Assembly (NCBI GenBank): GCA_977030845.1
Contig: OZ365113.1
Location: forward strand, 37,944,001-38,008,000
Length of the DNA: 64,000 bases
Direction of reading: 5' to 3'
Origin: Fimbriosthenelais zetlandica
Taxonomy: Eukaryota
Numbering within the stretch: the first letter of the stretch is position 1; every line of letters begins with the position of its first letter. Below are positions 1-64,000 of this stretch, one piece after another. The notes under the pieces are model-generated. The model was given only the letters and a program-made list of their open reading frames with translations, did no database searches and was not told the origin of the DNA. The position numbers were made by a program, and so were the translations under genes.

Positions 1-3000
1 CAGTTTTTTCTTATATCAATACTTCATAATTTAATTATAAATAAACCAGTTCAAAACATCTTGGTGTGCAAGACAAGGGCCTCGCAGCATGCTACAATAG
101 AAAAGATTTATACTTAGTTTTATATGATGTTAAAATATTTTATTTCGAGTTTCCAAATAACTTTTGGTGATAGTGTACACATATATCTGGGAATATTATC
201 AGCTTATTGTCTAGCAGCGGATGCGGGACCATATATTGACAGGTGTTCATGTATTATGTATGTCAGAAAGAGGCTTGCCTGGGGCAAGCAATGACTTGAC
301 CACAAGTCATTATGTCCCTTTAACCTCTAAACAATAATGCAAGTCATAACATTGATCAGACATGAGGAGTTGGTCCCTGAAGGTTCAACATTTATACAGC
401 AATTAAGCTTTGATTATGCTATAGACCAACGCATGAGTAAATTTATGTAAATGGGAGAAATTAGGGGGAAACAATCAATATAATTTATCTCGTACCCCAA
501 ATCCGTCCTCATAATATAAGGAAACAATTATGGGTAAATTGAATACGATGGAATTTGATTCAGAAAATTGCCCTTTGGGTCTGTTGTTGACAGGAAAACT
601 AAAACTAAAACTCCAGCACAGACCCCATGTGCAGTAACATGTCTCAGGCTGTTTGTGTCATGTCTTTGTAGTATTTAACAATTTACATGTACCACCAAGT
701 GTTCTCTGGACCAAAGCCAGTTTGACGATGTCAAGAAGTTTTAGCACGCTATGAAACATTATTCTCCCTGAAAGACCTAAGCATGGGTCCCTGAGAAACG
801 AAGAAATGTACTTGAATATTACTGCCAAATGCTCGGCTGCCATTGAAATCAACAAAGAAAATCTACAACAACTATTTGACAGGTGGATATTTTGAAAGTC
901 GGCGGGCATGGGGTCAGCCCCGAAAAAATGGAGGTGTGTGTGTGTGGGGGCGGGGGGGGGGGGGGACCTGTGGCCCAACAAATTATTTGAGCGTCAAGAA
1001 TTCATATCTGAATTCAGAATCAGAATATCATAATTCATATCTGTGGGTGGATGGGTGCACGGGCTTCCTATATTGAGGCATATGAAGTCCCACAACAGTG
1101 AGTGAATATATAGGACATCTGAATTCTTGATGTATATGTGAGTCACATACACCAGCATAAAAATATGACATTATGTGGCAAGGAGGAGCACAAAATCACC
1201 AAGTGTTACAGTGAGGCACTGGTCTATGGTGATGGATGCGAGATTTGATCTCAGAGACCCCTAGTGTGTAAAACTGGAAGGAGACTCCTGCCTTGCTATA
1301 TTGAAACTCAAATCTTCTATATGAAATGTTGCAGTAATTGAGTAGTAATTCAATTGAATGCATCAATTAAATGCATTATTACTTGTAGATGGTTCTCTAT
1401 TTATTGTCTTTACACATTTCAATTTCTCATTTTTTATCATTATTACATGCAATTGATGCTTGGTTAAGTTCATAATGTTAAAATCATATACATGTACATG
1501 TAGTATCTTGTAGTATACTATAGGTCTGATATATAAAATGGTTCGTATAGGAGACATCAATAAGCAGACATTGCTCAAATCACGTACTCCTCCAATGATA
1601 AACTATTCCTACCTCTCGCGGACAATCCTCCAATGTTTATGCTTTTTCATGTGGAATTCTAAAATATATTCACCAGCTGTTAAAAATCCTTCCTAATCCA
1701 GAACAAGTTTACCGTTTTTGATGCCTTAAAACCAGATTTAGCCCTGTGGAATTGTATTATGCCGCTGGCCGGATGTATGTATGATTTGCCATTATGAAGA
1801 GTTCCCAATGCAAAAAGGGGGAGGGGCGGGGGGGAGGGGGTCTCTCTGCATCCATCCACTGCCATTGAGGCCAGTGTAGTACGATTGGTCGATAATCTAT
1901 AGTTACTGGCATGCTCCCCATGTTATTGACATGATAATGATAATTCAGTGGCCATAATCCATAAAGCTGGCCCTGAACCCTAAGTGTTAAGGCGGATTAG
2001 GATCTGGTACTAAGGGTATAATACAGGTGCTTATAATCCCTACACTGATCTTGAACATTTTAACATTTCATAATGTGTAATGATGCAAGAGAATTATATC
2101 TTGTTAATATTATTTCTCTCAGAAATGATTAGCCTACAATTGTGAGATATATTTACAAGATCACAATGGGGATTCTTGTAGAAAAGTGCATTCATTGTAA
2201 AAATTAATAAATACAAATCACCCTGTAACTGTTTTAAGTTCTATGCAATTCTATGAGGGGTGGAAAAAACGTAGACATGTGCATGGCTCAACAAATAAGT
2301 GATATAATATAATGAATAGAACATGAATTTGGAGAACGTACCATAAATCTGGCCCATCATCCAACCTACCCATAACATGGATGTCCATGTTATTTTACGA
2401 TGGGAAGTCTGTCCTTATTTCCTTAGTATTACAATACACATCCCCATGGACTCAAGTACACTGCCTCGAGCGACCAAAATAGTCCTTTTTGCACTGGTTG
2501 AATACAAATATATGAATTATCCATAAACTAACAAAGGATGTCATGTGGGAAACCAATCCTTGCCCACTTGCTCCACCGTGCTGCTATGAAATTCGATGCC
2601 ACCTGCCTAATCTACCTTTGTTCTCTGTGCAGGAACTTTGTCTCTGTGGTTATGAGGGATTGTGGCCTGAACTAAGTGGTAAAAGATGGTAGATGTCCAC
2701 AGGTGGTGGGATATGGACAGATTGTTGTCTTTATCAGACTGGGCTCCACCATCAACAGATGTTCTTCCTGCATCTGTGACACTCAATGAACACCTGGGAG
2801 TTACCTCTATTTAAATAAGGATCCACAGCACTTTGATACTAAATTAAAATTTGATTACCTGATCACCCAATGACATGGTGTAATTTATCACAGCATTCGC
2901 AGATATGAATATTAAAATTGCCTCCAATGTTACATAGTCCCACCCTAAAAAAGGGGGTCACTATAATATGAAAAATATTTTGCGATTGGAGATAACATTG

Positions 3001-6000
3001 CATAACAATTCAGTTTATAAATAACATTTGAAGTTTATTCCTAGATTTCATGTCCACACGAACCAGCCCCTTTCAATGGCACTAAAGCCAATTACTAAAG
3101 TTCCAAGACATGTCATCCTAAACCACATCTCCCATTAACTTCCATAGTAAATAGAATAGTACAAAGTCAAAACCTACCTTCATTGTTAGACAACCTATTC
3201 TGATTGCTGGGAATTCCTCTAAGATAACTCTGTGAAAGACCACTAGAATGACTGGCACCCTTCGGAGGGACTGGCTAAACTATGACTGCGGCCTGAGAGG
3301 GGAGGGCTAGAGAGGCACCTGAGATCTAGAAAGGCTTTGTCTGAAGTTTGACTGTCAGAAGTGAGGTCTCTGGATCTCTGTTTGAAGCTGTGTGGGTCTT
3401 GGCCAATAGGAGAAGCATGGACAACAGAGTGGGTGTATAGGGAACCAGCACCTGGAACCATGCCTCTTCTTGCTCCTTTATTCCTTCCTAGGCCAAGAAC
3501 TCTACATTCTATGCTTTTAGGCCTATACAATTATCCTAGTCTTGATTGTAACTAACTTTTATTCCTTGTCAAATTGTGGCCTCACCTTTCGTGTAACTTA
3601 TACGATTCCTTGATGTTTTTGATATTTGGTCCCACATAAAGGGAAACAAATAATTTACAAATTTGTTACAAGTATAGTCAGCATTTGTCCTTTTACTAGA
3701 CTCGTACAAATTGCTGATTTTTAGTTCCACCATACTGCATGATTGTAACACTTGCCCTCCTGCCTACCATACAATCATTGGCAGACAACTGTCTATTATT
3801 TCAAGCTTTATTGGCACATTAATTGCCTTATGTAAGGTCTGGAGCATACCGACTGTTTTCACTCCAATCGTTATGCAATTACCTCCAATGCTACTTGTCT
3901 CTACATCTTTATAGCTAGTGCTTCTATTCACACAGCTTATTGCACTTAACTCAATATTGTGTGCCATCTCACCCAGAAAATTACATTGAGCGTATTCATG
4001 TACATACAATGTTATACACTGTACATATACAGGGATTTTTTCTGTCTTTTTAATCAGTATTTCATGAAGTAATTGGGTGCAGTTAAATATACTTAATAGG
4101 CTCATTAGATGCACATTATAGTAGGAACATCATGAGTGACTATTACATTGTCAGGCGGTGTATATGCATAGCAAAAAGACTATGGATACATCTTTCAGTA
4201 TATTTTTTAGTTTATGTACTATACTTTTAAGACAGAACTGACAAAAGCCTATCATAGCAGGACTGAGGAAGACAACTGTTATATTTTTCTCTTCCTTCTG
4301 TTCAATTTAATTTACTTGAGCCATGGACAAAAGACTTTTGTCCTGGTTGCCTCAACTCTTGGATGACTGAGTGTATTTTTAGGATCAAGTTGCCCAAGAG
4401 ATAGCTGAGAGTGTAAAGAGATAAACTTAATCTCACGATCTTCTGCCAGAAGTGACTTAAGCTTTGGTGCATCCAGAGCAATACTGGGATATTTGCCTTG
4501 GGGTCAGGTTGGACTTGGGCCAGGCAAAGCCTATAGTGATTTCCTCAAAGGCCATAGTGCATACATGTACATGTAATCGTATAGATAATAAAATTGCTTC
4601 CTGATATTGATTTTAATAAGCAATCAAAACACTGGGGCCTTTATCATGTCAATATATTCATTAGTGAACAATATGTGTGTGATATTAAGTTCTTAAGGGA
4701 AATTGTGAAGGGTTTTGGTCAGCTATTTGCGTCCTATAGTATTATGCCATATATGGACTGTTAAAATCATAAACGGTCTTTTGCCATGGGCACATCTCCA
4801 CAAAAGCTCTCCTGCCAAAACCGTTTTGCCCAAACGCTTTGCCAGAAATCCAGACGGAATGACTAGCAGGAGAGATATCCAAATGTGATTATTTGAACCG
4901 TTGGGATTGCCATTTTTGGCCCAGGGTTTATGAAGTGCTGGATGCCCTTGGTTCTCAATGGGTAATTGACCTGAACTTAAGCTTAAAAATGTTTTTCATA
5001 GTCGTGGTCATATTTTTAATTCATGATAAAATAAGAGGACCCTATGAAAAAAACTCTGGAAAAAAATTCCCCAAGACACATGAATATTTCGTTTACCCCT
5101 GGCCCATTCTTTTGTAGCTTTTTAGTTACATTTTTTTTTATGAATTGTAAGGTTTTTAAGATCAAGCGGTGCGATATAAAACGAGGATTTTTTGTGGTTG
5201 GTAGAGGTGGTTTTGATGTTAATACAAGGTTGTCAGATGTGTCTTTGTTTAGTCCACCCTGATCTTACCCCGTGTGGTGTTAGATATAATAGGTAGGTCT
5301 ATCCTGATAAAGAGAACACTGCTGGAGGAATTAGCATAGTCTCACACACTACCTCTAGTGTGCTGCAAAGTAATCATCCACCTTTCTCATGTAATAATGT
5401 GGTATAATAACAAACTCTCTTTTGTCCTGCCCCTTCTCTCCTATTCTTCAACATAAGGGCAAGTTATGTATATGCATAAACACAGGTTCCCTGATTCAAA
5501 AGTCTTTGAGAATATGAGAATTTGAAGTTTCCATTTCCTTCCACTTCAGATCAGATTGTAGTCGGTCATTCGTCATTTGACTTGTAAGTGTAGGTTAGTA
5601 TTGGTATACATGGGCAGAGACAAATGTTTGCCGTCAAGAAAAGACAGCCAAAATGTTGTGTGTTTTTAAAAAAAATTGTAATTTAAGATTTCAATGGGTT
5701 CTCAAATTTTATGCATGGTCTGTGATTATATTTTCTTATCAAAAGTGCCTTATTCTGATTTGTCTAAGGTTTGTAATTTGAAAATCATCTTAGAAAGCAC
5801 AGCACACAAAAAGCAATTCATCTAGCACAAAATTACTGCTATTATCAAACTCAAAATTGAGTACCTTTATTGTTGCACAATTGCCCCTTAATCTGATAAG
5901 AAAGTTTCAAGAGAAAAACAATTTATCTCATTCAGGATGAAATAAAAAATCCTTTATTTCTCCACTGAGAAACTCTCTTAACTATATCTCTATGGTACAC

Positions 6001-9000
6001 ATATATATATCCCAATTTTAAGAATTCTTTTGATAGCAATAGACTTAGCATGGGGTGATGTGGGGTGGACAACTGTCTATCATATATCTTTGAAATGTAG
6101 ATAATACATATCTGTACAATAAATTAATAGAGATTTTTGAATAGGTGAAAGGGTCTGCCTACCCCCAGAGCATATAGGAGGTACATCTGGGGACATACAG
6201 ACTGAAAACTGTTTTGAACTTGTAAAAGGCTATTCTTTTCAAAGCTTTCTTTTCTTTTGAACTTTAACCTAGTCTCATTGAAAATAATTCTCCCAAAGTA
6301 TATTCAACTGGAGGTCATGCTTTACCATACTAGGAGGATTTCACGCCTGAGGGTGTTGGATGAAACTAGTCTTAAGTTGGTCATTTTGGTTCAACTTGAG
6401 GGCATGTCACACCTGAGGGCAACTTAGTCCCAGATACTGTGAAATATGCCCCTCCAAACTATAAGCAAGTATAGAATAGAATTAAAATGAGCTAAAATGA
6501 GAATTAAAAAAGCTATGTAGTTCTTTTAAATACCAATTTGGTTAACATAATCTAAATCATTATGAATGCCATAACTTCATATTTAGTTATCATTCTCATC
6601 ACTTATGGATGTGGTCTCATTCCTTGGATGTTTGTGGCTATATGAGTTTTCGGTTTATTACCCTTCTAGCACTCTATGTCACATATTCTCCACCCATTTC
6701 TGTAAGCAAGGCCTGGTTTTGAACACGTTTCGCGTGTGACTTTGGTCTGTGAATCTGCACGATTCACTGCAGGCTGACCATGCTTCTCCAAAGTTGTCAG
6801 TGCTAAATTATCAAGAAATGAGTTTTTCTCTCACCTATACTTGAACAAAATGGTTGCTGTCGCGACCATTGCGACTCGAGCAACTTCAGAGCTCCACTGG
6901 TGACCCTTGCGAACTAAATATACTAGTCGCAACAGAAATATCCAACAAAAAAATCGCTGAATTCTCATGGTAACGAAAAATGTCAGTGGAACTAGCCTAT
7001 AAATGGTGTACTTCTAGGACCATGTCTGACAATGCCTCTACCCGGTAACATGGAGTATATGTAAAGACCACATGCTCGTGTGGCCATGTTTACCTTCATC
7101 TCTTCTTTATTTTGAGACAGGCTGGCAAATAAAACCATGCAGAGTTTGGATGTCATGGCTATATAGCCTATAAGCATATGACATTATATGGGACAGTTGT
7201 AGTTGGTCTCTGAGAACAAGACCTTGAGTGTTCCTTGGTGCCAGAATGAGCATTTATTAGTCATGGTTTTTATGTTTGATGTATACATGTAATATACAGA
7301 TGGGATTTGGGGAAGACATGGCATAATATCAAAGCTGGACTGGACCTTTTTGTGGTCTTCCCATTACTCCAGACTCATAAGATAAGAAAGCTGAAGCATA
7401 TAATACATGTAACCTCCTAACTCTGTGATCCTTCTACACCCCAGGCCTAGAAGATCCTAGACATCCACCAAAACATAGGTTATAATATGTCTAAAATACT
7501 GGCCTGGTAGTCTCAACCACTACCTCTACATAGCAATGATCCAGGGGGGGGGATTCCCTTACAAATCTATGGTATGACACTGCAAAGGTATATGAAAAGA
7601 CGTAATTTGACCTTTCAAATGAAACAAGATACTCAAAAGGACTTGCCAGAAAAATGAAGTAGCAGACCTTTGTCCCTGGAGCAATGCTTATGTTTCATGA
7701 TTGAGTGAGTATGAGTGAAATGTGTAAATAGGTGTTTAGATTGAGTGAGAAGGGGAGAGGGGTGTAACAGGTTTGACATTGAGCATGGGCCCATTGTTCC
7801 AGGCATAAAGACAGACACTTGCTTGGGGTGTAGAAGGCATTTCAGGCCACGAGCCAGCGGAGATATAAATTATTTTGTCTTGAATATTTAATGACTGCGG
7901 GGAGCAGAGGGGGTAATTATTTTCCTTTAATTAACACGCAACCACGAGTATAACTATGCTGTCAATGATTCAAAGAAAGATAACTCTTTGTTTTCTGGAG
8001 ATTCTGAAATATAAGGTCTTAGATATAAGGTCTAATTTCAACACAATTCAGCAGATAAGAATTGATGTTGATAGCATATCTTGAGTCAATGAGTTATAGC
8101 CATATTTGGCCTTTGATTATTATATCTGTTGACTGGGAATTGGACCATGACTTAGACTCTATCCAGGTCCCTTCCATTGAGATAGTCAGGGAACATTTAT
8201 GGTTAGTTATGACTTACTGGCATGTTCATCATAACTTGATTGATACCTGTTTGTTTTGACTTACAGTCTACTAGCTCACACCATTTTCTCTTGAATGAAC
8301 GCTTCAGATTATAACAGAACATAATGTCATGTCCACATGCAATCCATGTTCATACATCCATAAATATACAGAGATATGAGCAAGTGCACAAGTAGACTGC
8401 ATTACCCCTCTGAACCAAAAAAGTGCTTATATAAAAGATATCTAGCAAGGCCTATTGGGTATATATTTCAATCTGATGCATATATTTGCATGCGAAATAA
8501 CCTTGTCTTGTGACAGTCTAGTCTGTAGGTTATATTCTACTAGCATTTGATCATTTGATTCCCACAGTATTTTTTCACCCCAGACGAAAAAAATACCGAC
8601 AATGCCCATTTATTCCCCAGCCACAACTCTCTTTTCACATTGACATTTTCCTATGATCACCATGTACTATTCACAGATCTAATATTCCCATTTTAATCCC
8701 CCACCCACTCACAAACGCCCTTTGCCATTTTCATGCAATACTTGTCCAAAATGAAAAGAAAGACACAAACCCCTTCTCATCAATCTTCCATCTGTTTTGC
8801 AATTCAATACGCCGGCACCTGTTATAGGTGAAAGGCACACATTTCAACCTATATATGATGTCAGCTTAAAGAAACACAGATAGGTGCTGGTTTGTGCGGG
8901 TACCAAGACTACAGAATATATTTAAGTTTCTAAATCATTCCAAGCAAGACCAATGGACCAACTTACAATGACGTGTCTGGGTTAAAATTCACTGTCTGGA

Positions 9001-12000
9001 TTGAGATATAGTGGGTGGGGGTCGGGGTGGGTAAAAGAGAGCTAATTATTATCCCAGCACACATCTAGGTGTCTTGAATGTTCTTCTCTCTCTCCACCAT
9101 CCACCTAGTCGCGTGTAAAGTCTCTGTATGAAATATTAATGTGCTTACCTAATAATTGGTAGTTTGAGCCAGGTGGTGGACTCTCAACAAGTACAGGTGT
9201 CAGGCAGTTATAGTAACTCATCCCATTCATATCATGATATATTTGTCATCGTTCTGCTACTGTCAAGTTTCATATTATTTTCCATATTATTTTTCAAATA
9301 TTTTTGTCTCAAAATAGGTTAGTATTGAATAGGATCAATATATTAAGCAGATGTTCTGGGGATTTTTTGCTAAAAGATTTCATCTGCAAGTTGATATCCT
9401 AATATTAAGTCCATAAATCTCTAAAATGTATTCCAAAAAATTCATTTGTATTCTTGAAATAGTGCTTTAATAGAATTCAGATAGTTTTACTATACCCCAG
9501 TATGTCATAGTGATGGTATTTGTCATATTGAGTTCAAATCAATTATCCTCCTATTGTTTACCCATTATTACCTGGATCTAATTAGTGTTCATTATACATT
9601 GTTAATTCCCCTCATTATCTTGTATTTCAGACCTTTCCGTGCAAATCCCTATCCCACCCTTATAGTATTCCCAGTTGGCATGGCATGACCTCACCTTTCT
9701 TGTTTTTCCCCAAACAGGAGCAACAAGTGTCCATAGCAACCGATTTAAGCTCAGTTATTCTTTCCCCCTGGGTGAATAATCTTACTGAAGTGGAAGAAAA
9801 GACTCCTTCCAGCATCAGCACTAACAAAAATGAATAATCCATAAAATGAAATTTAAATATTCATCACTGTAGTATAATGTACATAAATAGACTAACATGA
9901 TTTGGTTCATGAAAAGGTCAACATATACTTAGCTTTTATTGACAAATATTAGTTGAAATATAATCTTATAGGAGAGGTGTATATATTATGTTATGTGAGG
10001 AAGCTCATGTCCTCCTTTTGCCAGCCAAGTCTCCTTACCTTCACTCAATTCAATGTAGTTTCACGCCCGGTGTCCTCGCTATAGGAGGGCATTGGATCCC
10101 AGACCAGTATACATTCTCCTAAATCCCCAGGTACAAATCCACTTCTCCAGAGCATTGGAAGCACATGAGGGATATACCCCAGGTGTTTATTTCTCTGAGT
10201 TTAGGGGCTGATACCTATTGGGTTAATATCTATGGGAGGTAACAGCCGGTGGTTCAGTGTATAAAAGTTGGTTGGGAACCGGCCGGCCGGTCCAGCAAGA
10301 CTTGTGTTGGTAGGACATCCCACTGTCTGTATATATGTGGATGTGTGTGTGCTGGTTTAAGCCAGGTACAAGCCACCACTGCTGTAAGACTCACCTGGCT
10401 GGTTGTGTTCGGAAACGCACCCAGCTGGAAGGTGCACCAGACCGTGGTGGTTCGGGTATTAGGATATGTTGGCGGATGAGATACGGGGATATTTATTAAT
10501 GGGAGATGCTTCCATCTGAGATTGAGAGGAAAATGTTTGTTACTAAATTGATGACGTAGATAGGGAAGTTGTGTCCGAAAATGAGGGGAGAATGATCAAA
10601 TGAGAAGATCTGTCTCATGCTTAAGATACAATTTGTACTAAGAAAAGAGGAAAAGTATCTCCGTTCAATCATTGCCCAGAGGCTTCCTGGGAACTCTCTT
10701 CATAATTATACCCTACTTTCTTTGACTCCTTCTTCTAGCCTTCTCTGCCTACTTCTCCCGATATGCATATGTGTCTATGTAGCTTTACTTAGACTGCCAT
10801 GTATGTACATGCATATTATAATATTTGGATTGTTACCTTTGATATATCAGTTTGCAAATGAATTTCATTTATCATTAATAATTATATTTTTCTTTTCTTT
10901 TACTCTTGGTTTAGATTTTTAACAGATAATGAATGAATGAACCTGAATGAACCCCATAAAATAAGAGTATAACCCTGGCATGTCGTTTCCCTGAGGGCAA
11001 CTCGTGAGCATGACGAGAAATTGATCATTGAAATTCATGTAGTTATTCAATTAAGTGCAATAACTGATGTTGCTTAATTTCCACCAACTCTTGTGCATAT
11101 AACTGAAGGAATACCCCCCTGGTAAATTCCCAGATATAATTCAATCCATCACATATATTCATAGCTTTGATGTTCAAATCCGACTAAGTTTTAAGATTTG
11201 ATCATCAAATGAAGTAAACAATGAATCAGTCTTTTTTTATATTGCCCCAGTGTGCTGAACATCTGCAAAACATTTAATATTTGCCTAAGGCATATGTCTC
11301 ATAGACACGATGAAATAGTGGGCAAATACTCGAGGATTAAGCTCCGTGACACAAGCTATGAAATAGAAACCAAAGAAAGTTCAACCCTTTTCTTTACCCA
11401 TTCAGGTATCATTCAATAGCCCCTCCCCCCACGCCCTTTATGTACCTTGTAGCCCTAAGGGAATCCTTGGAGACAGGATCAACTCGATCCAATGACCTGT
11501 ATGGGTTTTCTCTACATATGTATACATGTAAATATACAGTTTATGCCACCCTCCATGCTGCCCCATTACCCACTACCCCAGGTTTCATGTCTTACCAACA
11601 CAGATGATTATTGGAGTAGAACTGGTACCTAGACAATAGTCCTGGACTTACATCTCAGCTGACTTATCAATAGTTTTTCCATTGCTCATCTATCCTTCTC
11701 ATTCTCAGACAGTCCTGGGGTTTCCCTCCCTTGCCTCATTAGAGGAGAAAGTTCACGAGGCTTTGAAAAGCTTTGATCTATTGATTTGAATACACTAGAG
11801 AAAAAGCTTTTGGTGTCCTACATTGAATACCCGAACAAAGTGTACAGAGCCAAGATTGCGCTCATCTGGAATTGGCAGAATTTTGTAACAGTTACTACAT
11901 GTACTCTTCATAATTTTGACAATAATTTTGAAAGGTAGCGCTCCACTAATCTGAGACAAATCACTGTAGTGTAGAATAACTTGTCATTAATATTGAGTCT

Positions 12001-12009
12001 TGGATCTTC

Positions 12010-12279
12010 CTCAGATCAATGTGCCCCTGGTATATAATATATAATTATGTTTCTTCCATAACCTTTGATATGGCCTGCTGGAGTATGGCAGTCATAATTT
12101 TGAAAATACTTTTGAAAATATGCTACCCCCTGCCCGAGACAAGTCACTTGACTTTGCCCTTTTGGTTTGGTGCCAGACCTTTCTCAGATCAATTTGCCCC
12201 TGGTATATTATTTATAATTAGATGTGTCATGTATCATTGGGAACCTTTGAGATGGCCTGCTTGTTATGGTAGTTATAAT
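12010..12279 (+). repeat. Diverged direct repeat (about 90-bp unit, 173-bp spacing)
   Basis: CTCAGATCAAT.TGCCCCTGGTATAT...AACCTTTGA.ATGGCCTGCT occurs at 12010 and at 12183. Confidence 0.8.
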
Positions 12280-13554
12280 GTGGGTTGATGTGTAATGTTT
12301 TACGTCCTACTATTGATCTGGGATGCTGCTTGAGGGTACATGTAGGCTATATTGATCCTCAAATCGATTTCAGTTATGAAACTCGGTCAGCTACAGGTTC
12401 TTTTTTTTTGTTTTTGTTTGTCTACAATATCTTGAAGAAAGGGGCCTTTGTGTTTTGGAAGTTAACTCTATATGACATTTTTTCTGATATGAAGGGAGTT
12501 AGAGAGTCACGTGAATAGAATATTTGGGAAAAGTTGTACAAAATGTATATTAGAAATGATGTATAAAACTGTTGGTCAAGCAAACAAATATTGATTGTGG
12601 GAAATATAGAAATGCTAGGGAAATATAAAAGAAATGCTGGGGAAATATTGGAAAAAGTCTCAGTGAAAAAATAATATAATGCCCTCAGGATAATCACAAT
12701 TTAGGTACCAGTACATGTACAGAACTCTGGTAAAAATTGTGGATAATTTCCATTCATGTCACCTGTTGGCATTTACATACGTGTACCCAGAATCAGGGAA
12801 GTCCCCAACCTTCCGGCCGGGAGATCACAAGCGTCGGCATACACCCTGTTGAATGGGAAGCGAAAAAACTGAAATGTCAAATATCACATGGACTTCATGC
12901 CAGGCGCATTCAAGCTAGTTATTAGATGATCCATGGATTTGAGCAATATCTAGAAATATTAGTCCCAGATGAGGGAATGAATGAATATTTTAACCAACAT
13001 ATTCAATACGTTTTATCCATTCAAATGTCTTTTCTATTAGTTTCTGAGATAAAATCTTATCAAAGGACATCTACCTACCTAAGTTTATGTAACCTTTCTA
13101 TTTTCATTGCATTGACATAAACCTAGCTTTCCTGAACCCTATATTTGACTCGGGGTGAAATGGAGCCCTGTAGCCATTTCACACAATACCTGGGGATTTA
13201 GTTCCTGATCCCTCTGGCTCCGACAGTCCTAAGAGCTGCCTCTATATATGACCATCTAATGCTTTGTCACAGGCTCTGTCTGCCACCAGGACAAAGAGAA
13301 AGTTATTCAAGTGAAGGGTGCTTCTCCAAACAGGCGTTAAGCGGAAAAGTGGAAAGATTAGTTCTTTATTAGAACCCTAATGTAGCCCAGAGGTACCTTG
13401 CAAAGACATTTCCATGCTATAAATGGACCATATGAGAGAAATAAAGATGAAAAATCCATATAAGTATACATGTATTGGGAAATATTCGGGGATTCAACAA
13501 TTGATTGACTGAATACAAATACATGTACCGAATCTATGGTTGTATTCTAGTTTT

Positions 13555-13634
13555 ATTGTCCCTGGATGCCAGTTATATTGTCCTTGGATGCCAGATATAT
13601 TGTCCTTGGATGCCAGTTACATTGTCCTTGGATG
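13555..13634 (+). repeat. 22-bp tandem repeat, about 3.6 copies
   Basis: ATTGTCC(C/T)TGGATGCCAG(T/A)TA(T/C) starting at 13555, 13577, 13599 and 13621. Confidence 0.92.
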
Positions 13635-13837
13635 AAAAGTGGCCTATTTGCGCTGACAAAAAGGCCATAATAAAATAAATATTTTTTTAAAATCCCAAAC
13701 TGACAAAAAGGAACTTACTTGAGAGGCATATACTCCACTGATCTGTATTTTACACTGCAGCATCTTGGACCTTTTCCATCAACATATTCAACAAATTTTT
13801 CTTATTTAATTAAAGATGTTTTACTTATATTTGACAG

Positions 13838-16441
13838 GCTAGTGGTCGTTGCGTGGAGTTGACTAATGGTGTAGGTTACCTGGGCCTACTACAGGTAGAG
13901 AAAGCTTACTTCACAGAGTACTGTCACCAGGTACGGCGTGTAGTCACTAACCTACGTGAGAAGTGTAGACCAGACCCAGCAGGCCTGGATGCTGACGACT
14001 GGTCCTGGTTCCAGAACTCACTCAGAGTCATACAAACATGTGGTACGTCTCTCTGTTTTTTAATATTAATTTTCCTATATTTTTTTTTTAATTGAAGATA
14101 TAGTGCAAAGTAGACAGTATATTCCAGGAACAGGTAGGTTCAGTCCAAACATGATGGTTTATATATATCTGAAAATCCTCAGCAGAAAATTGGGAATTAA
14201 AGCTACGAGATTCGAATGTATTTTTCTGTCTTGTAGTGTTTTTGAACTGGTTAGATTTAACTGTTCTATTGGGATATTCGGCACTGACTGTTGCAACGAC
14301 AAATTCTATTGCTCCTTTCACACTGGGAAGAACATGTTTTGGATGCACAAGTTCCTTTGCAAAAATATTTTCTGCTTTGGAATTTAAGAATCTTTATTTT
14401 GGATATTTGGTTCAAGTTTTCGCTTGTTATGCCTTTCAGGAGACTTGATCTTACACGTGGATGAGTTGGACCAGTCAGTGGTGAGTTCTATAGTGAGTTC
14501 AGTGGGTAAGTTCTGTCATCCTAGTTCTACCCCACTCTCACCCACACACAACCTCAAACATGCTCGCCAACCATTCCACGACTACGACAGACTTCTACTC
14601 TCATCCGAGGACGAGAGACGAGCCATAGCTGCCCTTATTACCAAACTAGAAGAAGGTACTTATACCCAGAATATATTTTTAAAATTAAAGAAAAATTAGA
14701 TCAGCCCTATCTCTGATTTGACCTGTTTCAATTTAATATAATCCATTCCCTTACAAAACATATGAACTATATTCTGTACTTATTACCAGAAATCGTCGAA
14801 AATCATAAATTTCATGATATATTTTATCATTCCAGGTGATGCACCCACTGTGTTGGAGGACACCAAGCAGCAGATGTGCTCATTGAGTGAAGCTGTACAT
14901 AGATTCTCCTTTGATATTGTCTTCGCTCCTCTCCAGAGCCAACTAGCAAATCTCAGCAATATGGAGGTACAGAATCACTTTTTATTCTTCTAATGCAAAA
15001 CTGATAGTGTGTATTTTTCTCCAGATTCAATTTTTTACTCAATCGTAAATCTTAACAATTTAAGTTCTTGTGATAAGAATCACCTATAAATTACTGTTGC
15101 TTATACTTTATAATAATTATACATTTTTTTCCAGATTTGGACCTCAGAAACAGGAGGAAGTGCCTTGACCGCTGACCTGCCTACATTCAGTTTATCTCCT
15201 CAAGAATACATCACCAAAGTAAGATCTAACACCTTCATGTGAACTGATACTTCAATGATCCTTCACTAAACAATAATATCAGTCTTCCATTTTAAAATTT
15301 TAAACCATGATATCACTTGGATTCCTTTCATATTAGATTAAATATTATATTAAATTATGAAGTTGTTGGTCTTGTTCATATTTTGAGCTTTGTTCATTTC
15401 CAGGTGGGCCAGTATCTGATGACTCTACCCCAGCAGTTAGAGCCGTTCACACTCCAGGATAACCCGACCCTGGCTGTGGCCGTGAAGCACGGCAAACTAC
15501 CGTACACCACGTCCTCTGGTGAGACTTTACTCAACTAACTCACACCTTACTCTGTACTCAACCCACTCACTCTGGGCCCTACTACTTCATTCTGGGCTCA
15601 ACTAAGTCATTCTGGGCCCAACTAAGTCATTCTGGACCCAACTAAGTCATTTTGGACCCAACTAAGTCATTCTGGGCCCAACTAAGTCATTTTGGACCCA
15701 ACTAAGTCATTCTGGGCCCAACTAAGTCATTCTGGACCCAACTAAGTCATTCTGGACCCAACTAAGTCATTCTGGGCCCAACTAAGTCATTCTGGACCCA
15801 ACTAAGTCACTCTTGGCTCACTTAAACTCTGGGCTCATCTAACTCACTCTGGGCCCATAGTAATGAATCATTATCATCAGCTGCACTGCCTATGTACCTA
15901 TAAATTACTCATAAGAGGTATTTTATCAAAACACCTGAGGTAAAATCTAAATAATCTAAACAAAAAAATAAAATTTCTTTAACATCTTTGTTTTTTAGAG
16001 GAGACGGAGCATCTTGCTGACGTTTGGTTAGAGTCGGTGGCTCGTGGCACCATGCATGTGTATAGTGAACAGATCCTCAAAATACTGGAGCTCACCCCTC
16101 ACGCTACCAGACAACTTATTACTGACATAGGTAAGTAAAGTACAATTCTTGTCCATCAACTTTCATAGATAGATAAGGAAGCATAAATTTTAGGGAGGCA
16201 TTAGTAAAGGAAAAATTCTGATAAAGCCATAAGAAAATGAATTAATGGCCAAAAAATGTTCTTTTTTTCAGATTACTTGTGTAATGTTTTAGACGACCTA
16301 GGTCTACCGGCATCTGAATCCCTGCGTAACATAACTACACTACTCCAGGCCACCCCATCACAGTACATGGAGACAGCGGAGAAGATGCCTCAAAGAATGG
16401 CCAGTGCTATAGCTGGCATGAGAAACTTAGCACTTATATAA
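13838..16441 (+). CDS. COG7: Conserved oligomeric Golgi complex subunit 7, C-terminal 350 aa (7 exons; 5' exons not found in window)
   Basis: Exons 13838-14042, 14440-14655, 14836-14966, 15135-15218, 15404-15518, 15999-16130, 16272-16441; all GT-AG and phase-consistent. The translation has COG7 motifs: [83 protein letters not shown] at 16855-16860. Confidence 0.95.
15571..15857 (+). repeat. 20-bp minisatellite in a COG7 intron
   Basis: Eleven near-perfect copies of TCTGG(G/A)CCCAACTAAGTCAT at 15591-15810, with degenerate copies on both sides. Confidence 0.97.
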
Positions 16442-17242
16442 CGTTATATTGTCATGTCTAATATTATATGGCTCCTACTCCTTATACTAATCTAAGGTAC
16501 ATTAGCTGCTTATTGAAATATATATCGTACGAGAAACTGTTTATTTTTTCAGAACAAACATTTTCTGAGTATACTTTTCTTTGGTTGACTGACTTAAAAG
16601 GTCCATGTTGAATTATTTGTTAAGGCAATGAGTATGTACTCGTTGGTTTGGGGAAATGTAGATAGTATATAATGAACTGTTTGTTGATACAAAAGGTCGC
16701 TTAGGGATAAGTTAATATGAGCTGCATATAGATTGAGGGTTACATTTATCAGATATGAAGGCATTCCATGGTTTTCACATGATATCAAGTTAAAAATATT
16801 ATTCGAAAGGTTGATATAATCATGTATGGTAACATTTACACAAAGGAAACACTAAATAAAATTTAGTATCTGAAACTCGTGTGTCCTTGGTATCCTACAT
16901 AACCTTAATCCCAGTTCCATACAATATCACGACCTGATACCCCTAACTTTTTTTTGAACAAGTTTGTCGGCATTTTTAAGATACAATCCAGAAAACTTAA
17001 ACCCTGGATTAAATATACATGTATTTATTTTGGCTTCAGACTACAATGTCCATTCAGATCCCAAGACTTAGTACAAAACAATCATATCACATTAATTTCC
17101 CATTAATTTATAAAAGGGACAATGACTAATTAATTCAATTAACTCCAGCACAATAGATGCAATGAATTTGAACTTTTAACAGAATCAGCTGAGAAATGAT
17201 TAATAATACTCAATTTATAACAAATGTTTTTACCAAAAATAT

Positions 17243-19897
17243 CTAAGTGGGTCCAACAAATGTTAGTTCCTGAACATATTCATTAAGGTGAGTGGAAGGA
17301 ATCATAACTTCAGTGAACTGGACACCATTCTGGACCTGGACTGGACCAGCCATGGGTACCTGGACCAGTCCTTGAGGTACAGGGGGTGGGAGGGTGACCT
17401 CATGGGTTTCTAACTCTCCATCTTGACCAGTCTGTGTTATGATAATGGTTTGACCAGGTAGGAACTGCATGGTGTGGGTCTCATTATACATTGCCACCTC
17501 CTCGTTCTCTCTCTGAACCGGAGCTTGTACTATAGTCTGTGGCTGGATAGCCATAGGTTCACTCTCAACAACTGAGGTGGACTCCTGAGGTACTATATTT
17601 TCCACTTCTTCCTCTCCCTCTTCCTCCTCCACTTCTTCCACCTCTTCATGAGTTTCTAAATCATTCTCCTCTTCATCCTCGCCTAAGACCAAGTTCTGCT
17701 GGACCAAATCAGCAACTCGGACCCGTTTCTCAGGAGGTGAACCCATCCCGTGTGATTTTAATTTGTGCTCCTTCAACTTGTCATATCTAGTGGTGGAGAA
17801 GTCACACTCGTTACAATGGTGTCTCTTATCATTGGAGTGTAGCAACATATGTCTTCTCATGTTTTTAATGAGAGAGAAACTCTGTCCACATATCTCACAT
17901 TGGTGTGGTTTTTCCCTAGTATGGGTCAGGATATGGTATTTGAGATTTTGTCTTTTTGTAGCTTGGAAGCGGCAATTGGAGAAGGAGCACCTATAGGTTT
18001 GGCCTGTATGTATTAGCTTGTGAGCTTTCAGCTGGCATTTATGTGCCGTGGCATAACCACACTCGTCACATAAATGGTCCTTTCTGTTGCTGTGTACGAT
18101 CATGTGGCTTTTTAGTGCATGTTTCCATTTAAAACCAGTACTGCAGACTTCACAAACGAAAGGTTTGTCATCCGAGTGTTTAGGTAAATGGATGTTGAGT
18201 TGGGTTCTCGATTTAAATCGACAGTCACAGACGGGGCAGAAATAGGGCAGGGGACCCTTGTGTTTGCCAAAGTGTTCTGTCAAATCATCTTTATTCTCAA
18301 ATTTCTCTTCGCAGTAGTAACAGATGTTATTTTCCATCTTGTGGAGTCGCTTGTGGCTTGTAAATTCACGTACTTTATTTGTTCTAAAATCGCACTCACT
18401 ACATGAGAATCTATAGTGCGCTTTTCTGTTTTTCCGTGGCACTGGTCGTTTTGCTTTTCGTAAAGGTTTTCTTGCTTCGAGTTTTGGCTCAGGATCAGGA
18501 TCGTGGCCAGTATATAGGATCAGTTCCTTCAGCTGTTCATCTGATTCCAGGTTCTCCTCTTTGATTTCAATGCCCTCTAATACAGTTTCACTTTCCCCTG
18601 TTTTAGGATCATCTCCAACCAGATAAATTCTTTCTTCGCGAGGAACTAGTTTAGATTTGCGAGGGCTTTTTCTAGGGGAGTCTTCTGTAGAGTCTTCTTT
18701 GGTAGCAGGAGCATCTTCTTCCAGTTTTTCGTCTGTAGTAACAACCTGTCTAACTTTTAATGGACCACCTTTCAGTGGTGATGTAGCTGTTCGCTTCAGA
18801 GCAAGAATTTTGGGGGTGGGTTTAGGACGTCTACCACTTCTTCTTCTTGGGTTATTAATTCCATCCAGTTCTTCATTTTCAGTTTCAACAACCACGCCTA
18901 TATTATCTCCACACTCAACCACTGTAAAATTCTCCAGATGATTATTTTCATTAGCACCTCGTTTTTCTTCAGGGTCAAGAGAAACTTTTTCTTTCTCATT
19001 TTCCTCATCTTCACAGGAGAGACTACCGGTACCCTTTGTGTGTGGAAGAAGTCGAACTGATGCTGATTTTTGTGAACTTCGTGTAATTTCAAGAACAATT
19101 TCAGTATCTTCCCCAACATGTGCAGATTTTCTCCGACCGATCCTACCACTGTCTTGGGCCTTTACTTTTTCTGGAAAGTCTTTGGCTAGGGTCTGTGTTT
19201 TACTTTCTCTGGTTTTCTTTGGAGATGGGGGCGATATGCCCAATAAGTTTGGGGTCACTTGTGTGGCTACTGAAACAAGTCGTCCATGTTTAAACAGTTT
19301 CCTGGGTAGACCTGCTACAGTCCCAGGAGCAACCATAGGTCGGGTTGAGTCTGGCAGGACATTTGGATGACCATTTGTCTTTGATGTCGTATTCGGGGCG
19401 TCTGCTTCTGTAGAGACGCCAGCGTCCGTCGTGCCCCCTGGTGACTCCGTGTCCTGGGCGAGGGAGGAATCATTGCGGTTCACAACAAAATCTTCACAGT
19501 ATTTTACCACTCGCTTAATTTGCATTATTCGTGCAAGTTCCGATATATGAGTAACAGATTCAGAATTGATTTCTATTTCCCCAGTGTATAAAAAGTTAAT
19601 AATTGTTTCAACAGCATCCTTGTAAGTGGAATTCGCGTCGCTCCCTTCTATCTGTATCTCGATCATCTGCGGGGATCGTTGCGAAAAATGTCGAGGCGAG
19701 TCCAGGGTGAGAAAATGGTTGAAATACGGACTTGCAGCAGCGAGTACAGGAGAATGGAGGTGTAACTCACACCCACATACTTTCATTACAACATCGCAGA
19801 AAGTCTTGTTATGTCTCTGAGTGCACAGACCCTTTAAAATTTCACTGTAATAATCTTTTTCGCAAAAGGAAGACTCCCTATGGATGAGCGCCGCCAT
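17243..19897 (-). CDS. BTB/POZ plus 8 C2H2 zinc-finger transcription factor (ZBTB family), single exon, about 884 aa
   Basis: Uninterrupted ORF. N-terminal BTB domain (FCDVVMKVCGCELHLHSPVLAAASPYF...IINFLYTGEIEI), eight C2H2 fingers at about 17750-18403 with TREKPHQC-type linkers, and an acidic Gln/Val-rich tail. Likely start is AAGATGGCG at 19897 (Met33 of the listed ORF). Minus-strand AATAAA at 17024-17029. Confidence 0.93.
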   Translation of the reverse strand: MAALIHRESSFCEKDYYSEILKGLCTQRHNKTFCDVVMKVCGCELHLHSPVLAAASPYFNHFLTLDSPRHFSQRSPQMIEIQIEGSDANSTYKDAVETIINFLYTGEIEINSESVTHISELARIMQIKRVVKYCEDFVVNRNDSSLAQDTESPGGTTDAGVSTEADAPNTTSKTNGHPNVLPDSTRPMVAPGTVAGLPRKLFKHGRLVSVATQVTPNLLGISPPSPKKTRESKTQTLAKDFPEKVKAQDSGRIGRRKSAHVGEDTEIVLEITRSSQKSASVRLLPHTKGTGSLSCEDEENEKEKVSLDPEEKRGANENNHLENFTVVECGDNIGVVVETENEELDGINNPRRRSGRRPKPTPKILALKRTATSPLKGGPLKVRQVVTTDEKLEEDAPATKEDSTEDSPRKSPRKSKLVPREERIYLVGDDPKTGESETVLEGIEIKEENLESDEQLKELILYTGHDPDPEPKLEARKPLRKAKRPVPRKNRKAHYRFSCSECDFRTNKVREFTSHKRLHKMENNICYYCEEKFENKDDLTEHFGKHKGPLPYFCPVCDCRFKSRTQLNIHLPKHSDDKPFVCEVCSTGFKWKHALKSHMIVHSNRKDHLCDECGYATAHKCQLKAHKLIHTGQTYRCSFSNCRFQATKRQNLKYHILTHTREKPHQCEICGQSFSLIKNMRRHMLLHSNDKRHHCNECDFSTTRYDKLKEHKLKSHGMGSPPEKRVRVADLVQQNLVLGEDEEENDLETHEEVEEVEEEEGEEEVENIVPQESTSVVESEPMAIQPQTIVQAPVQRENEEVAMYNETHTMQFLPGQTIIITQTGQDGELETHEVTLPPPVPQGLVQVPMAGPVQVQNGVQFTEVMIPSTHLNEYVQELTFVGPT

Positions 19898-20228
19898 CTT
19901 GAATGCGGTGAATGAGCAGGTGCGTTCTGATTGGTCGAAAATACAATTCCAAATATCATTTATAAAAATTGATACAATGCAACTTGTGGCCAAATTCCAC
20001 TAAATAGTTCGATAAAGGGCTTGGAAAACTTGTAATTAAAATTTTATGTGCATTTTGTTAGTGGAGAATTTTTACCAATACCCACCTGGCAATAATTCAC
20101 CTCGGCCTAGTGCAATGGCCTCCAATTTTGATATTTCCTCCTGAGAACCTTAGATTTTCCGGCCTAAGTGACAAATTCATGGAATATTCACCTTTAGTGA
20201 AGCATGCACCCATGTCACTTCGTGAAAC
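19898..20228. promoter_or_regulatory. Bidirectional promoter shared by the ZBTB and SNX21 genes
   Basis: Divergent start codons only 331 bp apart; CCAAT box (CTGATTGGTC, 19928-19937); YY1-like AAGATGGCGG over the ZBTB start. Confidence 0.75.
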
Positions 20229-21696
20229 ATGGCCTCTAGGTTTAAAAGGATAAGTGGGAACTTAAATATCGACGATTCCTTGACGTCGGAAGGTGCGGAC
20301 AGTGAGTTGAGTTTAGCAGATGACACTGACGAGTTTTCGGAGTCCTTCAGCGGGACGTTGACCATTAGCCTCTCACAGAGTTTTCACGATGAAAATAGCA
20401 AGAGACGGCTGCTGAGACAAGGTGGGACACATTTATGGTCGAATACATATAATTCACATTTTGCTTTAACTTAAATATGCTCTAGACTAGTCTCTCGACT
20501 TAATTAAAAACCTGCTGAGGACACGCCCCTGGACACGCCCAGCAAACTCGAGCCCTAACCGGCCTACCCCTGGCCTAAGCCGGCTAGGGCTTGAGTAGGC
20601 TAGCCTAGGGCTAGGCTTATACATTTTGTTACTGTATTGAGACTCATCACTCCCATAGCTCCTGTAGACTGGGACTGTTAAAGCAATATTGATCAATGAT
20701 ATGCTGCCAATAAATAATTTGTACTAATTTTTGAGACCTTCATTTCGTTTTTAGGTTTCTCAGACGACAGCGCTGATGGCATAGCAATTCCTTTCACATC
20801 GGCGGATGAGCCAGAGAGTAAACCTCTTCCTGCAAGAGTCTGCTTTGAAATAGTGAACGCAAAAATAGTCAAGGAAGGACGCAATAAATATGTTGTAAGT
20901 GGTGTTTCCAATGTTTTTCTTTAATTTTAATTACGTCCATTTGAATTACTTTCCAATTTCCCCAGTTTAGTTTTCAGTAGTATAAAATTATACCTTGTCA
21001 TTTGATGAAAAATTTCCATTTCAGCTTTATTCCATATTGGTGACAAGACCAGGAGTGGATCCTTCGCAAGCCGTCATTGACAGAAGGTACTCTGATTTCG
21101 ACCACCTTCATACATCATTAAAGAAATTATACCCCAACCTCATGACCGACATCAGTTTCCCCACGAAGAAAGTCACTGGGAATTTCAAGGCCGAAACCAT
21201 CGCCCAACGAAGCCGAGCCTTTGAACAGTACCTAACCCACGTCCATTCCATCGATATTCTAAGGCTTTCTCCAGAGTTTGCCAGTTTTTTCTACGAGAAT
21301 GATCTGGATAAAGCTTATAAGCACCTTCAGGAGGGTCGGTATAAAGACTGCATCCCTATCCTCAAGTCTGCTGCTCTCATGCAGCAAAAACTGTTAGGGG
21401 ATAAAAACCCAAATGTGATCAGTACCCTATGTTCAATCGTAGCAGTGGCTGGTGTAGCTGAACAGGACAAACTGGCCCAAGCCTTTGCCGAGGTGGCCAT
21501 CCAGTACATTGGAGATGATGGGGAGAATGAGTACTTGATTCCATTACTTCAAACAAGTATCAGGCTTTGTTGGAAACTTGGCAAAGATAAGAAAGACTTA
21601 GAAGCCAAACTGCAGCATTTAAGAGATGCTGGGATGCAGACAGACAATGCTCCCCTGCTCTTAGACCTTGTGATGACGCGGAACCGCCGACGCTAG
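20229..21696 (+). CDS. SNX21: Sorting nexin 21-like (SNX20/21 family, PX plus PXB/TPR-like domain), 334 aa, 3 exons
   Basis: Exons 20229-20421, 20755-20894, 21025-21696, phase-consistent. PX motifs FEIVNAKIVK, IDRRYSDFDHLH, FPTKKVTGNFKAETIAQRSRAFEQYL; C-terminal RLCWKLGKDKKDLEAKLQ. The N-terminal MASRF...SGTL segment resembles SNX21. Confidence 0.9.
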
Positions 21697-24600
21697 TTTC
21701 TTACTCTCATATCAAAGCATTTCTACATGAGGGGATTACCATGATAAAGATTTCCATCCAAATTCTCCTCATCGTTCCAGATATGAGATTATTTCGGAGG
21801 CATAATTCTTCCATGAATAGGAAAAGAACTAAATCTAGAATTCTGAATAATTCCTCGCCAACTGCCAATTTATCAAAGTACAGAATATCAGAATATTCCA
21901 TTGAAAAGGACCCGGCATTTATTTTGCTTTTGAGATTATGATCTTAGTTTTTCACTGTGTTTAAAAGTACATTTATATCCGCCTTTTGGTTCATAGTTCG
22001 CACAACATTTTCTATCTATTTTTCAGCAATTTATGAAGTAAGGGAATACTGGAAAATCACATTGTCACTCATCTACCAACCATGTTACTGACCAAACATT
22101 TCTTCAGGTAATTGAGTATACTACAGGGTCTATAAAATGGTCAAGTTACCTGAGCATCTAGCCTCACAGCAATATTATGAAGCTTATCGAATAATGAAAA
22201 GCAATAACCAACCAATACACATAGGCCTACTAAATTATTTACCATAATTATTTACGGTACCTATTATTTCACTGAAATATATGAGGACCAACTTCATTGT
22301 AAAAGGTGCTGATACATTCAAGCCTGAATGTCAAGATTCTAAAATCAAACCCTAAGGAATTTTTATCACCAGACCTTAATATATCCTATGTTTCATTCAT
22401 GTAATTTTCGGACAGAATCCTGTCCTTGATCTAGCATTGATTTCCTTTCAATATAGAGCATCACAGTGCAAGGCTTATACTCAAAATTCAGGTTGGAATA
22501 GCTACGCCCGTTGTGCTAAATTAGAATACAATAAACCGTCCAAGTTAGATTGTTTTTATCCATAGCCTCAACCAAGTGATGAATTATCTGATTGTCTGTA
22601 TGTATACCTTTACTAGAGGCGATTATTCTAATACTGCTTACTTATGATGTATAGTTATTATTGCATCACATTATCTACATTGATTTAAGGTAGACTTTAC
22701 TTGCTTCCTCGAATTAAGGTGCAATACTTTCTAGCTAGACTGAGCTTCCACACTTTGAATTAATAATGTGGACAATCAATTATGTTATATATCACTTGTG
22801 CAACATTTATTGATTACTTTATTATTAGTGGATCTATCTCTGCCCTCCGTATTCTGGAAGGCTCTGTTGACTTTCCAAAGTTCTGTCCTTTGATTATATT
22901 TCCAATAAGTTTTCCCCCAAAGTATTTGGTGGATATATTTGATTGTCTATCTGTTATCTAACATGTTGGATATGCACAGACGTTATTGTTTAACTATTAG
23001 AGATCTGTCTAAAATGTTATGTGCAGTTTTTCTCAGCTGAGCCCGGAAGGGACTGACGAATGGTTAGTCATATTGACGGTAAATGCTAATAGTTTGGTTG
23101 ATCTATGAATGGTATGGGTTTACATGAAATCATCCTCCATATGATCTGAATAAACAGTATAATTATCTAATTGAAAGTTTAACATTTAGTAATGATTTTC
23201 ACTGGGGCCCTCAGTTGGTTATTATAATTACACATAATGAAGCTATTTTACTAAGATTTTTTACAGCTATAATAATGGAAGGATATTTCTTGTTTCATTT
23301 TGGATCCTGCAGAGAATATATTACAATGTACTGTATTACAAGTGGACAGTTAGAAACCCGAAAAATATAGGGACTGGAAAAAAAGAGTAAGATTGACACT
23401 CAACATTGGCATTCAAACGGTTTTATTTATAAATCTGCATGTTACATGATCCACCTCCTATGCTCCCTTGATCACAATAGTCTGGCTCATTTTTTTTTTA
23501 ATTTCCCCCAGTTTTATCAGTAACAGCCCGCGTTAAGTTAACGCTCAAAACGGCGTTATAACTCAAAGACATCTTCCACTGGGCCTTCAGTAGTTTACAG
23601 TTACCCATAAATGAAGCTATGGCTATTTTACTAAGATCTTCTTTCAACTAGACTGAATTCACCCCCTTCTCCATGGATACAATAGGTCTTCTGCACCGGC
23701 CTTCTTGGGATACCTTTATGATTGGGGAATATTATACTACACCATCATGTTCTGTTTAAACGCCCTTGGAGAAATAGGGATAAATAAGATACTATGATCT
23801 ACAACCCCCGTTGCAGTATATATACATTACAATATCACAAAGACACGGGTCTGAAGACAGAACAATGCTAACTGTGTGTCTCAATACAGCATCGTCTTAT
23901 ATATGCCACTTACCCACCTCATACTACTTGTCTCGATTTGAAAGTAATGCAAAATCAACCATGTTTCAAGCCTGAAATGATTTCTCCACCTTAAGAAAAA
24001 AAGTTTGCAGCCTGAAGCACAGTGAAAAGCAATGGAACAACTTATAAAAATAGAGTGGACCAAGTGTCAGCAAATCTTTTCCAGATGCCGAATGTTTCTT
24101 CCCCAATAGGATAACCCTGTAGAATCTCACTTGAATAATGTGCATAGCTGGAATAACAAATATAGTCATTGTGCTCTCAAATAATGGACGCACATGTAGG
24201 TTTCATTGCTTCAAAATTTTTAAAAAAAACTGAAAGAAATTATACTAAACTTGTCCCTGAACTTCTAAACTAGCTGCGGGGAAATGGTTATGAGCAAATC
24301 AGGCAACTCTCACTGGGGATTTTACCTCTTCATATTTCTAAATTAGTTAGAAAATTTACTGAAATGATTATTTGGAGATCATTGGTTTTGAGGATATTTT
24401 CAGTATGAACATAATTTCTCTGGTCCCACTTCAAAGCACCTAGTAGAGAAAAGTCACTTTAAGTTATATATTATAACACTACGCACCTATCCAATCTCAA
24501 AGGTCAACCTAGAACCACTTCACCACACAATGAACCAAAAATCTACTCTTTCAATTTCAATCAAAATACAGAATCCTGTCCATCGTCCTTATCTATAGTC

Positions 24601-25655
24601 AACCCCAATAGACCTTATTATTTTTTGTGATATAATTATGAGATTTTGTTTAAAATATTTTTTTTTCAAGACAACATACGTCACCTTAAACGGGCCCCTT
24701 TAAACTGAATACCCTCCAATGACGTTCATATTGACAAAACACGAAATAGTTTAAAGAAAACAAATTAAAAAAAAGGCTGTAGATAGAAATGGGCTTCATA
24801 TATATAAATGATAACACACGCCGCTTGGGCATCCACTCCTCTCCTCATATTTGGGTAGCAAAATAGGGGCAAAACCGTCTAAATGGCCTACAATAGAAGA
24901 GAGAGACGGGCTCCCGAGCAAGAGCAACAACTCCACTACATTAGCACCACAGTGAGGCCAAGGCGATTTGAACAAGGGCACAATTTACTATAGGTTGTTT
25001 TAAAGCATATTCCTAGTTATCACAAACAATATGTAAGGGATCAATTCTTTCTTCTTCTAGTAGGTGTTAAATGTTTAAAAGGCCAAGAGGATGGGTGAAA
25101 GTGTGGTAGGAAATATTATTAAAATTCAGATAATTAATACTTTCGGTTTCTATTAAGGGACATGCGTTAAGGTGGGTAGGTAGAACAGGACCAGCAAAAG
25201 TTCTATTTGACGGGAGAATAGTAAGGAGGTAAATCAAAATAGTTAAATGAAGAATATCCAACCATCACAATTACAGTTATACAAGCAATCACTAGGCACT
25301 CAAACTGGAAATCTAACCGTCATATCGTTCATATCAAGAGTAGGACTGTACCTTTTTACCATCTTTGGTATGCGCTCACGCACTTTCCCCTCCCCTCGCC
25401 CCAAATTCATAAAGGTTAATCAAATATTTTCATAGCAGTGGCAAACACTTTTCTTCTATCCTAATTTTAAACCTTTTAGTTTAGACTTGACTCTTAATGT
25501 ATGAATGACAAGTGGTTTTACGCCATGCCAGCTTCTAGGGCTATATTGACGACTTTATAAATTCCATATTATTTTATGAAAGTGACCATATTTCCCTTCA
25601 GTATCTATCAGCCTATTCTGAAATCACATCACAAGTTAAGGCGCGACCAAAAGCC

Positions 25656-25675
25656 GGGAAACCGAAACTGAAAGT
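25656..25675 (+). promoter_or_regulatory. ISRE / IRF-binding element with three GAAA cores
   Basis: GGGAAACCGAAACTGAAAGT = GAAA-NN-GAAA-NN-GAAA; a second partial element AAACTGAAAGT lies at 25725-25735. Motif match only. Confidence 0.6.
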
Positions 25676-28021
25676 ATCAACCGACGTTTATCATTCACCG
25701 AGTTCCTTCCCAGGGATGCCAGCTAAACTGAAAGTGGAGGACTTTAAAGATCAACTACCTGGTAAATCATCTGGTATTTTGGCATCATCTGCAGGGGATT
25801 TTCTCCAAGTTATTTGACTACACTAACACAAAAAGAAATTCTCATACATTTGAGATTTTGTTTGTAACATTAAGAGGAAGACCAGCATCCCTGTAAGCCA
25901 CGTGGGTAGGGGGGAATTTAGAGGTCACAGATCAGTTAAGAGTGAGAAATAGTTTTCTTGATAAAGGACATATAAAATGTGTATCACACAATACTCTCTT
26001 TTGCAGTTTGGTTCATGCAATGATAGAAACAGGAATAGTGAGCGTTTGAGCTCCAATACAAAAATAATCCACAGAACTAGCTTTGGTAAAGCAAAGCTTG
26101 TCAATACAATGTCCAATCCTCTTAACATAGATTAAGTATTGAGAAGCACAAGTTGGTTTAAACCATTTAGGTTAAGTTTCTGTGGAGACTGCAACGACTA
26201 AGGTATTACTATTTTGAATAAATGTAAGGATGGTATATTTTTATGTTCCATTTTCAAACGCAACTATGAGGGTAACCAAAGGATGGAACCAAACAAATTG
26301 TGCGAAAAGTGACTAAAATAGTCAATGACCAAATTGTAATCCATTCAGTAAAAGTAACATTAAATAAATCTCTTCCAGGAAGCAGATAGACCCTTGATAT
26401 AAAGCTTTTTCTTTAACAATAGACAAGAAGACAAACTACTCTAGCACGGACAACTCCGCTAACATAACGAAAAAAACAATATGGCGGCGCGAGACCAAAA
26501 CCTTCACTTCACCTCGAATGTAAACCAAAACAGAATAAATTAAACTCTTAAATTGTTTCACACATTAACTTTCCCTCCCATATTCAAGTCCCCTTATTAA
26601 AATATCTTAAGCCCCATTTGTGCTGCAAATTGAAGAAAAAAAGAAAATAAATGGTTTTGAGCCACCCATTTTTAGTAACAGACTATACAGTGAACCCAAA
26701 TAAATGACAAGAATAGAGAAGACCACTTCATGAAGAAGCTGGAGAAGTGATGAGCAAAAGTTGATTGAAGACCTGGGTTTTCTGATCATCGGGTCTTGGT
26801 GAGTTGTTTCTAGCAGAGAGGTACTCGTCTTGTTTCTGGGAGAAGTTACTATGTAGCTCAGAGACCAATCAAGGAGCGGAGTGGATCGTAACAAGGACAA
26901 ATAAGTGAGCGGTTCGCCTCAGCCAGCTGGTAGAATGTTAATAGAAATCATCTACAGACACGTTCAACTCTAACAGTCGTCTCAGCTTCACACTTCGTTG
27001 ACCCCAGAACAGATGCTAAAACTTAAGCCCAAAACAAATAGAGTAAGATTCCCACCCAAGGTGTGCTTCTCGCTGCACCTTAAGTGTCAAATCTCAAAAA
27101 AGCCAGCCCAGGGATCCCGTAGTTTATAATGCCGGTCTGTGTGAGTCTCTGTCTCCAGGTTGGGTGGGCCGGCGCGCGGGAACCAACCTAGACCGGTATG
27201 CACTGTGTCCCTACAGCAGCCAACATAAACAATCTGACAAATCATGTCATGGTAACTGTTAACGAAGAACACCGTCTGAGTGCTGTGTAAGGGACATATG
27301 CAATAACCATAGTCTTATGTCCTTTTATATGTATATACATATATATATCATATATCCTTATAAGGTCCTTTTGTTATCCTCTGTACACACAAATAAATCC
27401 ACTTTACGGAGGGAGGTTTGGATGCAGGCTTTCACAGTCACACCTGCCATGATCTCTTAGTTTTTTCACTGCCCGCAAAAACGAGCAGAAATTTGTCTTT
27501 TTTCAAGCTGAGCTTTAAAATTGCAGCCTTTCCTTTTATCCATGGTCCAAATTACTCGCCTCCTTCAAACATTTACCATCACAACACAAGTATATATATA
27601 TATAGCCATATATACATAGACACTCGCATGAGAAGGTCCATCGGAGCAGTCACATATCATCAATTAACAAATATCCAGGTCCCCTGCACCATAGAATCCA
27701 CTCCCACAGCCACTTACAAATCCAAGCAATAACACAGCAAATATCAAGTAGTCTATGATTCAACCAAGTCTCAGTTTGTGTTTTTTTTTTCATCCGTGCA
27801 CCTTCAATGAAGGTGTGTTCCTTCCATACCGACCCAGTGCTTTCTTTATTTCTATCTTTCTCGCTCTATCTCACTTATAAAGTGTTGAAACTAAAAGCAG
27901 CGTGTGATTTGGAGTCAAGTTGGCACTCATTGTGTGAGTGTGTATACATGTCTATGGGGGCGTACTAGGCGTACATTTACCCCAGCTTCACCTGGATGGA
28001 CCAGGTATTTGTGTCTAGTAG

Positions 28022-31000
28022 TTAAGTGAGGTCTCTCCGCCTGTAGTATAGAAGGTAGGGGAAGCGAGTCTGTTCGTACTGGAGAACCTTTTGTTGTGAG
28101 ACAAGTGAGACTGTACTGTCGTCTACACGGACCCAGTTCTGGATGCCTTGATGGTAGATGTCGGCTGTGTAGTGTCCACCTATAGCTCGCATACCATGGT
28201 GGTTGACCACTGAAAAATAACAAAATAAAAGTTAGAATTAGATGATAAAATAGGAGAGAACACACAAGGCAGTGTGATTCCAGGTTAGTGTAATCTTTAA
28301 TGCCAATGCATTTCTGCTGTGGCGAAAAGTTTCAATGAAAGGAATGACATTCAAATGTTTGGCAAAGTGAACCAGGGACCCCCTGTATTCAAGTTGAACA
28401 CTCTCCCGCCTGAGCCAAAGCCCCACACCAAGAAGGTATAGAAGAAAGAATAGAAACAATCTTACCTGAGAAGAGTTCATAGACACGCTTAGATTGGGAA
28501 TACTTGGATTTGGCATTGGCTGACATCAAATCTAAAAAATAAAGAAAAATAATTCAATTCAAATTGAAGTATAGCTTAACAAATCTTCATGAAATCAAAT
28601 GAGTTTCAATTTTACTGACCTTTGCCAATGTTAAGTTCTAGCGGTACATCGATCTGTTTGCTAACTTTCTGTACACCTCCAGTTTTCTGGTAGATGAAAC
28701 ATTTGAGATGAAGAATGAGAACTGGAGGAAGTTCATCCATGGTGTAGCGGCGGTAGGCCTCCACCTGCAAGTAACAATCAGTCAAGAATTAAAATAGTCA
28801 AGAATTAAAATTGATATCTTCAAAAATTGTACCTTTAAATTTTTAGATAAAAAATTCAATTTTTTCCATATTATATTGGCCCCATAATCTAGGGTGGCCT
28901 AATTATATCTACGTCTATGTAATATTGAGGGGAATTTTGGTCATCTTTTAGATGAATGGTGTTCATACCTCTTGTTTATTGTCGTTGGTGTAGCCGTGTA
29001 GAGTTTCTTTACTGGCCAGAGCCTCCAGTGCTTCATTTACACTCGTTACTTTTTCATTCTGCAAAATAAGAAAAACCAGTTACAGTTAGTTCAGGATCCT
29101 CAGACTACACGCAGCACATAAATATAAACTCAGATCTAACTAACCTAACTAACATTTCAGGAGTTACTTAACATCTTTTGTAAAGAAAATGATAAGAATT
29201 ATAATATATTACGATACCTGTATGTCTAGTTGTAGAGAGAAGAAAGGTTGGAGGGTACACGACTCCTTGTGGCCTTGCTGATGGACAGTCGACCTTAATT
29301 GTCCACCAAACGTCTCTGATATCGGGGAATGACTTAATTTGGCCTGTACAGAAAATAATATTCAATTCATTTACATATAATATATCCCCATTTGGCATAT
29401 ATACGATATAACCAATACAATAAAGTGACAGCGAATATTTAACGCCATCACATACAAAAATGAAATAAAGATGGCAAGTTTATATGTTGTATGGGGTTTA
29501 ACGTCAATTTTTAACTACGCATTAGGTTAAGCCATATTCTTCACTTACACTTCTTGTAACAACACTTTTATTTTTGGGTCCAACCTGCTCCCACTGGTCG
29601 TCATCATCTTCGTTATCGTTAGCCGTCCCGTCGCGAGCGCTCCCGTTACCTGCTACATCCCCGTTCTCCTTTGTTTTATCATCTGCCAAAGAAAAGTAAA
29701 CATTTTAGTTAGTCGAACAAGCCCAATAGTAAAGCGTAAAATCAGGGGTCAATTTTTTTAATGAAAATAAAACTTTGTTTTAGTGCCTTTAGATCATAAA
29801 GGATTAGATAAATCACAGAAAACTTCTGGACAATTTTCTGTAAAAATAGTTATTTTTACATAATTTCCTCTAAAAAAGGAAGCCGGCACTCATTGACGAT
29901 TTCTGGTAGGAAACTAAAGCCTTTTTGCTCACCATTGCGGATGATATTAATACATGCGACCATCTCCTCGTGAAGGGCATTGAGCAGGACACCAAGGAAC
30001 TCCTCTGCATCTTCCTGCCTTCCTAACTGTAATGTTAACACAGTAAATGAAGTTAGCCTTGATCTATAAGAATTCACATTTTCAAAATAAAATCCTAAAA
30101 TAAAATAGAATTTTTGGAATTTCCAATGATCTCAGAGAACAGTTCCTCAAGCAGAGATCATACATCTGAAGATGAGCTTTCATTAAAGAGAGAAGAGAAG
30201 ATCGTACCTTGAACGAAGTACTTGACTGAATAACTTCTAACATTTTCAGGACGTTCACTGGCTCAAAGGGCGGCCCATAACGGATGTCTGAATTAGATCG
30301 TGAAGGTCCTTTACCCGCTGAAAGCAGAGGAAAAACATTATAACATGAGCAGAAAGATTTATATGCTGATAAATTAATGTAAAGATCAGAGAATTATTAC
30401 TTACAAGCTTTCTCGATGTATTTGAGGTTTTGGGGCGGCACTTCTGTAAATTCATTCACGAACTGGCTTCTGTAAACAGGAACAAACATGCAAATTAGAT
30501 TTAGTTTAAGAAGAATTAATTTATAATGACATTAAATTCAGTATGAAAGTAAATTGTACTGACATGCAGTCTATGACCGGGGTACTGGTGGGTCCTCGGG
30601 AGCCAGGTTTGAAGTTAGGCATGGCCTTCATGAGTTGATAGAATGCTGGACAGCCCAGCAATGCCTGCAGGGTCTTCACATAGTCAAGGTCACAAATACT
30701 CAACATCATGTTTCAAGAAATCATTACCTGCTTCAAGAAAGCATAGCCTGATTAAGAAAATCTTAACTTGCTCCAAGAAATCATAAACTGCTTCAAAAGA
30801 ACCTAGATTCTTGTAGAATTAGAAATCATAGCTTAGCTTACTTCAAGACATGTGCCATTCCCATTTTAAGGGGCGAGTAAAATTATCCTATTTTGCAATT
30901 ATATAAAATACGTATCTAAATAGGGCATAATTGGAGCACCTAATAATAAAGTATATGTAAATGTGAGTGAATTGTTAAAGGATACAGCATTGATGTAGCA

Positions 31001-34000
31001 CCAGTTTGAGCGGTTATAGAGACCTCGAGGCTGGAGGGACACAGGACTGTACTTATTAGCGTATTTCGACAGAAATTCTGTAAAAAGAAATCAAACATAA
31101 AATCACCAAAGGTATATGAAATTCTATACGAAGTTCATCATTAGAAGTGAAAGATCAGGGAACCCCTAATACATATGTTTATGATAACAAATTTTATCAC
31201 CACCAAATTTATCTATGATTCTGATTTCATCCCAATTCATTTCCTAGATTTATCTTTGACATTTTATCACGGTTGAACTTTGCTGATAACAATAACTTTC
31301 ACAAGAAAATAACCATAAGATTATTAGTCTATAAATTATCGGTATATAAATTCTACCTCACTTGTTTAAACTTCAGTGCATTCCTGTTTTAGAGCCAGTT
31401 TACTGACCAAGGAAATAGTGCTGTTAAAATACATTAAAAAAAAAATGAAAACCAGTTTAAAAAAAACAAATATGTAGTTCACCTCCTAGCTTCCTGGCTT
31501 TGCCGTCCTCGTCTATAGGTACTGTTTTCTTGTCGTCTTTCTCTTCACTCTTGCGTACAGGTTTAGTATTATTTACAGGAGATGGCTTCAGCTCGGGAGC
31601 AGGACTGGGCGGGGCGGGTTTGCTCTCACTTTTAAACAGAGATGCCCACACCATCTTGGGTTTGACGGGTTCGGTGACTGGAGGAGCCGGCACCTCTACC
31701 ACTTTAGTCTCTGATTGCTTGTTGTTGGCCTCCTTGGTTAGGGGAGGTGATGACGGGGTAGAGTTGGTCAGTGGTGTGTTGTTGAGGACGCTTGTTGAAC
31801 TGTTTGTCACGTTGACGGTGGATGTCGGGGTGGTTACGGTAACCCCAGCACTTGTAGAGGTTACCGCAGTCGCCGCAACGGTAACCGATTTCTCTTTCAA
31901 GTCCTCCGGGGGAAGAGGCGCGTCGTGAAACTCTTCAACTGGCTCCGCAACATCTTTTATTGTTTCCACGGAAACAACAACAGGCGTTGCCTGAGGTTTA
32001 GGAGCAGTTTTAGGAATCACGCTAGCTTTATTAGGGGGAGCACTTTCTGTCTTTTTCGCCTCCTCACTCTGTTTGAAACTAGGATCTACTTCAGATGACT
32101 GGGCATTCATTGTGGCTATATCTTGTACAGTACCAAAAGTCAACGTACCACTAAATGAAGCCTTTATACAGGTCCGTTCATCTTTATCTTTTTTAGTTTC
32201 GGAAACGTTATCCCCGACCTTGATCATAGGGGGAGCACTTTCCTTATCAACCACAGGGTCTTTTACAATATTTACATTATGATTTTTAATTTTAATAGGC
32301 GCCTGTCCATCGCCCTCTCCTATGAGAGGTGCGTTTTGAATTGTCTGGCCACTGTCACCACCTTGACAGCTCTGAGGTGGGGGTTGCACCTCCACTGTGA
32401 CAGGAACTTGTTCCTTCATTTCAGGTGACACAGGTTTATTAACATCAGGCTGTGGAGACGGGGCGGCAGGTTTCTGATTCCCAGACGCCATAGCCTGATG
32501 TTGTGTGTCTAGTTTATGTGGTGGTGACTGGGCTGTGATGGGAACAACAACAGCTGGTGGTGGTGGTGGTGGTGGTGGCTGTGGTGGTGGTGGTGCCACC
32601 ACTACAGGCTTGTGGGGGACATGTTGCACCATCTGGCCATGAGGCTGGGGTAGAGGAGGACCATAGTTAGGTATATTCTGAGGGGGCTGTGAATACATTA
32701 AGGGCATACGTTGCCCTCCTGTCCTTGCCACATCTTTTTGAACTGGATTAGCACTAGCCTGATTATAACTGTTATTTGGGTTTAAGGATTGTATTGCGAC
32801 CTGTTGCACACTGAGAGGCACATTTGGTGATGCCTGTGGGTGGGGTGGATGGTATCCATGGATATCCATCGGTCTGGGGTCCGGATACTGCTGGGTACCC
32901 ATTGGAGGCCCTCTCGGGGGTGAGCGCCCCATCTGAGGGGGCGCCATTGAGGGGGAGATGTTTGAGGGACTCATGGCCACTGGTCGGCCCTGTGGGGGTT
33001 GACCCATTCCTCCCATATTGCCATGGTTACCAGGGCCTACCGGCGGCTGCTGGTGGAATACAGGGTTCTGGGCAACATGAGGAAGGGTGTAAGGGTTAAA
33101 GGTAGCTCCGATCATCCGAGCCATCTCCTGCTGGTGCTGCTGAACTAGGTACTGCTGTTGCGTGCTGGCTTGCACGGATTGCTGATGTCTCTGGAACATC
33201 TGCATCTGTTGGACAGCCTGCTGGTGCATTGGATTGATCATGCTGGTGATCATAGGGTAGCTGACTGGGATATGCTGACCATACTGACTAGACATGACTG
33301 AGGCTTGTTGTGTGCCTGGTATGCCCACATAGCCAGCAGTGGCAGGGGATGACTCCATGGCCTGACGTACAGAAACCGCCGGTACTTGATACCCACCCAC
33401 GACTTGTTGAACCACTTGCGGACCAACTTTATTCTCCTGCTCACAGCGCTTGTAATAATCGGGCGGCCTGCGTTTTTTATTTCTACGCTCGTATGTTTTG
33501 CTTGCAGAGTTATTCATTTGAGCTGACTGCGCTCCTGGAGAAGGGGCTAGATTCTGTGTGGTTGTGTTACTCGGTCGGGTATAAATACCGTCTTCCACAT
33601 GGCCTCGAACCTGCTGAGGTGGCTCAACATCAGAACGTCTTTGTACATTATAGTCATGCTGGTGGGTGGGGCGAGGTGGGGGTGGGGGGTGGTGAGCAGG
33701 GGGGGAGCGCTCGTGTATACCAGGGGCTCCAGTATGGGTAGGGATGGGTGGTGGGAGGTAATCAGGAACCTGGTGTGGATAGTAAGCGTCTATGGGGACA
33801 GCCACTGGAGCTTGAACTTTCTCCTCCATTGGTTTCTCTCTTGGCAGTTCAGGAGGATCGCACCGTACTGGTTCTTGTACTGGTTTCCCAGTCTCATCAG
33901 TAGGGTGCACTGTCTCTGCAGGAATATCTGAAGCTATCTCTATCTCTTCAGGTATGGTTTCCTCTTTAACCAGTTCTGGTTTTAAGGTCTCTGGGATCAC

Positions 34001-36820
34001 GGGTTCAGAGACTTCGAGGGGATCTTCTAAGGGAAGGTTGCTGCTCTCGGTAGAAGTGGGTGGTGGGGGAGGCAAGCCATCACCGGCATCCTTCCTACAT
34101 GCAGCGGGCTCGGGCTCAGTTTTATTGTGGAGGCCTGCATCTAGCGTCTACAAATATAAAAAAAGCCACATTTATATATTAACACAATGTTAAATGTGAC
34201 AAAAATAATGGACATCTGACAATCAATGTAAGTACTTTGCTTAATAATCTAAAAAAATGAAACTATATATTCGAGAGTAGTCTTGGTCAGAAAGATATCA
34301 TATAACAAACTGATGGTCCAGAGAACGGGAGGTTTTATTTAGGGACATAATTGCCATAAGAAACTATATCCATTTCACAATAATAAGTGACATGTAGAAG
34401 TTGTCACTTGATGATGTCAGTTTCCATTTTTGTGTGAATTGCAGGAAACTCACTGGTTTCTAGGGCTTAAAACTTGAGGATATGAGACATGGATACAGAC
34501 TTGGAGTAAATAAAGTAGTCCAAAGTTATTACACTTTAACGAGGTTGGGAGAGAAGCTCATATTTTCCAGACATGCGATGCGTCTGTAGTACTAGTTAAG
34601 TAGAGGAACATCAAATTATCCAAGTTAACTTTTTAAACTTTTTATGACTATGCTCGGAGTAATTATATATTTTGCACAGCCTGAAAGGAAAGTTCAGGAT
34701 CTCGATCGTCAATTCTTACCTGAGTTGCTGTAGTTGTTAAGTTGGTTTTTGTCGTGGCAATAGATGCACGTGGTAGATGACCTTTAAAAACAGCAATAAC
34801 ATCTAGATGTAATAATATTATGGCGTGGGATGGTTTATTGGTCAATGGAGAAATCAAAGTTGCAGGTATCTAATTTTCAAAATTGATTGTCTAAAAAACA
34901 TGTAATAGACCAATTCGAGGAAGGGAAAGTAGCAAAAAATCACACAGAAAAAGAAAACAATTCAAACTTACACTTAATCCTAGTCGCTGGCTTCTCCCAA
35001 TACAACTGCAAAAATTAGAAAGAACAAAATTTCTTATTCAGAAATCAAAAACTATTGTTACTTATTTAAAGTACAATGGAAAAACGTCGCATATTACAGG
35101 TCATCTTTCCTCCGAATCACATTCTGATTCCATACAGGGCTCCCCTTAATTTTGGGACTGAGCAAGTATGGTCTCTATAGCCTCTATTGAGGTGGTCGGT
35201 TTAGAGGGCAGGGGGAATGTATTCTAAATATATGAGAAGGAAAACTGGACCAAACGAACATGGTCGGTTTAGGGAGGTAGTTGGATTTGGCAAGAGCACT
35301 GCATTAACAAAACTATTCAAATTATAGGAATATTTTATGAATATTCTTATGTACAGTAAATAAAATTGACCAGTGAATGAAAGAAAATACAAGTGTTGAG
35401 ACCTACCTCAAGCCGGGCACTCCCAGACCGTAGAGAGTTGAGGAGAAATTCTTGATCCTCAGGCCCCAGGTCATCGAAGAACCCAAACTTCAAGCCCTGA
35501 ATAAAAGAGTATAACTTAATCAAATCAATGGACAAATTCAATATGCAAATTCTAAATATTGAAACACAAATCTCGTGGTTGTAGTAGTTCTGGGATCTTA
35601 TATCTAGCTCTTGGATAAGGCATATTTCTGATTTCTACAGCATACATGTATTAAGGGGTTAATTGACTAACTGGATTTTATCAATGATTCATTTTAAGAT
35701 GGGGAGGGACCTATATTATCAAATATCAGAACAGGCCTTGGCTCTAAATCATAAACATTTATGAATAATTTACTGAAATGTTAAGATGTAAACTAGATCT
35801 ATAAGTTTTATTGTTGGATCATTCATGAAGAAAAACTGACAAAACACTTGTAGTCTATTGGTAAGAATAAATTATCAAAATGAACAGAAATAAAAGATAT
35901 TCTCAAGCGTTTCTTTTTTACTGATCAGGCCCTGTTATAACTCCTACCGAAAGTATTAAACAAAGAATTTTCTTGCAATGTCAATCTACGTATGATCTCT
36001 TTTCTAAATGTACGTCAATTTTACACAAAGTGACAAGTGACAGGTCTGGCAATCTACATTTATGTCATTATGAGTCATCAGTGTCACAGACTCACAGGTG
36101 CTAAAAGTTTAAGGTTCAAACTCATGAAATAACAACAGTATATTTGCATCAACACTGCCTGCAAATTAACCGAGTGCACCCTCCCCTAACAAATAGTTAT
36201 TCCTTTCTTTTATCAAGGAAATTCCCCTCGTGACAGATAAGTCAGTTCAGCTCCAACAACAGTGACAGTATTGCATTGCGTCACGAATCATTATTCCTAA
36301 ATGACCAAAACAGTATTTTTCTTTGCCATTGTTCCTGCACTCTACCAAACACTACAAGCTTTTAGCTTCACAATATAACGTGTAAGGGGATGGGAAATTT
36401 TGATCAGTAAGAATTTGAAGTAGTAGGGACAAAATGATCATGATAATCACTTCCCCGACGATCTGGGTAGTTCAGACCGGTCCCAACTTCTCTTCAAAAC
36501 TAAAACTTCTCATGCACAAACGGTCATGGGTCAATTCCTAGAAGTTAAACTCTTATGGCAACATTACTATAAGACCCATGATAGACCAGGGAAGATTTTA
36601 TTAAAACAATGCAAATTTGCAAAACACTTTTCCGTGCCGGCGACCGGCGGTGTCGAAGTGTCACTGGGCGCCAGACAGTAGCACCCAGGTCAATTTGAAG
36701 ATCTATGCCCACCGACAGGGAGCTCCTATCACATAAACGCCCCCTCTTTGTGTGAAACTGATACCATAGTCTGTTTGGACTTAGTTTCATAGAGAAACTT
36801 ACCTGATTTGTAGAATTCAT
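28022..36820 (-). CDS. USP10: Ubiquitin carboxyl-terminal hydrolase 10, about 1362 aa, up to 16 coding exons
   Basis: Exons (5' to 3'): 36820-36803, 35496-35407, [35005-34972, 34781-34720 less certain], 34147-31483, 31077-30986, 30673-30564, 30469-30405, 30317-30208, 30026-29933, 29682-29549, 29343-29218, 29058-28969, 28764-28620, 28531-28466, 28209-28022; all phases join. Cys box [64 protein letters not shown], His box [21 protein letters not shown]10-type KKRRPPDYY and WASLF motifs are present. Confidence 0.95.
30674..30985 (-). other. U12-type (minor spliceosome) GT-AG intron of USP10
   Basis: 5' splice site GTATCCTTTAAC at 30985; branch point CCTTGAC at 30689-30683, about 10 nt from the terminal AG; no polypyrimidine tract; joins NWCYINA to TLQALL in frame. 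Confidence 0.9.
30712..30800 (+). repeat. Degenerate 20-bp tandem repeat inside the USP10 U12 intron
   Basis: TTCAAGAAATCAT..CTGC-like units start at 30712, 30732, 30752, 30772 and 30792. Confidence 0.75.
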
Positions 36821-36970
36821 GGTTGTTTTTATCGAGTCATGCTTCTAGCTAAGTGAAGAGTTCGCCATGTTGCATGGTCCAAGATCACGCTCTGCGCATG
36901 TGCAGGGAGAGGAGACTTCCGGTTAGTTCCTCAAGGCTGAGGCAGGTGGCGTATCATTTTCCCGCCAACT
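36821..36970 (-). promoter_or_regulatory. USP10 proximal promoter / 5' UTR with housekeeping-type motifs
   Basis: YY1 CGCCATGTT 36863-36871, NRF1-like CTGCGCATGTGCAG 36892-36905, ETS ACTTCCGG 36915-36922 and E2F TTTTCCCGCC 36957-36966, all within 150 bp of the first coding exon. Confidence 0.7.
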
Positions 36971-39900
36971 AAATTAGTCAGGAGCGAAGATGAGTAGGTC
37001 CAAAGAGTTGCGTACGTGATCGATTGATAAGAGTAGTAACTGTATTTCGGAAATACATCAGTGAAATTATTGATGAAATCACAAAGTTAACCGAGTAAAA
37101 GATTGATAATCACAGTTTAGTTTAGGTGAGGTTTGAAGTAGGCCCGAAGTTGAATGGTGACGATGTTTACATGTCACGGCTATCCCATACATGTGTATGT
37201 AAGACGTCCAACAGTTGAGGACAGTAGAGATGGATTCTGATTTATACTGGCGAACCCTGCCCACACACCCAGTGCTGCTTCCAGCCAGTGCGCACATCAC
37301 GAAGGGCCAAGGTATGTAATGCAAAAGATTATATTACAAATTGCAAAAGTAAAAGGCTCTGAGCAAAATGACTGAGCAAATCAACTATCGGGTAATAATC
37401 AGATATCTAAACCGAATAATTCGATATCTAAAACGTTTTCTTCATTTACATTAAATATACCCATCATTTAGTCCCAGAATTATACTTTTTTTTTTAACCA
37501 AAAAGCAACATTAATTCCCTCTTAATAAATGGATGAGACGGGTTTTGAGAACAGTATTTTACATTTTATTCACAAGAATTTTTGTACAAATCATATAAAA
37601 TTAAATAAGTTGAATAATTCATCTTATGAGGTAAAAAATAAGTCAGTGTTTCACTGGGCACGTTCTCATTCAGAGTATAAAATATATTAGATGGAAATGT
37701 AGGTCCTCTAAGAACCTCCAAGTACACTCATCAGTGCTGAAGACACTTACTTCCCTATAATAAGAACATCTCTCTTCTCGAGTCTGGCCTTTGGGCCTTC
37801 AAATTCACAATTCTCGTAAAAATTCTCATAAAACACCAGCACTATTCATTTCAATTTATGCAAATCTCATTCTTCCATATACTCATTTTTCTAGTAATAT
37901 TTCAAGGGGATATTTAAGATAAATCCCAATTTTCACGACCATTGGCTAGAATAATAGGTGGTTCATTCCCTGGAAACATTTCCGGCTTTGGGCAGTTGGG
38001 TAAGTCATGTATTTGAACATTTTTTTTTGACTATATAGGACATTATATCACATTAAAATGTATATTCTTCAGATGACTCTTTTGGAACTGTGATTGGCCA
38101 TTGCTAAATATTCAAATGCTCCAGTCATGGAGTTTCAGCATCGATACTTTGTATGAACATAGATATATAATGAGGGAACTAGGTCCCCCAACACTGGAAA
38201 CCAGTTAAATACCATTTTGATTCAATGGCAATTATTTGAACACATACGGTGGGAAAATATAAATGAGCAACTGCTTTGGAAATAGTCCAAATAGCGATAA
38301 TGATATGTGTAACGAGTACAAGCCTCACCATTGATGGATCGTAATATTTTGCATCACATTTGTTATCGTCGTATCAAAAAAAACGTTAAGTACGTTTGAA
38401 TATTCCTCTTACAATATAAGTTCACACATAATAATTTTTAAATGATTAATGAATATATGATTAGTGTATTGTAATGGCAGTGAGTGTTTTAGATAATTAT
38501 ATAAATGATATATATGTAGTCAATTATTCTTTCATCTATCGCTCAAATTAATCCGTTCAAAAGCACTCATGAAGAATATAACAGTAAAAGCTCACACACC
38601 ATACATTTTCCTCTTAATAATGAGAAAGCAATCATAGAATCACTGGTCCCATTTTGAAATGTATACCAAATTAATAACACAATCCCTGATATAGTTCTAG
38701 CTCCTCCCTCAGTTCTCTCCACATTTTCTTTAATATAAATAATCCTCATTCTAACAATAATAAAAATAAGGAAAAAAAATAGTTAATAATTGACGATTCA
38801 TGAACACATCTACCTAGCATACAAAAAGCAAGAAATATTTTTCCTATAGAGCCAAACATACAGATCAGACTTACACCTGTTGCCCTCATGTGCAATTCTA
38901 CAATCTAAAGGCCGTTTTTCTTTCCTACGCTTCAGTCAGCATAACACACATAGTTTCACGTAAATCGATTTATCACTAAGTATAAAATCTTAGAATAAAT
39001 TAAAACCTAGCAGGACGTTAGAACGTCATAAGTTAAATCTATTTTAAATCAGATTTGCCTCAGTTCATTTGCTTAATGCTAATTGCATTGCCACTTATAT
39101 GGATTGAATATTTTACGAACAGGCTCTCCTATTATAGGAGGAACGGTATTCAGTTTCATTATTATTCTAACTGTGGCTAGTAAAATAATATGGGATATTT
39201 GTACCCCAAAATATTAGAATATTAGTTCTCATATTATACATTAAAATCAAGGTGCAAGAGAGATGAACTGAAAGTTCACTGTACACACTTGTTATATATA
39301 TATTTCAACTTAAATCAAGACTATGACACACACTGTACATAAAATCTACTATACAATCATCCCTCTTTTTCAAGCAAACAAACCTCCGCCATTCTTGGCC
39401 GCCTGGGGCCTTATAACAGACGGGTAGGATAAGCATACTCAAACACCATTATCTATATACATTCACAGCGATTCCCACCTTGCAGAAAGCCATTCATCCC
39501 AAGAATTATAATTGTCTTATTTCCAATATAGAATTGAAGGGGCACTAATTGAATAACTCCCCAAAAACATGTGTAAATATTGTAAGGCACTAAGGTAATA
39601 TTAATCGGGTGAAAAATTCATAAAAACTTCCAAGTAGAGGAAATGGAAAAAATTCTCTCACACTTTCCTTGACTACATACATTTATCTTTAATAAATTCC
39701 TATAAGGTCATGCAACTTGAAATTTAGCCCTTTTGGAATATTCTTGGAATGTCTGAGACATTAACATTTTTGCCTTTGAAAGACATCTTGATTGACAGGA
39801 GAAAAATGCCCATTTTGACCAAGTATTTGGCACTTTGTTCACATTAATTAGTTATAATTACAAAGACACAATATGGAGTAATTGTCCTATTTTTGATTCC

Positions 39901-40054
39901 TAATATGTACCAGATATCAGCACCAAGGGTGTTTTTTGTCTTAGCCTAACAATGACTGGATCTGACGCTATTCCCGTCCACCATAATGTAGGAGACTTAT
40001 AACGTATCAGACAGTACATTGAGTATTGCAGCAGTGATATAGACAGGGTGGGGG

Positions 40055-43000
40055 TTACTCGCAGGACGCTCGTTGCTTGCCCTTGCTTTGTGGAGGTGTA
40101 ATAATTCCGGGGATGTTCTTTGTGTAGTCAGGACTCGCCCGGGATGAAGTTTCTACTTGGGTTTGCCGCGCTTGTGATCGCTCCTACAAAGAAAACCAAA
40201 AATTATTAGTTATCAAATTTAATATTCCACTTCAAATTAACTTTCAATTTCTGTAGAATTTAATTCTTTGTTCCAAACATTGTATTTTCCAAATACACAT
40301 GTACCTCTGATTTATTCTCCTGAATTAAAATGTTTAACGCAAAGAAATCATTGCAAATTACTGTCAATGCTCGAGGGAAACGTTTATTGGAAATTTCTTT
40401 GTGTCCAGAAAAGGAAGATTACTTACCAACAAAGACAGATCGACGCTGTGCGTTTGGATGTTGTGAGCATCTTCAGATGCAACTTGAGAGAAGAATTTTA
40501 ATTCTTCAGGGCCGACTTCCCTTAGAGTTGTAGCAAACGGTGTCATCCATGTGACGCATGCTGCTATGTCTAACCACTGATAACCTGTTGAAACAAAAAC
40601 AAATCATTTTAAAAACTGTTCCTTTACTTCACAATCAATCTCATTAACTTGCTCTATACTAAATCTTTACAAAATAAACGAATTATTTCCGAACTGGAAT
40701 TGAGAAATAAGCTTACCTGATACTGCTAGCGCTACAGCCTCTGATGTGATGTGGTACATGGCAGAGGTGGCGAGTATACTATAGGAAAACTGTAGACTTC
40801 CAAAGTCTAGGAAACACAGGTCTAAAAGCTGGAAGAAAAGAAACAAAACATAAGTCAAACTTACAAGGAGAAGGAATCAACATTCATAGGTACATGTGCT
40901 AGTAGAATCTCTGCCTATCCAAAAACATTTAAATTTAAATTTTGAGGAAGTTGATAGATTATATGATAAATTGATTCCTATATAAGATACTTACTCTAGC
41001 TATTTGGATGAAGGCATGTTGGGAATATTGGGGGACAATGAAGCTCTGCTCTTTCTCCTCCATACTCTCTAGGTTCACCAGTTGCATATATACATTGATC
41101 CAGGAGTTGACAGTTAATGGAGACAAGTCCCAGTTGAGCACTTTGAGCAGCACCAGTTCCTGCTCGAGGATTTCTTTTTCTGTACAGGCACCATCGGTCA
41201 CATAGGCGAACTCCGCTAACCGGGGTGGGTAGATTTCCTGAAGGAATAAAGAAATGTAAGCTTTCATGAAAAACCGTCATAGAAAATTCCTTATGGCCTT
41301 TTTTTTTAAACTTGAAATTTGGCTTAAGAAAGTATTCTTAAATGTTAGCAGCCATTAATAACAGAATTCATTAAAAAGAACTCATTTAAAAGAGAGTAAA
41401 TGTATCCAAAGAATTAAAATACAAGCAGTCAAAAGTTATAATTATTCAGATAATACATTGTAAGCGCAGGTACGCACCTCTAGTTTGGCTGAGATGAAGA
41501 GAGATGTAATTCCTATAAGTTGTAGTTGTTGTTTGTGAATGCTTGTTGATTGTGAGAGGTAGCGGTCTATGAAGTCCACGGCCAGGTAGAACGTCTCCCT
41601 GTGAAGTCTGTACACCTCACACACCTGTAACAAAGCAAGTAATTATTTAGCAAATTGATCACATATATTTATCAAATTTCTGTCATCATCTCTTTTCCAG
41701 ACCCAGTCAAAAGAAAAGCACCTTTTCCAATCCAAAGAAATGTACCAAAGTACCGGTAAGCCATATTTAGCCTTACAGCCTTTATTTAATAGCTATGAAA
41801 AATTATTTTTCTCAGTCAAATTTTCATTAGATATTGGTGAAATGAATAATTGTACATATACTCAGTTTTAACACTTAAATTTTTAGTTTTTTAAATTGAC
41901 TATAACATTTTTAAATTGAATATAAAATTAAGTCAATTTAAAAAAATACTATTAAAGTTAAACCTACCTCTATTAACCAGTCAAGAAGTATACTCCTCAT
42001 ACGAGCTTGTAAAGTGGCGTGTCGCTTCAATAAGCCGTAATCTCGGACGTACTTCTCTTCCTTCTGTAACATACCCGTCCACAGCTCCTTGGAGTCAGCC
42101 CAGTGTAGACTGGGGAGCGGGGACTGGCGCATTGAGATGGGGGTGGTGAAGTAGTTCTGGAACCTGAAGGTAGATCCCGTCAGGGCATGTTTAGGCGTGG
42201 TGCTTGGTTCTGGACACCGACTAGAGGTTGATGTGGTGGTGGTGGTGGTGGTGGTTGATGTGGTGGCATGGTTCTCCTCACCCGGGCTCTTGGTGGGACT
42301 TGTGGGCACGATGGCGGACGTGGCAACTGACGAGTGAAGCGAGATGGGGATCCATTGATTCTGTAAGAGAAAATCAATAAATTAATACATCGATAAATAC
42401 AGGAAATATTACCAATAAAATTCCCAGACCACGTGTCGAAGAATTTCCCAGGAAGCTATCTTTTCTTGAGTAATGGCACCAGGACATTCTAAAAAATATA
42501 TCTTTTCTCCAAAATGATACAATAAATGTACATTTCAAAACCTACTTATAAGAAATTGGGGTTTTAGCATCAGAAGAGATAGTCGGTATTGAATGAGGTT
42601 GAAATTAACACAGATGAATGAATTTTTGGAGGTAAAGACCCCCATTAGTGTTAGTTTCTGTTGATAATTATCCCACATTGTCACCGCGTGGTGTCATTTT
42701 AGGATTAGTTTCATAAGAGGATTAGTATCTTCCCACCGAGTCTTCTGAAACATGTCATTAAAAGACATCAAATAAAAGTCCCCTCTTATATGAACCCTTT
42801 ATTTTCACCTAATCATCTATGAAAATACTGTCAAGAAAATAGGTGTCAACTCCATTCATCCTAAAAAGAACTATACCTGGTATTACCATGATGACATTTT
42901 TAGATTTAATAACAGACAAATTTAAGTCACAGAATCACTCAATGAACATGAGCTTAAAATATATCAGAAAATTGAAATGAAACGAAAATTTCACCCAAAA

Positions 43001-46000
43001 TAAATGGATGGAGGACCATGTGGTTTTGCTATATTTAGAACGCTGTCTCCAGTCATAGGATTCTGCGGTCGGGGAGAGCGTGCAATGTGACGTCATCGGA
43101 CATACATGGGGTCAAATCCCCTGGTGTGTACTAGGGGAAAATACCACTACCCCTGTATAGTAGGGTCAACTCGTACATAGAAGGGTCAGCCTCCCCCCCC
43201 CCCCCCCCCCCCCCACAACTCCTTGCCCCATAAGACATTATGTAAGATGCCCAATATACACACCAAAATCCATAAAATGTAAATTTCCTTTATCTAGATT
43301 ACTCAATGACTATCTCGCTAAGTAAAATGCCACTTAAAGTCTCTTTCAAGTAGTGTCATTTACTTCCAATGTGGAATTCATCATCTTAAGAACTTTGGCA
43401 CGTGAGTGCATGCCATGCCACCGGAAACAAGTTTTTTCCCTCTCAGACCAATTATTTTCTTAATGCTTCACATTTACCGCCGCCATTTTTAAAACCCATT
43501 TCTTCCAATATACCAATTGGACTGAGGAAACTTTCTTAATGATAAAGAGATAACTGGGAGATTTCGGCAATTGGAAATCAGCAGGAGGAATGGGCAATCC
43601 ATCATTGGTAGGTATCAGGTAGGGGTGTCCTTATCTATAAGGTAGATTACTTTACATAGATTATATTCACTCACCGAGCTCTCAGAGACTGTAGATTGAG
43701 GTACACTGTCTTTGGTAGGGATATCCTCATCAGAACTTTCCTTACAAGCCTGGCGAGGTTTCTCTTTAGATTGTTCTTGTGATTTTTCTCTACATGTGTC
43801 AAGATTAGAACGACTAGAGGTATGACTGGACCTTTGGGTTAGTCTTCTAGGAGGTTGCTTAACTCTCCTTGAACTGTTTCTCCTGAGAATTCTTGGTCTT
43901 TTAGCTGCTGCAGCTTTCTGTTCTTCTGCTTTATTCTCCTCCTCTGTCTTGGCCTTTTTAGCCGGGGGTGGACCGCCTTGGGCCTGGTCAAGGACGACCT
44001 CTGTTTCGCCTGAGTCGGGGACTCCCATCTTCATTTAGTGACCGTGGGGGAATAGGTCTGGAGTGACGGGATGTGGGCCTGGGGAAGGCCGGGAGGGGAA
44101 GTGACACCCGGACGGGAATGAATGGTTTTAGGGAAGGAGAGAGTACCAGCTCCCACCTTCTCCTCCAGCAGCCTCCGGGGGGGATGCCCCTTGTCACCTG
44201 TATTTTTATGATGTTGGAAATGCACAGGTAAAACCCAGGCTGAGTGTGGAGTAGCGCTGGGAGGCTGAACAGCCTGGTGTATTAGCCCTAGGGAAGTGCA
44301 GGCTACTCCAAGCCAACACCTGATAAGGCTACAGGTGTGTTCTACTCCCAGTATAGCAATGAGAGAGACTGGGGACTATACACACTGAATCACCAATGTC
44401 CAAAATAACTCTAAAGTCCCAATATAAATCCTAATGTATAAGTATAATCCAATGGTAATAAGTCACTTTCTCGGTAAAAAATTGAGAATGAAGGTTTTGG
44501 TGTAGCGTTGACTAGTATGAAGGCATGTATAAGGTGTCCCCCATTAAGCCGGCCGCCTAAAATAAGTGGACCTTTCTCCTCGTCCCGCGCTGGCCTACAA
44601 CTTAATGTTGCATGGGTGGCTGGGGTTTGGCGCGGGGGTGCAACAATGTGGTGGTATGGACCGTCCGATCATCCTTGCCTTTACTTAAGCGGGTAGGTCC
44701 TTCTCCAAGGAACAGATGAATGAAAGTGTGTCCAAATATTCAGCACCAAGCTCTATATACTAGAGATAAATCCACATGGTGGAGTTAGAGGGGTAAGATG
44801 GAGTGAGGGAATGGGTCCACTATTGTCCTCTCTCTGTGTGTAGGTATCTCCGTGGGTGAATGAATACATGTGACCTAGCCTAAGCCTAGGAGATGACTGG
44901 GTAGCAGCTGGTCTGGAAACGTGAGTGTATGCGTGAGGGGTGGGTGGGTGGTGTGTGTGTGCAACAGCATGACCATATACCCCCCCCCCCCCCTAACCCA
45001 CCCATACGCCCCGCCCACCCACCCACCTGCGGGGCTTGGTTCAGCATCTCCCGTACCTGTAGCTGCGACCAACCTCACCCCCCCCCCCCCCCCCCCAGCC
45101 CCCCTCCCACCGCACGCATACATTCACACCCCCACTACTCTTTAGGCCCGAGTTTTAGGCTTCAGGAGGTCACCAAAAGTTGGAGTCGGCCTTATGTTAG
45201 GATGCGGGGGTGGGTGGGGGAGGTCACATTAAAAAGGGCTACTAATTTCAGTCAATCTATGAATTAAACCAATAGAAAATCAACTATTCTTCTGTGGCAG
45301 AAGTTTTTTGAAATAAACAAAAATCCGGTTTTATGCCGAATTATTTGGCAAAAAAGGCGGCAAAATCTGCGCAAATTTATTTCGAAAAGTTTAAAGCTCA
45401 AAAAGCGGGAAATCTCGGGCTTCTGCGCAAATTTAGCAAGAACAGGAATTCTGATGAATTGAACATAAGGGTGGCTGAGGAAGGGTAAAGGTGGGGGCCC
45501 AGACAGGTAACCCAAGTTTGGTAGTGACCCCCCTTGTTCTCTAGTAGTATGACAACTAGTGGTCAATTGTCATTGTTGTCATGTCATTGTTTGTGGAGAG
45601 ACCATGGCAAGGTGGGAGGGGTGGGGGGTGAGGGACACAGAGGGTCAGACAGGGGGAGCGACTTTTTAGCGACATCAGCGCCTCTCACACCTATACATTG
45701 TGATGTAATAATTCACAATTCATACATGTAATATTTCTGGCGCCTCAATTGACACTTGTTGCTCCCACTCATTTACATATTGTTCGCCTTGCATTCGTCA
45801 GCTTTTCCCTAAAAGGGAAACACAAATCCCCCTCTCCAAGTAAGATTTTCACCCACTTGAAGACTTCATTGTCTTGAACTTCAATTCTTTCATCCGTATA
45901 TCAATGACTCAATTCAATAATTTAATTTGCCTTTTTCCCTTTCTCGAATCAAAGTAGACTAAAGGCCGAAAGGGAATTAATTTAATTAAGGAATTTTATT

Positions 46001-49000
46001 CCGTTTCCCGTACCGGAAAATTATCTTTAATTGGAGACATATATAAAAGAACAGATAAAATATTTCCTGTTTCGGGTCTCTTTTACAAATTCCAATGCAC
46101 CCTTCTCACTATAGGAGTCTGGGGGCCATTACAGCCCTCTTCCTGCCTCGCACCCATTGGACAGATACATCCCGTTCTGGGTAATTTGTTATGCGTTACT
46201 ATGACAACTAAGTATGGCTGAGAGTAGAATAATAGTGAGGGTAGAACCAGCGGGTGGCTGGGGTACAGATGGATGTCCACATGCACCATAAAATGCAACC
46301 ACAGCATATAATGCTAGACTAGTGCATCACCCTCATGCGTTTAGGGAAAACCAAATTTTTTTCCCCAAAATCTTTCAAAACTGAAATTAACTACACTGTG
46401 CACAAAAGAAGAAAATTTATTAATATTTTGGATACAAATTCCCCCAATTTATTGAGTAAATTTGCTCACGAGTTTTCTGATTTTTAAGTTAAACCCGGAC
46501 CAGCGCAAGTCTTGCATCTCGAAGGTCCTGACATACCTAATTATGGTACAAATCATTCCCTATCGATGACATATTTGTTAGAGGTCCAATTAAGACATCT
46601 TTCCAGCAGAGAGGAAGATGCTGAGGTAACTAATGTATAGAGAAATATCTGGCATGTTAGTAATTAGCACCAAGTTTTCAGACTGGACGGCATTGCTGAG
46701 ACGCAGGACGTAGGAAATGAGGGGTAAGATTATGTAAGACCAGACTAACAGATGTGCAGTGAAGGAGAAATCATTTGTGCAGTTCCTTGGTGAAATTTCA
46801 GGGGGAGGAGATGGGTGTTGGGTTAGACTGAGCTTCGGTGTACAAAAAAGAAAAGCCCCCCAGCAAAAATTATATTAGCCTAAAAGGTACTGGGATACAT
46901 CTATAGGCTTAAAAGGTTATAGGGGCGCAGAGATCATAGATTAGAAAGATATTATAGAAATGTCTCCATTACAAGTTTTAAATCTGAGAGAAATTATGCG
47001 AAAATGCAGAGATGGAGAAGATTGCCATTAGGGCATCTAGTCGCAGATTTATACCAAGGGTATTTCCGCTAAATTCTGGGGGTGTTGGCCCCTGTTAAAT
47101 CAGATTCTGGAAACATTATTGTAGGGAATTCACAATTTGTCTAATGAATTTCCAGAGGGAAAACCCGTCAACGGTTCATTTTGCAAATCGATATTGATAA
47201 AAACTTTCATTTATCATGAAAGTATTCCCGTGCTTATTCATGTCTTTGAGCTTTCCTCAGAGTTACGCCATCAAGGTTCTATTTATCAGGGATTCATTAG
47301 ATATATGAGGCTTGGAGGGGGGGGGGGGGGGGGTATTTCTATGCATTTCCTCTCCTTTGATAACCAGAAGTAGGCTTCACTTATTGTAGTCAGAGCTCTA
47401 TCAACATCCAGCCATACCCGTACATAAAGCTGAATACTTCTGATAAACATGTGGGTTTGTTTGCCAGAACCAGCGACTGTTCACTTCTAAGTGATGCTGA
47501 GCGCAACAGAAACCATGCGGTCCGACAACAAGGCCAGACAGACTGCTGAAATCTTTTGAGGTTTCACAAGACAAACGTCCTAAAGAAGTCAGGAAGCTGG
47601 CTTCCAGACCCAGGTTAGCCAAGTTTGGTTTGGAGTTTGTTCATTTCAGAATAAGTATCATGGGTTAGCTCCCTGAGCTTGAAACTTCCATAACCACTGA
47701 GAAAACTATGGTCCGATGCTTAGTAAGAAAAATGTTGGAAACATTTCAGTGCACTACCCTATAATATAGGGGCATCTTCTCAATACAAATATTTTCATGA
47801 TGTACATGACAGGCCTATAATGGACAGGTACAGGACTGCGAACTTTTCTACGAAATAAATTTCACCCAATTTCGACCAGTGAGGTCAAACAGTCGAATTG
47901 AGCGGCCCTGTATTAGAAGAAGATAAATTGCCTTGGCCTTAAACGTGAAGACCGACCTGTGAAGTCAAGCCTTGGTCCAGGAATTAAAGGCGAGAAGACT
48001 CAAAATGTGGAAGACAATCTGCGTCCAGCAATTTTTAGTTTCAACTTTGTCAATAATGTCATAATAAAAGATTGACAAAGGCAAAGTACCTCTACTATAC
48101 CTACTAATACAGTTAGGCCTAAGGGAGTTCCCATTAATAATTTTATTCTTAATCCCAGACACTATTACCTTGAGACAGGTAATAAAATGCCATGAAGTCA
48201 GCTCTGAGCCGAGGTAGAAGTCTGGTTATTCAGGTACCGAGACGAAGTGTATTTTTCTATGTATAGGTGCAGTAAAAGGATGTTATATCCCAGAAGCCCT
48301 CGGGTGAAATATGCCGAGGTGAGACTGGGGGACCTGCCGCATGTTGCACTTAGCACCGAACCTTAATGGCCTACATCCCAGCATAGAAAGTTACAATCAC
48401 ATCTTCACATGTGTTTCTACTTTATTTTTCCCAAATCAGAACTTCACTTTCCATTGAATTTTAGGCAGTTTAACTTTAAGAGTCAATTTTGAAAGGATTA
48501 TTATACAATTGAACAGCCTTTCTCCACTCACGGACTATAATTGGTCAGAAATATTGTTCTGTGCATATCATTGATTTTGAATTGTCTCAGAAAACAATTG
48601 TTGAGACTAGCTCTGACTATAATTGGTCAGAAATATTGTTCTGTGCTTACCATTGATTTGGAATTGTCTCAGAAAATAATTGTTGCGACTAGTATGGGGA
48701 GGAGCAATGCATGGGCTGTATCAATGGGTTTCAGTCAATCAAGGGGTTTTAGACTGAAATATGGTATTTACGGGGAGGGGCTTATGATTATGTAAGATGG
48801 GTATCATAATTAAGCTTAAAGCCCCTTAGGCCAGCCCACAGCTCTGTATCCGAGGCAAGAGGGTATATAGTATACCCATTTCCTGTCCATCCATAGATAC
48901 AAGAGACAGAAGGCTAGAGAAGGAGGGGACTGCAGCAATGACCAAGTTGTGGTCACCTCAGCCAAAAATAGAACCAGCGTAGGACCTGAGTGATGGAGGA

Positions 49001-52000
49001 GGAGGGTCTGGTATATAGGCTTGGACTGTGGTGCAGGGGTCAATGGGGCAGTGTGACCCACTATTCAGGTCACTATGAACCAGATAGCTTCCCCCGCCCT
49101 CCTCCTCACACCCACCCACCCACCCCCCCGCTCTGCAGGGCTCCCTCAACATGTCAGGCGGCACCGAATACATAGCGATAGTGGAAAACCACAAGGCCAA
49201 TAGAGCTTGTAAGTATATTTCTTGCATGTCAACTTATGTTTTTGATTTCAATCTAACAACTTTACAAGTTAACATGCATTAGAAAGCGCATGTTGCAAAA
49301 TATTTTTCTAATATAAATGGATGGGTTCTTTAAAAGGTTCCCACATAAATTGGAAAATCCAATTCCATAACTTCCCTGGAATTCCAAAACCAAAACATGG
49401 TAATTTCCAATGGAATTTTTTGCGGGTTTTTGGCGCACAGGTTCTTGTAATATAAACATCGTTGTTTTACTGTTTTACCACCTTAAAACAATAGTGTACC
49501 ACGCCGTAAGTAGCAACTGTATAAAGTTGATTTTCCATAACTTTTCAGAGGCGTCCCAAAACTTTTGCTAAAAATAACAGATTTCCATAACTTATTCTTC
49601 CACCATATTTTTTCAAGGATTTCCCCAAACCGTGGGAACACTGTCTTTAGAACCTCTTGAAACTTTCTCAAATGAAGATAATTAGCACTGATAATAGGCG
49701 GGGGTGGGTGGGATGGGGGGAGCGGGAGGGGGTGGGGGTGAAGAAAGGGAGGGGGGAATAGGGGTAGACCTTGATGTGTCGAGGAGTCGCCAGTGAAAAT
49801 GAAAGGTAGAACGAGTCCCATGCCGGTATACTGGCGTCAAATGCCAGGACCAAGATATTGCACGTGTTTGGTTTAATAATTAACTTGTCATATTGCATTC
49901 AGACAAGAACATTGTCGCCGGATGGGACACTCATCATTGTTCTTATTGATTGTATACCATTCAGTTAACAAACCAGAGTCAATTATCAGCTACATAATGA
50001 CCGCATGTCTACATCATTTCCATCAAACTTGTCCACTAAAAAGAGCAGTACAACAAGTGGTAAATTGTAAGCCCCAGTCTCTTGAGTTTGTTTCGATTTG
50101 AGATTTGAGGTAAGACAGAATCCTAGTGTGTCAAATACACCTGTACTATCAGGTCAGCCCGCATATATCTGGTTCAGTGATTTCCATAATATTCAAGATA
50201 GTCAACTTTTATGAGTTTTCTTCTTCAGGAATTCCATTCAGTCGGGCATTTTAACCCTTCAGGATCAAGAACAAGTTGTTTCTATTCTAAAAATTTCAAT
50301 TCTGAAATTGCAAACAATCCTAAGCTTTGTACCCAGTCTGTCCTGTTGCCCAGATTTAGTAGATACTTTACTGAATAAGAGCCAATTGAGATCCAAATTT
50401 CAAGATAGGACAGGGTGAGGTACATGTAGGTGGGTGATAAAAAGATCTAGGCAAAATGTAATGAAGAATTTGCTAAAATGAAACAAGGAAAAGGTCCATA
50501 CAATACTATACATTATTATACAGACGACATAGTGATGAAAGTAATAAATGGAAAGTCATGCTGACAAGACACTTTGAAGGTAAAAAAGATCAAGTTGATC
50601 AATAAAACTTACACTTGGAGGTTGCACACATCAACAAATATTTTTCCCACACTTTGGACACATTAATTTTCCTCCCACTCGCTTTATGAATAATAGTAAT
50701 ACCACGACATAACATGCCCACACATGCTCAGGATCAAAAATACATAACTGGGGTATGAAACTTATTGGCATTGGACCCAATGATGTAAGGAGTCATTTAT
50801 AGCAAGTAAATCAACAGAAGTTTTGCAGACATGTGAATAGGATGGAATATAAAATGTGCCAAATAATAAAGGTCATCACATTATAGGTCATAACATATGT
50901 AGAGTATATCCCAATGAAATACTTGCATGCAAGTGACATGGAAAAGAATCAGGGTGAAAATATGTAATACCTTCTTTTCATATGTAAATATCCAATGCGC
51001 TGCGTAAGGGGAAAAAGACAATTTTTTTTATAACCTTACCACCTACTACATTATTATTTTAGTGTCTTGAGAAAATGATTCCCATGGACCAATACACTAA
51101 CACAATAAAAACTGGATACTTATGCAATACACAAAACAGGCTCTGTATTTATATAAATTGCTGATTGGCACATTATTTTTAACGAAATACATTTTGATTC
51201 GAAACCAATATATATTACCAATAAAAGATACAAAATATCGATAAGACAATCGATCACCCTTGGTAGTCCTTCCTGGTTGCATATTCACGACATCAATATG
51301 CTCAGAGAGGCATTGTTTCCAAGCAATAAATTTCAATGAAAACTTCAAAATAATTAAAAAACCGGCGCACAGGCCCCTCGCCATAACCTTGGCTATTATT
51401 TGCAATCACTGTCAAGTTTCTGGGTTTCGATGGTCAAATGCTATTGAAAAATTATTGAAGAGAGAAATTTGGCGGGACTGCTCATGGCGCCAAGCCTGGC
51501 CTTAGATTGGCCTAGATCAGAAATTATAAACATCCAAGTTCAACATGAAAAATAATGCATGTCACTCACCTGGATCAGGAACTGATTCCTTCTCCTGGAA
51601 ACTTCATTAGTTCTTTCCAATTCCTGAAAATTTAAAATGTGAAATATTAGTAGGTAGTTGATTTTTGGACATTATAAATGAAGTTCATCTGAGGAGGGAC
51701 AAAGGGAGGAAATGTCAACCCAGATAACTCAGGCGGGGGAGGCTGACCCACATTCCGTATTTCAGCCCAGGGACACCCGAAATAAACTCATTTTACAATC
51801 TCTAAAATTCAAGGCAAAATTTCTCACCTCTTCTGCTTTTCTTTTCTTAGGTAGGGCTACCGATGTTTGAGCTCCATCTTCTGTCTTCCTCCTTGCAGGT
51901 CGTAAAATACTTCTGCAAAAATATGCACAGATTTTTAGTGGAGTTATTTCACTATCAACCACAGCCACGCAGGAGAACCGGTCGGGACAAAGGATGCGTT

Positions 52001-52097
52001 GGAATGTAGGGCTTTAGGAATATGCATCTTCAGCAATTTGCGATAAAAAAATTCACAAAACGTCAAATAAATATTTCACTAACCTTCTTCTTGGCAT
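40055..52097 (-). CDS. CCNE: G1/S-specific cyclin E, canonical isoform 444 aa, 9 coding exons
   Basis: Exons 52097-52084, 51912-51828, 51623-51570, 42360-41968, 41624-41478, 41237-40995, 40828-40717, 40584-40427, 40183-40055, phase-consistent. Cyclin box [54 protein letters not shown]-terminal IITPPQS phosphodegron. The N-terminus has a KKRK NLS and [16 protein letters not shown], as in invertebrate cyclin E. Intron 3 is 9.2 kb. Confidence 0.96.
43675..44034 (-). CDS. Putative alternative first coding exon of cyclin E (120 aa, MKMGVPDS...VSESS)
   Basis: ATG directly preceded by an in-frame TAA; 120 open codons; consensus TCG|GTGAGT donor in phase 0, matching the phase-0 acceptor at 42360; contains basic NLS-like clusters. 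No expression evidence is available. Confidence 0.65.
48533..48692 (+). repeat. Tandem duplication with 82-bp period in cyclin E intron 3
   Basis: GACTATAATTGGTCAGAAATATTGTTCTGTGC...AATTGTCTCAGAAAA...TTGTTG.GACTAG occurs at 48533 and at 48615. Confidence 0.92.
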
Positions 52098-52111
52098 CTT
52101 CCTGAATGAAT

Positions 52112-53389
52112 CTGGAAAGCAAATGAGAAAATGATCGTGAGAAACACACCAGTGGCAGGCCCCATCTGAGGAAGGGAAGTGCCCTCAGCCAAAGAGCTGT
52201 CACAAAGGGCCCTCAGGTCAGAATTAATCAATTTCTAAAGTTAATAATCCACACAGAATAAAAATTCCACTTGATATGAATTGTCAGATGAATAAAGTTC
52301 CATTTCAGACTGATCGAGGTTGGATAGCAATCGATTTTGAGACCGAAATTGTAAAATAGTTGATTTGACAGCTGCCCACCTCTCTCCTCACTACTTGTCA
52401 AAGTCGGGGACCAATGCTTGTCACCCGAGTGACATCAAAATAAAATTGTAATTTCCTAATCAATTCCGGGATAATCCATGGAAATACTACAACCAGAGAT
52501 GGACTACGATCTTATCTATCCAGTTTGGGTGTTTTTGTGGTTATGGCATTCGAATACAAGATATGAAAGGAGAATTTTTCCTACCACTGTAAAGGACCGT
52601 CCACTCGGCTTCACTCCCGCCAAATGCCAGTCCCGCCCAGCATCTGCGCATGCCAGTGTTTTGGTTTGCTGGCGCGTCCCGAGGGCCCAAAAACTCTATT
52701 TTTTCTCAAAATACCTATTTTAAACACCCAAAAGCCTCAAATCACATTTATTTTACACACAAGGACGATTTTGTTCATTTAGAATTCCATTTACAACAGT
52801 AAAATATTAAATCCTAAACTTTTCATTTTGCGCCCAAACATGGCGAGTAATTTCAGCGTCCTTAGGAACGGATCGAGGAGATAGTGGGTGAGTTTAGACG
52901 GGAAATCTAGCTTTGTTCTTGATCGACATGGAATGTAAAGTAGTCCATGGTCTAGGAGATTGAAAAATGCCCACATACATAGAAAACTGTAGAGGTATAC
53001 TGTTTTAGAGCACGATTTTCCAACATAACAAGACAAGCCCGCGCCTGTCAAAATGCCACTGATCACCATTTGATGTCGTGATTTTTCCAAAGTAAAATCA
53101 GCTGTTTCTTTCCATATTTATGGTATTTTCTTGTATGTAAGTGAATAAAACCATCATTTAAACATGAAAAGTATGTATATTTTGCAAATTTTGATAGAAA
53201 CACGGTAAATTTTTAAGCTTAGCAACAGGTGATCAGACATCCCATAATGTCATAAATATGACCCAGTTTTAGATTGCCCTAGTTATCTGCATTTTGATTG
53301 GATAAATCACAAGGGCGTGTTCAGGTCAAGGTCGCATTTGTTTTGAGATTTGTGCTACTCGGACTGATTTACTACCTCACTAAATCAAG
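52112..53389. promoter_or_regulatory. Divergent promoter region between cyclin E and the BtpA-family gene
   Basis: Start codons 1.3 kb apart and head-to-head; E2F motifs TCCCGCCAAA 52615-52624 and GCGCCCAAA 52830-52838; GC box GTCCCGCCC; YY1-like AACATGGCG 52837-52845; locally CpG-enriched. Confidence 0.7.
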
Positions 53390-56300
53390 ATGGACAGCTT
53401 CCGCAAAACATTTGGGAGGTTAAAAGGTGCTATAATCGGAATGGTTCACCTTCGGGCTCTACCAGGTAAAGAAAATATGTCATGCCTTGCCGTAACAAGA
53501 GAGATAACACCAGGTTGATTTTGTGCCTGAGCGATAATAGGGGTCATTGCCGTTGGCATTGCATGAAGAACAACGCATGTGATGAAGGGATAGTTCTAAA
53601 GTCCATATTCCAATTGTTTTTTGCATTATAAACCGTGGTATGCTTGAAGAATGTTTTATTGAGGTCAAGTGATTCTAAAAATTAGTCTAAAAATGTCACT
53701 GATAATGTAAGATACCGGTATGTCCTTCAAGTCAAGATCAAGTCAAGACTAATCTCACTGACTAGTCTAGTCACTAGTGAGTGTCACACTCACAGCCCAG
53801 AGATAGGGGGGGGGGGGGGGGATTAGTCTGGGTGGGATATGGGGCTATCATTCAGCACGTTCCCAACAGTCTCAAGTGGACCAAGTAGTAGAACTACCTT
53901 TGGACCAATGATGAATGATGGCTGCATTGCTTTAATATACATTTTGTAGTCTTTCAAAACTATTTTAATTCCCATGGATGTGTAATAATTAAATGTAGAC
54001 CCCAATAATTAATGGCTTAATCAGTCATAATAATAATATCCACAATACAGCAGTAGATCTTTTTTGTGTGTTAATTCTTTAAGTGATAATTATTTGAGAA
54101 TTTGCTAGGACAATATATAAATGTTGGTACATTCTCAGGCTTCTGATACATTGCAGGCACCCCCCGCAACACAGAGAAACTTGATGAGATCATCCGAGTT
54201 GCCTGTTCTGAAGTCCGATTATATGAAAAGGCCAAAGTCGTAAGTCACATTAAAATTATGTAATAAAAATATCTCGATTAATGAAAATTTATGACATATG
54301 AATGGCTCAGGGTCCTTTTATCACGTCATTTCTATTTGACGAAAAAAAGTTCTATATTCCCCTAACCAAAAACTTTTATATAGCTGACTTAGCAATGAAA
54401 CGCTTTTTGCTTCGGGATTATTGAATTCACAGGAAAATCGTGTATAATTCTGGATTTCATTGCAGTCCCTGAAAAGAGTCTAATTAATGTTAAAAGCGTT
54501 AAGAGGAGACCTTGTCTTAGTTATGCCAATTTGAGCTAAACGGCCGCCTATCCTATAGAGCCCTGAGACTGTTTGCAATCAGGAAAAATAGAAGTGAAAT
54601 GTCACAATCCATCAGGGAAGATTTTACTTGTAACCTAACTCAACAAAGGTTTGTTAATTGTCCTTGCGTCTGTCATTATACCGTCTCTGTGTTATATAAT
54701 TTACCACTGATTACATTGTCTACATTGTTCTTCCCATTAACTTAAGGTAAGACCTACAATAGCCATAGAGTAAATGAGAGGGAGCGTGTCAAACCGTATC
54801 ATTACACTTGTATTTGCATTTCAGAAAGGGTCAAATCTATGTCAAGTTTGCCCTTTCCAGTCGCCTAGAGCGCCGAGCTTTTCTAAGGGAAAGGGTCCTA
54901 AAATCGTAACCGCTGGGGTGTGTTTCAGAACAGAATTATGCTCCATTAGTCACTGGTGTCTAAATGAGCTATTACAGCGTAATTTTCCTTTTGAAATGGA
55001 CCCGTAATCACCTGTAGTATTCTTAATTTTAATGACAATATACTATCATTTCTATAAAGATTTACATACCTCCTAAAATTTCTATTAAATGCTTTTGATG
55101 TTTGAATTTATATATAACCATAGAAGTCTCTCTACTTCTATGATATAACACACTATCATAAACTAGTAGTTCTTATTAAAATATTATTCACGTTTTGATA
55201 TGTTGTTTTTGAGCAGCTGGCGCCAGATTGACTAAATCTAGCCTTTATTAATCGGCCTAACTTTTCTCACCTTACCGTTGGATATGGACAGTACATTTTT
55301 GTGCTACTTTAATACACATTATTACGCATTCCCAACCATTATACTCATACCACAGCGCAGTGTCCGTCTATCTTAATGCCCACCACACCTCCTTTAGCCC
55401 ACTTGACTAGAAGGTGTGTGTTCTTAGCAAAATATTTGCATTATTGCTGTTTGTGCAGCTATCTTTGATTTTTCCATAGTCGGTTAATGATTATCTCATG
55501 TCGATTTTAGGGGGATTTGTTGTCCGCTTAGTCTGTCTAGGATCTAGCATGGACATCAAACATGGTTCATCTGGACGGAGAACGTCAATGATACTCGACG
55601 TCCTTTGATGTCACTGAAGAATGACTTGGCGCGAAATAATTGAGCTAATATTCACTGAATCAAAGCGAATTAAACGTTAGGAGAACGGATGGATGTAATT
55701 AAAAAGATGCTCATTAGGATTATCGGATCGTCTAGCCTATAATATTGTCTGTCTACTTTGTTTTTGTTTCTTGTAAGATGCTTTGTAATTATAAAGATTA
55801 GCCCACTTGCTTTACCAGATTTAGCACTTTTATGTATTCTACCTTAATTAGTTTTCTTGTCGAGGCTCGAATTATCATTACTGGGGAAAGATGGAAACTC
55901 CCCCTTGTAAATGAATCCTCCCTCCACCGGCCCTCCCTCATGCATTCCTTTAGGCATTTTACTATAGGGGACCAGGATTTTTTTCCTCAATTAAAAAAAA
56001 ACATTATCTGATCAAGCGGAAAGGCAATCCCGCAAGAATGATTTCTCTCCTTCAGAATTTCTATGCAGGATGAAGTTTCATCCCTCAATTATTCCCTCCG
56101 GTGATGTCCTGGCATCGACCAAATACATTTATTAGGTCCATTAGAGTTGAAAGATGGAGGTTGTGTCAGGATGGATGCCAACATTTATCACTGCCCTAAA
56201 CTTCACTGCCATGCGCCATGTTCACAGGCAGAGGTTGACGCCCGCCTAGAACTACTGTAAAACCTCTACCCTCACATCTGCCCCTCATTAAACCAAAAAC

Positions 56301-59300
56301 CTCTGTGAAAAAACCTTCAAAAACTGAGAAAAATATTAAAATATTCCCTATATTTCATATATAGTCGGTATTAATATTTAACTTTAATAAATTTAATGAT
56401 ATGATATAAAGTGTCATTTAGTTTGGGATTAGCGGTGTTCATTTACTTTGGCGCGCTGCAGTGCCAAGTTTTTACGGTCGATGCAGCTGGTCCTATAGAT
56501 TTCTTGGGTTCTATATTGTCTCCAAACCACCTGCCTGTCACCAGACATCCTGCGGTCTCTGTTCCCATGGTAACGCCTATAATGGTATGCCACCAACCAC
56601 AGCCACGGCTGCCGCAGTTCCCACTTGGATATCATTACCATCCATGAACTGGGGGGTGTCTAATATAGCAAATCTTTTAGGCCTACCGACAGTCCCTCCC
56701 ACCCTCCCACCCGCCCACCCAAACCATGCAGGCAGAGCACAACTATTCCATCCACGAATTGATTCATTTGCAATTTTCTCCCAAAATATTTAAGTTTAAC
56801 TTAATAAATATGAACAATCCTCCCAAAATGTATCCCTGATATTTCGCGATGAAAAGTCAAAATTATAACAAGTAATACTAAATTGAAATAGAAATATTAA
56901 CCGAGTCTCTTACTCATTAATTTCCTTAATTATATATAAATTAAATGTAAACATAAATTGTACTTTAAAAAGACAATTCGTCGTTTTACCAGCTCTTCTA
57001 TTCCAATATCAGTATATATTATTAATGTTTATTCTCACACATTTCTTTTCAATATTTCATTGGATAGGTTTGATATAATAAATCTTATCTTCCTCGCCGA
57101 TTAAATATACATGAATGCGCCATAATTTTTAAAACAAACAAACATTGGGAACTGACCTGGCAATGATACCATTTTTACCAATGACCCGGGGCGGTATAGC
57201 ATTATGAGTTTCTCCTTGACTTGACACATTCTCCTCACCTCGGACTCTAGTTATGATTTCTGTGAGATAATCGGGTCAAGCATTGATGCGCCCTACTGAC
57301 GACCCTAAAACCCGTGGCACGTGTCACAGGGCCTAGGAGACATGCCACCCGCCTGCCTCACTACAATACCTTACCTATTCATGCATGCTGAGCTATCTTC
57401 ATTGAGGGAATTACTATAAGGATGGCTTACATTAACACCTACCCTCCATCAGATACTTCTAGTCATAAACTCCAATAAAGTTTCATTCATGGACATTTCT
57501 ATCCGACAGAAATCCATTTTGCCTTAGATTCCACCTGGGAGAATATACCGGGATTGACTCATTGACCAGAAAAAACTTCTTATTCAACAATTTGGACGAT
57601 CTGAATCATAGATTCAAAAGATTAGGTGTTGCAGCATCTAAAAGAACTTTATGGTCACCGCAACGACTTCAAGGCTCTCTTTGAAGTACACAATGCTTTG
57701 ACTTGGTACAATATCTCAGAATGCTGAGGGAGAGAAATTACTTTTTATGATTTTTTTGTACCCTTAAGCCCTGTCACGCGTTCTAATGACCCGGCACGCA
57801 TGAGTGAACCACTTCTAGGTTTTTCCCCTGACCTGGCTTTTTAACCCCTGCCTTCTGGGAAGTGAAAATACACCCCAGCCCTGGCAGAACGCACCTGGCT
57901 TGGTGTCACGGGCGCGGGAAAGGGATAGAAGAGTGGGGGGTTGGCCAGAGAGGGGGAGGGGGTGCGTCCCCAACAGGGGTGTAAATTATACAAAGTTTTG
58001 TGTATTGTCAAAATGCGCACTTCACACAGAGGCTAATCCCCAAGGTGTCCTACTTGTTGTAGTTAATACTTGGGGATGAAATACTGATTTGCATAGGAAT
58101 GTATAAACATTGTGTGCAGGGCAGTCCGAATCCACCCCGTTAATTTTGTGTGGCAATTTATTAGGCTCTCCATTATTTGACTCCAAATTTCCTCTCCTAA
58201 TACGTGCATACGGGATTGATAGACAAATGGTTTCAAATGGTCATAGGTCCCGACTCTGTAAATTCGCTCAAAATATAGCTCCTCTTTCTGAAATATCTTA
58301 GAAGGGATAACCATGGTTGGGACTTGTTTCATAAGAAAAAGTTCCCCGTTGTGTTACGCAGTCATATTATGCAACGGGTCCCTGATCAGTTGAGGAAAGG
58401 AGGTCAGTTATTCGTCGGTGTCCTTTTAAAACACAATACCTCAGTATTATATGCAGATGTGTTTTATCAGTGTCCTTTTTTGAAACACAATAACTGAGTA
58501 TTATATGCAAATATAATGCTATACATAGACTGAAGGAACGCTGATTTTATGCAACATGTTGAGGCTGGTCTCATCACACCACTGGGTATATTAGGAGATG
58601 TTATGCATAGAAGAAACGTCTATTTTTTCCTAACCATTTAATTAATGAATATCTCATGACACCTGTGCTTTGAACTCTGTTTCCTCCTCCTTCTATAGGA
58701 AATAATTCTCATACGTATAATACATAATTATCACATAGATTTTGTCACATATACACTTCCAGCTGCATTCAATCCCTTAACTACAATGCATCCATAGTAT
58801 TTTATTCCCATGTGCCTTAGATGCTATTGTTTTAACACGATTACAATTATAATGCCCATCCCCTATAATTGACTTAGTCTTTCTTAAGAATTATCAGCTG
58901 AACAAACTGCTATTGATAGGGACTTCCTCTGGCCCGCTGGGCATCCTGGTTTCCAACTGGCAAGATGTGAATCCTAGATTTCGATAGTTCATTAATGTGA
59001 AAGATTTCATATGGAAAATGTAAAATTCAATCACGGGCTTGAATCAGTAACTCATTAGGACATGCGTAAGAACATGCAGTTGATTTGATCCATTTGAAGT
59101 GATTCTTTAATTCTTTTATTCATTTATTTTAATAATATCAAAGGGTACCCGTATTAATTGACCATGTTTAATGAATTTATTGTATTATATATCCAGATAT
59201 GAATCATTACATTAGAAATATGTGTCAATTTGTAAACTAATACAATGAGCTAATTTGAATCCATGTTTTAACGAAATGGAAACATGGGACTATAGCTGCT

Positions 59301-61732
59301 GTATATAGAGAGTGTGTGTCGGAGTATTCTTATTCTTCACTGGAAACTGCGAAAATGGCAGTTAAAGTTATTATAAACGACCCCCGCATGTAAGATGACT
59401 TGTTAAGTATAAGATAGACAACTCTCTTCCCCGGGGGATGGGTTGACACTGATCCTTACAAGTGGCACTGGAGAAACACTGCATGATCCTTATCCCGGCC
59501 TGGGTTTGCTCCCCTGGGGACGTGATCGCACTAGGTGGGAAGCTTTCCTTAGGTTTCATGAAGAATAGGAAAACAATTCTAGGGAATGTCACCAGGATTT
59601 GTGCATTATTGGTAAATTGTCTTCCAGGAAGTATAGAGTATAAAGAAAGATTATTTATCTATGAGACGTTTCAATTGATATGGCTGTTTCCCGCCAACAT
59701 TATGTTGATTAAAAAAATGATATACAGTATTTCAGAAAGAAATAATATGCACGTACTGTATATTATAAATGCCCAATTTGTCTAATTCCTTCCTAAGATT
59801 TCTCATAAGAGCCCATCAAAATATAATAAATGCACCAAAAATGTTATTATTTCAGGTTGAAATAAAGTTATTTTGCTCACTTGGTAATAATTTTTTTTTA
59901 TTTTCAGGACGGGATTATCTTGGAGAACATGCATGATAGACCATGGTGTTTACCTGGTCAGTTAAATCCTGACACAGTAGCTAACATGTCAGTGGTAGCA
60001 AGGACAGTCCGTCAACAGTTCCCATCCATACCTATAGGGGTTCAGGTCCTCTCTGCCTGCAACAAGGAGGCCCTAGCTGTGGCTGCTGCCGCTGGTAAGG
60101 ATATTATATTTACCTTTTAGATACATTAGATGATACATTTTATGCATTTTAGATGATTATAAAAACGGTTCCCACTGTTGAGGATAATGTCGGGAAATTT
60201 TGGAAAGCTTGGGAAAGTAAGGAATACAGAAGGATATTTTATGGTAAAACCTTTAGCTGCTTATTATCTAAACATCTGGGGACCATTTTTCCATATTATA
60301 GATTTGAACACACGACAACCACCTATGTCATCTGTAACACATTATTATTAAATGAGTAAGAAAAGATAGTTTTGAATATTAATAATTAATCTAATTTTAC
60401 AGGATTGAATTTCATCCGCGCTGAGGGATTTGTGTTTTCGCATGTCGGAGATGAAGGGATGATCAACTCGTGTGCTGCTGATCTGATCAGATATAGGCGG
60501 GCTCTCAATGCTGAACATGTACAAATATTTACTGACATCAAGAAAAAACACAGGTACTTAGTTTAACTATTAAGATATCCTTCCATTTTAAAGTGAATTT
60601 AGGGCTTGAAATTGATTTATATTTTTGCGATTCATTGCTTTCAAAGAGGGGTCATGAGGGATCAGCCCTATATGAATACAATAAAAGGGTTGGTGTGTCT
60701 CACAATGGGGCCCCTTTTAGAGATTAATTTCTGTATACTTAATAATTTCTGTATAATCAATCAATGGAATGGGACAGAATGTTAGCTGGAAACCAATTTC
60801 CCTTTTCAATTTAAATTTCGCAGGGCTGACACCCATTCCCTTTACAAAATACAAAATATTGGGTCATCTACTGATTTTTTTTTTCTAAAATGCATTGATG
60901 ATGTCTAAGATGCTTGATATATCTCCCTGTAGTTCGCATGCCATAACGGGTGATGTGAGTATAGAGGAGACGGGGCAGGCTGCTGAACTCTTCCTCAGTG
61001 ATGGCCTGGTTGTCACTGGGAGCGCCACTGGTCAGCCTACCGACCTCACTCAACTTAGAGGTGAGCATACTTACACTCCATCTAATACATTTTTAACACT
61101 TATTTCAATTGAACCATTTTTTTTGTGGTCGAATCATAGTCCCTTATTATAATTTCAATTTCCCCATCTATTTTATGCAGATTCTGGCCAGTTTCTCCCA
61201 AAATTAGCTGCATTTTTACCTGTTTTTTCGCTGACGATTTTTCTCTATAAATTATCAGGGAAGCATCTGGACTTATATCTAGTAATATTTTGACGCTTGT
61301 TAAATTTAACCTAACTGAAGGCGCTCTTCAATGATTAAAAACTAAGCCACAAATATGGGTCAATCAAATTTTAGGATATTTTTTTTTCAAATTGCCTGAA
61401 GATTGTAGCTGTGTTTTTTTCTTCTTTACATGACAGGTGTGATGGGCGCGGTGAGTATACCTGTCCTGGTAGGATCAGGCGTCACCTCTGATAACATCGC
61501 CCGCTATATCTCAGCCTCGGGTCTTATAGTGGGTTCACACCTTAAAACACACGGCCACTGGTACGAGGCGCTAGATCCCATCCGACTTAATCACTTCATG
61601 AAGAAAGTGAGCCGACTGAGGCGAGAAGAGGAGGAGGACAGGCAGAATGAGGACGAGCTAGACCTGGGTGAGGGACAGGGGCTGGATGAGGAGGAGCGAC
61701 TCAGATCCAGGATCTCTAACCAGGGCGAGTAG
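53390..61732 (+). CDS. BtpA/SgcQ family TIM-barrel protein (similar to uncharacterised C. elegans F13E9.13), 306 aa, 6 exons
   Basis: Exons 53390-53465, 54157-54239, 59908-60094, 60403-60553, 60933-61060, 61437-61732, phase-consistent. Family motifs IIGMVHLRALPGTP, DGIILENMHDRPW, FIRAEGFVFSHVGDEG, IFTDIKKKHSSHAIT, DGLVVTGSATG, PVLVGSGVT. Candidate AATAAA at 62647-62652. Confidence 0.93.
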
Positions 61733-62845
61733 CTCATTCTATGGTGAGCAGGAGCAGATCCAGGTTTGGGTGTTGTCCCTTGGAGTGGGTAGCGCCCCCC
61801 TCCCTCCCTCCCCATCCCTCCCAAAAAAAATATGTTGACGGACAAATCCCCATCTACAACCACCAACTTGGATTTTTGAGATTTTTGAGGGAGATGGGGA
61901 ATACAATGGGCAATAATCCTATTTGTTTTGGAGCCTACACATATAATTGAACAATGCTTATGCTTTTCTTTGAACTGCTATACGGTACTTGTACTTGTTT
62001 GAAGCCAATGATTGAGTGTGACAAAAGTGTGAGATTTTTGAGGGATGATGACAATTTAAACTGCTAAGGCCTATTGCATAACCAAGACTTACTGGATGTC
62101 CTAAAATTATGTTGTTCAATAACGAATTCCCCGAGAAAAGCTGCGTTCAAATGATATACAAGAGGTGCTCTGAATGTTTTTCTAATGGAAATTATAGGGA
62201 CAGCAATTTGATTGGCCTTTAGAAAATACTAGTCTTTGTCTTTTTATCATCGGATACTAGTCTCCTGAACGATTGTGTGCTGTGTTGGTGTCAATTTATC
62301 CTGGTGCTAATTTAATCATGAGGATACTTAACAAAAATTGTCAGTATTATTACTTCCATTTTAAGTGGAATATCCTTGGATTTTCAAGATAAAGAATGTG
62401 TTTCTATATTAGGTTGTCAAGTTAAGTCAAATAATTCCCATTTCGGTGGAAAATGTTAAATGATTAAAATTAATAGGAAAATTGGGAATAACTTGACGCT
62501 CTGTCCCTGTCCTGATTATGTACGTAATTTTATTTAATAACAATGTACCTGAATATGATTTACGTGCTCTATGATGGGTAGATATTGAGTCAGTTTTCTT
62601 GTGATATTTGTGAGATGAAAATACAAATGTATAAACTTCTCGATGAAATAAACACCAATCGATGCAATTAGTATGTATACAAACTACCCTTTTCTCCTGA
62701 AATTGTATATCTAAATATCAGAGTGTATGCGGGTATGTCGCATATAGACGGAGTATCTGTCCCGGTGAGGCTAGCCTATTCCTCGCTGGGAGGACGAGGC
62801 TTGTTTACAGGCTAGTCGCATATGGAAACGTAGTCAATCAGTTTA

Positions 62846-62859
62846 TCGCCAGGTGGCAC
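62846..62859 (+). promoter_or_regulatory. CTCF-like motif in a CpG-enriched patch downstream of the BtpA-family gene
   Basis: TCGCCAGGTGGCAC matches CCASYAGRKGGCRS at 12 of 14 positions. Motif match only. Confidence 0.35.
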
Positions 62860-64000
62860 CACGGTCGTATTTTGAAAGTGGGTCTAAAATGGAACCCTGC
62901 GGGACGCCAGTACTAATGTTCTTTAAGTAAGACACTCAGATAAGGTGTCAATGGAATATGTCATATTCCAGGTGAGGTGATACATAGCGTCAGAGTGAAA
63001 TTAAAGAGGTACCGGCCATTATCAGTTTGCTTTATCAGTTTTGATCGAAAGTATCTCCTTTGGGAGTGTCAAACGCTTTATTGAAGTCTATACTAATCAT
63101 GCCTTCACAGTTCATAAATTCCTACATCAACCGGATAACCATGATTCATCTACATTATTCCTGTTTTCTAACTAAGGCGATCATTAATACTTATTCTAAG
63201 TGCAAATCTATATTGCCTACAATGGATATTTTTCTGGTGCAGGTGCTTGAAAATGTCTTGGACAGCTCGGGGGATTCAACCGCCAACCCTTCATAAAATC
63301 AAAGGCGCCAATGATGTTTCTAATCACTTTTATTGCCGTTTTCATAGCATACAAAACATGCGCACATAATAATTAAGGGCTACATTCTCAGTTGGAAATC
63401 TACGTTTCATACAATGGGCAACCATTAGAAGTAGTCAATATGCTACTTTTTCCAACCAGTTTTGCTAACATGAATGACAACCGCTCTCACTACTAGTGAT
63501 GCTTCCTCCCACCACTCTATATAAAAACAATGTAACAACAACAAGTTAATGATGTCCTGGGAACGCTGCATTGGTTCTTCGTATAACATCAGTCTGTCAC
63601 TCAGGAATTTAATGATATATACACACACGCACATCAAGCAAGAAGGAAATCAGATGGTAAACCAATATTTTTTTTCTTTTTCTTTTTGAACTTTTTTTGT
63701 TTGATTTTAAAATTAGGCTATAGTACCGTAATTAAATTCTATGCTTGCTCCTTGCCATTACTGTAATTGCAAGATGTATTGGTCTAACTCCGACTCTCGA
63801 AGATCTTTTCCAAGTAAGTAAACTTGCATAGTTTAATGCATTCTAGAAAAGATTTTCATCCCCTTGGAAGTTTTGGATGGTGATGTTTCAGCACACGAAT
63901 GTGAATCTTCTGTGAGTGTCATGAAATAGTGGATAAAATTATTTACTCATGTGAAAGTAAAGAATCTACTGTAATCTCTCGAATATAACAATATTACCTC

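What the first reader, a model, noticed from the sequence alone, without database searches (positions are those of the whole stretch)
43675..44034. Hidden alternative N-terminus for cyclin E inside its 9.2-kb intron
Seen: a 120-codon frame opens at an ATG directly after an in-frame stop and ends at a consensus GTGAGT donor in the same phase (0) as the acceptor of the shared exon at 42360. Splicing would give a 513-aa cyclin E in which the canonical 51-aa leader (KKRK NLS) is replaced by an unrelated one with [21 protein letters not shown] and an acidic Ser-rich stretch. Known: Drosophila cyclin E has maternal and zygotic forms that differ only at the N-terminus. Inference: an internal promoter makes a second isoform with different localisation or stability. 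A possible non-coding leader exon ends at the CAG|GTACGG donor at 45057.
Basis: partly seen in the sequence, partly recalled or inferred. Interest (0 to 1): 0.75.

Follow-up and report, generated by a model that had tools for sequence, protein, structure and literature searches.

The report
Conserved alternative first exon of cyclin E
Inside the long intron of an invertebrate cyclin E gene lies a protein-coding exon, kept by selection in a second distant species, that would give the cell-cycle protein a different N-terminal end, as is already known in fruit flies. No RNA data could be obtained to show that it is used.

Summary
On the minus strand, a 120-codon frame (44034-43675) starts right after a TAA and ends at TCG|GTGAGT in phase 0. 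That matches the phase-0 acceptor of the shared cyclin E exon at 42360. The canonical protein is 444 aa and the alternative one 513 aa.

The frame is not a chance ORF:
- **Orthologue found.** One distant relative (Logan genomic contig L002) has the same frame about 1 kb upstream of its own cyclin E exon 4, with the same donor and phase. The rest of the intron cannot be aligned.
- **Selection on the protein.** In the first 66 codons, changes fall 14/16/40 on codon positions 1/2/3 (pN 0.20, pS 0.84). The last ~50 codons are free in sequence but stay open.
- **Start codon.** The conserved start is the second ATG (44028), giving 511 aa.

Other upstream blocks are conserved, among them 44244-44179 and 45035-44820.

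Not shown: no sequencing run was listed, so splicing, the promoter and expression are untested. A third, more distant species shows no such exon. Both leaders carry basic NLS-like motifs, so nothing here indicates a change of localisation.

Verdict: a real, conserved alternative 5' coding exon. It is a new member of a known kind (Drosophila CycE maternal/zygotic isoforms).

The parts
43675..44034 (-). Alternative coding 5' exon of cyclin E. It has 120 codons from the first ATG (44034) and 118 from the conserved ATG (44028). It encodes a basic, Ser-rich, probably disordered leader with two conserved motifs ([15 protein letters not shown] and [14 protein letters not shown]).
   Evidence: frame. 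(orthologous ORF in L002, E 5e-17). (pN 0.20 / pS 0.84; codon-position differences 14/16/40, p=1.3e-4). (single copy in own genome). (no secondary structure, pLDDT 59).
43669..43674 (-). Splice donor GTGAGT after TCG, phase 0.
   Evidence: TCGGTGAGTG is identical in the relative at the end of its frame, within flanks that are otherwise unalignable. The frame beyond it is not conserved: 19 more codons here, 2 in the relative.
41968..42360 (-). First shared cyclin E exon (131 aa), with a phase-0 acceptor after cag at 42361-42363. It would receive either the canonical exon 3 or the alternative exon.
   Evidence: Its end matches Pfam Cyclin_N. The relative has the same acceptor and phase at L002:6550.
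52084..52097 (-). Canonical coding exon 1 (ATG at 52097, 14 nt).
51828..51912 (-). Canonical coding exon 2 (contains PKKRKAEE).
51570..51623 (-). Canonical coding exon 3, with its donor in phase 0. It is conserved in a more distant species (L005:5128-5190).
44179..44244 (-). Conserved non-coding block 145-210 nt upstream of the ATG. It holds CATCATAAAAA followed by ACAG|GTG and GGGCATC. It is either a TATA-like core promoter or the branch/acceptor region of the exon (AG at 44199-44198).
   Evidence: 79% identity over 70 nt in an otherwise unalignable intron. Its function is inferred.
44820..45035 (-). Conserved G-rich/CA-rich non-coding block. It includes CAG|GTGGGTGGG (exon-end candidate 45027) and AGACCAGCTGCT (an E-box). 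It is a candidate promoter or leader region for the alternative transcript.
   Evidence: about 70% identity over 95 + 110 nt. Its function is inferred.
46146..46244 (-). Conserved non-coding block 2.1 kb upstream of the alternative ATG (core GTAACGCATAACAA, plus a CCAAT). It is a candidate regulatory element.
   Evidence: 80% identity over the 55-nt core.
40055..41624 (-). Remaining shared cyclin E exons: 41624-41478, 41237-40995, 40828-40717, 40584-40427 and 40183-40055 (with stop). They include the cyclin box and the C-terminal TPPQS motif.
   Evidence: All are conserved in L002.

Best explanation
The stretch is a genuine alternative first coding exon of the cyclin E gene. A transcript that starts inside the 9.2-kb intron would be translated from the conserved ATG at 44028, or from 44034. 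That transcript would arise either from a promoter just upstream of the exon or from a short upstream leader exon. The exon would be spliced from its donor at 43675 to the phase-0 acceptor at 42360.

The product would be a cyclin E of about 511-513 aa. The ancestral 51-aa leader (MPRRRS...PKKRK...) is replaced by an unrelated, disordered, basic and Ser-rich leader of 118-120 aa. The cyclin box and both phosphodegron-like motifs (PTSPTK in exon 4, TPPQS at the C-terminus) stay the same.

Shown:
- the exon's anatomy;
- its single-copy status in the genome;
- its orthologue in a distant species at the syntenic place;
- purifying selection on the first 66 codons;
- maintenance of the open frame, donor and phase.

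Inferred:
- that it is spliced to exon 4;
- that it has its own promoter;
- that the new leader changes regulation (phosphorylation at RRNSS, partners, stability or timing of expression) rather than nuclear import, since both leaders have NLS-like basic clusters.
For: (1) Anatomy. ATG follows an in-frame stop, and 120 codons run to TCG|GTGAGT in phase 0, matching the acceptor at 42360.

(2) Orthologue. A phmmer search of 1.84 billion representatives gave one hit, P0001 (E 5.4e-17), starting at query residue 3. It lies on genomic contigs L002/L003. Its frame of 115 codons (5197-5541) ends at the same TCG|GTGAGTG. It is followed 1 kb downstream by cyclin E exon 4 with the same phase-0 acceptor, and then by the later exons.

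(3) Contrast with the intron. Apart from cyclin E exons, only the alternative exon and three upstream blocks align between the two species. The rest of the intron is unalignable. Synonymous sites of exon 4 are near saturation (pS 0.66).

(4) Coding signature. In the first 66 codons pN is 0.20 and pS 0.84, and differences fall 14/16/40 on codon positions 1/2/3 (chi-square p=1.3e-4). In [14 protein letters not shown], read codon by codon from the alignment, ten codons differ and all ten changes are synonymous.

(5) Open frame. The unconstrained second half stays open to the donor in both species. Shuffles leave it open about 4% of the time in each species, and the whole exon 0.2-0.3%.

(6) Closed upstream. 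An in-frame stop precedes the ATG in both species (0 and 26 codons upstream), so the frame cannot be entered from an upstream coding exon.

(7) It is single copy in the genome, so it is not a repeat. There is no long frame on the opposite strand in the window.

(8) Precedent. Drosophila CycE has maternal and zygotic isoforms that differ only at the N-terminus (PMC10158999, citing Richardson et al. 1993).
Against: - There is no transcript evidence. No sequencing run, RNA or DNA, was listed for this sequence, so the junction 43675^42360 and the start site are unobserved.
- Only one comparator species carries the exon.
- A more distant species (L005/L006) has the canonical leader exon less than 1 kb from exon 4 and no detectable alternative exon in the 8.8 kb upstream of its cyclin-box exon. 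The exon is therefore lineage-restricted or too diverged there to detect.
- No protein with this N-terminus joined to a cyclin box appeared among 1.84 billion representatives. Isoforms may, however, be hidden inside clusters represented by the canonical form.
- The C-terminal half of the exon shows no constraint on its sequence (pN 0.65, pS 0.74).
Confidence: 0.78

Rival explanations
1. It is a separate small gene nested in the cyclin E intron. An unspliced mRNA would encode a basic, disordered protein of about 117-139 aa that merely shares the strand with cyclin E.
For: The frame has its own ATG and reaches a stop in both species (139 aa here, 117 aa in the relative). Conserved upstream blocks could be its promoter. 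Another follow-up on this genome reported a nested gene in an intron, which is a lead only.
Against: Conservation ends exactly at a perfect, conserved donor (TCGGTGAGTG). The tail after it differs in length (19 against 2 codons) and in sequence. The donor's phase matches exon 4 in both species. No conserved 3' end or further conserved block lies between the exon and exon 4.
Confidence: 0.08
2. It is an internal cassette or 'poison' exon. Transcripts from the canonical promoter would splice into an acceptor at 44198/44197 and out at 43675. This would close the canonical frame, and the exon would act as a regulatory non-productive or uORF-bearing isoform rather than provide a new N-terminus.
For: A conserved ACAG|GTG with an upstream conserved tract sits at 44244-44197. 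Read from the sequence: entering from canonical exon 3 (phase 0) runs into a stop at 43988, and entering from exon 1 gives a stop straight away.
Against: A purely regulatory exon would not show selection on the protein in the frame that starts at the internal ATG (14/16/40; pN 0.20 against pS 0.84). Nor would it need to keep that frame open and in phase with exon 4 in both species.
Confidence: 0.07
3. It is the first exon of another transcript that skips cyclin E exon 4 and joins exons elsewhere, for example a downstream gene.
For: None directly. Without RNA the splice partner is only inferred.
Against: In both species the next conserved sequence downstream on this strand is cyclin E exon 4, with a matching phase.
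Confidence: 0.04
4. It is a chance open frame lying over a conserved non-coding element such as an enhancer or lncRNA.
For: Frames of 100-117 codons occur by chance elsewhere in this intron. The peptide is low in complexity, with no Pfam family and no Atlas hit.
Against: Third-position excess of changes (p=1.3e-4). Synonymous-only changes across the [12 protein letters not shown] block. Indels only in multiples of three. Conserved ATG, donor and phase.
Confidence: 0.03

Closest known systems
Drosophila melanogaster Cyclin E maternal (type II) and zygotic (type I) isoforms
   Same: One cyclin E gene yields proteins that differ only at the N-terminus through alternative 5' exons. One unique leader is short and the other about 110-120 aa. 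The cyclin box and the C-terminus are shared (PMC10158999, citing Richardson et al. 1993).
   Different: No sequence similarity to any other protein in the library was detected. The fly case has transcript, in situ and translation evidence, whereas here there is only comparative genomic evidence. Which form, if any, is maternal is unknown.
Vertebrate cyclin E1/E2 N-terminal variants (my own knowledge, not tested here: the 15-aa longer cyclin E1 form from an alternative first exon, splice variants, and low-molecular-weight forms made by proteolysis)
   Same: The variation is confined to the disordered N-terminal region ahead of the cyclin box, which carries the NLS.
   Different: Those variants lengthen or trim the same leader. 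Here the whole leader is swapped for an unrelated one (no BLASTP alignment to canonical exon 2). By my reading, the canonical leader here (MPRRRS..., PKKRK) is the one that resembles vertebrate cyclin E N-termini.
N-terminal proteoforms made by alternative promoters, in general
   Same: An alternative first coding exon with its own ATG, a closed frame upstream and the same phase as the shared acceptor.
   Different: Nothing unusual in mechanism. The point of interest is the gene concerned and the selection on the new leader.

Membership tests
Cyclin E (the host gene) | Cyclin_N domain and best matches to cyclin E | tested here: met
   Pfam PF00134 matches the end of exon 4 (E 4.2e-5, 23.7 bits against a cut-off of 23). 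Exon-6 relatives carry PF00134/PF02984, and one is named G1/S-specific cyclin-E2-like. MRSILLDWL and a C-terminal TPPQS are read directly from the model.
Alternative first coding exon of cyclin E (as in Drosophila CycE type I/II) | Own ATG with a closed frame upstream, and a donor in the same phase as the shared acceptor | tested here: met
   The same holds in the relative.
Alternative first coding exon of cyclin E (as in Drosophila CycE type I/II) | The exon is protein-coding and under purifying selection, at the syntenic place in another species | tested here: met
   pN 0.20 / pS 0.84 and 14/16/40 over 66 codons. The frame, ATG and donor are kept, and the intron around it is unalignable. Only one comparator species carries it.
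Alternative first coding exon of cyclin E (as in Drosophila CycE type I/II) | A transcript that joins the exon to the shared exon (junction 43675^42360) | not testable with these tools
   The look-up of sequencing runs listed no run for the exon or for 41938-44034, so read laying could not be used.
Alternative first coding exon of cyclin E (as in Drosophila CycE type I/II) | Own promoter or start site, and stage- or tissue-specific use (maternal against zygotic) | not testable with these tools
   There are only conserved upstream blocks (44244-44179, 45035-44820, 46244-46146) and E2F-like motifs that are not conserved in position.
Alternative first coding exon of cyclin E (as in Drosophila CycE type I/II) | Sequence homology of the alternative leader to the fly isoform-specific leader | tested here: not met
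   phmmer against 1.84 billion representatives found only the relative's ORF. The resemblance is therefore one of gene architecture, not of descent. Caveat: isoforms may be hidden inside clusters.

The most novel reading that the evidence does not exclude
The exon encodes a lineage-specific regulatory module. It has two strictly conserved motifs, an AKKAK-type NLS and [12 protein letters not shown], which holds a basophilic-kinase site (RRNS). This module would define a germline or early-embryo form of cyclin E, arisen independently of the Drosophila maternal/zygotic pair. That would be a convergent solution for running cleavage cycles with a differently controlled cyclin E.
Probability: 0.2. 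Interest if true: 0.6.

Novelty: new member of a known kind. Interest (0 to 1): 0.42.

Why it matters
Cyclin E sets entry into S phase. Its N-terminal region carries the signals for import and part of its regulation. In flies, a switch between N-terminal isoforms accompanies the maternal-to-zygotic transition, and its meaning is still open (PMC10158999).

A second, unrelated animal lineage with a selected alternative leader would give an independent system for asking what such leaders do. The two conserved motifs are concrete targets for mutation. In practical terms, the exon should be added to the gene model. Its public annotation could not be checked; none of the 1.84 billion representative proteins searched joins this leader to a cyclin box.

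Tried and rejected
- **RNA evidence.** Two look-ups for sequencing runs (the exon alone; 41938-44034) listed nothing, and one call failed twice as busy before that.
- **More relatives of the exon.** A word-index search with the peptide and another with the two-sequence profile gave only P0001. Full-length isoforms (about 511 aa) lie outside that tool's length range.
- **Other species via the cyclin-box exon.**
  - L004 and L007 have too little upstream DNA.
  - P0004 came without DNA.
  - L005/L006 reach far enough upstream but show no alternative exon.
- **Family and fold searches.** Pfam gave no family for the leader. The Atlas feature search gave no usable hit. AlphaFold on the two-row alignment gave no secondary structure, pLDDT 59 and pTM 0.12. 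This fits disorder but rests on a shallow alignment, and no fold search was run.
- **Duplication of the canonical leader.** No BLASTP alignment to canonical exon 2. Rejected as detectable paralogy.
- **Repeat or transposon origin.** Rejected, because the exon is single copy in the 447-Mb genome.
- **Antisense gene.** The relative has a 181-aa frame on the opposite strand, but the window has none longer than 52 aa there. Rejected.
- **E2F sites as promoter evidence.** The motif is enriched in the window (10 against 2.0 expected), and three copies lie upstream of the exon. None is conserved in position in the relative. Inconclusive.
- **Taxon.** The Atlas taxa for the cyclin-box exon were uninformative.
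- **Literature.** Searches for DmcycE gave nothing, and one search was badly framed.

Full report
**1. What is in the sequence**

The cyclin E gene lies on the minus strand.
- Its canonical start is split over three short exons (52097-52084, 51912-51828, 51623-51570). Together they encode a 51-aa leader that begins MPRRRS and contains PKKRK.
- A 9209-bp intron follows. The next exon begins at 42360 after ttctcttacag, in phase 0.
- Five more exons carry the cyclin box and a C-terminal TPPQS motif. The shared part is 393 aa and the canonical protein 444 aa.

- TAA at 44037-44035 is followed by ATG at 44034.
- 120 codons run to 43675 and are followed by GTGAGT.
- Joined to 42360, this gives 513 aa.
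- The window contains no N.

**2. Is it more than chance?**

By length alone, only mildly. It is the longest stop-to-stop frame on the sense strand of the intron, at 139 codons. Frames of 117, 114 and 102 codons also occur there. Shuffles of its own bases stay open 0.2% of the time. It is single copy in the 447-Mb genome, so it is not a repeat.

**3. Comparative evidence**

A phmmer search of 1.84 billion representative proteins returned a single hit, P0001 (117 aa, E 5.4e-17). It aligns from query residue 3. P0001 is an ORF on genomic Logan contigs of another species, L002 (12.1 kb) and L003.

In L002:
- The frame starts at 5197 and runs for 115 codons.
- It ends at TCG|GTGAGTG (5541|5542), the same donor in the same phase.
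- About 1 kb downstream, cyclin E exon 4 starts after tttttcag at 6550. Its first 22 residues are identical to the window's, and it is in phase 0.
- All later cyclin E exons follow in order.

The locus is therefore orthologous and syntenic.

The two species are far apart. In exon 4 the proportion of synonymous differences is 0.66, against 0.09 non-synonymous. Intron sequence is not alignable at all. Between 53000 and 36000, the only blastn matches are:
- the cyclin E exons and 3'UTR pieces;
- the alternative exon;
- blocks at 44244-44179 and 46209-46155;
- with a more sensitive setting, also 45035-44820.

**4. Coding signature**

- In the first 66 aligned codons, differences fall 14, 16 and 40 on codon positions 1, 2 and 3 (chi-square p=1.3e-4). 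pN is 0.20 and pS 0.84.
- [15 protein letters not shown] and [14 protein letters not shown] are invariant at the protein level.
- Read codon by codon from the alignment, [15 protein letters not shown] carries six synonymous changes and [14 protein letters not shown] ten.
- The remaining ~50 codons are essentially unconstrained in sequence (pN 0.65, pS 0.74). Their indels are multiples of three, and the frame stays open up to the conserved donor in both species. Shuffles achieve this in about 4% of trials per species.
- Beyond the donor there is no conservation. The frame runs 19 more codons here and 2 in the relative.
- This pattern fits a coding exon that ends at a splice donor. It does not fit a chance ORF or a non-coding conserved element.

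**5. Start codon and upstream region**

- The window's first ATG (44034) corresponds to ACG in the relative.
- The second ATG (44028, aagATGg) is conserved (gagATGg) and has the better context. The likely product is therefore 511 aa.
- In both species an in-frame stop lies upstream of the ATG (0 and 26 codons), so the frame cannot be a continuation of an upstream coding exon.

Three upstream blocks are conserved:
- **44244-44179.** It holds CATCATAAAAA, then ACAG|GTG and GGGCATC. It can be read as a TATA-like box 24-30 nt ahead of a start site. It can equally be read as the branch/acceptor region of the exon.
- **45035-44820.** It holds CAG|GTGGGTGGG (exon-end candidate 45027) and an E-box, AGACCAGCTGCT.
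- **46244-46146.** It has a conserved CCAAT.

I cannot decide between 'promoter directly upstream' and 'short leader exon plus acceptor at 44197' without RNA data. E2F-type motifs are enriched in the window (10 against 2.0 expected). Three lie at 44626, 45357 and 45405, but none is conserved in position in the relative.

**6. The leader itself**

- It matches no Pfam family and has no Atlas neighbour.
- It has no similarity to the canonical leader.
- AlphaFold gave no predicted secondary structure, with pLDDT 59 and pTM 0.12 on a two-row alignment.
- It is rich in S, E, K, R and P.
- By inspection, AKKAK and KRPR are NLS-like basic clusters. RRNS fits the R-R-x-S consensus of basophilic kinases. 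SSDED fits a CK2-type site, though that part is not conserved. These are inferences from motif knowledge, not tests.
- The canonical leader also has KKRK, so a change in nuclear import is not the obvious consequence. A change in regulation, or simply in promoter control, is more likely.

**7. Limits**

- No sequencing run, RNA or DNA, was listed for this DNA. The junction, the start site and the expression pattern are therefore untested.
- Only one comparator species carries the exon.
- A more distant species (L005/L006, cyclin box about 60-70% identical) has the canonical leader exon at L005:5128-5190 and exon 4 within 1 kb of it. It shows no alternative exon in the 8.8 kb upstream of its cyclin-box exon. 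The exon is thus lineage-restricted or diverged beyond detection.
- The protein libraries showed no full-length cyclin E with this leader. However, isoforms may be hidden inside 50% clusters, and the word-index tool cannot see proteins of that length from a 120-aa query.

**8. Comparison with what is known**

The architecture is that of Drosophila CycE. Its maternal and zygotic transcripts use different 5' exons and give proteins that differ only at the N-terminus, by 12 against about 119 unique residues (PMC10158999, citing Richardson et al. 1993). No sequence homology with any other protein in the library was found, so this is a parallel in gene design, not a shared ancestral exon.

**Verdict**

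This is a real, conserved alternative coding exon and very probably a second cyclin E N-terminus. It is a new member of a known kind. It is of moderate interest until expression data show when the isoform is made.

Noticed in passing
window 42215-42256 (minus strand, cyclin E exon 4): The Thr-rich run ([14 protein letters not shown]) in the disordered part of exon 4 falls in a 14-codon gap of the alignment with the relative. It looks like a recent low-complexity expansion close to the PTSPTK phosphodegron-like motif.
   Followed up: partly
window 44626-44633 (+), 45357-45364 (-), 45405-45412 (-); whole window: The E2F-type motif TTTSSCGC occurs 10 times in the window against 2.0 expected. None of 100 shuffles reached 10. 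Three copies lie upstream of the alternative exon, but none is conserved in position in L002.
   Followed up: partly
window 46146-46244: An isolated conserved non-coding block deep in the intron (core GTAACGCATAACAA, plus a CCAAT). Its core is 80% identical to L002:3290-3344, and the surrounding intron is unalignable.
   Followed up: partly
L002:5040-5585 (minus strand of the locus): The relative has a 181-aa open frame antisense to its alternative exon. The window has no counterpart longer than 52 aa. It is probably a mirror frame of a stop-poor coding region.
   Followed up: partly
L005:5128-6938 and L006: In a more distant species the canonical leader exon 3 lies less than 1 kb from exon 4. 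Exon 4 also appears to be split: residues 1-33 match weakly at 5948-6046 and residues 60-132 at 6720-6938. The long intron that hosts the alternative exon is therefore not universal.
   Followed up: partly
window 45074-45106 and 44980-45000: Long G runs (about 20 G) flank the conserved block upstream of the alternative exon. Comparable G runs occur in the relative (L002:1471-1495 and about 4340-4375).
   Followed up: no
window 31457-34075 (minus strand): An 872-aa open frame, rich in Pro and Gln, forms a very large exon of the neighbouring gene. The frames just downstream of it, from about 29856 to 30077, look like the ubiquitin-specific protease part.
   Followed up: no
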